Shown: piece by piece, positions 1 through 46,909 of the stretch | Numbering within the stretch: the stretch's first letter is position 1 | Layout: each line of letters opens with the position of its first letter | From: a virus | Length of the DNA: 46,909 nucleotides | Virus record (IMG/VR): IMGVR_UViG_3300029336_000005 | Strand: one strand, 5' to 3' | The notes under the pieces: generated by a model | What the model was told of the DNA's origin: nothing | The model's input: the letters and a program-made list of their open reading frames with translations, nothing else | Database searches by the model: none | Made by a program: the position numbers and the translations under genes

Positions 1-123
1 TCTTCGGGTACTTTATGGAGTCTGGCGAATGCCTATTCAACACAGTTGTTGGAATCCGGTCGAAAAAGGCAAAAGGTGAACGCCTGGACAAATGGGAAAA
101 GAAATTCTATCAGGAAAACAAGA
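1..123. repeat. Terminal overlap, copy 1 (identical to 46787-46909)
   Basis: Read directly: tcttcgggtactttatggagtctggcg...ttctatcaggaaaacaaga is at both ends. Joining them keeps ORF 46420.. in frame with ORF ..206. Confidence 0.95.
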
Positions 124-206
124 ACATTATTGACATAAAAACACGTCTCAGCGACGAGGAGCAAGCTTATAAAGATAAGTTGAATGAGATGTTGAACCTC
201 AAATAG
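1..206 (+). CDS. C-terminal part of the Gp15-like tail assembly chaperone (continues 46420..46909 across the junction)
   Basis: An offset of 46786 puts position 15 in the same frame as 46420. The ORF ends just upstream of the tape measure gene. Confidence 0.7.
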   Translation, partial: FGYFMESGECLFNTVVGIRSKKAKGERLDKWEKKFYQENKNIIDIKTRLSDEEQAYKDKLNEMLNLK

Positions 207-221
207 TTAGGAGGTGGACAC

Positions 222-2948
222 ATGGCTGCTGATGGCTCAGTCATTATTGATACCAGGATGGACACGTCAGGTGTGCAAAAAGGCGTATCAGCTATAAAAC
301 AGTCATTTAACGGCCTTGGAAGTGCTGTAAAAAAAATCGGTCTGCTGATTGGTGGGGCTTTTGCTGTCGGCAAATTAGCGCAGTTTGGGAAAGAGTGCGT
401 GGAGCTTGGCTCTGATCTTGCGGAAGTTCAGAACGTGGTCGATGTTACATTTACCACAATGTCTGACAAGGTAAACGAATTCGCCAAAAACGCTATGACC
501 TCTGCCGGACTGTCAGAAACGATGGCAAAAAGGTATGTTGGAACGTTCGGAGCAATGTCCAAGTCGTTCGGATTCTCTGAAGCACAGGCTTACGACATGT
601 CAACAGCTCTGACACAGCTGACTGGTGATGTGGCATCATTTTATAACATCAGTCAAGACCTGGCTTATATCAAACTGAAATCAGTGTTTACGGGCGAAAC
701 GGAAACGCTCAAGGATCTTGGCGTGGTAATGACCCAGTCGGCACTTGATCAGTATGCGCTGGCGAACGGATACGGAAAAACCACATCTGAAATGACAGAA
801 CAGGAGAAAGTTGCTCTTCGTCTGGCTTTTGTACAGAAACAGTTATCAGCTGCATCTGGAGACTTTATCCGTACTTCTGACAGCTGGGCGAATCAGGTAC
901 GAGTGATGCAGTTGCAGTTGCAGTCTCTCAAGGCAACAGTTGGACAGGGATTGATTAATATTTTCACACCTGTTCTGAAAGTTATTAATGTTCTGCTAGG
1001 CAAACTGGCAACTCTGGCAAATGCTTTTAAAAGCTTCACAGAACTGATTACTGGCAAGAAATCATCAGGTCAGACAAGCGGAGGTGGTGCAGGCCTTACA
1101 GGCGATGCAAGTGGCGTGCAGGATACGGCGGATGCTTATGGGCAGGCAGCGGACAACGCCGGTAAGTTAGCAGATTCCACAGAAGACGTAGCCGATGCCA
1201 CAAAAGATGCGGCAAAAGCGGCGAAAGGATACCTTAGTCCGCTCGATGAAATTAATCGGTATTCTACACAGGATACATCATCAACAGCAAGTAAAACTCC
1301 GTCGACATCCGGTAGTGGCAGTGGCGGCGGCGGAACATCTCTTCCGAGTGCAGTCAGCAACGTAGATTACGGAAAAGTAGCAGAGGGCGAAACTGCTCTG
1401 GACAAAATAAGCAAATCAGCTGAAAAGCTTGCGAAGCTCCTTAAGAAGCTCTGGAAACCATTTCAGGACGCTTGGAAAAAAGAGGGTAAGAACACCATTG
1501 AGGCGGCACAGCTTGCTTTGTCCGGGATTGCAAAGCTCGCTAAGAGTGTAGGCAGAAGCCTTGTAGAGGTCTGGACAAATGGCGCAGGTACGACAATGCT
1601 CACGACCATGCTGAGGATTGCTCAAAACGTGCTTAAAACCATCGGAAATATTGCATCCGGTTTTGCCGATGCGTGGAACAAGAACAATGTCGGAACACAG
1701 ATTATCCAGAACATTGCAGATGCTCTTGTAGTAGTTATGCAGTTTGTTGAGAGGATTGCCGCAGATACGGCAACATGGGCGGCAAATTTGGACTTCTATC
1801 CATTGTTGGAATCAATTAGCAATTTAACGAGCGCATTTGCTCCAATTCTGGAATCTATTGGAAACGTTCTTGAATGGATTTATAAAAGCATTGTTCTCCC
1901 GATGCTGAAATGGGTCATTGAGGTAGGACTTCCGACAGTGATTAATCTGGTGTCAAAAGTAGCTACGTTTCTTGCCGATCATCAGCCGATAGTCGAGGCA
2001 TTCGGTGCAGCTCTGATTGGGGCGTTTGCAGCGGCAAAGATTGCAAAATTGGCATCGAGCATTATTGGAAGCATCAGCACGATCATGTTGTATGGGAAAG
2101 GCCTTGTAGCTTTGATGACTGGGTCGAGTGGAATTATAGGTGGTATCAAAGCCATTGCGACAGTTATCGGACCGGGCGGGGTCTTTGTCCTTGCAGTCGG
2201 CGCTGCTATAGCAATCGGAGTGCTGCTGTACAAGAACTGGGACAAGATCAAGGTAACCGCAGGAAAAGTATGCGATTGGATTGGAAATAAAACAACAGCA
2301 TTTATTAATGAGATTAGTAGCAAACTCAAAAATCTTGGAATTAAAATGTCTACGTTTTGGAATAATATGCTGTCGAATGCTCGTAAAAAATTGAACGAGA
2401 TGTTGTCAATGGCAGGGAATTTGGCTGGAAGAATCGGAAATGCTATCGTGGGTAATCTCACATCTGCTAAAAACACTGTAGTCAATGTATTTAATGGAAT
2501 GGGAGATGCTATCAGGTCTGTTCTAAACAATATCATAAGTGTTGTAAACGGTGCCATCAGTAAAGTGAATGGGGTTATTAGCGCAGTCGAATCGGCGTTC
2601 TCATTCGGTCCCTGGAAAGTACCGACTCCATTTGGTTCAAAGACCATCGGGTTTAAAGCTACTTTCCCACGAGTTCCAACAGTTCCATATCTGGCTAAAG
2701 GTGCAGTTATTCCACCTCGAAGCGAGTTCCTTGCGGTCTTAGGAGATCAGAAACAGGGCAATAACATCGAGACACCGGAAGCTCTGCTCAGAAAGATTAT
2801 CCGCGAAGAAACAGCAGGACGGCAGACTGGCGGTGGAAGTTACCGTTTTACAGCTCAGATCAACCGCAGGACACTGTTTGACGAGATGATGAAAGAAGCG
2901 CAGATGAGACGAGATACAAGCGGCAGAAACCCGTTTGAGATGGCATAG
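222..2948 (+). CDS. Tail tape measure protein
   Basis: 908 aa, placed after the chaperone pair. It has a helical N-terminus, a Gly/Ser/Ala linker (SGSGSGGGG) and hydrophobic Gly/Ala/Ile-rich segments. RBS is aggaggtg. Confidence 0.9.
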   Translation: MAADGSVIIDTRMDTSGVQKGVSAIKQSFNGLGSAVKKIGLLIGGAFAVGKLAQFGKECVELGSDLAEVQNVVDVTFTTMSDKVNEFAKNAMTSAGLSETMAKRYVGTFGAMSKSFGFSEAQAYDMSTALTQLTGDVASFYNISQDLAYIKLKSVFTGETETLKDLGVVMTQSALDQYALANGYGKTTSEMTEQEKVALRLAFVQKQLSAASGDFIRTSDSWANQVRVMQLQLQSLKATVGQGLINIFTPVLKVINVLLGKLATLANAFKSFTELITGKKSSGQTSGGGAGLTGDASGVQDTADAYGQAADNAGKLADSTEDVADATKDAAKAAKGYLSPLDEINRYSTQDTSSTASKTPSTSGSGSGGGGTSLPSAVSNVDYGKVAEGETALDKISKSAEKLAKLLKKLWKPFQDAWKKEGKNTIEAAQLALSGIAKLAKSVGRSLVEVWTNGAGTTMLTTMLRIAQNVLKTIGNIASGFADAWNKNNVGTQIIQNIADALVVVMQFVERIAADTATWAANLDFYPLLESISNLTSAFAPILESIGNVLEWIYKSIVLPMLKWVIEVGLPTVINLVSKVATFLADHQPIVEAFGAALIGAFAAAKIAKLASSIIGSISTIMLYGKGLVALMTGSSGIIGGIKAIATVIGPGGVFVLAVGAAIAIGVLLYKNWDKIKVTAGKVCDWIGNKTTAFINEISSKLKNLGIKMSTFWNNMLSNARKKLNEMLSMAGNLAGRIGNAIVGNLTSAKNTVVNVFNGMGDAIRSVLNNIISVVNGAISKVNGVISAVESAFSFGPWKVPTPFGSKTIGFKATFPRVPTVPYLAKGAVIPPRSEFLAVLGDQKQGNNIETPEALLRKIIREETAGRQTGGGSYRFTAQINRRTLFDEMMKEAQMRRDTSGRNPFEMA

Positions 2949-2961
2949 AAAGGAGGGCGTT

Positions 2962-3336
2962 ATGGAAAAGTATAAAATCAACGGAACAATAATTTGGCAA
3001 CCGGATAAAGACCTTGCGCTCTCCTTTGCCACGACTTACACGGAATCCAGTCAGAGAACGCAGTACGGTGTAGGCTACTTTACGCCGATGTTTACCGTAG
3101 AACAATATACATACAAGGCCAGTGACCTCCCGATGACGGAAGCAACTAAAATTTTGCAGATGGTAGCAAAAGGATATAAATTTACGCTTCATTATTTCTC
3201 GCCGTATTACGGAATTTGGAGAGACGCTCCGTTCTATGTGGGGCAGACGCAGAACATAGCTATTGGGGAACTGTCGGACGATAGAAAGATTATGTCATCA
3301 TTAGAGTTTAACATGACGGGGGTGAATCCACTGTGA
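2962..3336 (+). CDS. Putative distal tail protein (short, 124 aa)
   Basis: Lies between the tape measure and the large tail protein. RBS aaaggaggg precedes ATG 2962, and the earlier ATG at 2935 lacks an RBS. Confidence 0.4.
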   Translation: MEKYKINGTIIWQPDKDLALSFATTYTESSQRTQYGVGYFTPMFTVEQYTYKASDLPMTEATKILQMVAKGYKFTLHYFSPYYGIWRDAPFYVGQTQNIAIGELSDDRKIMSSLEFNMTGVNPL

Positions 3337-6300
3337 TTAACGTAAGTAACGCATTTAGAGAAAAGTTTGAAGCTGGCGAACCAGTCAGAATGGTAGTGGA
3401 TATCACCTTTCCTGACGGGACGAAAAAAACTATTAATGAAGATATCATGAACGGTGACAACGGGTTTTCTGACTGTGCAGATAGCAGTAGTTTTCCGGTC
3501 GGTGCTACTATCTGTAAAACACTGACGCTAAGCATCAATAACGATCAAGAGCAATGGAAGAACTACAACTTTTACGGAGCTAAGATTCATGCTTATCTGA
3601 AGCTTCAGACGTCGTATGCGGCGCCGGAATCTGTAAGCGCACTGTTAGATGAAAGCTATAACCCGATTCTGGACAGCACCGGTGATCCTATCATCGCAAC
3701 ACAGGCAGCTACAAAAGATATCATTGAAACTATAGATAAGGGAGTCTATACGGTCACTACGCCAGAGCAGTATTCAGATATCATCAATGTTACGGCACTG
3801 GATGATATGTATAAGGCGAATAAGGTATATACTAGCGGATTGAAATTGCCGCAGTCGCTCATTAACCTTGTAAGAGATGCTTGTAAGACTGTCGGTATAG
3901 GCATGAACCTGACTATGGACCATGGCGATATTATAATAAGAAGTATTCCGGACAGTATGACGTTTCGTCAGTTGTTTGGGTATGCGGCCATGGTTGAGTC
4001 TGCGAACGCCCGGATTGATTATTCCGGGAATCTCCAGTTTGTAAAATGGGACTTTGAAAGGTCGAATATACCGGAATTGAAGAACTATGGAAACCCACCT
4101 ACGCTTTCTAGTGACGATATAGTTATAACTGGAATCAAGGTAACGAACGGTCAGTCAAACGATGATGCTAATACTGATTATTCTGGCATGTACGGAGAGG
4201 AAGGGTACGTCCTCGAACTTGAGAACGAGCTGATTGACACCGATCAGCTTCAGACAGTAGCGAATATCATCGGCGAACAGATTGTAGGGGCACGATTCCG
4301 GAATCTTGAGGGTGATCTGGTATACAACCCGCTCGTCGAGTTTGGTGACATGGTGTACACTTACGACCGATTAGGGAATAAGTATCTTACTCCTCTGACA
4401 GATGTTTCCGGAAATGTAGGCGGCCTGACTACAGTTAAGACACAGGCCGATGATCCGATCAGAGGCAGCAGTGATTTTTACGGAAATAGTACAAAAGCTA
4501 TAGTTGCGGCACGTCAGATGGTGCAAAAAGAAACATCCGCAAGGGAAGAGGCTATACGGAGATTGGCTGAAACACTCAGTTCTTCGAGCGGCTTGTATAT
4601 GACGCAAGAGCCACAACAGGATGGTAGCATTATATACTACATGCACAATAAGCCGACCATAGCAGAATCTAACATAATCTGGAAACTGACAGCAGAGGCG
4701 TTTGCTGTGTCGATTGATGGTGGAAAAACGTATCCTTACGGCTTTGCGGTGACTGGCGAATTAATAACCAGGCTGCTCTATGCAGAGGGCATCAATGCCG
4801 ACTATATCAACGCAGGAACACTCATCGTAAGAGACAAGAGTGGAAATGCGATATTTGAAGCAGATATGGATACTGGATCAGTTACCCTTGACGGAAGTTG
4901 TGTGACTATCGGCGGTAAGCCACTTGATGAAAAGATTGAAGATGTTGAGAACATGGCAGCTCTGGCCAGGAATATGACCATGCAGCTCGACAACGATTAC
5001 CAGGGAATCCCAGTTGACAGCGACGGCAACTATACAGAGTTCCCGGAGTGTACCACAACAGCGACCGTCATGTACGGCACGCAGGATATCACGGATAACT
5101 GTACGTACACGATTACGAAATCTCAGAACATACAGGGAAACTGGAACAAGGAGAGAAAGACATACACTGTCACCGGGCTGACCGCAGACAGCGGATGGGT
5201 GAACATCAAAGCCGCATATCTGAATAACCTTGTCGTGTCGAAACAGTTCTCACTTGCGAAACAGTACGCCGGACCGCAGGGAATCCCAGGCGTTGGAGTA
5301 GATGGAAAGACAACGTATCTGCATATCCGATATGCACCGGTACAGAACCCGACAGCGGCGCAGATGAGTAAGACACCAAACAAGTATATCGGAACTTATA
5401 CGGACTTTTCCGGCGTTGACAGCACCGACCCGACGAAATACACGTGGGCGAAATTCGAGGGCGACCAAGGAGCGCAAGGTCCAAAAGGGGCGGACGGTAA
5501 GTCGTCTTATACGTGGATGAAATACGCCACAAGACCGGATGGACTTGACATGTCAGACAACCCGGATTATGTGCCGCTGTTAGACAGCACTGGCAGTCCG
5601 ATTCTGGATAGTGCCGGAGAGCAAATCTATACGGTGACGCAGGCGACCTATATCGGCATCGCAACGAATAAGGACACGGCTACAGAAAGCACCAACCCGG
5701 CAGACTACACATGGAGTCGGTTCCGTGGCGTTGATGGATATGATGGCAAAGACGGAGCAAACGGCATCCCGGGAAAAGATGGTAAAGACGGAAAGACGCA
5801 GTACACGCACCTTGCTTACGCCAACAGTGCAGATGGTAAGAAAGATTTTTCGGTAAGTGACGGAAACCGTGAATATATCGGAATGTACGTGGACTTCGTG
5901 GAAGCCGACAGCACCGACCCGACTAAGTATACGTGGTCGCTGATTAAGGGGGCAAACGGAGCGCAGGGTGTGCCGGGAACCCCGGGAGTGAACGGAAAGA
6001 CACCGTACTTTCACATCGCATATGCTAACAGTGCGGATGGTAGAACTGGTTTCTCCGTGGATGATAGCGTCAATAAGCTGTATATCGGACAGTATACCGA
6101 TTACACACCGGATGATAGCACCGACCCGACGAAATACAGCTGGACGAAAATTAAGGGCGAGCAGGGGGCTGCTGGAAGGACTTACTTCTTCCAGAGTAAT
6201 GCGGATGTGTTGCTGATGGGAGCGGACAAGAAGATAACACCGGCACCGCTTATTGTAGATTCATTCTATCGTGACGGAAACGGAGAAGTTGCACAGTCAC

Positions 6301-7547
6301 AAAAAGGCTGGTGGAAACTGGAAAAATCCACCGACAACGGCGCTACATGGTCGGCACTCACGGTATCGCAGACTGCGGCACTTGATCGGTTAAGTATTAA
6401 CGTCAATAGCCTGTCACTCAAAGCTCATGACATGATCAAAGTTTCACTGTATTTCGACCAGGCGAAAACGAAATTAGCTGATCAGCAGACGTATGCGGTT
6501 GCGATTGATGTAGCAGCACTGACACAGGAAGATATTGTAAACATCCTATCGGATGATGGCAAATGGAAGGGGTTGTGGTACAACTCAGATGACAATACTT
6601 TGTACATTTCTTTTAATGCTGCAAGGGGCGGTACGCTTTCTTTAGGTGGAAAAAATGATGGTAACGGAAAAATATTTTTATATGATGAAGATGGAACCTA
6701 TTGCGGACAACTTAACAATGCCGGATTAACTTTTCCACTTAATAAGAAATATGGCGTCAATATATCGAACCGGGGTATCACTAAATTTAATTACACGCCG
6801 CCTTCAAATATAGACAAGGATGGTATTGAAACTCTCGATATGGAACAGAGTATTGTCGAAATTGATACTGATGGAATCGTTTCGACATCAACAGATGATC
6901 TTTCAGTTGAGGAACAAGCGGTAATTTATAAGCTTATTGTTAATAATAGCGCAAATTTTAATGGAACATTGCATGTCCAAAAAGGAGCAACCTTTGATGA
7001 AACACTATATTTTTATGACTGGGAACAACAAAAACTAAAAACAGGAAGGCGGCAACCAGTTGCATCTATAACGGCTGATGGATCAAGAGCTGCATATATA
7101 AGCACGGGAAGAACAGTCACTGGAACATCCGAACTTGGTGAAACATATAAACCATTTCTAAATGTTCGTGGACAATTCGGATTTACAGATGGTTCATACA
7201 CATCAAATAAATTCTATTCCGGATCATTAACATCCGATGCTAGGCTAAAAGAGAATGTAAAGCTTTGCAAAATTTCTGCATTAGAAATTATAAACCGTAT
7301 GCGAGCGTGTGAATTTGATTGGAAAAAGGGTGGACATGAGCACATTGGGTTTATAGCAGATGATTTAGAGAAAATAGACGATAAGCTAACGTTAGGTGGC
7401 GGTTACGACGAAAACGGCGAGATGGACATTAAGCAGATTAACAGTCCGTACTTGCTGAACTACGCCATCAAAGCCATACAGGAACTCAGTGCAAAGGTTG
7501 ATGAGCAAGAGAAACGTATCAAGGAATTAGAAAGGAGATTACAGTAA
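3333..7547 (+). CDS. Tail-associated host-specificity protein with collagen-like tracts and a C-terminal S74-type intramolecular chaperone domain
   Basis: 1404 aa. Four repeated modules (YIGxYTDxxxxDSTDPTKYxW..KG followed by Gly-X-Y runs such as GANGAQGVPGTPGVNGKT). The C-terminus has SDARLKENV...IGFIADDLE, typical of auto-cleaving tail-spike chaperone domains. Confidence 0.8.
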   Translation: MINVSNAFREKFEAGEPVRMVVDITFPDGTKKTINEDIMNGDNGFSDCADSSSFPVGATICKTLTLSINNDQEQWKNYNFYGAKIHAYLKLQTSYAAPESVSALLDESYNPILDSTGDPIIATQAATKDIIETIDKGVYTVTTPEQYSDIINVTALDDMYKANKVYTSGLKLPQSLINLVRDACKTVGIGMNLTMDHGDIIIRSIPDSMTFRQLFGYAAMVESANARIDYSGNLQFVKWDFERSNIPELKNYGNPPTLSSDDIVITGIKVTNGQSNDDANTDYSGMYGEEGYVLELENELIDTDQLQTVANIIGEQIVGARFRNLEGDLVYNPLVEFGDMVYTYDRLGNKYLTPLTDVSGNVGGLTTVKTQADDPIRGSSDFYGNSTKAIVAARQMVQKETSAREEAIRRLAETLSSSSGLYMTQEPQQDGSIIYYMHNKPTIAESNIIWKLTAEAFAVSIDGGKTYPYGFAVTGELITRLLYAEGINADYINAGTLIVRDKSGNAIFEADMDTGSVTLDGSCVTIGGKPLDEKIEDVENMAALARNMTMQLDNDYQGIPVDSDGNYTEFPECTTTATVMYGTQDITDNCTYTITKSQNIQGNWNKERKTYTVTGLTADSGWVNIKAAYLNNLVVSKQFSLAKQYAGPQGIPGVGVDGKTTYLHIRYAPVQNPTAAQMSKTPNKYIGTYTDFSGVDSTDPTKYTWAKFEGDQGAQGPKGADGKSSYTWMKYATRPDGLDMSDNPDYVPLLDSTGSPILDSAGEQIYTVTQATYIGIATNKDTATESTNPADYTWSRFRGVDGYDGKDGANGIPGKDGKDGKTQYTHLAYANSADGKKDFSVSDGNREYIGMYVDFVEADSTDPTKYTWSLIKGANGAQGVPGTPGVNGKTPYFHIAYANSADGRTGFSVDDSVNKLYIGQYTDYTPDDSTDPTKYSWTKIKGEQGAAGRTYFFQSNADVLLMGADKKITPAPLIVDSFYRDGNGEVAQSQKGWWKLEKSTDNGATWSALTVSQTAALDRLSINVNSLSLKAHDMIKVSLYFDQAKTKLADQQTYAVAIDVAALTQEDIVNILSDDGKWKGLWYNSDDNTLYISFNAARGGTLSLGGKNDGNGKIFLYDEDGTYCGQLNNAGLTFPLNKKYGVNISNRGITKFNYTPPSNIDKDGIETLDMEQSIVEIDTDGIVSTSTDDLSVEEQAVIYKLIVNNSANFNGTLHVQKGATFDETLYFYDWEQQKLKTGRRQPVASITADGSRAAYISTGRTVTGTSELGETYKPFLNVRGQFGFTDGSYTSNKFYSGSLTSDARLKENVKLCKISALEIINRMRACEFDWKKGGHEHIGFIADDLEKIDDKLTLGGGYDENGEMDIKQINSPYLLNYAIKAIQELSAKVDEQEKRIKELERRLQ

Positions 7548-7990
7548 TGGGAAAATGGACAGATTATGGAATAAAATCAGCACCTGCAAATGCGGATGAT
7601 GTGATGATCTATGACACAATCGCAAAAGCAAACAAAAGGGCAACATTCAGCGGAATTTGGAACTGGATCGTTGACCGGTTAGCAAATGCGGTTATTTCAC
7701 AGCTTAAAACAAGTAATAAGACTGTAATTGGAGCGGTGAATGAATTGAATGGAAGAGTGATTAATGGTGCGACGTATTCTTCACTTGACGATATCCCTTT
7801 GCAGACACAAGGAACTTATACTCTGTCGGAAGGCATTCGTCCGGATCCAGATGCTTCAATGTATATGGGGTTTTGCCAAGGAACTCAAACTACAAGGGTT
7901 CTTATGCTGATAAGACCGTACTCACAGAAAATTTATATCAATTCTAAGGTGCAGGGTGCGGATTGGAAAGGGTGGAAAGTCTATTCATAA
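7547..7990 (+). CDS. Hypothetical tail/fibre-associated protein
   Basis: 147 aa, start overlaps the stop of the tail protein (TAATG), and it sits between tail and lysis genes. Confidence 0.3.
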   Translation: MGKWTDYGIKSAPANADDVMIYDTIAKANKRATFSGIWNWIVDRLANAVISQLKTSNKTVIGAVNELNGRVINGATYSSLDDIPLQTQGTYTLSEGIRPDPDASMYMGFCQGTQTTRVLMLIRPYSQKIYINSKVQGADWKGWKVYS

Positions 7991-8008
7991 AATAAGGAGA
8001 AAGCTGCT

Positions 8009-9397
8009 ATGAAAATTAAAGGAATTGATGTTTCAGCATGGCAGGGCCAGATTGACTGGTCTGCCGTAGCAAAGTACGGCATGGGGTTCGCAATCCTCAG
8101 AATCACAGAAACTGGAAACGTGATTGACAGCGCATTCGAAAGAAATTATCGGGGATGTACTGAAAATAACATCCCTGTAGGGGTGTATAAATATTCTTAC
8201 GCTATGACAGTAAGTGAAATTCGGAGTGAAGCAAATAAAATCGTATCCGTGCTGGCAGGACGTAAAATTCAGCTCCCGGTGTTTCTTGACCTCGAAAACA
8301 GCAATCAAAGAGCGTTAGGATCTGAAAACATTCATAAGCTTGCGGATGCTTTCCGGGAAATCATCGAAAAAGCTGGATATAAATTTGCTCTGTACTGCAA
8401 TGTCGACTGGTACGATACCGTGATCTGTTCGCATCTGAAAAAGTATGATTTCTGGATAGCCAGATATCCGGCAAACGATAACGGAACATTGCAGGAAAGA
8501 CTCCGGCCGAATTTTGGTGTAGGCTGGCAGTATTCCAGCAAAGCAACTATTCCGGGAATAACAGGAAATGTTGACCGGAATGTATTTTATAAAGACTATA
8601 AGGAGGCTTCTGCGATGGACAAATCTATCGAAAAAGTGATTCTCATTGCAAAAAACGAAATCGGGTATCTTGAAAAGAAAAGCAACAGCCAGCTCGACAG
8701 CAAGACTGCGAATTCGGGAAGCGCGAACTACACAAAGTACTGGCGTGATGTGAAACCATCCTATCAGGGACAGCCCTGGTGTGCTTGTTTCGTGAGCTGG
8801 TGCTTCATGAAAGCATTCGGACTGAATAAGGCAAAGAAGCTCCTAAAACATTGGCCTTATGTGTACTGTCCGACCATGAGTGGTTTATTCACGCTTAATG
8901 CGAACCCCAAAGTTGGAGACATTGTAATTTTTAAACATAATGATACATTTACCCACACTGGATTAGTCACGGCGGTTGTTGGCGATCGTTTTTACACCAT
9001 TGAGGGTAATACTTCCGGTGCATCTGGTATTATCGCAAACGGCGGTGGTGTTTGTGCAAAAAGCTATCTTAACAGTCAGATGCCGGGAACAAAATTCTGC
9101 ACACCGGACTGGAAGATCGTAAACGGAACATCAACTAACACATCAAATACAGGAGGAAAGAAATATATGTTCACAACAGAAATAGTAGTAGCAGGCAGCA
9201 CAGGACTTTCTGTCCTTCTTTTACAGGAGATTCTTGTAGCACGAAAATTCAAAGGAAAAGACGGTAAAGAGCTTGAACTTGATCGTTCTGCCGGAACAAA
9301 CACCATCTATGCTCTGAATGCTTACAAGAAATCCAGGGGCATGAAGCAGGATGGAATCTGTGATGCAGCTGTCTGGAAAGATTTGATTGCACTTTGA
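8009..9397 (+). CDS. Three-domain endolysin: GH25 muramidase, CHAP peptidase and a peptidoglycan-binding domain
   Basis: N-terminus KGIDVSAWQGQIDW (GH25). Middle EIGYLEK...QPWCACFVSW...HTGLV (CHAP Cys/His). C-terminus LLQEILVARKF...DGICDAAVWKDL (PG_binding_1-like). Confidence 0.9.
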   Translation: MKIKGIDVSAWQGQIDWSAVAKYGMGFAILRITETGNVIDSAFERNYRGCTENNIPVGVYKYSYAMTVSEIRSEANKIVSVLAGRKIQLPVFLDLENSNQRALGSENIHKLADAFREIIEKAGYKFALYCNVDWYDTVICSHLKKYDFWIARYPANDNGTLQERLRPNFGVGWQYSSKATIPGITGNVDRNVFYKDYKEASAMDKSIEKVILIAKNEIGYLEKKSNSQLDSKTANSGSANYTKYWRDVKPSYQGQPWCACFVSWCFMKAFGLNKAKKLLKHWPYVYCPTMSGLFTLNANPKVGDIVIFKHNDTFTHTGLVTAVVGDRFYTIEGNTSGASGIIANGGGVCAKSYLNSQMPGTKFCTPDWKIVNGTSTNTSNTGGKKYMFTTEIVVAGSTGLSVLLLQEILVARKFKGKDGKELELDRSAGTNTIYALNAYKKSRGMKQDGICDAAVWKDLIAL

Positions 9398-9571
9398 TCT
9401 AAGATGAGGTATACTATCAGTAGCCGCGCAGGGATTGAACTTATGATGTAAAGCTTCCTGTGTGGCTACGCACAAGTGAAGAGTGCAGACTGATTCTGTC
9501 GCGCATGAATGAAAGAGCTGCATGTTCCCGGTGGGGGCTGTTATCAGCGGCACGAGTGGACAGTCAAAGAA

Positions 9572-9605
9572 AGAGTTGGGCATAAAAACCCGACTCTCTT
9601 TTTTT
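9572..9605 (+). terminator. Rho-independent terminator ending the tail-lysis operon
   Basis: Stem agagttggg/cccgactct (one G-T pair), 8-nt loop, then cttttttt. Confidence 0.75.
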
Positions 9606-9647
9606 ACGTCAAATTACGATGTTTTAATCAGATATAGATTTACACGG

Positions 9648-9669
9648 TTAGTCACAAATTAGTCACAAA
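9648..9669 (+). repeat. Perfect tandem 11-bp direct repeat TTAGTCACAAA x2 (candidate integrase/Xis arm-type sites)
   Basis: Read directly, in the AT-rich non-coding region between the endolysin terminator and the int 3' end. Confidence 0.7.
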
Positions 9670-9845
9670 TAAAGTCTGAAAAACCGCATAAACAAAGTAC
9701 TCTTGAAGATTTTCATTAAAATTAGATTAAAGAAAATGTCTTTGCGAAATCCCTTGTAAAATGCGGAAAAGCCAGTAAAATCAAGGCTTTGCAGACTTTT
9801 GTTAGAGTGATTAAGACAGTTTAAAAATGATAAAAATAGGAACGG

Positions 9846-9866
9846 TTAGTCACAGTTAGTCACAAA
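9846..9866 (+). repeat. Second tandem pair TTAGTCACA-g-TTAGTCACAAA, same orientation, overlapping the integrase stop codon
   Basis: Read directly, ~198 bp from the first pair and preceded by the same cgg context. Confidence 0.7.
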
Positions 9867-11021
9867 CGGGACTTTTATCTTTTCAATCTCTGCCCGGAGT
9901 TCTGCTAGTGTCCTGTGACCGTACACAGCGTTCGTGACATCGTTTCCAAACGAATGTCCCAGCATCCTCTTCCGATCGTTCTCCCGGACGCCATATTTTT
10001 CACACAGAGTAGAAAAGGTGTGTCGACAATCGTGCGGTGTGTGCTTCGGGTCGCCGGTTATTTTCAAGCGTTCCAGTGTAGGGTAAAACAGGGCGTTTCG
10101 GTGTTGTGTCTGGGAATAGATGCAGAGCCTGCCGTTTTGCGTCAGGACCTTGTTCTTCGCAAACTCATATATGGACGGATGAATCGGAACGATCCTGTCT
10201 TTTCCGGCTGCGGTCTTGATGCCACCCTGGAAATATCTTTCTTCAAGATTTGTCGTAAGCTTCAGGACCTCGCCAATTCGCCAGCCGGAGTAGCACATGA
10301 TCAGAATGAGCTGTACTTCTGGATCATCGGTGTTATTCCAGAGAATTTGCAATTCCTCATCCGAAAAAGGTGTGCCATGCTCCGTATCATCATTTGCGTT
10401 AACTTTTACATATAAAGCCTTGTTTTCCGACACAATTTCTGAATAAATGGCATACTTATACATCTGTTTAAAGAGGGTTAATATAATTGCTTTGCTTTGC
10501 TTCTTAAGAGTGCATTTGTCTATTACGTCTTGCAAGTCGGGGGCTTTTAAATCTTCAAATGTGCGATTGCGCAATGTTTTACAGTTTGAGTAAGCTGTTT
10601 TGTATGATTCCATCGAGCTATAAGACGCTTTTGTTCCGTCTGGAAATTTCCATGCGTAGAATTGTTCATATACCTCTGAGAACGTCAATTTGTGCGTTTC
10701 CGGGTGTTTTTCTTCTGTGCCCTTAAATGTATTGTAGTCCGACAAAATACGGCTTATAAGGGCGTCTGCGTCCGTTGTAGGGGCAATCTCAAGTTCCTTT
10801 TCCATACCTGGCTTGTACGTTCCGGCTTTGTATGCTGTCAGAACGGCGAACCCTTTCAGATAGTCGTCAACGTAGCAGATCGCAGGCGGACGGATCGCTT
10901 TTCCTGTTGCGTCAATCGTTGCCGGTGGGTGCACTGCATAGCAGTTTCTTCGACCCTTGCCGAGATAGCGGATAGACCCGAAACTATTCGGCAATTTCGG
11001 GTATTTCTTTCTTTTTGCCAT
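9846..11021 (-). CDS. int: Tyrosine recombinase (phage integrase)
   Basis: 391 aa. The C-terminal catalytic region has WRIGE, HDCRHTF, LGHS and a Y in VYGH. RBS is aaggagga. Confidence 0.9.
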   Translation of the reverse strand: MAKRKKYPKLPNSFGSIRYLGKGRRNCYAVHPPATIDATGKAIRPPAICYVDDYLKGFAVLTAYKAGTYKPGMEKELEIAPTTDADALISRILSDYNTFKGTEEKHPETHKLTFSEVYEQFYAWKFPDGTKASYSSMESYKTAYSNCKTLRNRTFEDLKAPDLQDVIDKCTLKKQSKAIILTLFKQMYKYAIYSEIVSENKALYVKVNANDDTEHGTPFSDEELQILWNNTDDPEVQLILIMCYSGWRIGEVLKLTTNLEERYFQGGIKTAAGKDRIVPIHPSIYEFAKNKVLTQNGRLCIYSQTQHRNALFYPTLERLKITGDPKHTPHDCRHTFSTLCEKYGVRENDRKRMLGHSFGNDVTNAVYGHRTLAELRAEIEKIKVPFVTNCD

Positions 11022-11036
11022 GATTTTCCTCCTTGT

Positions 11037-11067
11037 ATAAAAACAGCCCCTGCCATTAAGCAGGAGC
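11037..11067 (-). terminator. Putative terminator between the OB-fold gene and int
   Basis: Minus-strand hairpin gctcctgc/gcaggggc (one G-T pair) followed by tgtttttat, ending ~15 nt before the int start. Confidence 0.45.
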
Positions 11068-11075
11068 CATGTTAT

Positions 11076-11645
11076 TTACTCTATCTCGTCAATATCAAGA
11101 GAATATCCCAGCACTTCTCCGACATCTGTACATTTTCCTTTTAATGTAACGGTATCGCCTTTGGTAAGAGATGCTACCTTTGATTTTTGCTCGTCATTTT
11201 TGATATTGCACTGTACGCCAATGATTTCAAAATCGCCATCTGCCGTAAGATTTATGTATTCACCAGAAGCATCAATATTAGTAAGTTTTCCGGTGATCTC
11301 AAGATATTTACCTTTGTATTTATCAGATGCACCCATGGCGTTGCTATCAAGATCGGACATCATATCATTAACGGAAACAGCAGTATACTCGATCGGCGCA
11401 GCTTCTTCTTTTGATTTAGCAGCAGTTTCTTTCTTTTCTGAAGAAGTAGCGGTTGCTGCGCTTTTATCTGATTCTGAATCACTTTCGCCAGCTACAGCTC
11501 CGATGATAGCTCCGACAAGGATTATCAGTACAACCCATTTGAGTTTTCCGCCTTTTAATTTCTTTCGGCACTGCGGGCAGACCTTAGCATCTGCCGGAAT
11601 CTCTGTTTTACAATACTTGCATTTCTTTGTTTTTTCTTCGCTCAT
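11076..11645 (-). CDS. Membrane-anchored zinc-ribbon protein with an extracytoplasmic OB-fold (tRNA_anti-like) domain
   Basis: CKYCKTEIPADAKVCPQCRKK, then one TM (WVVLIILVGAIIGAV), a Ser/Thr/Lys linker, and a C-terminal YKGKYLEITGKL...GDTVTLKGKC pattern. Confidence 0.6.
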   Translation of the reverse strand: MSEEKTKKCKYCKTEIPADAKVCPQCRKKLKGGKLKWVVLIILVGAIIGAVAGESDSESDKSAATATSSEKKETAAKSKEEAAPIEYTAVSVNDMMSDLDSNAMGASDKYKGKYLEITGKLTNIDASGEYINLTADGDFEIIGVQCNIKNDEQKSKVASLTKGDTVTLKGKCTDVGEVLGYSLDIDEIE

Positions 11646-11648
11646 GCT

Positions 11649-12353
11649 TTATTTCCCTCCAATGACGTAGTTTTCATATTTTTCTCTTATTTTCGCAAGT
11701 TCTCTTTGCCTGATCGGGACGATCGCGCCAGATACCATCGTAAAAAAATAGCTTACTTCGCTTACCTCGTCCATATTAACTATATAGCTCTGGTGGCAGC
11801 GCAAAAATCTTCCGTCAAGACTCTTTTCGATATCATTGAGCTTTCCTCGTTCCTTGTGCGATATTCCGCACGTGCAATGGACCATTATGTATTTGTTCTG
11901 GCTTTCGATGTATTCAATATGCCGGAATTCAGCTCTGTGAAAGTAGTCCTTGTTCTTGATAGTAAGCGTTTTTTCACGGATATTTTCAAGCGTCTGCTCA
12001 ACAACTGAATACATTCTTCCATGCTCAGAGCCTTTAATGATGTAATGAACCGGCAGCACATCAAGTGCATCAAATACATATTCTTTGCGTTCTGTCCAAA
12101 AAGTGATATTTCCATAGTATCCGATTTTTCTTAATCTTTTGGCAATCTCTATGCCATTTTCTCCGTTAATGAAGACATCAAGAATTATTATGTCATACCA
12201 TTCACCATCTGAAACATCGTCGATCAAAGGCTTTCCGCTGGTGTAGGCGGTTAATGTATATCCACCATCACCATGCTCTTTTAGATATCGGTCAATGCTA
12301 TTTTTGAAAATCTCAATCCGTAAATTATCATCGTCACAAATCGCAATTTTCAT
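11649..12353 (-). CDS. LytTR-family response regulator (receiver plus LytTR DNA-binding domain)
   Basis: MKIAICDDD, IIILDV (phospho-acceptor Asp), ITFWT and YIIKG in the receiver. The C-terminus has the LytTR pattern (FLRCHQSYIVNMD). Start moved to the second ATG for RBS spacing. Confidence 0.8.
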   Translation of the reverse strand: MKIAICDDDNLRIEIFKNSIDRYLKEHGDGGYTLTAYTSGKPLIDDVSDGEWYDIIILDVFINGENGIEIAKRLRKIGYYGNITFWTERKEYVFDALDVLPVHYIIKGSEHGRMYSVVEQTLENIREKTLTIKNKDYFHRAEFRHIEYIESQNKYIMVHCTCGISHKERGKLNDIEKSLDGRFLRCHQSYIVNMDEVSEVSYFFTMVSGAIVPIRQRELAKIREKYENYVIGGK

Positions 12354-12421
12354 GTAAATCATTCCCTTGTAAACATTGTTTTCGCCATTTGCAAAAAAAA
12401 GTGTTTAAATATGTTATTTTT

Positions 12422-12450
12422 ATTATAGCATCGTTAAATTTAGTTGTAAA
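12422..12450 (-). promoter_or_regulatory. Sigma70-type promoter for the LytTR/OB-fold (and int) operon
   Basis: Minus strand reads TTTACA, 17 nt, then TGcTATAAT (extended -10), ~60 nt upstream of the LytTR start. Confidence 0.55.
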
Positions 12451-12475
12451 TAGACGTTTTTAGGTGATTTATGAA

Positions 12476-12805
12476 ATGAAAATAATCAAAAATATACTAA
12501 TTATAATAGGAGCTGTGCTTTTGCTTAATTACATTGTTTATTTACCAATGTGTATAGACGATTATATCCATGAAGAGTCAGGAGTGTATTCTGTCCAAAA
12601 TGCGTACAGATCTTCTACCCTACATAAGAATAGTGCCCATGAAATAAAGCAGACCATGCCGCCGTTTTTATTCGCCCTGCCACTAAACAGAAAAGACTAT
12701 ATCTTTGATGTTACGAATAATTTCTATGCAATCATAAACATATCGGTGTATATCTGGCAGTTGCCAAGAGCAAACATTAGTGATATAATAGCAAAAACGA
12801 ACTAA
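12476..12805 (+). CDS. Hypothetical membrane/secreted protein in an AT-rich region
   Basis: N-terminal hydrophobic helix ILIIIGAVLLLNYIVYL. RBS aggtga lies 9 nt before ATG 12476. Confidence 0.4.
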   Translation: MKIIKNILIIIGAVLLLNYIVYLPMCIDDYIHEESGVYSVQNAYRSSTLHKNSAHEIKQTMPPFLFALPLNRKDYIFDVTNNFYAIINISVYIWQLPRANISDIIAKTN

Positions 12806-12877
12806 TGTTCGGTTCTATTTCCCACAGCCGGACATATACTGTAATGTAAGTGGTAGTTGTGACAGGGAGGGTTATTT

Positions 12878-12979
12878 ATGGATTATAAGAAAGAGATTAT
12901 TGAGATGATAGAAAAAGCAGACCATGACCAATTATATACAATATTTAGATTTATAATATCATTTCTAGGACTGAAATAA
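12878..12979 (+). CDS. 33-aa small ORF (MDYKKEIIEMIEKADHDQLYTIFRFIISFLGLK)
   Basis: RBS gggagg 7 nt upstream, followed immediately by the bidirectional terminator. Below the ORF-track size cutoff. Confidence 0.4.
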   Translation: MDYKKEIIEMIEKADHDQLYTIFRFIISFLGLK

Positions 12980-12985
12980 AGAAAA

Positions 12986-13018
12986 GGGGCAGGAGTTACA
13001 TCCTGTCCCTATCTTTTT
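12986..13018. terminator. Bidirectional terminator shared by the small ORF and the convergent repressor gene
   Basis: Stem ggggcagga/tcctgtccc, loop gttaca, with T-runs on both strands. Confidence 0.7.
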
Positions 13019-13388
13019 ACTCCTCTTTCTTGTCCGCTAAAGCGTTCGCAAGTTTCTGAAGTGTTTCCCATTCTGATTCATTTAGATTAGCAAGTATTTC
13101 TACTAATCGTATCTTGAAGCTATCTGCTTCTCCATTCAGAACCGAACCAACGAAATCCGCAATCTCGGATTTTCTCTTATTCTGGATGAACATATCACCT
13201 GTTCCCTTAGTCAGCCATTCGTAGTTGACTTTGAATTCCCTACAGATATCCTTGACAGTTCGATCTGATGGAACTCTTTCTCCTTTTTCTATCATCCAAA
13301 CAAAATTCTTAGATACCCCGATTTTCTCGGCGAACTCATCCTGAGTCATCTTCGCAGTCTTTCTTATTTGTTGAATCCTGGTATTCAC
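13017..13388 (-). CDS. CI-like XRE-family repressor
   Basis: HTH IRKTAKMTQDEFAEKIGVSKNFVWMIEKGERVP, and the gene is divergent from the early operon. Start set at the GTG 8 nt after AGGAGGTG (the track start at 13397 overlaps the RBS). Confidence 0.8.
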   Translation of the reverse strand: MNTRIQQIRKTAKMTQDEFAEKIGVSKNFVWMIEKGERVPSDRTVKDICREFKVNYEWLTKGTGDMFIQNKRKSEIADFVGSVLNGEADSFKIRLVEILANLNESEWETLQKLANALADKKEE

Positions 13389-13420
13389 TCTTTTCACCTC
13401 CTATTCTTAACTGCAAGTAT

Positions 13421-13449
13421 ATAGTAGCATAAAAATCTAACTCTGTCAA
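13421..13449 (-). promoter_or_regulatory. Repressor (maintenance-type) promoter
   Basis: Minus strand reads TTGACA, 17 nt, then TGcTACTAT. Confidence 0.6.
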
Positions 13450-13469
13450 ATTTTTTGTGAGATTTACGC

Positions 13470-13498
13470 TTGACAAATCTATCTGAGTGAGATATTAT
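13470..13498 (+). promoter_or_regulatory. Rightward early promoter
   Basis: TTGACA (13470-75), 17 nt, TATTAT (13493-98), placed back-to-back with the repressor promoter. Confidence 0.65.
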
Positions 13499-13500
13499 AA

Positions 13501-13520
13501 TAACACAAGGTAACACAAAG
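13501..13520 (+). promoter_or_regulatory. Operator-like direct repeats TAACACAAgg TAACACAAag (third copy at 13868-13875)
   Basis: Read directly, immediately downstream of the early -10 box with a 10-bp period. Confidence 0.5.
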
Positions 13521-13909
13521 CCTTGAGCGTTTACCACAATCCGATAGAAACAAGGCGTCTATTAAATAAAAAGAAACTGCTAGGGGTCTCGTCCCTAACA
13601 GCTCTTTACCAAATTTGTTTACCCTATGTACTTTGCAGGCTGACGCCACATCTGACGAGACCAAATGCTTCTTGAAGCACCTTGTCACTTTCGCAGTCTT
13701 GGTTCTGCAACATGCCTAATCGCTGACAAAACAATCAGAGCCGTCTTTGACCTGTTTTGACTGTCGAGGTATCAGTATGGACGGATTAAAAGCAAAGGGA
13801 ACAGGCAAATTCAAAAGTTGGGTCATGATAACCACTCCTTTCCTTTGCCAATAGGCATTAACTAGGATAACACAAATAAGTGGTAAACGCAACTAAAAAT
13901 AAGTAGGGG

Positions 13910-14098
13910 GTGATTTTTTTGGAACGTCTTTACACTTGTGAAGAAATCGCTCAGAGATATAGCGTGAAAGTTCCTACCGTGTGGAGATGGATACGGAATA
14001 AACAGCTTCCGGCAATCAATCTGAACGGCTCTGGTTACAGAGTATCAGAAAGCGACTTAGTTGCTTTTGAAGAATCAAAACGCGTAAGAAAGGAGTGA
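13910..14098 (+). CDS. Excisionase-family (HTH_17/MerR-like) DNA-binding protein in the Cro position
   Basis: LYTCEEIAQRYSVKVPTVWRWIRNKQLPA...GYRVSESDLVAF. The true start may be TTG 13919 (better RBS spacing). Confidence 0.6.
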   Translation: MIFLERLYTCEEIAQRYSVKVPTVWRWIRNKQLPAINLNGSGYRVSESDLVAFEESKRVRKE

Positions 14099-14103
14099 AT
14101 ACA

Positions 14104-14268
14104 TTGTCTGAGAAAGAAAAGAAGATTCTCGAATCAATAACCAAGGCAGTTCCCAATATGTCAGAGTTTGACAAGGGATATTTCCTCGGTGTTGGCGAGA
14201 CAATTGCCAAGTATAAGAATGCTGATAAGACAGATGATTCTGGCAAGACACAGAAAGAAAGTTCGTAA
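14104..14268 (+). CDS. Small protein, paralog A (MSEKEKKILESITKAVPNMSEFDKGYFLG...)
   Basis: TTG start 9 nt after aaggag. About 75 percent nucleotide identity with 14870-14960. Confidence 0.45.
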   Translation: MSEKEKKILESITKAVPNMSEFDKGYFLGVGETIAKYKNADKTDDSGKTQKESS

Positions 14269-14285
14269 CATGGAGGTGAAAACAA

Positions 14286-14525
14286 ATGTTCCACAGAACA
14301 CCGTCAAAATATGACAACATGACAAAATGGGAAATCTTGGATTCCATAAATAGTGACCCTCATTATTCACATGGGAAAATGGCTAGGCAAGCACACAGAG
14401 CGTTGCGCAAGTATGGTGACGGATTACCAATCATTTACAGATATCCGAATTTCCCCTATTTGTTATCTGCATTTGCTGGAGGATTCTCAGCTGCGACCGT
14501 ATTCATTTTGTTTTCGTCAATGTAA
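14286..14525 (+). CDS. Hypothetical protein
   Basis: RBS ggaggtg 7 nt upstream. The 3' end overlaps the convergent minus-strand gene. Confidence 0.4.
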   Translation: MFHRTPSKYDNMTKWEILDSINSDPHYSHGKMARQAHRALRKYGDGLPIIYRYPNFPYLLSAFAGGFSAATVFILFSSM

Positions 14526-14836
14526 ACATTGATTACCTGTCCAGATTTGTACAGTGCAAATAAGCTAATTACGATGGCAACAACGGACAGAACAACAGGG
14601 ATATACCACCGTCTGCGGTCTCTTGCATAAGAATCATAAAAAGCTTTTCCAGCTGACTGAATGCAGACAATGGTTGGTGTGATTCTTGAATCAGTATCTT
14701 CTTTACTGTATTTAATGAACCCGCGTTTCCCAAGATATTCTATTTCTCCTTTTTCCGATTCGGAAAAATCAGACAACGGTATATCAGTTTTATAAAGACG
14801 TTTTAACAATTTGATTTGTGAACCAGAAATTTCCAT
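14456..14836 (-). CDS. Membrane-anchored protein on the opposite strand within the early region (superinfection-exclusion candidate)
   Basis: 126 aa from MEISGSQIKLL, with C-terminal TM WYIPVVLSVVAIVISLFALY. SD AGGAGAG lies 5 nt before the ATG. Confidence 0.5.
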   Translation of the reverse strand: MEISGSQIKLLKRLYKTDIPLSDFSESEKGEIEYLGKRGFIKYSKEDTDSRITPTIVCIQSAGKAFYDSYARDRRRWYIPVVLSVVAIVISLFALYKSGQVINVYIDENKMNTVAAENPPANADNK

Positions 14837-14885
14837 AACATCTCTCCTTTCGTAGGAGAGTATATCACAAGAAAGGAGTGAGTGC

Positions 14886-15038
14886 ATGTCTGAAAAAGAA
14901 AAAAGAATCGTTGAAAAGCTGAAAAACGCGATTCCTAATATGTCAGAGTTTGACAAAGGATACATTCTTGGCAAGACGGAAAGTTTTTCTGAGAAGAAAG
15001 ACGATTCCGACCAGAAAGAAAGTAAGAAAGGAGCATAA
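14886..15038 (+). CDS. Small protein, paralog B (MSEKEKRIVEKLKNAIPNMSEFDKGYILG...)
   Basis: RBS aaggag 7 nt upstream. Paralogous to 14104..14268. Confidence 0.5.
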   Translation: MSEKEKRIVEKLKNAIPNMSEFDKGYILGKTESFSEKKDDSDQKESKKGA

Positions 15039-15039
15039 A

Positions 15040-15369
15040 ATGAGCGAAATTGATACTTACATCAAAGAAAATGCAGAAGTTCATCAGTTCGCCGCAGAGG
15101 TTGCGAGAATCATATCAGGCATTCCACAGATGCCAGAGTTTTCATCAGAGAGTATGAGCGTATCTGATACAAGCAAGCTGATCGGACTTCCTGCAACATC
15201 AATCCGAGCAGGAATTGTATACGGATGGCTGCCGATCGGGACTGCTATCCAGAATAACAAGCCAGCAAAAAGCCTTTCCGGTGGCAGGATCACATACATC
15301 ATAAGCCCTAGGAAAGTCTATGAAGTGACCGGACATGTCTGGAAAGGCAAGGCTGCTCTCAATAAGTGA
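15040..15369 (+). CDS. Putative DNA-binding protein (excisionase-like HTH)
   Basis: SKLIGLPATSIRAGIVYGWLPIG...RITYIISPRKV. ATG 15040 follows aaaggag. Confidence 0.35.
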   Translation: MSEIDTYIKENAEVHQFAAEVARIISGIPQMPEFSSESMSVSDTSKLIGLPATSIRAGIVYGWLPIGTAIQNNKPAKSLSGGRITYIISPRKVYEVTGHVWKGKAALNK

Positions 15370-15497
15370 GTGCCCCGGAGGGAGCCGACACCTCCACCCC
15401 GGAGCTTTGCACCCACTAAAGTGCTTTAGTGGATACAGGTTAATTATAAGCCTCTATCTGCTAATTGTAAAGACAAATAAGGAGAAATTAGCACGAT

Positions 15498-15677
15498 ATG
15501 AGTGAAATTAAAAACGAAAATCAGCCAACATGGGCTGACATCGAAGTAGCACTTGCTACTGAGATTGTCGAGGAAAGCAAGAAAAAGTCAAGGAGATGGT
15601 TCACAGCATGGATTGTGACAGTCGCCGCACTGGTGGCAAGCAATCTTGCGTGGATCATAGGAGGTATCAGTGAATAA
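15498..15677 (+). CDS. 59-aa membrane protein
   Basis: RBS aaggaga. TM WFTAWIVTVAALVASNLAWIIGG. Confidence 0.4.
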   Translation: MSEIKNENQPTWADIEVALATEIVEESKKKSRRWFTAWIVTVAALVASNLAWIIGGISE

Positions 15678-15852
15678 CTTGAAAAATATCATCTGTGCCG
15701 CACTGATCGGGAGCTTTTCCACGTTCCTTCCGTTCTGGCAGTGGGACGGATCGGGCAGACAGCTTTTTGCGGCGGTGATGAATACAACAATCGTATATGG
15801 AATTCTCTGGGATATTGATACGACAGAGGGAAAGGAGAATGAAAATGTATAA
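15670..15852 (+). CDS. 60-aa membrane protein
   Basis: GTG start after ataggaggt, with two hydrophobic segments. Confidence 0.4.
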   Translation: MNNLKNIICAALIGSFSTFLPFWQWDGSGRQLFAAVMNTTIVYGILWDIDTTEGKENENV

Positions 15853-16225
15853 GAAAGAGATTGACGAAATTTACGAACTCTGTAAAAGAGTTGCAAATGA
15901 AGTTCCGACAGCAAACGCCTCGTTCAATTATTCAATTTATGGCATGAGTGTATGTGCACTTAAAAGGAAGGAAGATGTTAATCTTCCCGAAGACAAATTT
16001 AAATGGGATTTGTATCAGAGCGTATCTTTTAATCCATTTTACGAGAAAGAGAGTCGTGAAAGTCTCAAAATAATCAAGACTTTCTTACTAGAACTTCTGA
16101 TAGATGGGAGGTGCCCGTTAAATGTTGAATCAGACAGAGTTGAAGCTCCTGCCGACAATGGAACTGATAACGACAGTGAACGAGCTTCTGGAGGAGCTGA
16201 ACAGGCGGAAAGCGTACATTCTTGA
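15845..16225 (+). CDS. Hypothetical protein
   Basis: ATG 7 nt after aaggag. The 3' ~100 nt overlap the next ORF and encode a low-complexity tail, so the true end is uncertain. Confidence 0.4.
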   Translation: MYKKEIDEIYELCKRVANEVPTANASFNYSIYGMSVCALKRKEDVNLPEDKFKWDLYQSVSFNPFYEKESRESLKIIKTFLLELLIDGRCPLNVESDRVEAPADNGTDNDSERASGGAEQAESVHS

Positions 16226-16367
16226 CTGGGAGAACACGGACATGTATCTGAACCATCTCGAATATCATTGCGCTGGCGGAATCTTTCCAAACGGCAAACA
16301 GAATCCAGCGAGAGGAGATGGATCAGATAATCTATATTGCTTTTTTGAGGAGGTTCTTAGATGCTAA
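16122..16367 (+). CDS. Hypothetical protein
   Basis: RBS gggaggtg 10 nt upstream. Confidence 0.45.
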   Translation: MLNQTELKLLPTMELITTVNELLEELNRRKAYILDWENTDMYLNHLEYHCAGGIFPNGKQNPARGDGSDNLYCFFEEVLRC

Positions 16368-16978
16368 AGAAATTTGCTGAAATGCGTAAGATTGACGTTC
16401 TTCCGTATTGCGAGAAGCGTGATGGCATGTTGTATCTGAACTGGGCAAAGTGCATCGATATTCTTCATGAGAATGGTGCTGAAAAGGTTTATTTTGTTCC
16501 AATTCCGAATGAACGGACGGGAGGTAGCCTTTATTATTCGGACGTTGTTTTTACGGACAAGAACGGCGTAACAAACAGGACTTACGAAACCAGGATCAAA
16601 GTGGTGATCGATGATATGGAATATATCATGCAATCCCCAGTGATGAATGGAACTAATCCGGTAAAAGACAATTCCATGAGTCAGCAGAGGGTATGGAACA
16701 GTATGTGCCGTTCCTTTGTGAAATGTGTGGCCATACATACAGGGCTGGGTTTCAATCTCTGGCTGAAGGAGGAACACAGGCCATTTAGCAGTGAAATCCC
16801 GGGCGAGGATCCACTTGCTACGCCTGCGCAACTTAAGACCATAAAAAGTCTTGGCCAGAAACATAAGATCAATCTGGATTACTGGATCCGGTCTAATGGA
16901 AAAACATGGGAGAACCTTACAGAAACCGATGCAGGCAATATGCTGAACGCTTTAAAAGAGAAGTATGGTGATGATTAA
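16361..16978 (+). CDS. Rad52/Sak-like single-strand annealing protein (DUF1071-type)
   Basis: LYLNWAKCIDIL motif, position at the head of the recombination module, and an acidic C-terminus. Confidence 0.5.
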   Translation: MLKKFAEMRKIDVLPYCEKRDGMLYLNWAKCIDILHENGAEKVYFVPIPNERTGGSLYYSDVVFTDKNGVTNRTYETRIKVVIDDMEYIMQSPVMNGTNPVKDNSMSQQRVWNSMCRSFVKCVAIHTGLGFNLWLKEEHRPFSSEIPGEDPLATPAQLKTIKSLGQKHKINLDYWIRSNGKTWENLTETDAGNMLNALKEKYGDD

Positions 16979-17556
16979 TGGAATTTAAAGGAAAGATTTC
17001 TTCAGCGTTCCGGGATATCGTAACCGGGAAATGGAATCTTACATTTTCTACGGATCAAAATGTTGCAGAAGCAGCTCAAATCTTCTCCGGTAAAGATATA
17101 GACGTAAAACTGAAGCAGCACAAAGAAAAGCGTTCCCTGGATGCAAATGCCTATTACTGGTGCCTTTTGACTAAGCTGGCAAGAATTCATGGCTGGAGTA
17201 ATGCAGAAGCTCACAACCGGATGTTAAGGGACTACGGACAGTATGAACAAGTGGAGGGACAGCTGATTGCCATTCCCCTTCCTGACACGGATCAGGCAGA
17301 AAGAGAAGTCCTGAACAAGATGGAGTATCACCTGGCATTATCTCCAAAGGTCACGATCATGAAAGGTGAAACCAAGCGTGTGTATCTCCTTCTGAGGGGT
17401 TCTAGTACCTACAACACAGAAGAGATGGCCAGACTGATCAGCGGGCTGATTGAAGAATGCAGATATTCCGGAATCCCAGATAGTGAGATCATGACACCAT
17501 TTGAGAAGCGGAAATTATATGAGCAATACGGAATAGGAGTGAAGCATGAACAGTAG
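16978..17556 (+). CDS. NinB/Orf-like recombination mediator
   Basis: KRSLDANAYYWCLLTKLA resembles the lambda NinB RSLDQNRKLWACL motif. Adjacent to the SSAP gene. Confidence 0.55.
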   Translation: MEFKGKISSAFRDIVTGKWNLTFSTDQNVAEAAQIFSGKDIDVKLKQHKEKRSLDANAYYWCLLTKLARIHGWSNAEAHNRMLRDYGQYEQVEGQLIAIPLPDTDQAEREVLNKMEYHLALSPKVTIMKGETKRVYLLLRGSSTYNTEEMARLISGLIEECRYSGIPDSEIMTPFEKRKLYEQYGIGVKHEQ

Positions 17557-17899
17557 AAATAAAGGAGCTACTGGAGAGCGGGAAGTCGCGAGTATACTCC
17601 GGGGGTACGGGTATAAAAAAGCCAGGAGAGGCCAGCAGTACAGCGGAGCAAACGGTGATGCGGATGTAGTTGGCCTTCCTGGCATCCATATCGAAGTTAA
17701 GAGAAGAGAGCGTCTTAACATATACGATGCAATAGACCAGGCCAAGAGAGACAGAAAGTCGGATGAACTTCCAGCTGTGTTCCACCGCAAGAATCATTGT
17801 GAATGGCTTGTAACTATGACATTAGAGGACTGGATGCAGTTATACGGGGAATGGGAGGCTGGTTATGGATTATGTGAAGATCAGCAGGAAAATCCTTGA
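17546..17899 (+). CDS. PD-(D/E)XK Holliday-junction resolvase-like nuclease
   Basis: KGATGEREVASIL...GDADVVGLPGIHIEVKRRE (D...E-x-K pattern). Confidence 0.6.
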   Translation: MNSRNKGATGEREVASILRGYGYKKARRGQQYSGANGDADVVGLPGIHIEVKRRERLNIYDAIDQAKRDRKSDELPAVFHRKNHCEWLVTMTLEDWMQLYGEWEAGYGLCEDQQENP

Positions 17900-18626
17900 A
17901 TGGGAATGGTACACCGACATCAACACCAAGGTGCTGTTCCTACATATCCTTTTAAAAGCGAACTGGAAGCCTGGAAGGTTCCAGGGGACAGACGTTCCGA
18001 GAGGATCGTTTGTCACATCTCAGCAGAATCTTGCTCTGGAAACTGGCCTCACACTTAAGAATGTGAGAACGGCACTAAAACATCTGGAAAATACAGGCGA
18101 GGTGGCAGTCAACCGACACCCGAAATTCAGCATAATTACAATAAAAAACTATGATAAGTATCAGTCAGGTGGCAGTCAAGTGGCAGTCAACGGGCAGTCA
18201 GGTGGCAGTCAAGTGGCAACAATAGAAGAAGGAAAGAAGGAAAGAAGGGAAGAATATAATAAATCTCCTAAAGGAGATTATGAGAGTAGAACTCCGGAAA
18301 GCAGCATCTACGCCACGATTCGTGAATTATACAATTCCGTTTGTGGGTCGTATCCCCGCCTGGTAAAGATGTCTGATGCAAGAAAAAAGGCGATCAATGC
18401 CAGATTGAAGACAGGATATACTCTTGACGACTTCCGAAAACTGTTTGAAAAAGCAGAAGCTTCTGACTTCATGAAAGGAGCCAACAAACGTAACTGGTCA
18501 GCTACTTTTGACTGGATGATTTGCGATTCTAACATGGCGAAAGTGCTTGACGGGAACTACGATCCAAGAGATCAGGGAGGGGTGAAGGATGAATCAGAAC
18601 CAGCAAATTCAGTCCGACTCTGGTGA
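17865..18626 (+). CDS. Replication initiator / replisome organiser (winged-helix N-terminus, conserved phage C-terminus)
   Basis: MDYVKISRKILEWEWY...LETGLTLKNVRTALKHLENTGE. It contains the iteron array and is followed by the DnaC-like loader. Confidence 0.7.
   Translation: MDYVKISRKILEWEWYTDINTKVLFLHILLKANWKPGRFQGTDVPRGSFVTSQQNLALETGLTLKNVRTALKHLENTGEVAVNRHPKFSIITIKNYDKYQSGGSQVAVNGQSGGSQVATIEEGKKERREEYNKSPKGDYESRTPESSIYATIRELYNSVCGSYPRLVKMSDARKKAINARLKTGYTLDDFRKLFEKAEASDFMKGANKRNWSATFDWMICDSNMAKVLDGNYDPRDQGGVKDESEPANSVRLW
18162..18216 (+). repeat. Five tandem 11-bp iterons CAGTCA(G/A)(G/A/C)(T/G)GG inside the initiator gene (candidate ori); an extra copy at 18101-18112
   Basis: Read directly: cagtcaggtgg cagtcaagtgg cagtcaacggg cagtcaggtgg cagtcaagtgg. 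Translated as QSGGSQVAVNGQSGGSQVA. Confidence 0.75.
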
Positions 18627-19353
18627 GTGTCCAGTGTGCCACGGGACAGGCTGGGAGCTGTACACAGCAACTGTTGTTGATTACGGTCTTCCGGAGGAAA
18701 TTACATTTGCGCAAAGATGTTCAAAGTGCAGAGGGCAGTTCCGGGGTGAAGACAGAACAGGCACTCCGAAGGAATATCATGATGCAGATCTGACAAAGTT
18801 TGACTTTAACATTTATTCACACGACATGGGGAAGATGCAGGATCTGTGTCATAACTTCCTGGACCATTTTCAGAAATGGGAGATGGCAGGAAAAGGGTTG
18901 TATCTGTGGAGCCGGACACCTGGAAGCGGAAAGACTTTCCTGGCCTGTTGCCTGGCCAAGTCCGTGATGATGAAATATAACCTGTCAATGCGTTTTGTCA
19001 CAGCTCCGGACTACATAGACGCTGTAGGAAACAGCTATAAACGCGAACGTGGAGAAGAAGATCCGAGCCAGATCTACCGTGAGTGCGGGATACTGGTTCT
19101 TGACGATATCGGAGCGCAGGCAGACAAGGACTGGCACAGGCAGGAGATCTTCCGGCTGGTTAATAAGCGCATGGAAGACGGAAACATCACAATCTACACA
19201 TCAAACATGAGCACAGATGCGTTAAACGTGGATGCAAGAACCAGAGACCGGATTATCAAAACAAGCATAGAGCTTCAGATGCCGGAAGAAAGCATCCGGA
19301 AGAAAGAAGCTGCCAGAGAGCAGAAAACGTTCCTGGCAAGCGTGATGGGATAA
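18589..19353 (+). CDS. DnaC/IstB-like AAA+ helicase loader with an N-terminal zinc finger
   Basis: CPVCHGTGW...CSKCRG. Walker A is TPGSGKTF and Walker B is LVLDDIG. Confidence 0.8.
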   Translation: MNQNQQIQSDSGECPVCHGTGWELYTATVVDYGLPEEITFAQRCSKCRGQFRGEDRTGTPKEYHDADLTKFDFNIYSHDMGKMQDLCHNFLDHFQKWEMAGKGLYLWSRTPGSGKTFLACCLAKSVMMKYNLSMRFVTAPDYIDAVGNSYKRERGEEDPSQIYRECGILVLDDIGAQADKDWHRQEIFRLVNKRMEDGNITIYTSNMSTDALNVDARTRDRIIKTSIELQMPEESIRKKEAAREQKTFLASVMG

Positions 19354-19363
19354 GGAGGGAAAT

Positions 19364-19918
19364 ATGTTACAGGAAACAAATTTGGAAATGGCCCTGAAAA
19401 AGGTGTTAGCTGGAAAGCGGGTGCTGGCAGCAGTTGAAAGAGAAAATGCTGCGAGGCATACATTCCGATCACTGAATGAGATTTTGAAGAAATATACATT
19501 TTTGATCGACGTACCGGCAATCGAGGATCCTGATTTTAAAGAGAAAGTAATGGAGATGGTTCAGAGCGTTCCGGCAGCTGCGAAAGGCTCAGAAAAAAAA
19601 GTAGAGGAATCGCGCAGGATCATGTATAACGAAGAGAAAAAGTATTCCGGCTTTCTGCATATCCGGTGTAAATGTGGAGCAGAAAAGAGCTTTTTCACGA
19701 AGACAGGACTGAGCTTTTACAAATGCGCAGAATGCGGGGAGCGAACAGAACTGAAAGATCTGAAGCTTGCATTCCTTCACTGCGAATGCGGAGAACATCT
19801 TCGATATCTCACAAATGAAACAGAAAGAATGTTCGATCTGAATTGCATAGATTGCGGGCAGCCGGTAGCAATGAAATACAATGAAAAGAAGAAACTGTAT
19901 GAAACAATCAGAGGATAA
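19364..19918 (+). CDS. Hypothetical protein with C-terminal multi-CxxC zinc ribbons
   Basis: CKCG...CAECG...CECG...CIDCG. Confidence 0.5.
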   Translation: MLQETNLEMALKKVLAGKRVLAAVERENAARHTFRSLNEILKKYTFLIDVPAIEDPDFKEKVMEMVQSVPAAAKGSEKKVEESRRIMYNEEKKYSGFLHIRCKCGAEKSFFTKTGLSFYKCAECGERTELKDLKLAFLHCECGEHLRYLTNETERMFDLNCIDCGQPVAMKYNEKKKLYETIRG

Positions 19919-20007
19919 AATCCTCACATGAAAATGGGTGTTATCGAAAATCCGAATATATCACAAATACATAAGGGGAGGCCCTGACCTCCCCGGAAAG
20001 GGGCGAA

Positions 20008-20415
20008 ATGTTATTTCCGAAACAGAAAAGTAAGAAAAAGAGAATGCGCCATCCGGCCAGTGTTCTACATAGCAAAGGCAGTAGAACCTGTTATCTTTGT
20101 GTGATGTTACATGATAACTGGAATGAACACAGGATCCTGGACGAACATCACGTGTTTGGAGGGACGAACCGGAAGAACTCTGAAGAATATGGTCTGAAAG
20201 TATATCTGTGCCACAATCACCATATCTACGGCCCTGAAGCAGTACATAACAACGCAGAGATCCGCCACGAATTGCAGCGAATAGCGCAAAGAGAATTTGA
20301 AAAACGATATGGACATGCAAAGTTCATGGAGGTATTTGGACGAAACTATCTCGACCAGGAGGAGATGAAAGAGGATGTACAAACAGAAATTCAAGGAGAG
20401 CCAGCAAATTCATAA
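20008..20415 (+). CDS. Cys/His-rich HNH-like protein
   Basis: CYLC...LDEHHVFGGTNRKNSEEYGLKVYLCHNHH. Confidence 0.4.
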   Translation: MLFPKQKSKKKRMRHPASVLHSKGSRTCYLCVMLHDNWNEHRILDEHHVFGGTNRKNSEEYGLKVYLCHNHHIYGPEAVHNNAEIRHELQRIAQREFEKRYGHAKFMEVFGRNYLDQEEMKEDVQTEIQGEPANS

Positions 20416-20641
20416 AGACATATATCTGTACATCTGCCGGTATATCAAAGAACATCGGTACGCACCGTCTTACAAAGAGATCGCCGACGGGGTTGGCGTG
20501 TCAAACGCCACGGTACTTCGTCACATGGACATGCTGCGGACAGATGGGCTGATCGAAACGGATCACCCGAAGACGCCGAGAGCGTTCCGGTTGACGGGAT
20601 ATGAGTTCGTGACAAGGAGGAAGAAACATGAAACTGTATGA
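20375..20641 (+). CDS. LexA-N-terminal-like winged-helix DNA-binding protein
   Basis: IYLYICRYIKEHRYAPSYKEIADGVGVSNATVLRHMDMLRTDGLIE. Confidence 0.55.
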   Translation: MYKQKFKESQQIHKDIYLYICRYIKEHRYAPSYKEIADGVGVSNATVLRHMDMLRTDGLIETDHPKTPRAFRLTGYEFVTRRKKHETV

Positions 20642-20876
20642 GCTGTTCAAAGGCACTGAATACGTTGGAGAGTTCACCCTTGACGAGATCATAAGCATCA
20701 CAGGAGCACATCGGAGCGCACTACTCAACAGCGTGGCGCGCGGCGTTCTCGTAAATGACTTGTGGGACATCTCTCCGGCTTATGATCGGACTTTAAACCG
20801 GAATGACGACAATTCATTGCTTAAGCAGTTTGAAGCCGTTGCAGGGCAGATTAGGAGGTGTGTGAAGCGTGAGTAG
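20628..20876 (+). CDS. Hypothetical protein
   Basis: RBS aggagg upstream, and tightly packed in the operon. Confidence 0.4.
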   Translation: MKLYELFKGTEYVGEFTLDEIISITGAHRSALLNSVARGVLVNDLWDISPAYDRTLNRNDDNSLLKQFEAVAGQIRRCVKRE

Positions 20877-21255
20877 TAAACTTAAAGTAAAGCCACGGAA
20901 GCAGAGACTTCCTCTAGCTCAGTCCAACCAGGCAGCACAGGCATTTGGGCGAGCTATGATTAACTGCCATAGCCAGATCAAAAGTATGGAAAGAGAAGCT
21001 TATGAGAATGGATTCAATGATGGAGAAGATTGGGCTGATACGATTAACGTCGTTACAACCATGATGGCTCTGAGGCGTTTATATGGCTTTTCTACGAAGC
21101 GTTTGCTCGCAGTCATGCAAACTGCCAACGAATACGTCAAAATGGCAAATAGGGGCGAAATGAGCGTCCTGAGCATGATACAGGACATTGAAGAGAACAC
21201 AGATGTAATATTTGATGAGATGAATAAGAATCTGGTTAAGAAGATGGGAGTTTAA
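20869..21255 (+). CDS. Hypothetical protein
   Basis: GTG start after aggaggtg. 128 aa. Confidence 0.4.
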   Translation: MSSKLKVKPRKQRLPLAQSNQAAQAFGRAMINCHSQIKSMEREAYENGFNDGEDWADTINVVTTMMALRRLYGFSTKRLLAVMQTANEYVKMANRGEMSVLSMIQDIEENTDVIFDEMNKNLVKKMGV

Positions 21256-21256
21256 A

Positions 21257-22921
21257 ATGAAATTTATAGATTTTTTCGCAGGAATCGGAGGATTTCGCAG
21301 GGGAATGGAATTAGCAGGGCATGAATGCGTTGGTTTTTGCGAATTCGATAAATTTGCCACTGCGAGTTACATCTCAATGCACTTGCTGACAGAAGAGCAG
21401 CGAAAGGCATTGGAAGATATTCCTATCAAGAAAAGACAGAAAGAAATATTAAAGGAGGAATACAGAAATGGAGAATGGTATGCAAATGACATTCGAAGAG
21501 TGTATGCCGGAGACATTCCCAAAGCAGACTGCTGGTGCTTCGGATTCCCTTGCCAGGACATATCCGTTGCAGGAAAACAAGCTGGATTTCAAGGAAACCG
21601 TTCAAGCCTGTTTTTCAGAGTTATGTACCTTGTCGGACAACTCAAAGAAGAAGATAAACCCACTTACCTTTTCATTGAGAACGTTAAAAATCTGCTTAGT
21701 GTTAATGGAGGATGGGATTTCGCCCGATTGCTCATTGAAATGGAGCAGTGTAGGTATGATGCAGAATGGCAGGTGCTCAACTCTAAAGATTTCGGAGTGC
21801 CACAAAACCGGGAAAGATGTTTTATTATCGGACATCTTAGAGGGAGAAGTACCTCAAAAGTATTTCCTCTCGAAGGAACAGACGGAAAAAATAGTGTTTC
21901 GTTAAATCTTTTCGGCTGTCTTAATGGCAGAAATTCACAACGAGACAGAGTTTATAGTGACGATGGGTTGGCACCAACAATCAGTACGAAGCTGGAAGGA
22001 AACACAGAACCCAAAGTATCCATATTATTTGATACAAGTTATATTGGTCAAGATGGAAAAGCACGCATATATGAAAATATTTGTCCAACACTAACAAGCA
22101 GAGATTATAAAGAACCTAGAAGTGTCGGAGTAGTATGCAATGTGAATCCGTCAGGAAAAGGAATGAACGGAAATGTGTATGATTCGACTGGTTTAAGTCC
22201 TACTTTAACAACAAATAAAGGAGAGGGAAATAAGATCGCAATTCCAGTTCTCACTCCAGATCGTGCAGAAAAACGTCAGAATGGAAGAAGATTCAAAGAT
22301 GATGGTGAGCCAATGTTCACATTAACATCGCAGGATAGACACGGGGTCGCAATTGATCCGCTCGGAGTATTACGTAACGTTCGCACAGAATATGGAAAAG
22401 AAATCCGTAAAGATTACGAAAGTGGAAAACTTGATATTTCCGGGCATGAATTTCTTGCTAATGAAATCAGAGAAGATGGAATTGCAAATACATTGTCTAC
22501 AGTCCAGAAAGATAATCAGCTTGCAGTAAAAGTAGTAGAAGCAACTAAGCAAGGATATTCAGAGTGCAGAGTCGGTATTGATGCAGTGAATTTATCAGCT
22601 CCAGGTAGTAAAACCAGACACGGAAGAGTCGGAAAAGAAGTTGCCAATACGCTAGATACAAGCTGTAATCAAGGCATATTTGTGAAAATTTCCGATGAGT
22701 TAATTGTATATGCAGTCTGGTATGAAAAATATCAGTGTTACATAGCAATTCGGAAGCTGACACCGAAAGAATGTTTTCGGCTGCAAGGTTGGTCTGATGA
22801 TTATTTTGAGAAAGCCCAGTTCGTAAATTCTGACAGTCAGTTATACAAACAGGCAGGGAACGGAGTAACAGTGACAGTTATAGAAGCCATAGCAAGAAAA
22901 ATGAACGTAAATCTAAATTGA
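21257..22921 (+). CDS. DNA (cytosine-5)-methyltransferase with a very long variable (target-recognition) region
   Basis: Motifs FAGIGGF (I), GFPCQDIS (IV), ENV (VI), QNRERCFIIG (VIII) and QAGNGVTV (X). About 290 aa lie between VIII and the C-terminal motifs. Confidence 0.9.
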   Translation: MKFIDFFAGIGGFRRGMELAGHECVGFCEFDKFATASYISMHLLTEEQRKALEDIPIKKRQKEILKEEYRNGEWYANDIRRVYAGDIPKADCWCFGFPCQDISVAGKQAGFQGNRSSLFFRVMYLVGQLKEEDKPTYLFIENVKNLLSVNGGWDFARLLIEMEQCRYDAEWQVLNSKDFGVPQNRERCFIIGHLRGRSTSKVFPLEGTDGKNSVSLNLFGCLNGRNSQRDRVYSDDGLAPTISTKLEGNTEPKVSILFDTSYIGQDGKARIYENICPTLTSRDYKEPRSVGVVCNVNPSGKGMNGNVYDSTGLSPTLTTNKGEGNKIAIPVLTPDRAEKRQNGRRFKDDGEPMFTLTSQDRHGVAIDPLGVLRNVRTEYGKEIRKDYESGKLDISGHEFLANEIREDGIANTLSTVQKDNQLAVKVVEATKQGYSECRVGIDAVNLSAPGSKTRHGRVGKEVANTLDTSCNQGIFVKISDELIVYAVWYEKYQCYIAIRKLTPKECFRLQGWSDDYFEKAQFVNSDSQLYKQAGNGVTVTVIEAIARKMNVNLN

Positions 22922-22925
22922 TAGC

Positions 22926-23132
22926 GTGTCAGTTGCTTACATGGGGAAAGTGAGGATGGAAATGAAGGGCATTCTTATTGATGAAGAAACTTACAGCAAA
23001 ATGGATGAGTATGACCAGAATCTATGCGATACGTGTCAGTCTTACGGAGACAATTATTTCGATGGAGAATACTTTTGCGGAGAATGCGAAAACTATAAGG
23101 CTTATCACAAGGAGGATGGAAATGAAAAATAA
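22926..23132 (+). CDS. Small Cys-rich protein
   Basis: CDTCQSYG...CGECENY. The real start is probably an internal ATG (22956 or 22962) after gtgagg. Confidence 0.4.
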   Translation: MSVAYMGKVRMEMKGILIDEETYSKMDEYDQNLCDTCQSYGDNYFDGEYFCGECENYKAYHKEDGNEK

Positions 23133-23373
23133 TAATTACACTTCATTTTTCAAAACGAAACCAAAGAAAGTAGAGAGATACATTCGTTGCAGAAAATGTG
23201 GTGGGAATATGGAATGGAGTAGGGACTTTCCACCACAAATCAAATGTACGAAGTGCGGATATACTGTATATCCACAACCTTATGAGCCAGATTGTATTAA
23301 ACTGCCAGAAACATTGGAAGAATATTTTGAATTATGTGAGAAAATGAGGATGAAAAATGAAATTCAAAAGTAA
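23122..23373 (+). CDS. Small zinc-ribbon protein
   Basis: CRKCGG...CTKCG. ATG follows aaggagga. Confidence 0.45.
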   Translation: MKNNNYTSFFKTKPKKVERYIRCRKCGGNMEWSRDFPPQIKCTKCGYTVYPQPYEPDCIKLPETLEEYFELCEKMRMKNEIQK

Positions 23374-23644
23374 TGCTAAGTATAACGAAGAGCCTAAAAC
23401 CGGAAGTATTTTTGCCTTAAAATACAATTCTTTAAGAATCATTATTCACAAATATGTTGGCTATGGAGATGCACTGTTTCTCAACTGTAGTGTATTGAAT
23501 ATTTACAACTACGATCTCAGAACAGAGGATTTTAACGAAGCTGTCAGCAAAGCGAAAGAAATTATCATGTGTGGAGTCAAGAAAATCAGGGAGGATTCAT
23601 ACCGGTTTTACACAGATAACAATATTGAATTTGACAGATATTAG
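23357..23644 (+). CDS. Hypothetical protein
   Basis: 95-aa ORF with overlapping stop/start packing. Confidence 0.4.
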   Translation: MKFKSNAKYNEEPKTGSIFALKYNSLRIIIHKYVGYGDALFLNCSVLNIYNYDLRTEDFNEAVSKAKEIIMCGVKKIREDSYRFYTDNNIEFDRY

Positions 23645-23655
23645 GAGGACACAAA

Positions 23656-23889
23656 ATGTTAATCAGAAGCCAGGACAAGGAAATTTTAGCTAATATGGAA
23701 GGCCCGATTGCTATAGAGATTTTAGGCGATGGTAAGGGACATGCAACCATGTATTGGAAAGATAGCTATGCGCTTGGGACTTATTCATCGAAGGAAAAAA
23801 CAATCAAAGTACTGGATATGATTCAGGAAGCCTATGTAAATGGACATATTGATTATCAGATGCCAGCGGATAGTGAGGTGGAAGTATGA
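23656..23889 (+). CDS. Hypothetical protein
   Basis: RBS taggagga upstream. Confidence 0.4.
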   Translation: MLIRSQDKEILANMEGPIAIEILGDGKGHATMYWKDSYALGTYSSKEKTIKVLDMIQEAYVNGHIDYQMPADSEVEV

Positions 23890-24230
23890 GCCATATCAAA
23901 GACAGATTGTCCAGTTATCATGATTGGATGCAAGATATTGTAAATAGATACAAATTGGTTACTGCTAGAGATTTTCTAGAAATGATAGAACAGCTTCAAG
24001 AGGATCTGGAACAGGATGAGAAAGAAAACGGATGGATTCCAGTCAGTGAGAGATTGCCGGAGAAACGTAAAGATGTAATCGCAACTGTTAGATATAGCGG
24101 TTTTTGTGGAATGCACGGAATATGGTTAAAAACAGCGTTCATTGATAACTATGGTGAATGGAATGGAGAATGTATAGGCGGTGAAGTTATTGCATGGATG
24201 CCACTTCCAGAACCGTATAAGGAGGTTTAA
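23886..24230 (+). CDS. DUF551-like protein
   Basis: GWIPVSERLPEK...AWMPLPEPYKE. Confidence 0.5.
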   Translation: MSHIKDRLSSYHDWMQDIVNRYKLVTARDFLEMIEQLQEDLEQDEKENGWIPVSERLPEKRKDVIATVRYSGFCGMHGIWLKTAFIDNYGEWNGECIGGEVIAWMPLPEPYKEV

Positions 24231-24232
24231 AC

Positions 24233-24406
24233 ATGATTGAATATATCGGTAAAGACACCAAAGAAATTGGTGATGCCCTGAACACGCTGGTTCAAAAATG
24301 TGCAGAAGCAGGGGGTTACGAACTTGAATGCACTATATCTTACGAGGGCGATCTGAAGCTTGATTGTTATTTTACATTCAAAACGCACGAGGAGGATGAG
24401 CCATGA
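24233..24406 (+). CDS. 57-aa hypothetical protein
   Basis: RBS aaggaggt upstream, ATGA overlap with the next ORF. Confidence 0.35.
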   Translation: MIEYIGKDTKEIGDALNTLVQKCAEAGGYELECTISYEGDLKLDCYFTFKTHEEDEP

Positions 24407-24504
24407 TCACATTCTTATTAGGATTCACCCTTGGAATCATATTCGGAGTAGTCGGTCTTGCATGTGCAGCAATCATGTACGACAAACACCACCCAGACGA
24501 ATAG
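24403..24504 (+). CDS. 33-aa single-TM peptide (MITFLLGFTLGIIFGVVGLACAAIMYDKHHPDE)
   Basis: RBS gaggagga upstream, and the hydrophobic core was read directly. Confidence 0.35.
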   Translation: MITFLLGFTLGIIFGVVGLACAAIMYDKHHPDE

Positions 24505-24514
24505 AAAGGAAGCT

Positions 24515-25423
24515 ATGAGAATACAACTTATAGATGTTGATGGACATAATTTTCCGAATTTGCCATTGATGAAAATATCGGCATGGCATAAGGGAAAAGG
24601 TGACTCCGTAGAATGGTACGACCCATTAACAGCATGGATAAATCCACCAGATAAGGTATATATGAGCAAGGTATTTACATTTACGCCGGATTATCCGCAT
24701 CCTGTATGTGCAACGGAAATCATAAAAGGTGGCACGGGATATGAGTATCCGTCTGGTGGACAGTTGCTACCGGATGAAATTGAACATATTTATCCTGATT
24801 ATAGTCTTTATCCAGAATTATGCAAAGATACCGCTTATGGCTTTCTTACAAGAGGATGCCCTAGAGGGTGCGATTTTTGTATCGTAAAAGACAAAGAAGG
24901 AAAGAAAAGCTGTAAAGTAGCTGATTTATCTGAATTTTGGAATGGGCAAAAGAACATTATCTTGTTTGATCCGAACATGTTCGCTTGTACAGAATGGAAA
25001 AGTCTATCTGAACAGTTAATAGACAGTGAAGCATATATAGATTTTTCACAAGGCTGCGATATTCGGATTATGACCGAAGAAAAGGCGAATTACATTAAGC
25101 AAATGAAAATAAAACAGATTCATTTTGCGTGGGACAGATATGAAGACAAAGGCATAATTATCCCGAAATTCCAAATGTTTAAAGAAATAACTAATTGGGA
25201 TCGCAGAAAGATGTCTGTATATGTGTTAACAAATTTCAACACCACATTTGAACAGGATCTGGAAAGAGTATATACACTTCGGGATTTAGGGTATTGGCCT
25301 TACATAATGATTTTTGATAAGCAAAACACAAAGCCTACTGATTCTGTCAGAAGATTACAGCGATGGGTAAATATGAGGGCTACGTTTGAAAGTGTAAAAA
25401 AGTTTGAGGATTATACAGGATAG
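24515..25423 (+). CDS. Radical SAM enzyme of unknown function
   Basis: GCPRGCDFC (CxxxCxxC cluster). The N-terminus MRIQLIDVDGHNFPNLPLMKISAWHK resembles a B12-like or Rossmann-like lead-in. ATG 24515 follows gaaagga. Confidence 0.7.
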   Translation: MRIQLIDVDGHNFPNLPLMKISAWHKGKGDSVEWYDPLTAWINPPDKVYMSKVFTFTPDYPHPVCATEIIKGGTGYEYPSGGQLLPDEIEHIYPDYSLYPELCKDTAYGFLTRGCPRGCDFCIVKDKEGKKSCKVADLSEFWNGQKNIILFDPNMFACTEWKSLSEQLIDSEAYIDFSQGCDIRIMTEEKANYIKQMKIKQIHFAWDRYEDKGIIIPKFQMFKEITNWDRRKMSVYVLTNFNTTFEQDLERVYTLRDLGYWPYIMIFDKQNTKPTDSVRRLQRWVNMRATFESVKKFEDYTG

Positions 25424-25437
25424 AAAGGAGCAACAGT

Positions 25438-25752
25438 ATGCTGACAAGGAATAAAAAACTGAAAGATTACGGTATTCCGGCAGAAGACATTGAAAAATTG
25501 AACACAATGCTGAAAGACTTCCCGGCAGAGTACGGATACCTGCTTACCGGTGCCGCCTTGTCAGCTTGCCCGAAAAACACGGTGATAGCGGATATGGTTA
25601 TTGAGAATATCCTACATCGGAAAAGTTATAGGAAAATTAGCAGAGAAAGATATATCCCGATGAATCCGAAAGACTTTTATGGATACAGGCGCAAGACCGT
25701 CGCTGTACTGTATGAGAGAATGCGGTTGTTGGGAGTGTGGGAGGAAAAATAA
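25438..25752 (+). CDS. Hypothetical protein (weak resemblance to small phage transcription activators)
   Basis: C-terminal KISRERYIP...FYGYRRKTVAVLYERMRLLG. Not conclusive. Confidence 0.3.
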   Translation: MLTRNKKLKDYGIPAEDIEKLNTMLKDFPAEYGYLLTGAALSACPKNTVIADMVIENILHRKSYRKISRERYIPMNPKDFYGYRRKTVAVLYERMRLLGVWEEK

Positions 25753-26133
25753 ATGAAAGAATATAAATGTCCAAAGTGCAATAGTAAAAACCTTTTTGTC
25801 AAGAAAGTTGGGAATAATACGGGATTGTATTGCGTGGATTGCGGTGCATGGATTAAATGGGTCGGGAAAAATGAGCTGAGAGCGTTTGAATATTTAACTA
25901 AGCAGAAACACGTAGACGATGCTAATAGTAAACAAGACGATATTGCAAACATCATTTACGGCACTCTCGATCATATGTATTGCGATAATTGCAGATTCAA
26001 TAGCGAAATTAAAGAAAGTGATAATGGTGAATGGAACTGTGATGAATGCCACAGAAAATATAATGGATGGGGAGTTTCCATGCAGGAAAGTAATAAAATT
26101 GCAAAAGAAATTTTAAAACAGTTAGGAGAATAG
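25753..26133 (+). CDS. Zinc-ribbon protein
   Basis: CPKCNS...CVDCG...CDNC...CDEC. Confidence 0.45.
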   Translation: MKEYKCPKCNSKNLFVKKVGNNTGLYCVDCGAWIKWVGKNELRAFEYLTKQKHVDDANSKQDDIANIIYGTLDHMYCDNCRFNSEIKESDNGEWNCDECHRKYNGWGVSMQESNKIAKEILKQLGE

Positions 26134-26136
26134 AAT

Positions 26137-26397
26137 ATGAGCAGACTGATTGATGCAGACGAATTAATCAAATACATCAAAATTTGGGAAATTGGCACAA
26201 GTATTAGTTCTGACCAGAAAGAGTTTATTGATTGTGTTAACAGACAGCCGACAGCATTTGATGTGGATAAGGTTATTGGTGAATTGAAAAGAGATAAATT
26301 CGTTGAATCAGAATGTATCTTATCTGACATACATCAAGGATATAATGCTGGACTGAACAGAGCAATAGAAATTGTAAAAGGTGGTGGAGTTGAATGA
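26137..26397 (+). CDS. Hypothetical protein
   Basis: MSRLIDADELIKYI N-terminus. Operon packing. Confidence 0.4.
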   Translation: MSRLIDADELIKYIKIWEIGTSISSDQKEFIDCVNRQPTAFDVDKVIGELKRDKFVESECILSDIHQGYNAGLNRAIEIVKGGGVE

Positions 26398-26549
26398 GTA
26401 AAGGAAAAGACATTTCGACTATGTTTACAAGAGAAGAAAATAAAAAGAATGGAAGACTCGGATATGGAATGGCTACCAGAGAGAAGGAAGATACTATCAT
26501 TCCAGCGCAGTACGGAGCATTCTTGCAGAAAAGAGGTAAGAGAAAATGA
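26394..26549 (+). CDS. 51-aa basic protein
   Basis: ATGA overlaps on both sides. Confidence 0.3.
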   Translation: MSKGKDISTMFTREENKKNGRLGYGMATREKEDTIIPAQYGAFLQKRGKRK

Positions 26550-26791
26550 GTAAATCAATATTAGTGATTGATACACCGGAGAAATGTATTTCGTGCATAT
26601 ATGTTGGTATATTCCATTATTTCTGCAGAATAAATTGCAAAGATATTAAGGACGTAAGTACTAAGCCTGATTGGTGCCCACTTATGGACTTACCAGAGAA
26701 AGACAATGGAGATTATCCGACCAATACATTTGATGCAGGATTTGCAGAAGGACGAAATCAGTGTATTGATGAGATTACAGGAGGAGAATGA
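26546..26791 (+). CDS. Small Cys-rich protein
   Basis: CISCIYVG...FCRINC...WCPL. Confidence 0.4.
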   Translation: MSKSILVIDTPEKCISCIYVGIFHYFCRINCKDIKDVSTKPDWCPLMDLPEKDNGDYPTNTFDAGFAEGRNQCIDEITGGE

Positions 26792-26794
26792 TGC

Positions 26795-26971
26795 ATGGCA
26801 ATGAATATAAACGAAACTGTGAAAAAGTGTAATGTTTGTGGCAAATGGAAAACCACAGCGTATGAACCGGATTATCCTATACTTAATGATAGTTGTTTTA
26901 GGTATCCGAAAGCAATTTTTATTTGCGAAGAATGCGCGAAAAAGTGCGAAGAAAAGAATATATTTTTGTGA
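26795..26971 (+). CDS. 58-aa zinc-ribbon protein
   Basis: CNVCGKW...CEECAKKC. Confidence 0.35.
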   Translation: MAMNINETVKKCNVCGKWKTTAYEPDYPILNDSCFRYPKAIFICEECAKKCEEKNIFL

Positions 26972-26981
26972 GGTGAAGTAG

Positions 26982-27302
26982 ATGGAGAGATTAACAGAAA
27001 GAGAAAGAAATGTTGATGGTACAGGAGTTGCAAAAGAAGAAATTACGGATGGATTATTAAAACCGTTTGCGGATAAAATTCTTACGAAACTTGCTGTTTA
27101 TGAAGACTTAGAAGAACAGGGATTGCTTGTGAGATTGCCGGTACCATTAGGTTCTAAAGTCTATTGGATTTCTACGAGAGATAAACAAAATCCTATTATT
27201 TTTGAAAAAATTTTTGTTTTAGGAATGTTGTATTTTGGGGATTCGACAGTATTTGCCACTCGTGAAGAAGCTGAGAAGAAATTGGAGATGATAAAAAAAT
27301 GA
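26982..27302 (+). CDS. Hypothetical protein
   Basis: RBS gaggtgaag upstream. Confidence 0.4.
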   Translation: MERLTERERNVDGTGVAKEEITDGLLKPFADKILTKLAVYEDLEEQGLLVRLPVPLGSKVYWISTRDKQNPIIFEKIFVLGMLYFGDSTVFATREEAEKKLEMIKK

Positions 27303-27472
27303 ATAAATGTTGCGCTAGTCAAGATGGTATATGTAGAAATAGTATCCTATTTGGAACTGAATGTGACGGGTACAAAGAAAGATGCACACTAAGACCATAT
27401 TATGAAAACCTCGAAAAGATGGTGAAAGGTTATCAGCATAATTTGAGAAAAATGTTCGGAGTGGAGGATTAA
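27299..27472 (+). CDS. 57-aa Cys-rich protein
   Basis: MNKCCASQDGICRN...ECDGYKERC. ATGA overlap. Confidence 0.3.
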   Translation: MNKCCASQDGICRNSILFGTECDGYKERCTLRPYYENLEKMVKGYQHNLRKMFGVED

Positions 27473-27473
27473 T

Positions 27474-27803
27474 ATGAAACCAGAAGAAGAAAAAGACATA
27501 TTATCCGATATGAGAGACCAGCATTTATGTTTCTTGGGAGATTCAGAAATCAAAGAAGAATGGCAGAAAAAATATCTCAAGGAAGCATGGGCGTGTGATT
27601 CCGGAGCAAAAGCATTGGAAAAGCAGATTCCGAGGAAGCCGATTGATAAAACAAAACCAGATGATACCGCCAGCCGTGCATATGAAAATTGTAATATTAT
27701 TGTTTGCCCAACCTGCGGCGGACGGTTGAAACTGAAATCAAAAGGTAAATATTGCGATAAGTGTGGTCAGAAATTAGATTGGAGCAAAGAAGATGACAAA
27801 TGA
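27474..27803 (+). CDS. Zinc-ribbon protein
   Basis: CPTCGGRLKLKSKGKYCDKCG. Confidence 0.45.
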   Translation: MKPEEEKDILSDMRDQHLCFLGDSEIKEEWQKKYLKEAWACDSGAKALEKQIPRKPIDKTKPDDTASRAYENCNIIVCPTCGGRLKLKSKGKYCDKCGQKLDWSKEDDK

Positions 27804-28107
27804 CAAACCTACACTTGAAATTGACAGAGAAGAGAACGAAGTTACGATAAAATGCAATGGGGATACTATAAAGTTCAAAGATGATAATGTGGAAGTGACC
27901 AGGGCGAGCAAAAACATGATGTTTAAGTCACCAGACATAACCCCACAGCTTGCCATATCAGCATTCGCAGTGCTGCATCAATATTGCAGCTCAATCAGTC
28001 CACATGACTGCATCAGATGTGCATTCTATGAATATTGCCTGGAATGCTTCATGGGGTGTCCGGGAGATCAGGGCGAGGTAATAAGAAAATTACAAAGCAA
28101 CGAATAA
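27793..28107 (+). CDS. Hypothetical Cys-rich protein, last gene of the early/middle operon
   Basis: HDCIRCAFYEYCLECFMGCPG. Followed by a terminator. Confidence 0.4.
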   Translation: MTNDKPTLEIDREENEVTIKCNGDTIKFKDDNVEVTRASKNMMFKSPDITPQLAISAFAVLHQYCSSISPHDCIRCAFYEYCLECFMGCPGDQGEVIRKLQSNE

Positions 28108-28113
28108 AATTAG

Positions 28114-28140
28114 AGAGTCGGTATTTGCCGGCTCTTTTTT
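28114..28140 (+). terminator. Rho-independent terminator separating early/middle from late genes
   Basis: Stem agagtcgg/ccggctct (one G-T pair), loop tatttg, then tttttt. Confidence 0.75.
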
Positions 28141-28155
28141 AGCGTAAAATTCCTC

Positions 28156-28195
28156 AAACATGTACCACAACTTTTCTGCTGACCTGTGATAGAAT
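28156..28195 (+). promoter_or_regulatory. Late-type promoter copy 1: AAACATGTACCACAAC, 18 nt, TAGAAT (TGa extended -10)
   Basis: The 16-mer is identical to 34110-34125 and 40257-40272 with identical spacing to the -10. It lies right after a terminator and before the packaging genes. Confidence 0.7.
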
Positions 28196-28248
28196 ATACT
28201 CAGAAGTGTTACTATGGGGTTTTATAGCCGATTGGAGGCAAATTCAAT

Positions 28249-29394
28249 ATGAATGTTCAAGAAATTAAATTAAAAGACATAAAACCGTATGAAAAGAACC
28301 CAAGAAAAAATGATGATGCAGTTCCTTACGTCGCTGAAAGTATAAAACAATTTGGATTTAAAGTTCCGATTGTTATTGATAAGAACAACGTAATTGTCGC
28401 TGGACATACCCGATACAAAGCAGCAAAGAAACTCGGATTCAAGAGCGTACCATGTATTATTGCCGATGATTTGACAGACGAACAGATAAAAGCTTTTCGT
28501 TTAGCTGACAATAAGGTATCTGAAAAGGCAGAATGGGATTTAGATTTACTGGACAGCGAAATTGAAGGAATATTCGATATTGATATGACTGATTTTGGGT
28601 TTGAACTCGAATCAGAAGAATTAGAAGCTGAAGAAGATGAATACCAAGGAGCCGTTCCAGATAACCCTTTTACTCAAAAAGGTGATATGTGGAAGTTGGG
28701 GGAGCATCTGCTTTTATGTGGAGATAGCACATGTATCACAGATATTGAGAAATTAATGCATGAAGAAAAGGCTGATATGTGTTTCACTGATCCGCCTTAC
28801 GGATATGAATACCAAAGTAACTTAAGAAAAAAAAGCAAGAAGTTCGACGTCATTGAAAACGATGATAAAATATTAGACTTTTTTCCGAGTATACAGCTTG
28901 TGTGCAATGGTTTTATATTCATATGCACGACGTGGAAAGTATTAGATAAATGGATACCGCTATTTAAAAAATATCATGATTTAACGAATATGATTATCTG
29001 GAACAAAGGTGGAGGCGGAATTGGTGACTTGAAACATACTTTCAGCACTGACTACGAAGTTATACTATGCGCAAATAATGGCAAGGAAATAACTGGAAAA
29101 AGAATCGGTTCCGTATGGACCATAAAAAAAGATTCTTCTTCTGAATACGTTCATCCTACGCAAAAGCCAATAAAGTTGTCAGAATTTGCAATAAGGAACA
29201 CAACAGAGCGTGGAGATATTGTTCTTGATTTATTTGGAGGTTCGGGATCCACATTAATTGCCTGTGAGCAAATGGACCGCAGATGTAGGATGATGGAATA
29301 CGATCCAGCTTATTGCGACGTGATAGTGGACAGATGGGAAAAATTCACAGGAAATAAAGCAAAATTAATCAGAGGGGTAGAAGGAAATGAATAG
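28249..29394 (+). CDS. ParB-like nuclease domain fused to an N6-adenine/N4-cytosine DNA methyltransferase
   Basis: KPYEKNPRKN...VAGHTRYKAAKKLG (ParB N-terminus). FTDPPYG (motif IV) precedes LDLFGGSGST (motif I). Confidence 0.85.
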   Translation: MNVQEIKLKDIKPYEKNPRKNDDAVPYVAESIKQFGFKVPIVIDKNNVIVAGHTRYKAAKKLGFKSVPCIIADDLTDEQIKAFRLADNKVSEKAEWDLDLLDSEIEGIFDIDMTDFGFELESEELEAEEDEYQGAVPDNPFTQKGDMWKLGEHLLLCGDSTCITDIEKLMHEEKADMCFTDPPYGYEYQSNLRKKSKKFDVIENDDKILDFFPSIQLVCNGFIFICTTWKVLDKWIPLFKKYHDLTNMIIWNKGGGGIGDLKHTFSTDYEVILCANNGKEITGKRIGSVWTIKKDSSSEYVHPTQKPIKLSEFAIRNTTERGDIVLDLFGGSGSTLIACEQMDRRCRMMEYDPAYCDVIVDRWEKFTGNKAKLIRGVEGNE

Positions 29395-29397
29395 CAA

Positions 29398-30945
29398 ATG
29401 GCGAATGAAAAAAACTTAAGACCTGGAAGCATGCAAAGCAAGAGCGAAGTTAGAGAAAACGGAAGGAAAGGCGGAATCGCCTCCGGGCAGGCTCGCCGCA
29501 GGAAGAAAACCCTCTCTGAACTTGCGAAAATGATAGCTGACAATCCAGCACCCGACAATGCTCGCGCGAAGCTCGCCAAAATGGGAATAGCCGACGAGGA
29601 CGCAAACAATAACGCTGTTGTAGCAGCATCTATATACGCAAAAGCTGTCAAGGGCAATATGCAGGCAGTAGATAAATGGGAACAGTTGGTAGCTGTATCA
29701 AAATCTGACGAAAGCAAATATGAACTTCCTGCCAGAGTACTCGGCAAGGCATATGTGGACATTAACCGGCAAATCAAGCCTAATATCGAATATGTATTCG
29801 AGGGCGGTCGAGGCGGTCTGAAATCTTCTTATGTGGCTTTTAAAATTGTTGAGCTTATCAAGAATAATCCTCAGATGCATGCCTGCATTACAAGGCAGGT
29901 AGCTGGAACTCTGAAAGATTCCGTATATGCTAACATGAAATGGGCTATAAACGAACTTGGACTAATGGAAGAATTTGAATGTAAGGTGTCACCGCTTGAG
30001 ATCAAGTACATTAAAACTGGACAGACAATATACTTCCGTGGTCTGGACGATGAAACCAAACTGAAATCTATTAAGCCGGAGTTTGGATATATCGGGATCC
30101 TCTGGAAAGAGGAAAAAGATCAAATGAAGGGAGATGCCCAGGAACGTTCTGTTAATCAGTCAGTGCTTCGTGGTGGTGATGAATCCTATGATTTCTCGTC
30201 ATATAATCCGCCAAAATCAAAATCAAACTGGGTAAACAGGATTAAACTGGTACCTAACCCGAAAAGAGTTATCCATCATTCAAGTTATCTGGAAGCCCCG
30301 GCGGAGTGGCTCGGACAGAAGTTTATTGACGATGCAGCACATCTGAAAGAAATCAATCCAGAAGCTTATGAGCATGAATACCTGGGCGTTCCAAACGGTG
30401 ATGGTGGAAACGTCTTTGAATATCTGGAGATTAGAGATATTACAGATGAAGAGATCGGGCACATGGACAAAATATTTCAGGGGTGTGACTGGGGATTTTT
30501 CCCTGATCCGTATGCTTTTATTCGTTTGTATTACAATCATAACACTGAAAAGATATATCTCATTGATGAAATTTACGAAAATAAATGGAGCAATAGGAAA
30601 TCAGCAGACGAGATTCTAAAAAGAAAATATGATGATTATGCTATTACTTGTGATTCTGCCGAGCCTAAATCAATCAATGATTATAGAGATTTTGGACTCC
30701 CGGCAAGGGGTGCAATAAAAGGTCCTGGAAGTGTAGAATATTCTATGAAATGGTTTCAGACAAGGACTATCGTTATTGACCCTAAAAGAACGCCTAACGC
30801 TTATAAAGAGTTTTCAGAGTACGAATATGAAAGAGATAAGGACGGAAATATCATAAGTGGATATCCTGATGAAAACAATCATTTAATTGATGCCTGTAGA
30901 TACGCAACAGAATCATTGTGGAGAAGAAGGGGTAACAATGCATAA
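29398..30945 (+). CDS. terL: Terminase large subunit (PBSX-like) with a ~100-aa TerS-like basic N-terminal extension
   Basis: Walker A GGRGGLKSS, a nuclease C-terminus (DENNHLIDACRYA), and an N-terminus RKGGIASGQARRRKKT...AKAVKGNMQAVDKWEQL. No separate small-subunit ORF lies upstream. Confidence 0.85.
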   Translation: MANEKNLRPGSMQSKSEVRENGRKGGIASGQARRRKKTLSELAKMIADNPAPDNARAKLAKMGIADEDANNNAVVAASIYAKAVKGNMQAVDKWEQLVAVSKSDESKYELPARVLGKAYVDINRQIKPNIEYVFEGGRGGLKSSYVAFKIVELIKNNPQMHACITRQVAGTLKDSVYANMKWAINELGLMEEFECKVSPLEIKYIKTGQTIYFRGLDDETKLKSIKPEFGYIGILWKEEKDQMKGDAQERSVNQSVLRGGDESYDFSSYNPPKSKSNWVNRIKLVPNPKRVIHHSSYLEAPAEWLGQKFIDDAAHLKEINPEAYEHEYLGVPNGDGGNVFEYLEIRDITDEEIGHMDKIFQGCDWGFFPDPYAFIRLYYNHNTEKIYLIDEIYENKWSNRKSADEILKRKYDDYAITCDSAEPKSINDYRDFGLPARGAIKGPGSVEYSMKWFQTRTIVIDPKRTPNAYKEFSEYEYERDKDGNIISGYPDENNHLIDACRYATESLWRRRGNNA

Positions 30946-32432
30946 TGGGACTTATAACAACACTAAAAAGGTGGTTTAACATGATATTCAAAAAACAAGC
31001 CGAAGAGGACTTTAATATCCAGGCAGCAGAATTTCCAGAGATGGAATCACTGATTAACCGGTGTGCGAACATTTACAGAGGTGCGCCGGAATGGCTAGAT
31101 GATAAGAATAATATCAAGACGATTAACTTTGCTAAATCTGTCTGCTCGGAGACAGCTCGGCTCGCAACATTGGCGATCGGCATTCAGATAGACGGTTCCG
31201 CAAGGGCTACGTGGTTACAGGAACAGATTGACAAGGCATATTTCCAGATTCGGCACTGGGTAGAGTACGGCTGCGCCTACGGAACGGTATTTATTAAGCC
31301 AAACGGTGAGAGCCTTGACGTATTCACTCCGGCAGATGTGATGATTGTAGATTATGACAATCAGGAAATTAAAGGGATTATATTTAAGGATTCTTACACT
31401 GTTGGACGGAAATACTATACACGGCTTGAATATCATCGTTTTGTCGAGACTACAATAGATGGCGTGACAACTTATCCGTACTACGTTTCCAACAGAGCTT
31501 ACGTATCAAAATCCCCTCAGTCAATCGGTGATAAAATCAACCTTAAACAGACCAAGTGGGCTGACCTCATGGCAGATACACCACCGATACTCAAGGCAAA
31601 TGGCGAGAAGCTGGATGGGCCTCTGTACGGAGTACTTCGGACATCACAGGCGAACAATGTAGATATCAGTACACCACTGGGACTTCCAATTTTTGCCGAA
31701 GCCATTGAAGAGTTAAAAGACTTCGACACTGCATACAGCAGAAATGCCGGAGAAATTTTTGACTCGCAGAAGACTGTTCTGGCAGATGATAGACTGCTGA
31801 TGCCAAACGGCGCACCTGTATCAGCTATGTCACCACAGGGCATGGAGAACAGACGGAATGAAATGAGGTTACCACATTTTGTCAAGAATGTATTCGGACA
31901 GGACGCGAAAGAATTCTACCAAGAAATTAATCCAGTTCTCAATACAGGTGCCCGTATAGTCGGCATAAATGCCCTTCTAAACCAGATAGGATATAAGATT
32001 GGATTCTCTAACGGATATTTTGTTTTTAACGAAAAAACCGGTATGGTGACGGCTACGCAGGTAGAAGCAGACGACCGACGGACAATTCAGTTTATCAAGG
32101 ACGTTCGGGATAAACTAGAGTGTTGTTTGAATGACACTATATACGCCTTAAATACATTTGCAGATTTGTATGGCATCGCACCAGATTCTAACTGGATTTA
32201 CGACGAAAAGAAAAAGAAATATGTCCAGTATATAGTTAATTATGATTTTGGCGATTTCACATACAACAGAGAAGAAGACAGGATAGCGTGGTACGGTTAT
32301 GTAAATTCCGGACATGTAGCATTTTGGCGTTATTTGATGAAATTTTATGGATATACCGAAGAGGAAGCAAAAAAAATTTCGCAAGAAGCCAAAGAGGAAA
32401 ACAAAACGAGAAGTTTTTTTGAAGAAGAGTAA
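30945..32432 (+). CDS. Portal protein (SPP1 gp6-like)
   Basis: 495 aa, TAATG overlap with terL, and an acidic C-terminus. Confidence 0.75.
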   Translation: MGLITTLKRWFNMIFKKQAEEDFNIQAAEFPEMESLINRCANIYRGAPEWLDDKNNIKTINFAKSVCSETARLATLAIGIQIDGSARATWLQEQIDKAYFQIRHWVEYGCAYGTVFIKPNGESLDVFTPADVMIVDYDNQEIKGIIFKDSYTVGRKYYTRLEYHRFVETTIDGVTTYPYYVSNRAYVSKSPQSIGDKINLKQTKWADLMADTPPILKANGEKLDGPLYGVLRTSQANNVDISTPLGLPIFAEAIEELKDFDTAYSRNAGEIFDSQKTVLADDRLLMPNGAPVSAMSPQGMENRRNEMRLPHFVKNVFGQDAKEFYQEINPVLNTGARIVGINALLNQIGYKIGFSNGYFVFNEKTGMVTATQVEADDRRTIQFIKDVRDKLECCLNDTIYALNTFADLYGIAPDSNWIYDEKKKKYVQYIVNYDFGDFTYNREEDRIAWYGYVNSGHVAFWRYLMKFYGYTEEEAKKISQEAKEENKTRSFFEEE

Positions 32433-32501
32433 TAAGGTTAGAACAATGGTCAAAGAAGCTGAGCCAAAAGAGCCAACATTATTTGGAGAGGAGTAAAAAA
32501 G

Positions 32502-34070
32502 ATGGCAGATAAACCAGTAACAAGGGAAGAAAAATATCTTGCGTACTTGACAGGCGATTATAAGGGCGAACTCCCAAAGCCAATCACGAGAAAAGAGAAG
32601 TATTTATACGAATTATGTTTAAAAGGAATAGGCGGCGAAATCTCACCGGAAGAAATCAAAGCCGCAGTAAATGAGTACCTCGAAAAGAATCCAGTCAAGC
32701 CCGGAGCCACGACAGAACAGGCGCAGCAGATCGAGCAGAACAAGACGGACGTTGCTTCACTGAAAGAGGAAACTAATTCACTAAAGGAAGATTTAGGTAA
32801 TTGTATAAGAATTGCAAATCATACGCGTTTAACGCCGGTGTTTGAGAAAAAAGGTCTACATTGGAGTTGTAACACAGACTATAAATTGTGTACATTGTAT
32901 GCAAATGAATATAAGGAAGCAAAAGTATATGAAGTCCATAAAGGAAAGCGTTATACCGTTTGTGGTATGTCTGATGGGAATAACACATCTCCGCTGGTCA
33001 TTTTTTCAAAAACTTATCCCACCGTAAAAGGTGAAACAAGCCCTTATGAAAACTTTATTGCGGGTAGTAATAGTGGACAAAGTGTTACTACTGAAAAACA
33101 TATTTCTTCACCGATTGATGGGTACATGCTTGTAACATCTTCAACAGTGTATGGCGGTTATGCAATTGAAGAAAGTGTAAGAACAATTATAGACGACCGA
33201 TACGGGCTGTATGTTTCCGATGGGTGTTATACAACTTTTTCGAAGATTGGAAGTAATGTCTATTTGTGTAGAGTGTTTAAAAATGTATACGTTAATAAAT
33301 TATTCGATTTTAACGCTTGTTACATCGGAAAATTTGACGAATATGGCGAACTATATAACTATAAAGATTTTGGAACTTTCCCATCTGATGTAGTCGGGCC
33401 AATTGCCATTCGAGAAAATGATTGGAGCGCAACTACAAAATTTAGTGGGGGATCACATGGAATTGATATTGGCGGAACTGTATATCCGACAGCAAAACAA
33501 GAAATGTTGCTCGTCAAATGTGGAGGTGTAACGATAGATGCTGACGGATATTATATAGGTCAAACTGAATTTGTGTCAAAAAATATATTATATATTCCCA
33601 TGACAATTACTGGCAATGACCTATCTTCTGCGAAAGAAGGAATCAAAGAAACTCGACGTTATTGCATAGACGATGTTTTAAGTGTTTCCGTAGATTATAA
33701 TATGCTTACTGATATTATAGCTGATGTTCTATATGGTTTTCAGCTTCAAATATATGGCATGGAAAAAGTAACGCTTCCGAACAATGAAGTGAAAGTTTTT
33801 GTGAATCAAGAGCAGAATTATGTGTTTGAAAAACCTGAAAACAAGTATATATGCACTAACGAAACCGGAGACTATTGTTCGATAGAAATGTCCACTTGCG
33901 GTCTTGGTAATTTCTCAAAAAATAATGGAGAAAGTAATACAAAATATGGTTATATTAGTGTTTTTAAAAACCCTAATAAAATATATTTTCAATTAATAAA
34001 CCATGGAGTTCAACTCGCTACTGGAAAAACATTACATTGGGACGCTATATGTAATCATAGACCACACTAA
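32502..34070 (+). CDS. Fibre/receptor-binding-like protein in the head-assembly region
   Basis: N-terminal duplicated TREEKYLAYLTG / TRKEKYLYELCLKG motif, then a coiled coil (QAQQIEQNKTDVASLKEETNSLKEDL). The C-terminal ~400 aa are visibly AT-rich. Confidence 0.45.
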   Translation: MADKPVTREEKYLAYLTGDYKGELPKPITRKEKYLYELCLKGIGGEISPEEIKAAVNEYLEKNPVKPGATTEQAQQIEQNKTDVASLKEETNSLKEDLGNCIRIANHTRLTPVFEKKGLHWSCNTDYKLCTLYANEYKEAKVYEVHKGKRYTVCGMSDGNNTSPLVIFSKTYPTVKGETSPYENFIAGSNSGQSVTTEKHISSPIDGYMLVTSSTVYGGYAIEESVRTIIDDRYGLYVSDGCYTTFSKIGSNVYLCRVFKNVYVNKLFDFNACYIGKFDEYGELYNYKDFGTFPSDVVGPIAIRENDWSATTKFSGGSHGIDIGGTVYPTAKQEMLLVKCGGVTIDADGYYIGQTEFVSKNILYIPMTITGNDLSSAKEGIKETRRYCIDDVLSVSVDYNMLTDIIADVLYGFQLQIYGMEKVTLPNNEVKVFVNQEQNYVFEKPENKYICTNETGDYCSIEMSTCGLGNFSKNNGESNTKYGYISVFKNPNKIYFQLINHGVQLATGKTLHWDAICNHRPH

Positions 34071-34109
34071 TTAACTAAAGGAAGCTTTAGTTAACCATCA
34101 AAAAAATCA

Positions 34110-34149
34110 AAACATGTACCACAACATTTATTGAAAGAGGTGATATACT
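34110..34149 (+). promoter_or_regulatory. Late-type promoter copy 2: AAACATGTACCACAAC, 18 nt, TATACT (TGa extended -10)
   Basis: Same motif and spacing as copies 1 and 3. The -10 box abuts ATG 34150. Confidence 0.6.
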
Positions 34150-35379
34150 ATGCTTAGTCCTGAATATTTACGCCGGATAACAGAGGGCAGTGAACAGATT
34201 GCAGAAGAACTGCATCAGTATATCATCTCTGAGATTGTATCGCGGATGATGGCAAGAATCGGCAGAGGTGAGGACTATATTCTGACCAATGCGGATGCAT
34301 GGAGAATCAGAACATTACAGGAATCCGGTGAGCTGCTAGAAGACATTCTGGCAGAATTATCCAAATATACAAAACGTGAACAACAGGAACTCCTTGAAGC
34401 GTTTGAAGATGCCGGAATCACTGCAATGGAGTATGATGATAAAGTATACAAGGCGGCGGGGCTAAGCCCTGTACCGCTTGAGCAGTCCCCGGCTATGATA
34501 AGACTCATGGAGCGGAATATGCTTGCGACTATGGGTGAGTGGAAGAACTTCACACGGACAACCGCAAGCGTCGCTCAAAGGCTCTATATTGAGCAATGCG
34601 ACCTTGCATATAATCATGTGATGACTGGGGCGGTTGGGTATACGCAAGCCATCAAAGAGGCAGTTAACAATGTTGTGAGTGATGGTGTTACTGTCACATA
34701 CCCATCTGGCAGAAAAGACACGATTGAAACAGCAGTTGCACGTTCCGTCAGAACCGGTGTGGCACAGGCTACGGGAGATATATCCCTCAAACGCATGGAA
34801 GAAATGGACTGGGATTTAGTTCTGGTCAGTGCGCACATAGGAGCGAGGACGGGCGACGGCGGTCAGAATCCCGGAAATCACTCATGGTGGCAAGGCAAGA
34901 TATACTCTCGTTCTGGCAAGAGTAAGAAATTTCCGCCGTTCTCATTGACCGGATATGGGACAGCAAGCGGACTGTCAGGGGTCAACTGTCGGCATAGCTT
35001 TGGGGCAAGTGATGGAGAATTCAACCCCTATGCAGAACTATCAGCACAGGATAAAGCTGATAAAGGCAAACAGTACGAAAAGGAGCAACGGCAACGTACT
35101 TATGAGCGAAGAATCCGCAAAACGAAGAGAGAAGTTCTCGGAATGCAAGCGGCGGTTAATAACTGCAAGGACGAACAGGCAAGATTTGCACTCCAGCAAG
35201 ACCTTGACCGGAAGTCTTATCTTTTGCAGAAACAAAATGCTGCATATAAAGATTACTGCAATCAAAACGACCTAAGAGAGCTGCAAGACCGGCTCATGAT
35301 TGCTAAATGGAACCGCCAGAACGCCGCTAAAGCCAGAGGAGCGGCAAAACGGTATAAAACAGCAAAGGGGATTGACTGA
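34150..35379 (+). CDS. Minor head protein (Mu F / SPP1 gp7 family)
   Basis: GVNCRHSF motif, a basic coiled C-terminus, and position after the portal region. Confidence 0.75.
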   Translation: MLSPEYLRRITEGSEQIAEELHQYIISEIVSRMMARIGRGEDYILTNADAWRIRTLQESGELLEDILAELSKYTKREQQELLEAFEDAGITAMEYDDKVYKAAGLSPVPLEQSPAMIRLMERNMLATMGEWKNFTRTTASVAQRLYIEQCDLAYNHVMTGAVGYTQAIKEAVNNVVSDGVTVTYPSGRKDTIETAVARSVRTGVAQATGDISLKRMEEMDWDLVLVSAHIGARTGDGGQNPGNHSWWQGKIYSRSGKSKKFPPFSLTGYGTASGLSGVNCRHSFGASDGEFNPYAELSAQDKADKGKQYEKEQRQRTYERRIRKTKREVLGMQAAVNNCKDEQARFALQQDLDRKSYLLQKQNAAYKDYCNQNDLRELQDRLMIAKWNRQNAAKARGAAKRYKTAKGID

Positions 35380-35765
35380 TGGACAGATGGGAATATTACA
35401 ATCCGAATCCTGCCGGGAATCGAGTCGGAGATTGTGCTGTCCGGGCAATATGCAAAGCAACCGGTTTTGACTGGGAAACGGTATTCGCCGGATTAATGAT
35501 ACAGGCGTGTGCTCTGTCAGATATGCCAAGCGCAAATTATGTCTGGGGAGCGTACCTCTATAAGCATGGATACAGACGCAAACTGATTGAACAGTCAGAG
35601 CGATATATCTATACAGTCAACGATTTCTGCACAGACCATCCGACAGGTACGTACATCCTCTGCATAGACGGTCATGTAGTGACGGTACAAGATGGCAAAT
35701 ATTTTGACACATGGGATTCCGGTAATGAGATCCCGGTATATTACTGGGAAAAGGAGAATAAATGA
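35379..35765 (+). CDS. Conserved hypothetical protein with a Cys/His pair (possible papain-like fold)
   Basis: NPNPAGNRVGDCAVRAI ... IDGHVVTVQDGKYFDTWDSG. ATGA overlap with the minor head gene. Confidence 0.3.
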   Translation: MDRWEYYNPNPAGNRVGDCAVRAICKATGFDWETVFAGLMIQACALSDMPSANYVWGAYLYKHGYRRKLIEQSERYIYTVNDFCTDHPTGTYILCIDGHVVTVQDGKYFDTWDSGNEIPVYYWEKENK

Positions 35766-36067
35766 GCATATCAGAATTTGTACAGATTTTCCTCTCTATC
35801 TGTGGAGGGGTGTCTATTGTCGGAGGAGCGGCGGCTGTAATCTTTAAGTGGATTACCCCGGCGTTTCGACTTAATAAGCGAGTAGAGACACTGGAAGAAC
35901 ATGACAAACGAGATTACGAGAGTCTTCAGAGGATTGCAGAGCGAGATTCATTAATTCTGGAAGTGCTGTCGACCATGTTGGACAGTCAGATTAGTGGGAA
36001 TAATGTCGAGGAGTTAAAAAAAACAAAACAGAAGCTCACGGAGTATCTTGCACAGAATCAGCGTTAA
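35762..36067 (+). CDS. Single-TM coiled-coil protein
   Basis: TM IFLSICGGVSIVGGAAAVIF followed by a helical charged region. Confidence 0.4.
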   Translation: MSISEFVQIFLSICGGVSIVGGAAAVIFKWITPAFRLNKRVETLEEHDKRDYESLQRIAERDSLILEVLSTMLDSQISGNNVEELKKTKQKLTEYLAQNQR

Positions 36068-36084
36068 TTGCATTAATAAGGGGT

Positions 36085-36291
36085 ATGCTCATGAAATTAT
36101 ATGTGTTCACAAAGAAAGATATAGACAGGTTCTTGATAGAGTGTAATTTTACACCGGATGAAGAAAAGCTGTTCCGGCTGAGATGCCAGGAACGCACTCT
36201 TGAATACTGCGCTGAACAGATGAATGTGAGTATATCCACGGCGAAACGGTTAAGCCGCCGGGTAAACAATAAAATAATCAAAGTATGCTAA
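36085..36291 (+). CDS. Small sigma-70 region-4-like HTH protein (candidate late transcription factor)
   Basis: FTPDEEKLFRLRCQERTLEYCAEQMNVSISTAKRLSRRVNNKI. The start may be the second ATG at 36091. Confidence 0.55.
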   Translation: MLMKLYVFTKKDIDRFLIECNFTPDEEKLFRLRCQERTLEYCAEQMNVSISTAKRLSRRVNNKIIKVC

Positions 36292-36297
36292 AAGTAA

Positions 36298-36330
36298 GGA
36301 GAGGATATTTTTACCCTCTCCCATTTTTTT
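36298..36330. terminator. Bidirectional terminator between convergent genes
   Basis: Stem ggagagg/cctctcc followed by cattttttt on the plus strand. Confidence 0.7.
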
Positions 36331-37030
36331 AACAAAAATCTTCTTTTACAACCCTTTCAAGTAGATTTATCACGTATTCTGGTGGAGTTCGTTTACCGCC
36401 CTCCCAATTTTCAATACTCCTCTTAGGAATACCGTATTTTTCAGAAAAAGCTTGCTGCGTGAGTCCAGATAACGTTCTAATTTCGTGAAAATCGAGAGGA
36501 TTTGAAGAAACTTTTTCAGGAAATACATCCTCTTCTCTTACCTGATATGTGAAGAATCCCATCGAGGATGGAAGAATTCTAAAATAAAACTTTTCATCGT
36601 TATCTTCTTCTATCCAGGTTTGCTGTAAAAATATTTTTGGACACCATTCTTCTGCTGCAAATAGTTCATCCGTGTCAGAATAAACAAAGTAAGAACATAA
36701 ATCACCTGTACTAGCTTTTATTCTTTTCACTTCATCATAGATAAATTTTGTTCTGACGTATCGTACTACGCTAAGTACCTGTTCTATACTAAGATCCGGA
36801 AACAAAATTTCAATTTGCTTATAAGTTTTACTCCATAGCCACATATGATATTTATCATCTAATTCCACTGGCGTATCAATGTAACCGTCGCCACGAGCTG
36901 ACAAGAGATGGTACACAAAGCTAGTTATCTCTTTATCATTTGGAAATAGTAAAAGATTTGACTTTTCCTGATCCTCAAGATCTTGTTTTACCATGTCTAA
37001 AAACTTTTCATATTCATATTTTTTAATCAT
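36329..37030 (-). CDS. Two-domain protein: unknown N-terminal domain plus a C-terminal MqsA/HigA-like XRE HTH
   Basis: C-terminus IRTLSGLTQQAFSEKYGIPKRSIENWEGGKRTPPEYVINLL. AT-rich and antisense to the late operon. Confidence 0.65.
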   Translation of the reverse strand: MIKKYEYEKFLDMVKQDLEDQEKSNLLLFPNDKEITSFVYHLLSARGDGYIDTPVELDDKYHMWLWSKTYKQIEILFPDLSIEQVLSVVRYVRTKFIYDEVKRIKASTGDLCSYFVYSDTDELFAAEEWCPKIFLQQTWIEEDNDEKFYFRILPSSMGFFTYQVREEDVFPEKVSSNPLDFHEIRTLSGLTQQAFSEKYGIPKRSIENWEGGKRTPPEYVINLLERVVKEDFC

Positions 37031-37031
37031 T

Positions 37032-37484
37032 TTATTTTTCTCCTTTCTTTTCTTTTCCGTTGTAGTGTTTTAATATGCTATAGAAATAGTCTTCACAATA
37101 GCAACCGCGTTCTTTACTGAGTATTGCATATAAGCTGTCGTGCGGATTCCTTGGTTCTATGGCGTATTCGCGATGATTAATAAACCAGCTTGCTTCTGTA
37201 ATGGTGAATAAAATATTTACGGTTCTTTTTACTCTTTCTAATCTTTTGACGCGGCTATTAACTCTGTGATATTCAACAAGACTGTTTCCATACTCGATCA
37301 TCTTCTTACGAATATCCTCAGCCCAGGCAATCTGTTTCGGACTCCCAACCAGTTCTGGTAATTCTTTACACATACCTTTTACTTCCTTCCATGCTTTCTT
37401 AAGACCGGAGGAAATAGACATTCCAGCTTTCTTAACTAACTCCCATGCCCTTTTCATGATTGCTGATAAATTATATTTTTTCAT
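37032..37484 (-). CDS. Hypothetical protein, first gene of the antisense cassette
   Basis: 150 aa with motifs IMKRAWELVKKAG, LKKAWKEVKG and GSPKQIAWAEDIRKKM. RBS aaggagga. The stop abuts the start of the next gene. Confidence 0.55.
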   Translation of the reverse strand: MKKYNLSAIMKRAWELVKKAGMSISSGLKKAWKEVKGMCKELPELVGSPKQIAWAEDIRKKMIEYGNSLVEYHRVNSRVKRLERVKRTVNILFTITEASWFINHREYAIEPRNPHDSLYAILSKERGCYCEDYFYSILKHYNGKEKKGEK

Positions 37485-37525
37485 ATCTTTTTCCTCCTTG
37501 ATTTCTTGTTCCTCTTTCTGATATT

Positions 37526-37554
37526 ATAATACCACCCAGTGGGTGATATGTCAA
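37526..37554 (-). promoter_or_regulatory. Near-consensus sigma70 promoter with an embedded palindromic operator, driving the antisense cassette
   Basis: Minus strand reads TTGACA, 17 nt, TGgTATTAT. The spacer contains CACCCA-n-TGGGTG (37533-37545). Confidence 0.7.
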
Positions 37555-37631
37555 TACTTTTTTGACACTTTCTTGAACTTTTTAGATTGATGTATCTATG
37601 CAAAAATATAATCAGAAAGGTGGTGCGTAAA

Positions 37632-38102
37632 ATGGCATTATATAACAATCCTTATCAATATAGTTTTGGTGTTCCGGGGCAAATGAATCAGTTCCAACAA
37701 CAGCCTGTCCAGATACCAGCTCAACCAGTACAGCAACCCCAACAGAATAATAATGGTATCCTGTGGGTATCCGGCGAAGTCGGTGCAAAATCCTATCTGG
37801 TAGCACCCGGAACAAGTGTTTTACTGATGGACAGTGAAAGTGAAAAATTCTTTATAAAATCCACAGACGTTTCCGGTATGCCACAGCCATTACGGACGTT
37901 TGAATACCACGAGGTAGGCACTCAGATGCCACCTAAACAGCCTGTTCAAAATATGGACAGTAAATACGTCACCAGACAGGAATATGACGATTTAAAGGGC
38001 AAATACGAAGCTATCATAAACCGATTAAATTCTTTTTCTGAACCTGTTAGAACTAATACCGCACAGGAATCGGCGGTCAAGGGAGGAAATGCAGATGAGT
38101 AA
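37632..38102 (+). CDS. Q/P-rich N-terminus plus a small beta-rich domain; unknown function (cassette gene 1)
   Basis: NQFQQQPVQIPAQPVQQPQQNNNG, then GILWVSGEVGAKSYLVAPGTSVLLMDSESEKFFIKSTD. Confidence 0.5.
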   Translation: MALYNNPYQYSFGVPGQMNQFQQQPVQIPAQPVQQPQQNNNGILWVSGEVGAKSYLVAPGTSVLLMDSESEKFFIKSTDVSGMPQPLRTFEYHEVGTQMPPKQPVQNMDSKYVTRQEYDDLKGKYEAIINRLNSFSEPVRTNTAQESAVKGGNADE

Positions 38103-38316
38103 TCCATTATTTAACACCCTCGGTGGTGGGATGCTGCAGGGAAACGGGCCAATGCAGATGATACAGCAGTTTATGCAGTTTAAGCAGAATTTCAAGGGAG
38201 ACCCGAAGGAAGAAGTCCAGAAGATGTTACAGTCTGGGAAGATTTCTCAGCAACAGCTTAATCAAGTTCAGCAGATGGCGGGACAGTTTCAACACATGTT
38301 GAAAGAAATGAAATAG
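38095..38316 (+). CDS. Q/M-rich 73-aa protein (cassette gene 2)
   Basis: MQMIQQFMQFKQNF...QQQLNQVQQMAGQFQHML. ATG 38095 lies 8 nt after gggagg. Confidence 0.45.
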   Translation: MSNPLFNTLGGGMLQGNGPMQMIQQFMQFKQNFKGDPKEEVQKMLQSGKISQQQLNQVQQMAGQFQHMLKEMK

Positions 38317-38369
38317 TACATTACAATCTGGCCAGATTGATGTAAATACACAATAAAGGAGATTATATT

Positions 38370-39149
38370 ATGGATGGAAATTATAGCTTAGCAGATATTG
38401 CCGCTGCTACTGGAAACGGTAGAAATAATGACGGCATGTTTGGCGGAGATGGTGCATGGTGGCTTATCGTGCTTTTCTTATTCGTATTTTGTGGATGGGG
38501 AAACAACGGCTGGGGCAATAATGGCAACGGCGGCGGATATGCAGCCACAGCAGCTACTCAGGCGGACATTCAGAGAGGATTCGATAACTCCGCAGTAATT
38601 AGCAAGCTTGACGGAATCAATAGTGGCCTGTGTGATGGATTCTATGCCATGAATAACGGTATGCTTACCGGTTTTAACGGAATCAATACAAACATCATGC
38701 AGACCGGCTTTGGAATCCAGCAGGCAATCAATGCTGATACTGTAGCAAACATGCAGAATACAAATGCTTTACAGGCTCAGCTTGCGAACTGTTGCTGCGA
38801 GACCCGGGAAGCTATCCAGGGCGTGAACTACAATATGGCACAGAACACCTGTGCATTGCAGAACACCATGAACAGTAACACAAGAGACATCATTGATAAC
38901 CAGAATGCAAATGCGAGAGCTGTTTTAGATTATCTTTGCAACGAAAAGATTTCTAACCTGCAGGCTGAAAACAATGACCTCAGACGTGCCGCTTCTCAGG
39001 ATCGCCAGAGTGCACTGCTTACAACTGCAATGGCTTCTCAGACACAGCAGCTCATTAATGCGATTAATCCGGCACCGATTCCGGCTTACCAGGTACCGAA
39101 CCCGAACACATATTACGGATGCGGATGCAACACTGGATGTAATTGCTGA
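38370..39149 (+). CDS. Single-TM N/Q/G-rich protein with Cys clusters (cassette gene 3)
   Basis: TM AWWLIVLFLFVFCGW, then GWGNNGWGNNGNGGG, ANCCCETRE, and a C-terminus YYGCGCNTGCNC. Confidence 0.5.
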   Translation: MDGNYSLADIAAATGNGRNNDGMFGGDGAWWLIVLFLFVFCGWGNNGWGNNGNGGGYAATAATQADIQRGFDNSAVISKLDGINSGLCDGFYAMNNGMLTGFNGINTNIMQTGFGIQQAINADTVANMQNTNALQAQLANCCCETREAIQGVNYNMAQNTCALQNTMNSNTRDIIDNQNANARAVLDYLCNEKISNLQAENNDLRRAASQDRQSALLTTAMASQTQQLINAINPAPIPAYQVPNPNTYYGCGCNTGCNC

Positions 39150-39213
39150 TAACTTCATATCGAGAGTATCTTTCGATTGATTCGAATGTCGGCTTATGCC
39201 GTATTACACAGAG

Positions 39214-39237
39214 GGGCAGGCTGAGACCTGTCCTTTT
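39214..39237 (+). terminator. Weak internal terminator/attenuator within the cassette
   Basis: Stem gggcagg/cctgtcc (one G-T pair), loop ctgaga, then ttttgtg. Confidence 0.4.
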
Positions 39238-39260
39238 GTGATATGAAAGGGGTAAAAATT

Positions 39261-39683
39261 ATGGCAGAATTTACAAATGTAGCTGCTCAGACCGTAGCAG
39301 CAAAAGGAAATGTAGCTTTTTCAAATACAGCAGTTAAAGGTTCTAACTGTATTCAGCACAGAGAGGGAAGCGGAATCATCACCCTGAGAGGACTTACTAA
39401 CCAGTGCAAAGCGAGATTCTTCGTGGATTTTTCTGGTAATATCGCAATTCCAACAGGCGGTACTGTTGAAGCTATTTCTCTGGCTATTGCAATCTCTGGC
39501 GAACCTGTATTATCTTCACAGATGATCTCCACACCGGCAGCAGTAGACCAGTACAACAATGTGTCCTCTGGCATTTATATTGATGTACCTCGCGGATGCT
39601 GCGTTAATATCGCAATAGAGAACACAAGCGATCAGGCAATTTCTGTTGCGAACGCAAACATTGTTGTGACTAGAGAAGCGTAG
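39261..39683 (+). CDS. Predicted all-beta (jelly-roll/BclA-C-terminal-like) protein (cassette gene 4)
   Basis: Alternating hydrophobic pattern IITLRGL...ARFFVDFSGNIAIP...AISLAIAISG...IYIDVPRGCCVNIAIEN...NANIVVTR. The fold call is by eye only. Confidence 0.4.
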   Translation: MAEFTNVAAQTVAAKGNVAFSNTAVKGSNCIQHREGSGIITLRGLTNQCKARFFVDFSGNIAIPTGGTVEAISLAIAISGEPVLSSQMISTPAAVDQYNNVSSGIYIDVPRGCCVNIAIENTSDQAISVANANIVVTREA

Positions 39684-39694
39684 GAGGTGTGATT

Positions 39695-40249
39695 ATGAGA
39701 GACATTAAGGATTTATGTGCAAGAATCGAAGATGAACTTTCCAAAATCGCCGACAGTGGACTGACTACCGGAAATCTGGAAATGACATACAAACTGATTG
39801 ATATGTACAAAGATATCAAGAACACTCAGTACTGGGATAAGAAAGTAGAGTACTACAACACTGTCCTTGATGAGATGCGTGGCGGATACAATGACGATTA
39901 CAGTGAACGCGGAAGAAAGCGCGACAGCATGGGGAGATACAGCTCAAATGATGGCAGAATGATGCCGGATTACGACCGGGGCAGTTCTTATGCCAGACGT
40001 GGTGAACATTATGTCAGAGGGCATTACAGCCGTTCTGACGGACGAGATGCTTATGACGACTACATGACGCAGAAACAGAGTTATCGTTCCGGAAAATCTG
40101 AGGACTGCAAGAGAAAAATGCTTGCCGCTCTGGAGGAACATCTGGACGAACTCACAACAGAAATGAGCGATATGTCCAAGGACGCAGAGTGCCGGGAAGA
40201 ACGTGATCTTGTCAAGAGATACGTGGAAAAACTCCGGGATATGCTCTAA
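39695..40249 (+). CDS. Helical protein with a central R/S/Y/D/G-rich disordered tract (cassette gene 5)
   Basis: YSERGRKRDSMGRYSSNDGRMMPDYDRGSSYARRGEHYVRGHYSRSDGRDAYDDY, flanked by helical ends. Confidence 0.45.
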   Translation: MRDIKDLCARIEDELSKIADSGLTTGNLEMTYKLIDMYKDIKNTQYWDKKVEYYNTVLDEMRGGYNDDYSERGRKRDSMGRYSSNDGRMMPDYDRGSSYARRGEHYVRGHYSRSDGRDAYDDYMTQKQSYRSGKSEDCKRKMLAALEEHLDELTTEMSDMSKDAECREERDLVKRYVEKLRDML

Positions 40250-40256
40250 TTAGCCA

Positions 40257-40296
40257 AAACATGTACCACAACTTTTTGGATACTTTGTGGTAAAAT
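40257..40296 (+). promoter_or_regulatory. Late-type promoter copy 3: AAACATGTACCACAAC, 18 nt, TAAAAT (TGg extended -10)
   Basis: Same motif and spacing as copies 1 and 2. Upstream of the leader RNA, tRNA and head genes. Confidence 0.7.
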
Positions 40297-40302
40297 ATAT
40301 TC

Positions 40303-40590
40303 ATAGGGAAGATTCGTAAGTGGTTGACGCCACTTGACATAGACATTTTTTTTCATTGATTCCTCCTTTCTTGGGCACGTGTCCTTAACAGAAACAGGTT
40401 CGAGCGGAATCTGGAGGTTGAAAAGCGGATGCAATTTCCGACACGCGCCATTACTGTCTATATGACTTGCTCGCTCGCATAGACAGTACGCGCCTCCTTG
40501 TAAAAGGTAGATGGGCGGACAGACGCCCGAAACAACTCGTGGCAGGCATGACACGTAAAACACCTTGCTAACCCGGGAATCCGGGTTAAA
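40303..40590 (+). ncRNA. Candidate structured leader RNA (~290 nt, no plus-strand ORF) between late promoter 3 and the tRNA
   Basis: Hairpins read directly: aagtgg/ccactt; cgcg..tactgtctat/atagacagta..cgcg (10+4 bp); gggcg/cgccc; acccgg/ccgggt. Possible long-range pair acgtgtc (40377-83) with gacacgt (40550-56). Confidence 0.3.
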
Positions 40591-40662
40591 GGCAGGATGG
40601 AGAAGTGGAATCTCGCAAGGTTCATATCCTTGAGAACGGCGGTTCGAATCCGTCTCCTGCAA
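40591..40662 (+). tRNA. tRNA with anticodon CAU (Met-type; could be elongator Met, initiator-like or lysidine-Ile2)
   Basis: Hand-folded cloverleaf. Acceptor ggcagga/tcctgca (G1-A72 unpaired), U8, D arm gaga-agtggaa-tctc, anticodon arm caagg-ttCATat-ccttg, variable agaac, T arm ggcgg-ttcgaat-ccgtc, discriminator A. No encoded CCA. Confidence 0.8.
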
Positions 40663-40737
40663 TTACCCTGCCAGTGGTCTAACTGGCTTAATCCATACCT
40701 GCGGCGGCAGGTCAATAAACACGACCAGGAGGATATT

Positions 40738-41370
40738 ATGCAGAAACTTATTGACACATTAAAATCATTTGGAATCGAAATCCCGGAGGACAAACAGGCA
40801 GATGTGAAAAAGGCACTCTCTGAGCATTATAAAAATGCTAAAGAAGTAGCAAAAACTCTGTCGAAAGTCGAGGGTGAACGTGATGACTGGAAAGTACGTG
40901 CGGAGACGGCAGAAGAAACTCTGAAAGGTTTTGACGGTATCGACCCGGCGAACATTCAGACGGAGCTTGCTGGATGGAAGAAAAAAGCCGAAGATGCAGA
41001 GAAAGAATTCAATGCAAAAATCTACGACCGTGATTTTTCAGATGCACTCAAAGCGGCACTCGATGATGTTAAATTTTCCAGTGAAGCTGCAAAGAAGTCT
41101 GTTATGGCAGACATTAAGGAAGCAGGATTGAAGCTGAAAGATGGTAAAATCCTTGGACTGAACGACTTGATCGAACAGATGAAGCAGTCTGACGCGTCTG
41201 CTTTTGTGGATGAATCTCAGCAGCAGGCTCAGCAGAATCAGGCAAGATTTACCACTCACGTTGGACAGCAGCAGACACCGGGAAGCATGACGAAAAAAGA
41301 TATCGAAGCGATCAAAGACCCGTCCGAGAGACAGGCTGCAATCGCTCAGAATATCCAGTTATTCCAGTGA
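40738..41370 (+). CDS. Scaffolding protein (phage GP20-like)
   Basis: ATG after ccaggagga. Helical and acidic (DDWKVRAETAEETLKGF, AEDAEKEF). Immediately precedes the capsid gene. Confidence 0.7.
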   Translation: MQKLIDTLKSFGIEIPEDKQADVKKALSEHYKNAKEVAKTLSKVEGERDDWKVRAETAEETLKGFDGIDPANIQTELAGWKKKAEDAEKEFNAKIYDRDFSDALKAALDDVKFSSEAAKKSVMADIKEAGLKLKDGKILGLNDLIEQMKQSDASAFVDESQQQAQQNQARFTTHVGQQQTPGSMTKKDIEAIKDPSERQAAIAQNIQLFQ

Positions 41371-41446
41371 TTTTTACACCGACTATACACCAGAGTATAG
41401 CCGCTAACCCAATACCTTAACAATTATGGGTAGAAAGGATTTTTTT

Positions 41447-42616
41447 ATGCCAGCAAAAACAAATCTTATCATGACTAATGATATTCAGGTCACAGCACGT
41501 GAGATTGATTTTGTTACCAGATTCGAAAGAAACTGGCAGCACTTACGTGACATTCTGGGTATCATGAGACCTATCAAAAAACAGCCGGGTGCTGTACTCA
41601 AGTCCAAATACGCAGAGGGTACATTACAGAGCGGAAATGTTGGTGAGGGTGAGGAAATCCCTTACAGCAAGTTTACCGTAAAAGAAAAGACCTATGCGGA
41701 AATGACTATCGAGAAGTACGCAAAGGCTGTATCTATCGAAGCAATCAAGGACCACGGTTATGAGAACGCTGTTCAGATGACCGATGATGAATTCCTTTTC
41801 CAGCTTCAGACTGATGTTACCGGAAGATTTTACGACTATCTGAAAACCGGTACACTTACTTCCACAGAAACTACATTCCAGATGGCTCTGGCAATGGCTA
41901 AAGGCCGAGTAGAGAACAAATTCAAGCAAATGCACAGAAATGCGACTGGCGTTGTTGGATTTGTCAACATTCTGGACGTATATGAATATCTCGGAGCAGC
42001 TGAGATTACCATTCAGAACCAGTTCGGATTCCAGTACATGAAAGATTTCATGGGCTTCAATACCATCTTCCTGTTATCTGACAGTGAAATCCCACGTGGG
42101 CAGGTTATCGCTACTCCTGTTGAGAACATTGTTCTGTACTATGTAGACCCGAACGAATCTGACTTCGCAAGAGCAGGACTTGTATATACTGTATCTGGCG
42201 AGACAAACCTGATTGGATTCCACACTCAGGGCAACTACCACACCGCAGTATCCGAAGCGTTTGCGATTATGGGACTTACTCTTTTTGCGGAATACATTGA
42301 CGCAATCGCAGTAATCACCATTGACGAAACACCAACGCTTGGCACTCTGACAGTAAATTCCGTGGCTGGAACAGAAAGCGGTGATACAAAGATCACTGTA
42401 AATCCGGCTAAAGAAAATGCCAACAACGTATATAAATACAAAGTTGCAGCAGACGCAGTAACTGTCGGATATGGACAGAATCTCAGAAACTGGAGCACTT
42501 GGGATGGAAAAGCCGATATCACAGCGACAACTGGACAGAAGATCACGGTGGTTGAGTGTGATGGAACATACAAAGCACTGAATGCCGGAAGTGCAAGCGT
42601 AACAGCAAAATCATAA
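41447..42616 (+). CDS. Major capsid protein with a C-terminal Ig-like domain
   Basis: Position after the scaffold, ~390 aa. The C-terminus TLTVNSVAGTESGDTKITVNPA...KITVVECDG resembles Big_2-type decoration. The alternative start at 41426 has no RBS. Confidence 0.75.
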   Translation: MPAKTNLIMTNDIQVTAREIDFVTRFERNWQHLRDILGIMRPIKKQPGAVLKSKYAEGTLQSGNVGEGEEIPYSKFTVKEKTYAEMTIEKYAKAVSIEAIKDHGYENAVQMTDDEFLFQLQTDVTGRFYDYLKTGTLTSTETTFQMALAMAKGRVENKFKQMHRNATGVVGFVNILDVYEYLGAAEITIQNQFGFQYMKDFMGFNTIFLLSDSEIPRGQVIATPVENIVLYYVDPNESDFARAGLVYTVSGETNLIGFHTQGNYHTAVSEAFAIMGLTLFAEYIDAIAVITIDETPTLGTLTVNSVAGTESGDTKITVNPAKENANNVYKYKVAADAVTVGYGQNLRNWSTWDGKADITATTGQKITVVECDGTYKALNAGSASVTAKS

Positions 42617-42634
42617 ATGCAGGAGGTAACTGGC

Positions 42635-43126
42635 ATGGCTTATGCAGATTATAAATTCTATACAGAATCATTCGGCAATGTCGTGCCAGAAACCGACTTT
42701 CCACGACTGGCAGAAAGAGCCAGTGATTTTATAGACACGATGACATTTAACAGACTGGTGGACGGACTGCCGACAAATGAACGCTCACAGAAGCGCATCA
42801 AAAAGGCGGTCTGTTCATTAGCTGAATTAATGTATCAGATTGAGCTTGCTGAAAAGAATGCTATCAATCAGGCGTCAGCAAATGTAACCGACATAAATGT
42901 CGGGAACATTTCAACAGGCATTGTAACATCTGTATCATCCGGCAGCGAATCCATCTCTTACGCAACACCTCAGCAGATTGGAGCAAGCGCAAAGGAATGG
43001 AGTGCGGTGTATGCCGCTGCCGGAGATACGCAGAAAACGAATGACTTACTCTTAAAGACAGCTTTGCCGCTTCTAATGGGAGTAAGGACGGATGATGGCA
43101 TACCAGTATTGTATGCAGAGGTGTGA
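42635..43126 (+). CDS. Head-tail connector (gp6-like)
   Basis: MAYADYKFYTESFGNVVPETDFPRLAERASDFID is a typical N-terminus. ATG lies 9 nt after aggagg. Confidence 0.65.
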   Translation: MAYADYKFYTESFGNVVPETDFPRLAERASDFIDTMTFNRLVDGLPTNERSQKRIKKAVCSLAELMYQIELAEKNAINQASANVTDINVGNISTGIVTSVSSGSESISYATPQQIGASAKEWSAVYAAAGDTQKTNDLLLKTALPLLMGVRTDDGIPVLYAEV

Positions 43127-43332
43127 ACATGAATAATCAGATTGAGAACAACTTTATGTACCATAGCCCGAAAGACGGGCAGGCAGAAAAATATGAAGAA
43201 GTCAGAGCAAAAGGAAAAGAACTGGCGTATCTGATTGATGGTATTTGCCCGAATAGTAGAGAGAAATCTCTTGCTATGACAAAACTTGAGGAATCCATCA
43301 TGTGGGCAAATGCTTCTATTACAAGAAATTGA
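43123..43332 (+). CDS. 69-aa hypothetical protein
   Basis: YHSPKDGQAEKYEEVR...PNSREKSLAMTKLEESIMWANASI. ATGA overlap. Confidence 0.35.
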   Translation: MNMNNQIENNFMYHSPKDGQAEKYEEVRAKGKELAYLIDGICPNSREKSLAMTKLEESIMWANASITRN

Positions 43333-43343
43333 GGTGAAAAATA

Positions 43344-43658
43344 ATGAAAAAGTTATTTATTTCTCAGCCAATGATGGGAAAGACAGACGAGGAAATCCTT
43401 TCAGTAAGAGAAAAAGCAATCAAAAGCGCAGAGAAGCAGGTTGGTGAACCTGTAGAAGTAATTGATTCTTTCTTCCAGTCAGCACCAGTTGACGCAAAGC
43501 CACTCTGGTATCTGGGTGAATCCCTTAAACTTCTGGCAGAAGCTGATGTGGCGTTTTTCGCTAAAGGATGGGACGAAGCCAGAGGATGCAAGATTGAGAA
43601 TACTTGCGCTATCGAGTATGGCATTGAGACCATTATTGAAGATTATACGGAGGGTTAA
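43344..43658 (+). CDS. Nucleoside 2-deoxyribosyltransferase-like (DUF4406-type) protein
   Basis: MKKLFISQPMMGKTDEEI ... ADVAFFAKGWDEARGCKIE pattern. Confidence 0.45.
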   Translation: MKKLFISQPMMGKTDEEILSVREKAIKSAEKQVGEPVEVIDSFFQSAPVDAKPLWYLGESLKLLAEADVAFFAKGWDEARGCKIENTCAIEYGIETIIEDYTEG

Positions 43659-43660
43659 AG

Positions 43661-43930
43661 ATGGACATTTCAACACTTGGCTCATGCATAGCAATCGTTA
43701 TGATATGCTACATCGTAGGAATGGGCTGCAAAGCATCAAAGAGAATCTCTGATGAATGGATTCCGGTAATCATGGCGGTTATTGGTGGAATTCTCGGAGC
43801 GGTCGGGATGGGAGTTATCCCGGATTTTCCGGCAACGGACTATATCACAGCAGTTGCGGTCGGTATGTTTAACGGATTGTCGGCTACTGGTGTGAATCAG
43901 GTTATTAAGCAGGCAACGCAGAAAGAATAA
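43661..43930 (+). CDS. Small two/three-TM protein, holin candidate
   Basis: TMs LGSCIAIVMICYIVGMG, WIPVIMAVIGGILGAVGMGVI and ITAVAVGMFNGLSATG, with a charged C-terminus KQATQKE. Confidence 0.45.
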   Translation: MDISTLGSCIAIVMICYIVGMGCKASKRISDEWIPVIMAVIGGILGAVGMGVIPDFPATDYITAVAVGMFNGLSATGVNQVIKQATQKE

Positions 43931-43946
43931 TTAAGGAGAGGATATC

Positions 43947-44408
43947 ATGTATTCATCTAATATTACACTTTTTAACTATTACGAAAGTGCCACAACAAGA
44001 GATGCGTACTGGTATCCTCATGTACTATCTGGTGTTGACCTCATTACGGACAAAGGGGCAATCCTTAAAAAGTACGGACCAGATGCAACAGACAACGCAC
44101 AGTTGCACATCCGTTACACTGTCCAGAATGGCGATATAACCATTACTGATAGAGACGGTAAGATTCTCCCATGGGTGCCGCCTAAAGAGTGGAAACAGCA
44201 GATCAACAACGCTCTAGAGGATACTATCACATTCTCAGATGAATCGTTCTTCTGGGAGGGCGAGTGGACTGGTGGGACGGTAACTGATGGTGATTATCGG
44301 AACGGATTCTATCAGTACATGAACGAGAACAAGGATAATGTGTTCAAGATTACCAGTGTAGGTGGTCCGTACACACTGATTCCACACTTTGAGATTTTGG
44401 GTAAGTAA
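43947..44408 (+). CDS. Putative head-tail joining/neck protein
   Basis: Call is by position only (between connector and neck genes). Confidence 0.35.
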   Translation: MYSSNITLFNYYESATTRDAYWYPHVLSGVDLITDKGAILKKYGPDATDNAQLHIRYTVQNGDITITDRDGKILPWVPPKEWKQQINNALEDTITFSDESFFWEGEWTGGTVTDGDYRNGFYQYMNENKDNVFKITSVGGPYTLIPHFEILGK

Positions 44409-44409
44409 T

Positions 44410-44901
44410 ATGAGCAAGATTCATCATTTCAAAGGATTCTCCGTAGTTAATGGAGATATGAAAATCAAGTTAAATATGGATAGATTTTCCAGACAGTACC
44501 AAGAAGCCCAGTACCTCCTTGATGGAATGGTCATGGACAGTATGGTTCCGTTTATGCCGATGATCTCAGGAGATTTTATTGACCGAACAAGAGCCAAAAG
44601 TACATCATTGCAAGGAACTGGATTTGTATGTGCTGCGGCTGCTCCTTATGGACGCTTTTTGTATGAGGGGAAAGGAATGGTTGACGAAGCAACTGGAAGC
44701 CCCTATGCAAGACGTGGAGCAAAGAAAGTACTTGTCAGTCAGTTTTCTGGCCGGACATCCGCAAAAGAGAATCTTGAATACACCAAACAGGCTCACCCAC
44801 GGGCGCAAGCAAAGTGGTTCGATGCCGCTAAACGACAATACGGTAGCACATGGATTCGCAAAGTAAAAGCACAGGCAGGAGGTGGCAGACATGGCGGATA
44901 A
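44410..44901 (+). CDS. Neck protein ('minor capsid protein' family of Sfi11-like phages)
   Basis: AAAPYGRFLYEGKG...AKWFDAAKRQYG, and position. Confidence 0.45.
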   Translation: MSKIHHFKGFSVVNGDMKIKLNMDRFSRQYQEAQYLLDGMVMDSMVPFMPMISGDFIDRTRAKSTSLQGTGFVCAAAAPYGRFLYEGKGMVDEATGSPYARRGAKKVLVSQFSGRTSAKENLEYTKQAHPRAQAKWFDAAKRQYGSTWIRKVKAQAGGGRHGG

Positions 44902-45391
44902 ACCTATCGGCAAAGATGCAACCGGATATGAGATTCTGACAGATGCCATGAAAGCACTTCTGAACCAGTATCCGGGACTATATGAAAATGAGACAATCAA
45001 ATTTGAGGAACTTGGCAAAGAATCTGGAATTGCGTTCTCAGCAGATAACGGGGCATTGATTTATTCAGAAAAAGAAGATGTCTGTGGAACAATGCATCAG
45101 GTATGCCAGTATCCATTTTATGTAGTATATCGCACGGCATCCGACAAGGAAAGGCAGAAGCTATCTGTTCAGAAGTTCCTTGATAACCTCGGTAAATGGA
45201 TATGTCGAGAACCAGTTATTATAAATGGCTCTGAGACACGTTTAAATGCGTTTCCCGAGCTTTCACAGGGGCGAGTGATAAAACGTATCACCCGTGATAA
45301 CTCCTATGGCTTAGAACCGCAGGAGAACGGCGTACAGGATTGGTTATTACCATTGTCAGTACGCTACGAAAACACTTATGAAGTAATCTAA
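44891..45391 (+). CDS. Neck / tail-completion protein ('minor capsid protein' family)
   Basis: Position directly upstream of the major tail gene. ATG follows aggaggtg. Confidence 0.4.
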   Translation: MADKPIGKDATGYEILTDAMKALLNQYPGLYENETIKFEELGKESGIAFSADNGALIYSEKEDVCGTMHQVCQYPFYVVYRTASDKERQKLSVQKFLDNLGKWICREPVIINGSETRLNAFPELSQGRVIKRITRDNSYGLEPQENGVQDWLLPLSVRYENTYEVI

Positions 45392-45470
45392 CAAGTAACA
45401 ACCGGCTATCAATCGGAGATAGCCGCTAACCTACACAGCCTTTAAAGTTATAGGCAGAAAGGACATTTCT

Positions 45471-45971
45471 ATGGCAGTTACAGGCAAGATTGACCGTAAA
45501 TATATGGCTCATTATATCGATGCAGGTTCCCTCTGCGGAGGACTGACACCGAAATATGAGCGCCTTGGAAAGGATCTGGAAGAGTACAATGTCGAACTCA
45601 ATCCAGATACTGAAACATCTAAAAACATTCTTGGAGAATCCACATTCAAACACAATGGCTATGAAGTTTCTTCTGACGCTGATCCGTTCTATGCAGATAC
45701 TACATCTGATCTGTTCACAGCATTACAGAAGATCGTAGACAACAGGTACAAAGACGACAACCTCAAGACAAAAGCAGTTGAGGTTCATCTCTGGACAGCA
45801 GCCACAGCAGGTAAGTACGAAGCATATCAGCAGGAGTGCTATGTTGTGCCGACCTCCTACGGCGGTGATACATCTGGCTATCAGATTCCATTTACCGTCA
45901 ACTATACTGGCGAACGTGTAAAAGGAAAATTTGATATCAGTTCCGGTACATTCACAGCCGACAGCGAATAA
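45471..45971 (+). CDS. Major tail protein
   Basis: 166 aa, lies before the chaperone pair and tape measure. Y.RLGKDLEEY...NP pattern. Confidence 0.65.
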   Translation: MAVTGKIDRKYMAHYIDAGSLCGGLTPKYERLGKDLEEYNVELNPDTETSKNILGESTFKHNGYEVSSDADPFYADTTSDLFTALQKIVDNRYKDDNLKTKAVEVHLWTAATAGKYEAYQQECYVVPTSYGGDTSGYQIPFTVNYTGERVKGKFDISSGTFTADSE

Positions 45972-45997
45972 GTGCATATACAAGGAGGATACGCTAA

Positions 45998-46423
45998 ATG
46001 GCAAAAGTAATTAATACCAAAATTGATGATGGAATTCTCATTTTTACATTCACAAATAATGAAGACGAAGTCTTTTCTTCTTTTAAACTGAACCCGACGG
46101 ACATCAATGTAGCAGCACGTGCAGAGGAACTGACAGAATATTTTGAGCAGCTCAAAGATTCTATTCAGAAAGTCACATCTGGTAAAGAGATGGCAGAGTT
46201 GAATAGACAGATTGAGGACAAAATCAACTACCTGCTCGGATATGAAGCATCAAAAGACCTGTTCAAAGAGCCGATCACGGCAACTACTGTATTCGGCAAT
46301 GGTCAGGTATTCGCTTATATTGTTCTTGATAAGATCGCAGAAGCAATCGCACCGGAAATCGAAAAGAGAAAAAAGAAAATGCAGGCAGCAGTCAATAAGT
46401 ATACGGAGAAGTATGCAAAATGA
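45998..46423 (+). CDS. Tail assembly chaperone (gpG-like)
   Basis: Acidic 141-aa protein between the major tail protein and the Gp15-like gene. Confidence 0.55.
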   Translation: MAKVINTKIDDGILIFTFTNNEDEVFSSFKLNPTDINVAARAEELTEYFEQLKDSIQKVTSGKEMAELNRQIEDKINYLLGYEASKDLFKEPITATTVFGNGQVFAYIVLDKIAEAIAPEIEKRKKKMQAAVNKYTEKYAK

Positions 46424-46909
46424 CCGCCTATGAGCTTCCCACCTCACTAAATATAAGTGGGGTGGATTTTTCTATCAGGACAGATTTCCGAGCGATCATT
46501 GATATTCTCATTGCTATGAATGACCCAGAGTTAGACGAACAGGCGAAAGCAGTTGTTATGCTACAGATCCTGTTTGAGGACTGGCAGAGTATACCGGCTG
46601 AATGTCTGGATGAAGCTTGTCAGAAAGCATCGGAGTTCATCGACTGCGGACAGTTGGACGATAATCCGAACCACCCGAAACCCCGTTTGATGGACTGGGA
46701 GCAGGATGGAGACATGATCGTGCCGGCTGTAAACAAGGTTGCCGGCAAAGAAATCAGAGCCGTACCGTATATGCACTGGTGGACGTTCTTCGGGTACTTT
46801 ATGGAGTCTGGCGAATGCCTATTCAACACAGTTGTTGGAATCCGGTCGAAAAAGGCAAAAGGTGAACGCCTGGACAAATGGGAAAAGAAATTCTATCAGG
46901 AAAACAAGA
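46420..46909 (+). CDS. N-terminal part of the Gp15-like tail assembly chaperone (continues at 1..206)
   Basis: ATGA overlap with the upstream gene. The ORF is open to the window end and in frame with 15..206 after circular closure. Confidence 0.7.
   Translation, partial: MTAYELPTSLNISGVDFSIRTDFRAIIDILIAMNDPELDEQAKAVVMLQILFEDWQSIPAECLDEACQKASEFIDCGQLDDNPNHPKPRLMDWEQDGDMIVPAVNKVAGKEIRAVPYMHWWTFFGYFMESGECLFNTVVGIRSKKAKGERLDKWEKKFYQENK
46787..46909. repeat. Terminal overlap, copy 2 (identical to 1-123)
   Basis: Same 123-nt string as the window start. Confidence 0.95.

Follow-up and report, generated by a model that had tools for sequence, protein, structure and literature searches.

A conserved 16-nt box at putative late promoters of a temperate siphophage and a candidate family of box-specific activators

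Results

Organisation of the locus

The window, which is the whole analysed stretch of 46,909 nucleotides, is a temperate siphophage, whose nearest public records are unannotated phage contigs from human faeces. An integrase gene is located on the minus strand, and a long rightward early operon ends at a strong intrinsic terminator. Shortly behind this terminator lies the first of three copies of the 16-nt sequence AAACATGTACCACAAC, which is named W box in the following. The earlier note had reported three identical 16-mers on the plus strand, and all of them were recovered as exact matches. It had furthermore placed copy 1 after the early-operon terminator and before the packaging genes. This holds as well: genes for a methylase and for the large terminase subunit lie downstream, and these are followed by probable portal and head genes. 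The features of this part of the window, together with the boxes and their extended -10 elements, are the following.

9846-11021, minus strand: integrase gene
28112-28140, plus strand: intrinsic terminator, located 15 nt upstream of box copy 1; its fold has a dG of -15.4 kcal/mol and z -4.07, and a U-run comes after it
28156-28171, plus strand: W box copy 1, exact match; upstream element of the putative packaging-operon late promoter
28187-28195, plus strand: extended -10 of copy 1, TGATAGAAT (putative packaging promoter), preceded by a 'TGTG' of the TRTG type
28249-29394, plus strand: ParB_N/N6_N4 DNA methylase (Pfam), first gene behind copy 1
29398-30945, plus strand: terminase large subunit (Pfam), behind copy 1
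34110-34125, plus strand: W box copy 2, exact match; upstream of the minor capsid protein 2 gene
34141-34149, plus strand: extended -10 of copy 2, TGATATACT, at the canonical 15-nt distance from the box
40257-40272, plus strand: W box copy 3, exact match; putative head-operon late promoter
40288-40296, plus strand: extended -10 of copy 3, TGGTAAAAT (putative head-operon promoter)

Two observations concern other parts of the window. A FuFi-1 RNA motif (13571-13730, minus strand; Rfam, 136 bits) is located in the lysogeny/early switch region; FuFi-1 belongs to the orphan structured RNAs and has a terminator at its 3' end (PMC5737381). Within the late region, two minus-strand genes (36329-37484) code for a 233-aa HTH_3 protein and a 150-aa protein. 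They possess a promoter of their own, a near-consensus TTGACA-17-TATTAT with a TG (37554-37526), and the pair resembles a moron or an accessory regulatory island.

The box replaces a recognisable -35 element

When up to three mismatches were allowed, the window contained one further match to the W box, at position 24471. Not one of 100 shuffled sequences reached four matches of this quality, in agreement with the earlier statement that the repetition is not due to chance. The match at 24471 was rejected as a fourth site: a suitably spaced -10 is missing there, and chance alone would give 0.53 matches of this kind.

The bases that follow the box directly are TTTT, ATTT and TTTT in copies 1, 2 and 3, respectively, which corresponds to the (T/A)TTT described before. 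In all three copies, 15 nt separate the box from the TG of the extended -10 and 18 nt separate it from the TAnnnT hexamer. The distance of 18 nt given in the earlier note is thus correct for the hexamer, but not for the TG to which it had been assigned. Each of the three elements has a TGn directly upstream of a TAnnnT hexamer, as in the extended -10 of sigma-A promoters. A TTGACA-like -35 hexamer was not found 16-18 nt upstream at any of the three sites; at the usual spacing of 17 nt, the -35 position is occupied by ACAACT or ACAACA, which matches TTGACA in two of six positions. A consensus promoter scan of the window missed all three sites, because the first hexamer fails to resemble TTGACA. 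The previous description of the box as not TTGACA-like is in line with both results.

Outside of the box and the -10, an alignment of the three regions revealed no similarity, and no further W-like boxes were found before extended -10 sites in the whole window. With an assumed transcription start 7 nt behind the hexamer, the box would cover positions of about -46 to -31. A hairpin or cruciform formed by box and -10 was considered and rejected, although the TGTACCACA of the box is the reverse complement of TGTGGTACA: the segment from box to -10 does not fold better than shuffled sequences (z +0.76 for copy 1, -0.68 for copy 3), and complementarity of this kind is absent in the other box types described below.

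Copy 2 overlaps the start of the minor capsid gene

34150-35379, plus strand: minor capsid protein 2 gene (Pfam Phage_min_cap2, E 1.7e-74)

The Phage_min_cap2 alignment comprises residues 2-370 of the protein and profile positions 1-365. The -10 bases of copy 2 constitute at the same time the Shine-Dalgarno sequence GAGGTGAT and the spacer of this ORF, and the ATG at 34150 abuts the hexamer. The first nucleotide of a transcript from copy 2 would lie within the annotated minor capsid ORF, about 6 nt behind its start, and for this reason copy 2 is not a simple minor capsid promoter. Among 26 unique copy 2 orthologues, T-12, A-11 and T-7 are invariant and the middle bases vary, as one would expect of a -10. 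In 12 of these 26 orthologues, the ATG of the minor capsid gene is an ATA and the ribosome-binding site is kept; either the gene has a weak, non-canonical start or it starts elsewhere. Copy 2 may be an internal promoter for the genes at 35379-36291, with the minor capsid protein being produced from copy 1 transcripts alone; alternatively, the box has some other role at this position. Relatives keep the copy 2 box, commonly in the A14G form AAACATGTACCACGAC, and the genes in front of it vary.

Just before copy 2, a 10-bp AT-rich hairpin (TTAACTAAAG-gaag-CTTTAGTTAA; 34071-34094, dG -9.3, z -4.6) begins at the stop codon of a 522-aa ORF and has no U-run after it. This hairpin is kept in relatives, where the loops are variable.

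Copy 3 precedes a structured leader

40374-40449, plus strand: RAGATH-21 RNA motif (Rfam, 90 bits compared to a gathering score of 70.3)
40591-40662, plus strand: tRNA-Met (CAT) (Rfam tRNA, 53.5 bits; ARAGORN)

According to the earlier note, copy 3 precedes the head genes. Scaffold and major capsid genes do lie downstream, but they are preceded by a leader of about 440 nt (40296-40740), which contains the RAGATH-21 motif and the tRNA. The listed ORF start at 40597 falls inside the tRNA-Met; the real scaffold start is likely the ATG at 40738, in front of which the ribosome-binding site AGGAGG is found.

Between the -10 and the RAGATH-21 motif, the plus-strand sequence UUGAUUCCUCCUUUC at 40357-40369 resembles the 3' end of 16S rRNA. 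Read on the minus strand, the same segment is a perfect ribosome-binding site plus ATG. The corresponding ORF is not conserved (in Dulem virus 35, a stop follows right after the ATG), and a function of the CCUCC within the leader RNA is therefore possible.

Conservation and spread of the W box

In order to determine the distribution of the box, viral contigs were scanned for exact matches to the 16-mer. The scan yielded at least 108 loci, which represent, among the matches listed, at least 92 distinct contexts. Nearly all of the listed contexts are the three positions orthologous to those of the window or a fourth context in a different element, designated class D; about a dozen listed matches lie inside coding sequence and are due to chance. 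Copy 3 contributed 38 orthologous copies among the loci anchored on the W box. The earlier note had proposed to look for the motif upstream of packaging and head genes in related phages, and it is present there at the same three positions.

Orthologues of copy 1 were collected in a manner that guards against ascertainment bias: loci were retrieved via a protein, and the site was located by its flanks only. In the resulting 25 unique orthologues, none of the 16 box columns varies and the four T's after the box are invariant. Of the other columns, 10 of 15 in the spacer, 24 of 36 upstream and 3 of 9 in the extended -10 vary. Selection on the box is strong. The distance of 15 nt from box to extended -10 is constant across all orthologues. 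Some of them have another ORF in front of copy 1.

The combination of box and -10 pattern was additionally searched in 185,579 species genomes, which gave five occurrences, all of them inside class D elements. The respective genomes are three Blautia, one 'Ruminococcus sp.' and one bin labelled Prevotella. Because of these five genomes, the hosts are likely Blautia-type Lachnospiraceae. A literature search retrieved no description of the W box or of the 104-aa protein family introduced below.

Class D elements

The class D loci (L001, L014, L064, L189-L193) correspond to elements of about 16-20 kb that are integrated in Blautia and encode a Tn916-type integrase, an HTH repressor, a D5-type primase-helicase and Rha. 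As structural genes they contain three tail genes only, whose products are a 137-aa protein, a Gp15-like chaperone that is 86% identical to the product of 46399-46908 of the window, and a 1305-aa tape measure protein. The tail genes lie behind one W box and are accompanied by the element's own member of the 104-aa family. Terminase, portal and capsid genes are not visible in the class D loci. Judged by this gene content, class D resembles a phage satellite, which would supply the tape measure protein itself and use the late signal of a helper.

A 104-aa protein is shared by the window and class D

25438-25752, plus strand: gene of the candidate box-specific late activator (104 aa, all-helical; uncharacterised family)

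All ORFs of the window were compared with seven class D loci, which carry the same box in an otherwise different element. Apart from tail proteins, the product of 25438-25752 was the only protein common to both. The member from the window and the one from class D are about 31% identical, yet the 16-mer is identical. The family comprises about 145 clusters at 50% identity and is characterised by an N-terminal M[RLK]TR.K...DYG motif and a C-terminal DFYGYRRK motif.

The protein from the window had no match in Pfam or NCBIfam at E<=0.1, nor did it match functionally annotated PHROGs or PDB sequences. An AlphaFold (AF2) model consists of six helices and has a pLDDT of 94.7. A Foldseek search of this model against the PDB gave no significant neighbour (best E about 1), and the significant matches in BFVD were uncharacterised phage proteins only. 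A likeness to sigma domains was considered and rejected (TM scores 0.2-0.47, E above 2). No recognisable DNA-binding domain was found in the protein, and the family alignment showed no conserved Cys4.

In the window, the gene is located 2.4 kb upstream of copy 1, and seven ORFs plus the terminator lie in between. In class D, the family gene follows the tape measure gene, and 5.4 kb separate it from the box, which lies upstream. The family gene is the last early gene, immediately in front of the terS promoter, in the subtypes G, K, N, Du, L255 and P0139; across most subtypes, the distance from the end of the gene to the boxed terS promoter is 20-50 nt.

Related phages carry other boxes and other family subtypes

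Related phages have the same layout with other boxes, which include AAAATGTGGGGACAAA, AAAGTGGTAGAGAGCT and AAAGGTGTATACAAA. All box types begin with AAA, and from there it is 30 or 31 nt to the TG of the downstream extended -10. Across these phages, the type of the box goes with its own subtype of the 104-aa family, as follows.

Dulem virus 35 (complete, gene order as in the window): N-terminus MKTRQTSYVDYG, 33% identity, last early gene; box AAAGGTGTATACAAAAA
MT835739 (G type): N-terminus MRTRQKSLVDFG; box AAAATGTGGGGACAAA
'MRTRDKNYSDYG' subfamily: N-terminus MRTRDKNYSDYG; box AAATGTGGGGACG(A/G)TT, present behind the gene in 19 of 38 loci
K type: N-terminus MKLRKATLIDYG; box AAAGTGGTAGAGAGCT, directly after the gene
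N type: N-terminus MNLRKATLTDYG; box AAAGTGGTGTAGAGGT, directly after the gene
Locus L255: N-terminus MRTRYKKLRDYG; box AAATGTGCTGGGAAG, directly after the gene
Locus L276: N-terminus MFTRKKSLVDWG; box AAATATGGGGGACAAC, directly after the gene
Locus L277: N-terminus MLTRKKSLVDWG; box AAATATGGGGACAAT, directly after the gene

In Dulem virus 35, the box occurs directly after the family gene before terS and again before the scaffold gene, and the G boxes of MT835739 occupy the same two sites. A second K box is present at a distal promoter in two loci (L021, L081). W-box loci of the terS type that are covered for at least 3.5 kb upstream contain an MLTRNKKL-type gene without exception (14 of 14), located 1.6-3.9 kb upstream. 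Similarly, an own family member is encoded in all six class D loci with sufficient coverage. Some genomes combine two types. Seven loci possess both a W gene and a K gene, and in these the K box is found at terS and the W box at the minor capsid gene. In MT835739, a G-type gene is accompanied by a truncated W-type gene, and two G boxes and one W box are present.

The RAGATH-21 leader in front of the scaffold gene is preceded by the W box in the window, by the Du box in Dulem virus 35 and L195, and by the G box in MT835739 and L194. Since one and the same leader occurs with three box types, the box follows the regulator of the phage and not the downstream gene. The adjacency of gene and box in most subtypes means that linkage alone would give part of the pairing. 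Three observations nevertheless argue for a pairing beyond mere adjacency: the distances in the window and in class D, the genomes with two subtypes, and the RAGATH-21 leader with its three boxes.

The overall identity between subtypes is 28-44% and does not track the similarity of the boxes. The idea that the box type depends on residue 2 of the protein (MLTR for W, MRTR for G) was refuted by L277, where MLTR occurs with a AAATATGGGGACAAT box. Among 80 loci with a 96-99% identical W-type gene, 42 have no W box within 10 kb; many of these 42 are different mosaic phages, with the late region beyond the retrieved locus, and have contigs of 67-84 kb or early genes filling the flank. In five loci (L136, L177, L178, L169, L179), late genes are visible and a G, K or N box is located at terS, with no W box in view.

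A further observation concerns the boxed terS promoters of the G, K and P0139 types. A strong hairpin with a U-run encloses their -10 and start region in L194 (10078-10150, minus strand), L120 (12358-12432), L276 (6322-6392) and L277 (2538-2606). The dG values are -26 to -29 kcal/mol, the z values -3.6 to -7, and compensatory changes are found between variants. Such a nested hairpin would terminate early read-through, and a transcript from the late promoter, which is devoid of the left arm, would escape.

Discussion

A model for late transcription

On balance, and with moderate confidence, we favour the reading that the three 16-mers are activator-dependent late-promoter boxes and that the product of 25438-25752 is the best candidate for the activator. 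The earlier note had proposed a phage-specific late promoter class which is recognised by a phage-encoded factor. This proposal is partly supported by the invariant box, its fixed distance to the -10, the swapping of boxes and their pairing with protein subtypes.

According to the favoured reading, the extended -10 (TRTGnTAnAAT) of each promoter would be read by the primary sigma factor of the host, and the box would take the place of the -35 hexamer. The promoters would be weak or silent until a phage protein from the early operon binds the box. Once bound, the protein may recruit RNA polymerase or stabilise it, in the manner of a class-II-type activator or by standing in for sigma region 4. 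Early transcription would stop at 28112-28140, and late transcription would restart at the boxes. The unit of copy 1 would comprise the packaging genes, that of copy 2 the genes behind the minor capsid start, and that of copy 3 the RAGATH-21/tRNA-Met leader plus head and tail genes. The architecture of the sites, its conservation, the swapping of boxes and the pairing of gene subtype with box type were observed, and the start sites and the box-binding protein of this model are inferred.

Which factor reads the box?

It is unlikely that the boxes are read by an alternative sigma factor or a transcription factor of the host (Blautia), which the phages have adopted. For such a factor speaks that the identical 16-mer is used in two different elements of one host genus, whose family proteins share no more than 31% identity, and that some phages with a W-type gene show no visible W box. 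These points have to be weighed against the occurrence of several box types in single genomes and across very closely related late regions, and against the correspondence of box type and family-gene subtype. Moreover, all five loci found in the 185,579 species genomes are integrated phage-like elements and none is a host promoter, in a scan that would miss a looser host regulon because it needed the exact 16-mer.

Another phage protein is a rather improbable reader of the box. The candidates are a small protein encoded in the copy 2 operon and the two Cys-rich proteins encoded at the end of the early operon.

27474-27803 and 27793-28107: ORFs of Cys-rich proteins before copy 1
36085-36291, plus strand: gene of a 68-aa HTH protein resembling sigma-70 region 4 (phrog_1190 'RNA polymerase sigma factor', E 2.7e-6)

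The 68-aa protein matches models of sigma region 4, as do LtrA-type activators (PMC3753634); with Pfam Sigma70_r4 it attains E 0.0058, which is below the cut-off. Its gene is the last one of the copy 2 operon, in front of a bidirectional terminator (36297-36322). This protein is 92-98% identical in phages that have W, G, K or N boxes at terS, and no copy of it was detected in either Dulem virus 35 or class D. Because it is nearly identical across box types and missing in these elements, the 68-aa protein cannot set box specificity and was rejected as its determinant; it is possible that it acts as a common co-factor. The product of 27474-27803 has a weak zinc-ribbon match, and its ORF stands at the end of the early operon. 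The ORFs just before copy 1 were rejected as regulator genes, as they lack homologues in the class D loci; in addition, as noted above, the ORF upstream of copy 1 is not the same in all orthologues.

Two further readings are less likely. One of them, which we regard as very improbable, assumes constitutive extended -10 promoters and takes the box for the operator of a late-gene repressor. Extended -10 promoters of Gram-positive bacteria can work without a -35 element, and the box overlaps a position where a bound protein would block polymerase. The box has, however, no dyad symmetry beyond ACATGT, and the paired gene is located in the lytic early operon, which is the typical position of a late activator. 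In relatives, the promoter is furthermore nested in a terminator that blocks read-through; this arrangement is sensible only if initiation is switched on there. Activation rather than repression is what we infer from these points. Finally, a non-transcriptional role of the 16-mer as a junction at module boundaries or as a packaging or replication site is highly unlikely. In favour of such a role, relatives have differing genes upstream of copy 2, which places the box at a mosaic joint. Against it, the distance of 15 nt to the -10 is fixed in every copy and every box type, the orientation is always that of the downstream genes, the three copies are dispersed and all intergenic, 16 bp are short for homologous exchange, and no hairpin of box and -10 forms.

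Relation to known systems

Returning to the activator reading, the functionally closest known system appears to be that of the Ltr activators. These are encoded just upstream of terS and bind the terS promoter, and a terminator blocks read-through; the superfamily from phages of Gram-positive bacteria comprises RinA, ArpU, LtrA/Sigma70_r4, LtrB/DUF1492 and LtrC (PMC3152322, PMC3753634). As in these systems, the candidate is a small phage protein, and in most subtypes, though neither in the window nor in class D, its gene stands right before the terS promoter at the end of the early operon. There it would likewise act on the promoter next to its own gene, with a specificity that differs between families. 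In contrast to the block of direct repeats of Ltr systems, a single 16-nt box abuts the -35 position, and no repeats were found near the box at any of the three promoters. Further differences are that two or three boxed promoters exist per genome instead of a single terS promoter, and that the gene of the window lies 2.4 kb from the first box. With regard to the family models (TIGR rinA/arpU, Sigma70_r4, DUF1492), the protein from the window had no NCBIfam or Pfam match, and none of 65 members of the 104-aa family matched the Pfam models of the Ltr families.

The system also resembles that of P2 Ogr and P4 delta, in which several late promoters with a poor -35 share one upstream element and depend on a very small phage protein, and in which a satellite has a homologue and the same element. 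Here, three W boxes are located in the window and one on class D, which encodes the 31%-identical member. Ogr and delta are Cys4 zinc proteins that bind the dyad TGT-N12-ACA near -55 in Gram-negative hosts. In contrast, the 104-aa family is all-helical and lacks a conserved Cys4, and thus differs from Cys4 zinc-finger activators, which measure about 70-80 aa. The box of the family is not symmetric and would lie at about -46 to -31.

T4 MotA/AsiA as well as Mu Mor and C function at promoters that combine a -10 for the host sigma factor with a phage box in place of the -35, and this box is read by the phage protein. The phage-specific box in front of a host-sigma -10 is a feature in common with these systems; homology of the 104-aa family to MotA, AsiA, Mor or C was not detected. 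The downstream half of every site fits the extended -10 (TRTGnTATAAT) of Firmicute sigma-A promoters, whereas the -35 of the latter is replaced by a longer, invariant box. The -10 is of the TATAAT type and not of the CGT type seen at promoters of ECF-type sigma factors. Among the scanned ORFs, which included part of the early ORFs, no full sigma factor was found, but only the 68-aa fragment resembling region 4. Because membership in the known families was not observed, the sites are addressed as activator-type late promoters with a new candidate activator family.

Implications for phages of gut Lachnospiraceae

A more general view is tentative, and we hold it with less than even confidence. 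It states that a previously undescribed family of helical proteins of about 100 aa, for which no relation to RinA/ArpU, sigma, Ogr or MotA was detected, is the late-gene switch of many phages of gut Lachnospiraceae, that its boxes are modular, and that class D shares the signal. At least seven box types would have been exchanged like cassettes before the same genes and before the same RAGATH-21 leader, and some phages would run two regulator-box pairs in parallel. By analogy, class D with its identical box and divergent family member would be a case of Ogr/delta-style cross-talk in Firmicutes.

To our knowledge, late-gene control is well worked out in a few model phages and essentially unknown in temperate phages of the dominant gut Firmicutes. 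If the pairing of protein and box is true, it would provide the missing late activator for a very abundant group of phages and, at the same time, a simple rule for annotating their late promoters. The orphan RAGATH-21 would be placed in a defined transcription unit, namely as part of the leader of the head operon. The naturally orthogonal pairs of regulator and promoter would be available as genetic parts for Lachnospiraceae, and the phage and class D may represent a helper-satellite pair in Blautia that shares one late signal.

Follow-up and report, generated by a model that had tools for sequence, protein, structure and literature searches.

Acr-aca operons (Aca1-Aca13 and the RHH protein Aca14) combine a strong promoter, with an inverted repeat between or over its -35 and -10 elements, with variable small genes that come first and, further along the operon, a small HTH gene that is conserved; this HTH stays constant beside changing cargo, and one regulator can serve neighboring stacked operons. 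AcrIIA1, AcrIF24, and AcrIIA13-15 are self-regulating Acr-Aca fusion proteins. AcrIE7 of Pseudomonas is a 106-aa seven-helix bundle (PDB 9KJB, 9N3X) acting on type I-E/I-C systems, which binds R-loop ssDNA and blocks Cas3. To bind ssDNA, AcrIE7 requires residues K6 and R49 (PMC12002350). AcrIB3 poisons type I-B Cascade. It is a homologue of Cas5 with proven anti-CRISPR activity, and viral cas genes that occur as orphans are markers of anti-defence loci (bioRxiv 10.1101/2023.06.24.545427). A related layout is found in the toxin-antitoxin systems HigB2-HigA2 and MqsR-MqsA, where a small gene precedes one encoding an N-terminal region that binds the partner and a C-terminal Xre HTH, again with a palindromic operator.

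Here we describe a two-gene cassette in a viral DNA stretch of 46,909 nucleotides (IMG/VR record IMGVR_UViG_3300029336_000005; hereafter the window), for which a literature search returned no description of the locus. The phage is temperate, with integrase and CI-like repressor genes, and also carries an Acb2/Tad1-hairpin gene; MAGs of Blautia massiliensis are the named source of close homologues. With moderate confidence, we read the cassette as an acr-aca-type anti-defence operon at a hotspot where a temperate phage of human-gut Lachnospiraceae swaps cargo. Judged from its sequence, it appears closer to phage counter-defence operons of the anti-CRISPR type than to toxin-antitoxin or defence systems.

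The cassette and its insertion site

The two genes, orfA and orfB (Table 1), lie antisense inside the head-morphogenesis genes, a placement that sets the cassette apart from the acr-aca operons; the neighboring real genes are all on the + strand. A single base separates the orfA TAA (37034-37032) from the orfB ATG (37030-37028), an AAGGAG is located within the 3' end of orfA, and GC content is 34-35% in the cassette vs 43-50% in the flanks. The initial annotation, which had described two abutting low-GC genes of 150 and 233 aa running against their surroundings, was correct on each of these points. It had also described the genes as bracketed by a bidirectional terminator. The hairpin is there and is followed by T-runs on both strands (T7 on the + strand; on the - strand the run, TTACTTTT, is weaker), but "bracketed" overstates the arrangement because the hairpin sits at the 3' end of the cassette only. 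In the empty sites of relatives, a different + strand terminator stands at this place. An Rfam scan of the region found no RNA families.

Table 1. Positions of the cassette and its features within the window
Feature	Position	Strand	Description
Whole inserted cassette	36292..37596 (approximate)	-	Missing in close relatives, which hold ~55 bp between the same flanks
Terminator hairpin GGAGAGG...CCTCTCC	36297..36330 (hairpin 36297-36322)	both	Ends upstream + genes and cassette
orfB	36329..37030	-	233 aa
Xre-type HTH	36329..36499	-	orfB residues 178-233 + stop codon; putative Aca-like autorepressor domain
orfB N-domain	36515..37030	-	Residues 1-172; acidic, pI 4.6
orfA	37032..37484	-	150 aa
orfA core	37032..37373	-	Residues 38-150 + stop codon; basic
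orfA head	37374..37484	-	Residues 1-37; conserved lysine-rich helical hairpin MKKYNLSxIMKRAWELVKK...GLKKAWxEAK
Ribosome-binding site AAGGAGG	37493..37499	-	8 nt before orfA ATG; read from sequence
Sigma-70-type promoter	37526..37554	-	TTGACA (37554-37549), 17 nt, TATTAT (37531-37526), preceded by TG (TG-n-TATTAT)
Operator-like palindrome ATCACCCAcTGGGTGGT	37531..37547		Fills promoter spacer; perfect core CACCCAgTGGGTG at 37533-37545
A-tract-rich stretch	37555..37596	-	AAAAAG about every 11 nt, upstream of -35; right end of inserted DNA

The cassette is a swappable, probably self-repressing insertion, and the site that it occupies is a hotspot of gene swapping in a prophage common in the human gut. 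In a relative of 90% identity just 55 bp lie at this site; 45 of 87 related loci are empty and the others hold many different minus-strand cassettes, with the junction to the conserved flank falling directly after TTTTTGCATA in every filled site. Filled cassettes share a chassis in which the same promoter carries a CAC-N7-GTG palindrome and a small HTH is encoded either alone or as a fusion. At this one site, more than ten cargo families with no relation to each other are found with that HTH and promoter. Stacked cassettes have one HTH in common, some of them lacking an HTH of their own, an arrangement resembling the reported regulation of neighboring operons by Aca proteins (PMC13551039). RHH-regulated versions are also present at the hotspot, a parallel to Aca14 among the acr-aca systems.

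Hotspot cargo is small and lacks recognizable enzymatic domains, and most of the cargo proteins other than ours have a pI of 4-5. A Pfam scan of ten of these proteins gave sub-threshold hints only, and seventeen of them, concatenated and searched against the PDB, gave no matches. Sister cassettes, which lie outside this window, encode an orphan 229-aa homologue of type I-B Cas5b (TIGR01895, E 7e-20; 30% identity to true Cas5b over its full length) under the same promoter and HTH, and in being a Cas5 homologue this protein is comparable to AcrIB3.

Variable prophage hotspots often hold defence genes, and the cassette might instead be a defence or superinfection-exclusion moron expressed in the lysogen, with the HTH protein as regulator or sensor. 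The temperate nature of the phage would suit this, as would the antisense orientation, the separate promoter and terminator, the low GC content, and the presence or absence of the cassette in close relatives. We consider this quite improbable, given that PADLOC-DB v2 returned weak generic HTH matches for orfB and none for orfA, that the hotspot cargo is mostly small and acidic without enzymatic domains, that an orphan Cas5b without the remainder of Cascade cannot defend while a Cas5 homologue is a known inhibitor, and that orfA has AcrIE7-like homology. The broader proposal of the initial annotation, a moron, is supported: the cassette is a self-contained accessory unit with its own strong promoter, operator-like palindrome, and terminator. 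Antisense orientation together with a dedicated promoter and terminator is a trait that defence morons expressed from prophages typically show as well, an observation that weighs against the acr-aca reading.

Promoter, operator-like palindrome, and putative HTH regulator

The near-consensus promoter that had been proposed for the cassette, with its TG extension, was recovered with 11 of 12 consensus matches as the top site in a 3-kb scan. The scan by itself proves nothing, since promoter-like sites in the region are no more numerous than in shuffled sequence; the promoter is kept in at least 119 related phage contigs. We infer a transcription start near 37519. The A-tract-rich stretch upstream of the -35 element is possibly an UP element.

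The perfect inverted repeat claimed for the spacer is likewise present, and the 17-nt palindrome that contains it is unique in the window even at 3 mismatches (chance expectation 0.07 matches), which argues that the HTH acts as a local regulator. Among 128 promoter copies from related phages, in which the CAC-N7-GTG frame was imposed by the search pattern and only the inner bases were unconstrained, 30 palindrome variants occur and the free inner bases change mostly symmetrically. Judging from this symmetry, the palindrome is more than a chance occurrence. An RNA role was considered for it and rejected, both because its 6-bp stem and 1-nt loop form no RNA hairpin and because it lies upstream of the predicted transcription start.

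The most plausible binder of the palindrome is the C-terminal HTH of orfB. Pfam HTH_3 matches residues 183-227 above its cut-off (E 1.8e-5), the HTH profile finds HigA2 in the PDB (E 1e-4, over the HTH only), and Foldseek returns HigA2 at a probability of 0.99. The AF2 model of orfB is poor (pLDDT 58 overall, ~80-89 in the HTH only), and the HTH alone was matched in Foldseek. The closest solved structures are Atu1735 and HigA2, the latter being the nearest relative of known function. MqsA models fell below their cut-offs (Pfam 12.8 vs 30; TIGR03830 24.8 vs 61.8), and no CxxC zinc-finger N-domain of the MqsA type is visible in the orfB sequence. Of the MqsA/HigA-like HTH named by the initial annotation, the C-terminal HTH and its nearness to HigA2 stand, but the MqsA matches remain below threshold.

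By sequence, no solved Aca protein matches the HTH. Its profile matched no Aca in the PDB at E<=10, a search that covers the Aca families with solved structures, and Foldseek placed Aca10 at a probability of only 0.57, among generic Xre folds. The nearest characterized HTH relatives are the antitoxins HigA2 and MqsA, which counts against the acr-aca reading. Across the hotspot, where the domain also occurs as a stand-alone 54-59 aa protein, the operator type follows the HTH variant. CAA/TTG-type operators occur with the GKSKCPDYVRQLL variant in 29/29 cases and GCA/TGC operators with the EDWEAERR variant in 3/3, and all but one of the remaining operators go with the GGKRNPPEYV or SGKRTPPEYV variant. 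This tracking of operator and HTH, together with the shared chassis, agrees more with an acr-aca operon than with a toxin-antitoxin pair. The tracking and the uniqueness of the palindrome in the window are indirect evidence that the HTH may bind the site and repress the operon.

Unlike the stand-alone regulators of acr-aca operons, the HTH in orfB is fused C-terminally to a 172-aa cargo domain. There is a parallel with Acr-Aca fusions, in that orfB likewise joins an HTH and a second, non-DNA-binding domain in one polypeptide, with repression of its own promoter being putative here. The order (cargo N-terminal, HTH C-terminal) differs from that in AcrIIA1, and there is no sequence relationship to the Acr-Aca fusions.

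orfA and its acidic partner

Residues 45-107 of orfA (37164-37352) align with residues 1-51 of the 106 residues of AcrIE7 (orfA family profile against AcrIE7: hmmsearch E 1.4e-4; HHalign probability 96.7%), and the two share the motifs GSEKQxxWAxxI and AxxxIxNR. The two ssDNA-binding residues are matched, with AcrIE7 K6 aligned to orfA K50 (K in 61/63 family members) and R49 to R105 (R or K in 50/51). The headless orfA core is of similar size to AcrIE7 (113 aa), basic, and predicted to be all-helical. Differences from AcrIE7 include the extra 37-residue head, a Firmicute rather than a Pseudomonas host, and the C-terminal half, for which no similarity was detectable. The predicted orfA model is all-helical with a pLDDT of 85.5, and a Foldseek search of this confident model against the PDB and BFVD gave no significant match, the AcrIE7 link being absent there as well; according to the authors of the AcrIE7 work, AlphaFold mispredicts AcrIE7 (PMC12002350). 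A match to AcrIF23 (E 0.09) was too weak to use and is kept as a lead only. In the profile and structure searches that had been suggested for both proteins, neither protein matched a toxin or defence family. Together, the homologies of the orfA core to AcrIE7 and of the sister-cassette protein to Cas5b point to a putative anti-CRISPR function.

Since the GSxKQxxWA motif is widespread, the AcrIE7-like match may reflect a general module, helical or ssDNA-binding, and not mark an Acr. The AcrIE7-like motif could be a generic module of this kind that larger phage proteins have too (phrog_16123, profile length 368). On this basis the two genes could form an accessory ssDNA-binding or regulatory pair unrelated to host immunity, for example modulating phage replication, recombination, or host physiology, with the promoter and HTH as a general moron chassis. 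Both functions are putative only, and the orfB N-domain is without relatives of known function, which leaves room for such a role. The cassette is dispensable, however, with half of the close relatives lacking any insert, and its site and regulator are those of the Cas5b homologue too, as well as of small acidic proteins of the kind that anti-defence loci typically encode, so we regard this explanation as having little likelihood.

A further departure from known acr-aca operons is the conserved N-terminal head of the first gene. The head is found on the first gene downstream of 61/110 related promoters and is joined to different C-terminal domains in sister cassettes, and headless orfA homologues begin at M38.

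The orfB N-domain has no relatives in Pfam or the PDB. Searched with a profile of the domain, 1.84 billion proteins yielded only 16 cluster representatives, and nine remote relatives compared with Pfam showed no meaningful domain; the single long match proved to be a repetitive protein with spurious matches and was set aside. The domain also occurs as a stand-alone protein of 176-187 aa. Its family is located mostly on phage-like or prophage contigs, and the 185,579 species genomes searched hold one relative, with the N-domain only, in Ruminococcus sp. AM36-2AA. Within this phage family, genes for the orfA core and orfB N-domain are found together in 31/31 cases, with stop and start overlapping or abutting, and the pairing is also seen without the HTH at one related locus. 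Beyond it, in Hungatella, Anoxybacillus phage A403, and Bifidobacterium phage BigBern1, orfA-like genes have either no partner or a different one, and the second genes behind them in A403 and BigBern1 show no relation to the orfB N-domain. No orfA relatives were found among 72,556 plasmids.

This strict pairing of a basic protein (orfA, pI 9.7) with an acidic domain also suits a toxin-antitoxin system, which weighs against the acr-aca reading. As a type II toxin-antitoxin or abortive-infection module of HigBA2/MqsRA layout, orfA would be a nucleic-acid-binding toxin, the orfB N-domain would neutralize it, and the HTH would repress the operon. The gene order, the palindrome within the promoter, the MqsA-type model matches, and an HTH closest by sequence and fold to HigA2 all agree with this. 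We nonetheless judge it unlikely. orfA matched no toxin model in Pfam, NCBIfam, or PADLOC, and its all-helical model shows no signature of RelE, MqsR, Doc, or HEPN; its relation is to an anti-CRISPR; and the MqsA zinc-binding domain is missing. The HTH is portable and promiscuous, serving its many unrelated partners as a protein too short to leave room for a neutralizing domain. Also unfavorable are the orfA-like genes found alone or otherwise partnered, the tiny, mostly phage-borne N-domain family, and the absence of orfA from plasmids. Of the original classification of the locus as a toxin-antitoxin, abortive-infection, or defence candidate, the toxin-antitoxin part retains some backing in the strict pairing and the HigA2-like HTH, but no toxin or defence family was matched, and the promiscuous HTH and AcrIE7 relation speak against it.

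Proposed mechanism and significance

If the cassette is an acr-aca-type anti-defence operon, its strong sigma-70 promoter would fire once phage DNA enters the cell, and a dimer of the orfB HTH would then bind the palindrome between -35 and -10 and throttle the operon, in the lysogen included. orfA would be the effector; through its AcrIE7-like basic core it probably binds ssDNA, for example the strand displaced when a type I CRISPR system forms an R-loop, which would block Cas3. The acidic N-domain of orfB, always directly behind orfA, may be a second inhibitor or a partner that tempers orfA. More tentatively, and with low confidence, we suggest that the hotspot may hold an undescribed family of Aca-like regulators with three co-evolving operator specificities and a plug-in chassis (promoter-operator-head at one end, HTH-terminator at the other), both ends of which would here be fused to a captured two-gene module, giving an AcrIE7-like ssDNA binder with a head and a new acidic domain on the repressor. 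In this reading the acidic domain could be a protein-level brake on a potentially harmful ssDNA-binding anti-CRISPR, placing toxin-antitoxin logic within an anti-defence operon, and the head could be common to many different effectors as a module for their targeting or timing.

To our knowledge, few Acrs are known from human-gut Lachnospiraceae phages. If confirmed, this locus would add candidates for anti-CRISPR or anti-defence proteins from a phage family of this kind that is abundant, among them about fifteen small acidic proteins, an orphan Cas5b, and an AcrIE7-like protein encoded by a Firmicute phage, as well as a new Aca-like marker and operator for finding further loci by association. 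The three matched operator and HTH classes make a ready system for studies of repressor specificity, and the way in which a basic, putative ssDNA-binder is strictly paired with an acidic repressor fusion could reveal how a risky inhibitor is restrained by phages.

A temperate phage with an occupied insertion hotspot

The DNA of the window belongs to a temperate, siphovirus-like phage that encodes an integrase and a CI-like repressor, and terminase, minor-capsid, scaffold and lysin Pfam domains are assigned in the corresponding genes of near-identical relatives. Exact copies of orfB, the 233-aa gene of the antisense cassette, occur on metagenomic contigs as long as 135 kb, and homologues at 71% identity carry names from Blautia massiliensis MAGs, identifying the phage as a prophage of human-gut Lachnospiraceae.

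Consistent with the initial annotation, orfB and the 150-aa gene orfA run against adjoining genes that are all on the plus strand, with a 1-base gap between the orfA stop and the orfB start and a GC content of 34-35% vs 43-50% in the flanks. The orfA 3' end contains a Shine-Dalgarno sequence. The near-consensus promoter with a perfect palindrome, CACCCAgTGGGTG, in its spacer was likewise recovered; with 11 of its 12 bases at consensus, the promoter was the top site of a 3-kb scan, in which promoter-like consensus sites were no more frequent than in shuffled sequence. No second copy of the 17-nt form of the palindrome was found in the 46.9-kb window with up to 3 mismatches allowed. The proposed bidirectional terminator exists as a hairpin with T-runs on both strands, but it lies at the cassette 3' end only and thus does not bracket the cassette. 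As for the MqsA/HigA-like HTH claimed for the orfB C-terminus, an Xre-type HTH is present (Pfam HTH_3, E 1.8e-5, above cut-off), and MqsA models matched only below their cut-offs. Taken together, these results confirm the initial description.

Features of the phage and its antisense cassette
Feature	Position	Strand	Description
Integrase	9846-11021		
Two accessory genes	11076-12362	-	zinc-ribbon + tRNA_anti-like OB-fold protein; LytTR-type response regulator
CI-like repressor	13017-13397		
ParB-methyltransferase fusion	28249-29394	+	ParB N-terminal domain, N6/N4 DNA methyltransferase
Terminase homologue	29398-30945		
522-aa gene	32502-34070	+	GC 31-35% vs 43-50% around
Minor-capsid gene	34150-35379	+	Phage_min_cap2
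68-aa gene	36085-36291	+	head-morphogenesis block
Terminator hairpin	36297-36322		followed by T7 on + strand; weaker T-run on - strand
orfB	36329-37030	-	233 aa
orfB-N	residues 1-172		acidic, pI 4.6
orfA	37032-37484	-	150 aa
orfA head	residues 1-37		lysine-rich helical hairpin
orfA core	residues 38-150		basic
Promoter	37554-37526	-	TTGACA, 17 nt, TG-n-TATTAT
Palindrome	37533-37545		perfect; inside promoter spacer
Conserved flank	37597-37631		TATAAT box
156-aa gene	37632-38102		head-morphogenesis block
Acb2/Tad1-hairpin gene	43123-43332	+	69 aa; Pfam PF24729, E 6e-24

Between the 68-aa and 156-aa genes, the cassette occupies an insertion hotspot. In MT835739, a 46-kb relative that is 85-90% identical on both sides, this site spans ~55 bp, including a plus-strand terminator, vs ~1305 bp in the window. 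Using the 156-aa protein as anchor, we collected 80 close relatives from IMG/VR, which with GenBank and metagenome loci gave 88 loci, and measured the gap in 87, leaving out one whose left anchor was missing. The hotspot was empty in 45 of these (gaps 88-144 bp) and filled in 42 (inserts 631-2858 bp) by minus-strand cassettes of many kinds, the one exception being a 980-bp insert with a plus-strand 260-aa cysteine-rich ORF of unknown family and no minus-strand cassette. At six empty sites, the 156-aa gene has a leader with 1-4 tandem copies of a 12-nt unit, CTATGACTTATT (minus orientation), and copy number differs among otherwise near-identical phages. The TATAAT box before the 156-aa gene is retained. 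A terminator is present even at empty sites, which places the hotspot at a boundary between transcription units. Just upstream, the 68-aa protein shows a similarity to sigma-70 region 4 that falls below the cut-off (E 0.006).

Other parts of the genome also vary. Relatives have Sequestin (PF21825) or DUF6275 in place of the Acb2/Tad1-hairpin gene, which belongs to a known anti-CBASS/anti-Thoeris sponge family, making this spot a second variable anti-defence site of the phage family. The 522-aa gene, which lacks a family match, is swapped for different genes in some relatives and marks another variable module. The minor-capsid gene is split or adjoined in several relatives by inserts (four loci) encoding an HNH/NUMOD4 endonuclease or a small antisense RHH_3 gene, which suggests homing-type insertions. 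Just upstream of the terminase homologue, the ParB-methyltransferase fusion is probably an orphan, protective methylase, and the accessory genes between integrase and repressor include a response regulator, an unusual cargo for a lysogeny module.

A shared chassis with exchangeable cargo

At their upstream end, filled cassettes directly adjoin a conserved flank, TTTTTGCATA, with phased A-tracts and then a promoter of the form TTGAC(A/T) - palindrome - TAT(T/G)AT; close to their downstream end they encode a small HTH that conforms to ...IPKRTIENWEGGKRNPPEYV..LLERVVKED. In 21 loci this HTH is a separate protein of 54-59 aa, and in 19 it is the C-terminal part of a fusion with an orfB-type N-domain; four other loci have a small RHH protein and a different inverted repeat in place of HTH and palindrome. 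Stacking of two cassettes, each behind a promoter of this type, occurs at some sites; at one of them, the second cassette lacks its own HTH. Cargo includes orfA-type heads joined to differing C-terminal domains, about 12 unrelated small proteins (most with pI 4-5) and, in 6 loci, an orphan 229-aa homologue of type I-B Cas5b (TIGR01895, E 7.4e-20, below model cut-off; 30% identity to annotated Cas5b proteins over the full length). These six inserts, each 2272 bp with the same promoter and HTH, also encode two small acidic proteins and one that bears the head.

A promoter pattern scan of IMG/VR returned at least 119 contigs and 128 promoter copies, comprising 30 operator variants. The CAC-N7-GTG frame, first noted in the anchor-derived cassettes, was imposed by the search pattern, so its constancy in the 128 copies is not independent evidence. 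The free inner bases vary mostly symmetrically (CCA/TGG, TCA/TGA, CAA/TTG, GCA/TGC) and track the downstream HTH: CAA/TTG-type operators occur with ...ENWE(S/A)GKSKCPDYVRQLLERAVLED (29/29), GCA/TGC operators with IEDWEAERRTPPEY (3/3), and all but one of the others with GGKRNPPEYV or SGKRTPPEYV. This match persists across cassettes with different cargo. Such a pattern would be expected if a dimeric repressor recognized a cognate operator; we infer binding from it, and physical linkage contributes as well.

The orfA and orfB proteins

orfA is modular: headless homologues begin exactly at M38. None of its homologues (at least 453) is informatively named, and a Foldseek search with its confident, all-helical AF2 model (pLDDT 85.5) found nothing significant in PDB or BFVD. 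Against the PDB sequence set, the family profile matched the anti-CRISPR AcrIE7 (E 1.4e-4) and, weakly, AcrIF23 (E 0.09). HHalign paired AcrIE7 residues 1-51 with orfA residues 45-107 at 96.7% probability, aligning the family motifs GS.KQ..WA..I and A...I.NR; the C-terminal halves do not align. AcrIE7, a helical protein of 106 aa, binds the single-stranded DNA of R-loops and protects it from Cas3, and this binding needs K6 and R49 (PMC12002350). These align with orfA K50 (K in 61/63 family sequences) and R105 (R or K in 50/51). As the AcrIE7 motif is widespread, the match represents domain homology and not proof of the same activity.

For the N-terminal domain of orfB (orfB-N), a search of 1.84 billion proteins gave only 16 cluster representatives. 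The domain has no relatives in Pfam or PDB and a poor structure prediction. In another prophage, orfB-N without the HTH lies directly 3' of a headless orfA, both ~85% identical to the window's copies, and genes for the AcrIE7-like core and orfB-N occur together in 31/31 promoter-anchored cassettes, their stop and start usually overlapping. Thus, orfA and orfB look like a captured two-gene module with its ends fused to the chassis, the head to orfA and the HTH to orfB.

This strict pairing and coupling of a basic and an acidic protein also gives real support to a toxin-antitoxin reading, as do the HigA2- and MqsA-like layout of orfB and the antitoxins HigA2 and MqsA being the closest characterized relatives of its HTH. 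We nevertheless consider this unlikely: orfA matches neither a toxin fold nor a toxin family, the HTH is portable and promiscuous, and the family is rare off phage-like contigs. Solitary orfA-like genes also exist elsewhere; more distant ones, from Hungatella, Anoxybacillus phage A403 and Bifidobacterium phage BigBern1, stand alone or beside different partners. The Hungatella gene, a lone head + AcrIE7-like gene in Hungatella hathewayi CP102274 (2630-3411), lies opposite a divergently transcribed 65-aa RHH gene and has TAGCGCGCTA-type repeats over its promoter (TAG(C/T/G)GCGCTA, n=3), and the host genes neighboring this element differ from genome to genome.

A candidate anti-defence operon

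We give about even odds to the cassette being an anti-defence operon with an autorepressor like Aca, the HTH regulator of anti-CRISPR (acr-aca) operons. Like acr-aca operons, these are hotspot cassettes with a strong promoter and an inverted repeat, in which small cargo genes vary and a small conserved repressor marks the locus; for Aca proteins, single regulators serving stacked neighboring operons and RHH alternatives are on record (PMC13551039). Two independent homologies may link the hotspot to anti-CRISPR function, the AcrIE7-like orfA core and the orphan Cas5b of sister cassettes. The latter is a candidate AcrIB3-like Cascade poison: AcrIB3, itself a Cas5 homologue, has been proven to inhibit type I-B systems, and viral cas genes that occur as orphans are markers of anti-defence loci (bioRxiv 10.1101/2023.06.24.545427). 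Together with the Acb2/Tad1-hairpin gene in the same phage, this arrangement and these homologies favor the anti-defence operon. The position and orientation of the cassette would also agree with a prophage defence or exclusion moron, which we regard as improbable given that no defence model is matched and that Cas5b on its own cannot defend; a role outside immunity has a similarly small chance.

As acr-aca operons and anti-defence hotspots are already well known, the cassette does not represent a novel type of system. Our literature search for the locus found no description. The hotspot itself appears undescribed, as do the orfB-N domain, the head shared among cargo proteins, the occurrence of an AcrIE7-like protein in a phage of Firmicutes, and the HTH family together with its three classes of operator. 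The value of the locus lies mainly in offering testable anti-defence candidates and a new marker gene in an abundant gut phage family.

Follow-up and report, generated by a model that had tools for sequence, protein, structure and literature searches.

A five-gene cassette between the packaging and capsid genes of a tailed phage is very likely the core of a mobile accessory module

What do five conserved genes of no recognised family do in the midst of a phage's structural genes? This question is raised by a window of 46,909 nucleotides (the whole of IMG/VR virus record IMGVR_UViG_3300029336_000005), in which a preliminary description, made from the sequence alone, had placed five co-oriented ORFs at positions 37587–40249. 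These ORFs and the features quoted for them (GWGNNGWGNNGNGGG, CCCE, YYGCGCNTGCNC and EHYVRGHYSRSDGRD) are all present; the start codons needed minor corrections, and gene 2 encodes 75 rather than 73 aa (Table 1). Each ORF matches a PHROG (E 1e-26 to 1e-63), homologue clusters number in the hundreds to thousands for each gene, and dN/dS among ~60 close relatives is low, at 0.028–0.073 (0.069, 0.043, 0.073, 0.038 and 0.028 for genes 1 to 5; the MCP has 0.044 and the scaffold 0.068). As these three observations coincide, the ORFs are genes and did not arise by chance, and purifying selection on them matches that on the capsid gene in strength. With a GC content of 0.44 against 0.43–0.47 in its flanks, the cassette shows no compositional anomaly. 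It is widespread and matches no known system: its proteins had no match in Pfam, NCBIfam, PADLOC or PDB sequences. The original failure to assign the five genes to a structural family thus held, also for PHROG function labels, and there was no confident profile or structure match to ordinary head-decoration, scaffold or internal-virion proteins.

Table 1. Cassette genes, neighbouring genes and putative signals in the window.
Feature	Position	Strand	Size	Match or character
Late promoter repeat copy 2	34110..34156	+		AAACATGTACCACAAC...TGATATACT; repeat family D3, putative promoter
Protein A	35379..35765	+	128 aa	phrog_3754; accompanies the cassette in 56/95 loci (neighbour clustering)
Small membrane protein	35762..36067	+	101 aa	N-terminal TM helix, charged tail (probably helical)
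Protein B	36085..36291	+	68 aa	phrog_1190, E 2.7e-6
Hairpin directly after B	36297..36322	.		Flanking T/A runs; terminator-like on both strands
Antisense pair	36329..37484	-	233 and 150 aa	HTH_3 protein (E 1.8e-5) and a 150-aa protein
-10-like TATAAT; RBS AGAAAGGTGGTG	37607-37612; 37614-37625	+		Putative start signals before gene 1, from sequence
Gene 1	37632..38102	+	156 aa	phrog_21718, E 2.8e-38
Gene 2	38089..38316	+	75 aa	phrog_22984, E 2.4e-26
Gene 3	38370..39149	+	259 aa	phrog_16490, E 2.8e-55; anchor of the module
Two hairpins between genes 3 and 4	39188..39241	+		Candidate terminator/attenuator, from fold and conservation
Gene 4	39261..39683	+	140 aa	phrog_20016, E 7.6e-61
Gene 5	39689..40249	+	186 aa	phrog_28802, E 1.6e-63; GTG start
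Late promoter repeat copy 3	40257..40303	+		Repeat family D3, from sequence

Cassette proteins and their surroundings

The cassette had been called Q/N/G/Cys-rich and of low complexity, which is true in part. Compositional bias is significant in gene 1 (Q, p 3e-5), gene 2 (Q 23%, p 2e-9; M 13%, p 1e-5), gene 3 (N, p 6e-9; C, p 1e-3) and gene 5, where it concerns R, D and Y, whereas gene 4 encodes an ordinary globular protein. The start of gene 1 is most likely the ATG behind its RBS rather than TTG 37587. Its AF2 model (pLDDT 61 overall, 79–91 in the folded parts) agrees with the Q/P-rich N-terminus and small beta-rich domain that had been proposed: a disordered Q/P/Y/N-rich tail (residues 1–40) precedes a four-strand beta domain (43–91) and a C-terminal helix (115–133). 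A Foldseek search with this model gave no significant match. Gene 2, whose first 14 nt lie within the end of gene 1, would be helical and may act as a chaperone; its slot is filled by this family in 52 loci and by a second M/Q-rich family in 37. Gene 5, present in 76/95 loci, has conserved N- and C-terminal helices around an R/Y/S/D/G-rich disordered centre (RRD-SxGRYSRDGG; alignment A8), and its co-variation is strongest with gene 1 (rho 0.60). This co-variation, the strongest in the cassette, the complementary sticker composition of the two proteins and the early-region placement beside recombination genes in two lineages would suit a condensate or assembly factory, in which gene 1, through its prion-like tail, and gene 5, through its R/Y-rich centre, phase-separate on the gene 3 membrane anchor and concentrate replication or assembly. 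We consider this very improbable, as there is no nucleic-acid-binding domain, the Q-rich tail is missing from the gene-1-like proteins of Bacteroidota phages, and the jelly-roll and cysteines are left unexplained.

Gene 3 begins with a short acidic N-tail, a single hydrophobic helix (WWLIVLFLFVFCGW) and Gly repeats; the 175-aa body that follows is N/Q-rich with a single proline, and a Cys cluster lies at the C-terminus. A CCC motif, an AASQ motif and a PxPIPAY motif form invariant columns (alignments A3 and A7), the TM helix and Gly repeats were found in 91 family members, and the 2,109 clusters at 50% identity include no fusions. The protein is probably a single-pass membrane protein oriented N-out/C-in: acidic residues at the N-flank number 1.6 versus 0.14 in the TM flank analysis of the family. 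As K+R counts are equal on both flanks, the predicted topology derives from this charge bias only. Helical periodicity of the body was not significant (p ~0.1).

The description of gene 4 as a stand-alone jelly-roll of the BclA/C1q type was borne out by its AF2 model (pLDDT 70.8, pTM 0.66), for a protein starting at ATG 39261, where the PHROG profile also begins. Foldseek matched this model in the PDB to the F-BclA CTD (E 1.6e-7), BclA and ExsFA/BxpB (TM 0.69–0.74), and in BFVD to stand-alone phage proteins (TM ~0.8). The modelled fold is thus a TNF/C1q jelly-roll, with BclA C-terminal domains and ExsFA/BxpB as its nearest structural relatives. Cys30, Cys49 and Cys113–Cys114 are conserved. At about a third of loci gene 4 is swapped for an unrelated Cys-rich beta protein (g4b), to which it shows no homology.

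The internal terminator between genes 3 and 4, previously called weak, is a real hairpin and a stronger one than claimed. A small CGGC/GCCG hairpin is accompanied by a 14-bp GC-rich stem with a U-run (~39207–39241), and the region folds at a dG of -30.1 kcal/mol (z -5.65). Both hairpins are nearly invariant among close relatives although flanking dS is 0.4–0.6. A GC hairpin with a U-run also follows gene 3 in 8/8 distant cassettes folded, and alignment A9 contains 12 pairs, 3 of them with compensatory changes. Promoter and terminator scans of the window did not rise above shuffled controls.

Direct repeat family D3 has three copies, at 28156, 34110 and 40257. Copy 2 may be where late transcription begins, in a unit extending from the minor capsid gene (PF06152, not MuF) towards the cassette, and copy 3, which begins 8 nt past the gene 5 stop, delimits the cassette downstream and would open the scaffold/MCP unit. 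The five genes do form a core, but the module is larger and often includes protein A, a small TM protein and protein B upstream. Protein A, with no Pfam or PDB match, is predicted to be a papain-like enzyme, a catalytic role suggested by the triad pattern of its invariant Cys19, His99 and Asp110 (alignment A4). The 101-aa TM protein has no family match, a dN/dS of 0.034 and the same position as a small TM family (c11) found elsewhere in 17 loci. Protein B is a candidate sigma-70 region-4-like HTH regulator (Sigma70_r4, E 0.006; TIGR02937, E 1e-4; both below curated cut-offs) and accompanies the cassette in 42 loci, some of them outside head modules. The hairpin after B folds at -13.6 kcal/mol (z -2.9) and is reported by the terminator scan on the minus strand; relatives without the insert carry a different hairpin and a T7 run at this site.

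The antisense pair has homologues in only 5–7/60 close relatives, and the gap between B and gene 1 measures 91 nt in 25 loci and 0.6–2.3 kb, with diverse content, in ~30. The pair is a variable hot-spot insertion that splits B from gene 1 and lies outside the cassette. The upstream intergenic region ascribed to the cassette (37485–37631) exists here only owing to this insertion, most relatives having the 91-nt gap. A block TATGCAAAAATATAA(T/C) before gene 1 is kept in relatives with and without inserts; a -35 element is absent upstream of gene 1, and promoter matches in the region did not exceed those in shuffles.

Distribution of the module among phages

The ordered set was found in ~90 other phage and prophage loci, at varying positions, so the five genes co-occur as a unit. 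The order g1-g2-g3-g4-g5 is seen in 36/96 sequences and genes 1 and 3 are together in nearly all, gene 1 being the most constant partner of gene 3 (86/95 loci, neighbour clustering). Far from being confined to the packaging–capsid gap, the unit occupies at least five different genomic contexts, with positions inside the head module, in the endolysin–integrase gap, after the receptor-binding protein and amid early recombination genes. About 17 loci, the window being one of them, have it between minor capsid and scaffold/MCP genes in the late unit; outside head modules it most often (~19 loci) separates the endolysin from an integrase and repressor on the opposite strand; and the early context is found in virulent Clostridium perfringens phages (PMC3118219) and Bacteroides phage C3_41T2LP. 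Closely related phages lack the cassette, including the cultured C. perfringens phage phiCP13O, whose flanks are 96–98% identical to those of the cassette-bearing 17DYC. Among MCP-identical relatives, three (L165, L127 and L125) have cassette deletions, and a further locus (L011) shares just genes 3 and 4, at 80–81%, which indicates gene-by-gene mosaicism. One prophage-end locus is promoter-less and then self-contained, a hairpin and T-run being followed by TGTGTAAAAAT and an RBS. We conclude that the five genes very likely make up the core of an accessory module, self-contained and spread horizontally among tailed phages of gut anaerobes, and take no part in head assembly. Given its portability and its absence in close relatives, the module is very unlikely to form a core virion layer.

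That the set forms an accessory virion structure is unlikely. In one version, gene 3 would supply a fibre or stalk, capped by gene 4 as a C1q-like knob, with genes 1, 2 and 5 serving as assembly chaperones; in another, the products would be packaged in the particle as internal or ejection proteins, with a hydrophobic segment that enters the next host's membrane. The late-unit loci between capsid genes agree with a virion role, as do other loci that follow tail or RBP genes, viral C1q-domain proteins typically are fibre tips, and crAss-like relatives of gene 3 were labelled 'spike' or 'viral fiber' by their depositors. Decorations that can be dispensed with, and distal domains that can be swapped, are frequent among phages. 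The peptidases (A and c12) recall the processing of packaged proteins (PMC5512222), and a Met/Gln-rich holdase would suit a protein kept soluble until ejection. However, the module spans sipho-, myo- and podovirus-type genomes without a co-transferred virion docking partner, stands among early recombination genes in some phages, and adjoins the integrase with its own start signals in others; it contains a strongly hydrophobic TM-like helix, matches no virion family and is missing from plaque-forming relatives.

Most hosts are Clostridia, and one Prevotella scaffold also carries the cassette. An analogous cassette occurs in Bacteroidota phages, among them a lytic Bacteroides phage, in which a B-like HTH lies ahead of it (E 2.7e-4), and crAss-like phages. 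The clostridial hosts, the exosporium proteins (BclA CTD, ExsFA/BxpB) that are the best structural matches of gene 4, the absence of signal peptides, as in coat proteins assembled in the mother cell, the Cys-, Q-, Y- and G-rich composition, and CC motifs and a proline-rich peptide that recall ENA/ExsF docking (PMC12357932) could all suit a spore-coat or exosporium mimic, by which prophage proteins are built into the host spore surface. This idea, raised in the preliminary description, is disfavoured and has very little probability: virulent C. perfringens phages, phages of non-sporulating Bacteroides and the Prevotella scaffold carry the cassette or its analogue, in the window it sits inside a late lytic transcription unit, and it has no sequence-level relation to coat families.

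Possible action at the cell envelope

The cassette products may form a self-assembling, membrane-tethered, cysteine-rich structure that acts at the cell envelope, a scheme that we mostly infer. We tentatively regard it as the best explanation overall; its structural and membrane part falls somewhat short of even odds. Gene 3 would be the major subunit, a single-pass membrane protein whose N/Q-rich proline-free body, CCC, PxPIPAY and terminal Cys cluster would serve oligomerisation and either cross-linking or metal binding. The Met/Gln-rich gene 2 product may keep the hydrophobic segment of gene 3 soluble, while gene 1 (sticky Q/P/Y tail and small beta domain) and gene 5 (helices and R/Y-rich tail) would be adaptors. 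Gene 4, TNF/C1q-like and presumably trimeric, would serve as a minor subunit, an exchangeable head or cap, and the hairpin and U-run after gene 3 would leave genes 1–3 in excess over genes 4–5. The oligomerisation, cross-linking, chaperone and adaptor roles, stoichiometry, action site and biological role are all proposed conditionally here. As the membrane alone is shared by all carrier hosts and phage types, the envelope of the infected or lysogenic cell would be the site of action. Several observations count against this envelope reading: the late-unit position between capsid genes in this lineage fits a virion product equally, C1q-like knobs are common at viral fibre tips, PADLOC gave no match to defence families, the gene 3 body shows no significant helical periodicity, and the promoter and terminator scans stayed at the level of shuffled controls. 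The specific role that we favour, a superinfection barrier or receptor mask, is a guess of low probability; exclusion proteins described so far tend to be encoded by single small genes. A part in membrane-targeted exclusion or lysis timing, as first suggested for the cassette, is possible.

The ~19 loci between endolysin and integrase also bear on phage-borne defence or abortive infection against competing phages, with gene 3 as membrane-disrupting effector, gene 4 or g4b as exchangeable sensor and genes 1, 2 and 5 as regulators. Prophage-mediated defence genes are often sited in that gap, the module is autonomous with its own HTH, the Gly-rich TM segment could form pores, and a conserved anchor is paired with a variable 'head' subunit. 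We rate this as quite unlikely, given the lack of PADLOC matches and of an enzymatic or nucleotide-sensing domain, the structural-type low-complexity composition, and a conserved attenuator that would put the putative effector above the putative sensor, the wrong direction for a toxic effector. An accessory role in lysis or egress, in which the membrane protein and its partners tune holin triggering or aid envelope disruption late in infection, is improbable to a similar degree. The cassette often lies just downstream of holin and endolysin genes (~1 kb past the lysis genes in crAss-like cr116_1), companion small TM proteins have a BhlA/XhlA-like layout (XhlA E 0.13 only), and the membrane would be a common target. 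Yet the lysis genes of the window are 30 kb off, no lipoprotein partner makes up a spanin pair, gene 3 far exceeds holins in size, a set of five to eight genes would be too many for timing, and the cassette occurs in early regions too.

Comparison with known systems

Gene 4 shares the predicted TNF/C1q jelly-roll of Bacillus ExsFA/BxpB, and both stand alone at ~140–170 aa; the soluble partners of gene 3 lack signal peptides, as judged from their sequences, like proteins assembled in the mother cell. The CC/CCC motifs and proline-rich peptide (PAPIPAYQVPNP) may be likened to the CC connectors and the ExsF-docked leader (...ALPPIYIPTG) of ENA proteins (PMC12357932). Unlike the exosporium, the cassette has no sequence-profile relation to these proteins, no collagen-like stalk and no sporulation context, being phage-borne and found in virulent phages as well as in those that infect non-sporulating hosts, and the partner of gene 4 has a TM helix, which exosporium proteins lack.

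Viral fibres with C1q knobs, such as the collagen-like ones of phages and giant viruses, resemble it in a long stalk (gene 3, probably helical) with a C1q-type head (gene 4), a distal module that can be exchanged, small accessory proteins beside these and dispensability, as known for the phi29 head fibre and T4 fibritin. In the cassette, however, stalk and head are separate polypeptides without collagen repeats, gene 3 has a TM-like helix and Gly repeats rather than a virion-binding domain, and position is independent of tail and head genes. Packaged anti-host effector sets, such as the P1 Dar system and polyvalent proteins with a zincin MPTase (PMC5512222), are likewise multi-gene, dispensable and near capsid genes, and have associated peptidases, here the papain-like A and the HExxH protein c12. 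The latter is annotated as a PolyVal metallopeptidase in Bacteroides phage C3_41T2LP and is absent from the window. The cassette differs in lacking their typical domains, in being low-complexity and structural rather than enzymatic, and in the window's PF06152 minor capsid protein.

The pap pilus operon has an attenuator between the major structural subunit and the minor subunits. The hairpin and U-run right after the presumed major-subunit gene 3, kept in position across distant cassettes, are reminiscent of this, although attenuation is putative here and the cassette is unrelated to pilins, ushers and sortases. In genomic behaviour, which is all that the label 'moron' denotes, as opposed to function, the cassette resembles morons: it is present or absent between near-identical phages, inserts at different sites, often between lysis genes and integrase, with its own start signals and hairpins, and is dispensable for plaque formation. 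Unlike typical morons, it shows no compositional anomaly, also occurs in virulent phages and early regions, and is far larger and more constant, with five to eight genes in a fixed order across phyla.

Organisation of the module within the late region

The window is a complete, circularly permuted temperate siphovirus genome of 46,786 bp (bases 1–123 are repeated at 46787–46909) that encodes a tape measure, tail protein, endolysin, integrase, ParB-methylase, large terminase, portal, minor capsid protein 2 (PF06152), scaffold and major capsid protein (MCP). Its late region is split into three units by a 47-nt element (AAACATGTACCACAAC...TG(T/G)GxTAxAAT), and the three copies of this element are what the preliminary description had called a late promoter. 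Genes 1–5, the cassette, lie at the 3' end of the second unit, and the third copy begins 8 nt past the gene 5 stop. None of the three copies has a -35 hexamer, which suggests that the element depends on a phage-encoded activator or sigma-like factor. The small HTH protein B is a candidate recogniser of the element.

We clustered the same-strand neighbours of gene 3 in 95 loci of phages and prophages. This revealed a recurrent order: a small TM protein (family c11), B, protein A, gene 1, gene 2 or the alternative family g2b, gene 3, gene 4 or the unrelated family g4b, and gene 5, followed by a protein of family c10 or c12 or by the scaffold. The five-gene unit proposed initially is thus too small, as the module also takes in A, the TM protein and B. 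The gene for protein A comes directly after the minor capsid gene, and its product matches nothing in Pfam, NCBIfam or PDB sequences. From its invariant Cys-His-Asp pattern, this 128-aa protein may be a minimal papain-like enzyme.

The B–gene 1 junction, amid late genes, is a hot spot for insertions (loci L096–L175), and the two minus-strand genes found there in the window are an insert. This antisense pair is missing from 50 of the 60 informative loci of the window's own lineage. The junction measures 91 nt in 25 loci and 0.6–2.3 kb in about 30, where the cargo is diverse and mostly antisense (e.g., HTH proteins and small ORFs). On the minus strand, the antisense pair is equipped with a strong promoter-like site. 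Even the minimal junction contains a hairpin and T-run after B, as well as a conserved TATGCAAAAATATAA(T/C) block ahead of the gene 1 RBS, which in the window is a perfect TATAAT (37607–37612). The late-promoter box was found at none of 62 junctions. On these grounds, genes 1–5 look like a transcription unit of their own. Consensus promoter and terminator scans of the window gave counts that were not above those of shuffles, and no terminator was found after gene 5.

Coordinates of the module and of other features in the window and in related loci
Feature	Locus	Coordinates	Description
Lysis genes	window	7547–9397	
FuFi-1 RNA	window	13571–13730 (- strand)	full-length; lysogeny/early region; 136 bits (gathering score 59.6)
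11-nt unit (CAGTCAGGTGG/CAGTCAAGTGG)	window	18162–18218	five head-to-tail copies within replication-region ORF 17865–18626
PHROG 9298 ORF	window	24458–25423	labelled "radical SAM domain protein"
Late-promoter-like element, three copies	window	28156–28202, 34110–34156, 40257–40303	upstream box AAACATGTACCACAAC and extended -10
Protein A (phrog_3754)	window	35379–35765	128 aa; invariant Cys19, His99, Asp110; papain-like triad pattern
TM protein	window	35762–36067	101 aa; same place as c11 elsewhere
Protein B	window	36085–36291	68 aa; sigma-region-4-like HTH
B–gene 1 junction	window	36292–37631	insertion hot spot
Antisense pair	window	36329–37484 (- strand)	insert
Promoter-like site	window	37554–37526 (- strand)	TTGACA-17-TATTAT with TG
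RAGATH-21 RNA	window	40374–40449	90 bits (gathering score 70.3)
tRNA-Met (CAT)	window	40591–40662	
MCP	window	41426–42616	C-terminal Ig-like domain
Homing endonuclease gene	L008 (Dulem virus 33)	6178–6729	
Homing endonuclease gene	L176 (Bacteroides phage C3_41T2LP)	3880–4500	
Extra 215-aa gene	L011/L012	9351–9998	unknown function
Cassette deletion	L165	7040–7789	genes 1–4 absent
Cassette deletion	L127	6929–7650	genes 1–3 and most of gene 4 absent
Cassette deletion	L125	6486–7242	genes 2–3 absent

Several further features of the genome were observed. A RAGATH-21 RNA and a tRNA-Met lie between the third late-promoter copy and the scaffold gene, so that the start of a 257-aa ORF at 40597–41370 is spurious; the scaffold starts at ATG 40739, with an AGGAGG RBS in front. 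Because of the tRNA, blastn matches of unrelated phages (one of 636 kb) are limited to this stretch. A FuFi-1 RNA is also present, and the 11-nt repeats in the replication region may be iterons of an origin. The MCP carries an S-layer SbsC-type Ig-like domain (PF18316, E 2.6e-16, residues 313–394), which is a built-in surface decoration.

Conservation, mobility and loss of the cassette

All five ORFs and the motifs quoted for them were found in the window, with some corrections: gene 1 starts at ATG 37632, which has a strong RBS in front, gene 2 encodes 75 aa, and gene 4 starts at 39261. The low-complexity label given to the whole cassette does not fit gene 4, which has no compositional bias, and gene 5 is rich in R, D and Y. 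PHROG matches, cluster counts and selection show that the ORFs are genuine genes. At 90% identity, genes 3 and 4 each comprise >7,900 clusters and gene 1 comprises ~1,000; at 50% identity, gene 3 forms 2,109 clusters of uniformly ~230–300 aa. Among ~60 relatives with MCPs that are 95–98% identical, dN/dS was 0.069, 0.043, 0.073, 0.038 and 0.028 for genes 1–5, respectively, compared with 0.044 for the MCP and 0.068 for the scaffold. Selection on the cassette is as strong as on the capsid gene, though the cassette is dispensable and freely exchanged.

The position of the cassette varies among related phages. It lies between the minor capsid and scaffold genes in only ~17 of the 95 loci, and in ~19 it separates the endolysin from a tyrosine or serine integrase with repressor on the opposite strand. 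In a 147-kb contig it directly follows the integrase and attP at the very end of a prophage (L012), beside a host metA-type gene, and is preceded by arm-type repeats, a hairpin with T7 and then TGTGTAAAAAT. Other cassettes are found 3' of a receptor-binding protein gene or, in virulent C. perfringens phages, among early genes between the antirepressor and Gam/Erf. There is thus no constant position in the head module, as the other sites adjoin integrase, endolysin, receptor-binding protein or recombination genes. When virion protein family profiles were searched, the best PHROG matches of genes 1–5 were all to families of unknown function (E 1e-26 to 1e-63) and Pfam gave nothing, whereas the scaffold and MCP beside the cassette were recognised with the same tools (PF06810, E 1.6e-21, and phrog_544, E 2e-46, respectively). 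These observations speak against the idea that the products form a virion-associated fibre, coat or cargo, which we regard as possible but doubtful; among the viral structures closest to gene 4 are the knobs of viral fibres, as described below.

The module is mosaic gene by gene. Locus L011 and the window have only genes 3 and 4 in common (80–81% aa identity), with nothing else shared in 20 kb, and distance correlations over 44 loci were modest (rho 0.60 for genes 1 and 5). Special co-inheritance of genes 3 and 4, as hinted by L011, was rejected (rho 0.25 across the 44 loci). In L011 and L012, an extra gene is inserted between the hairpin that follows gene 3 and gene 4, and LPD29- and LPD11-domain proteins, which are associated with polyvalent proteins, are encoded a few kb downstream on the opposite strand. 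HNH/I-HmuI-type homing endonuclease genes were observed immediately 5' of gene 3 in two unrelated phages from different phyla, which makes gene 3 a possible homing target.

Three independent deletions were found among relatives with identical MCPs. The L165 deletion joins B to gene 5, that of L127 leaves only the last 52 aa of gene 4, and that of L125 fuses gene 1 to gene 4. The flanks of the cassette site in phage phiCP13O are 96–98% identical to those in vB_CpeS-17DYC, yet phiCP13O has unrelated DNA in place of the 2.9-kb block of genes 1, g2b, 3 and g4b. Both were isolated as virulent C. perfringens phages (PMC3118219, PMC10353432). The deletion variants and the lack of the cassette in phiCP13O make a core role in capsid assembly very unlikely.

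In bacterial genomes, relatives of gene 3 are found mostly in prophages of Lachnospiraceae, Oscillospiraceae and other Clostridia, with the best match (77%) in Lachnospira intestinalis. A 557-kb Prevotella scaffold was judged credible and is the sole non-Firmicute host label retained; those of Collinsella, Paludibacteraceae and Staphylococcaceae were unreliable, as they belong to phage-sized contigs with mismatched GC in MAG bins. Bacteroidota phages, among them crAss-like cr116_1 and a cultured Bacteroides phage, C3_41T2LP, have an analogous set, which in the latter comes after genes for YqaJ, RecT and a resolvase. The set opens with a B-like HTH (E 2.7e-4) and gene 3 (E 3e-40 to 4e-51), continues with a beta-rich Cys protein and a protein with a small beta domain and coiled coil, and ends with a short R/D/Y/E-rich protein and an HExxH "PolyVal" peptidase (c12 profile, E 4.8e-5).

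Proteins of the cassette and the RNA element after gene 3

The gene 3 protein begins with a short acidic tail, which often carries S-x-x-D-[IV]-A-A-x-T-G, and a hydrophobic helix of 12–15 residues with W and G on its flanks. Next come GFGG-type repeats and a 175-aa N/Q-rich body with a single proline, and the C-terminal part contains an invariant CCC, AASQ, P-x-P-[IV]-P-A-Y and a terminal Cys cluster, with 8–16 cysteines per protein across the family. K+R are equal on both sides of the helix and acidic residues differ (1.6 versus 0.14). From this bias and from the absence of signal peptides in the other four proteins, gene 3 is predicted to lie N-out and C-in, with assembly taking place at the cytoplasmic face. 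Helical or coiled-coil periodicity was not significant, and per-member Pfam scans of 32 gene 3 and 28 protein A homologues gave no consistent weak family. A double-glycine leader cut by protein A was unsupported, as the N-terminal peptide of gene 3 occurs in at least three variants, with or without A. Radical-SAM modification of the Cys tail was dropped, since the ORF concerned lies 13 kb away and has no Pfam radical-SAM/SPASM signal. That ORF matches PHROG 9298 at E 1e-113 and has no Pfam hit at E <= 0.01; the label of the family may be unreliable.

Gene 4, proposed earlier to be a jelly-roll from its sequence, is indeed modelled as an all-beta jelly-roll by AF2 (pLDDT 70.8), with the ten-strand beta-sandwich of C1q/TNF-like proteins. 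Its best PDB matches in Foldseek (E 1.6e-7 to 3e-5; TM 0.69–0.74 to 9h38, 1wck, 7r1m and 8d02) are F-BclA/BclA C-terminal domains, TNF ligands, C1q-like proteins and stand-alone ExsFA/BxpB, and its best viral matches in BFVD are stand-alone ~140-aa proteins of uncultured gut phages (TM ~0.8), followed by C1q knobs of viral fibres. Identity to the PDB matches is 10–15%; gene 4 had no Pfam or NCBIfam hit at E <= 1, and a profile of 30 diverse homologues found no PDB sequence. Because of the fold, the modelled protein is assumed to be a trimer. Gene 4 (140 aa) contains no GXY repeats and has an internal Cys113-Cys114. In about one third of cassettes its place is taken by g4b, which has a conserved N-terminal CxxxCxxC and an internal CC; homology between the two was rejected (hhalign probability 0.7%). 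Neither gene 4 nor two g4b proteins had any Pfam hit at E <= 1, to DUF3992 (Ena) or otherwise, and PDB sequence searches with profiles of A, g4b and gene 4 were empty.

Gene 1 consists of a disordered tail rich in Q/P/Y, a beta domain of four strands and a helix (no significant Foldseek match; best SAS-6/PAXX heads, E 0.17), gene 2 and g2b encode Met/Gln-rich mini-proteins, and in gene 5 a disordered centre of the RRD-SxGRYSRDGG type lies between two conserved helices. Such compositions could suit a condensate scaffold, a reading that we hold to be highly unlikely.

The "weak terminator" of the preliminary description proved to be a small hairpin and a 14-bp GC-rich stem, including a U-run, between genes 3 and 4 (dG -30.1 kcal/mol, z -5.65). 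This element is almost invariant in the lineage, though flanking synonymous sites are at dS 0.4–0.6. A GC hairpin and U-run directly after gene 3 was found in all eight distant cassettes that were folded, including C. perfringens and Bacteroides phage versions, with different stem sequences; an alignment has 12 consensus pairs, three with compensatory changes. This conservation implies that genes 1–3 would be made in excess over genes 4–5. Operons that encode one major structural subunit together with minor ones show such a pattern.

Possible role and comparison with known systems

The module is real, selected, mobile and dispensable, and seemingly autonomous. Its parts are an anchor protein of membrane type, a jelly-roll subunit that can be exchanged, low-complexity partners and a presumed attenuator. 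We infer that the cassette proteins co-assemble into a membrane-tethered structure that would be cysteine-cross-linkable or metal-binding, with gene 3 as the probable major subunit, gene 4 as a minor cap, gene 2 as a putative holdase for the hydrophobic segment, and genes 1 and 5 as possible adaptors. As the module crosses between phyla, and among genomes of sipho-, myo- and podovirus type, unaccompanied by a virion partner, its target should be something universal, for which the cytoplasmic membrane would be the obvious candidate. Our preference, weak and tentative, is for a role at the envelope level, for example superinfection exclusion or receptor masking.

A bolder reading, which we consider a long shot, is a portable, phage-borne "exosporium-like" self-assembly kit that is cross-linked into a coat at lysis. 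All its components, namely a membrane-born major subunit, a jelly-roll like that of ExsFA/BclA and sticky adaptors of low complexity, would be made in the cytoplasm, cysteines would be cross-linked once lysis brings oxygen exposure, and the product would be a protective or adhesive protein coat on released virions or cell remnants. If true, bacterial viruses would have their own counterpart of occlusion bodies or spore coats, and the retention of the cassette by phages of strict anaerobes in two phyla would be explained.

The cassette is one of the larger conserved "dark matter" blocks in human-gut phages, and ranges over Bacillota phages and, in analogous form, Bacteroidota phages including crAss-like ones. 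Its strong selection, dispensability and free exchange are typical of modules for phage-host or phage-phage conflict or for environmental survival. As cultured C. perfringens phages exist with (17DYC, XP41-N3, CPD1) and without (phiCP13O) the cassette, the question is directly testable. Local annotation is corrected by the longer module, the hot-spot insertion of the antisense pair and the conserved, presumed attenuator after gene 3.

Like morons, the cassette shows presence/absence polymorphism and a varying insertion site among related phages. The hairpin with T-run after B and the -10-like block before gene 1 may be signals of its own. Unlike morons, it has no anomalous base composition (GC 0.441–0.445 at 38–40 kb versus 0.43–0.47 in flanking late genes). 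An accessory function in lysis is unlikely: spanin pairs have an outer-membrane lipoprotein partner by the holin and endolysin, whereas the cassette is far from the window's lysis genes, and a spanin pair was rejected because neither strand of 37401–40300 has a lipobox ORF. A defence system with a membrane effector is improbable, and with a cut-off of E <= 0.1 none of A, the TM protein, B, genes 1–5, c10 and c12 matched PADLOC. Polyvalent and packaged-effector modules are marked by a MuF-type anchor or a zincin MPTase. The minor capsid protein of the window belongs to PF06152 rather than MuF, and no MPTase was found in the window; an HExxH protein (c12) comes last in 16 cassettes of Firmicute type and in the two from Bacteroidota phages.

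Pfam, NCBIfam, PHROG function labels and PADLOC gave nothing informative for any module protein, and the literature on the cassette, its motifs and its cultured carrier phages yielded no functional description. As no match was found in a curated library, among solved structures by sequence, in a defence catalogue or in a paper, we rate the module as outside known kinds of system, with its role predicted only. The combination of a TM anchor with Gly repeats, invariant clusters of cysteines, a TNF-like head and prion-like tails is a chemistry unlike any characterised phage system, and only gene 4 is placeable in a known fold class. Gene 4 differs from BclA/C1q proteins in lacking their collagen-like GXY stalk, and from ExsFA/BxpB, with its exosporium and sporulation context, in sitting in a phage late unit. 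That context is also unmatched by the cassettes of virulent phages and Bacteroides phages, and mimicry of the spore surface, which the gene 4 matches call to mind, is very improbable. Ena has an N-terminal CC connector that cross-links subunits; g4b has CxxxCxxC and CC, and gene 4 has its internal Cys pair. Because of the presumed ExsFA-like trimer, the CC motifs and the proline-rich docking-like peptide, the likeness to the building principles of exosporium and ENA (CC motifs and proline-rich docking; PMC12357932) may serve as a lead, not as a claim of membership.
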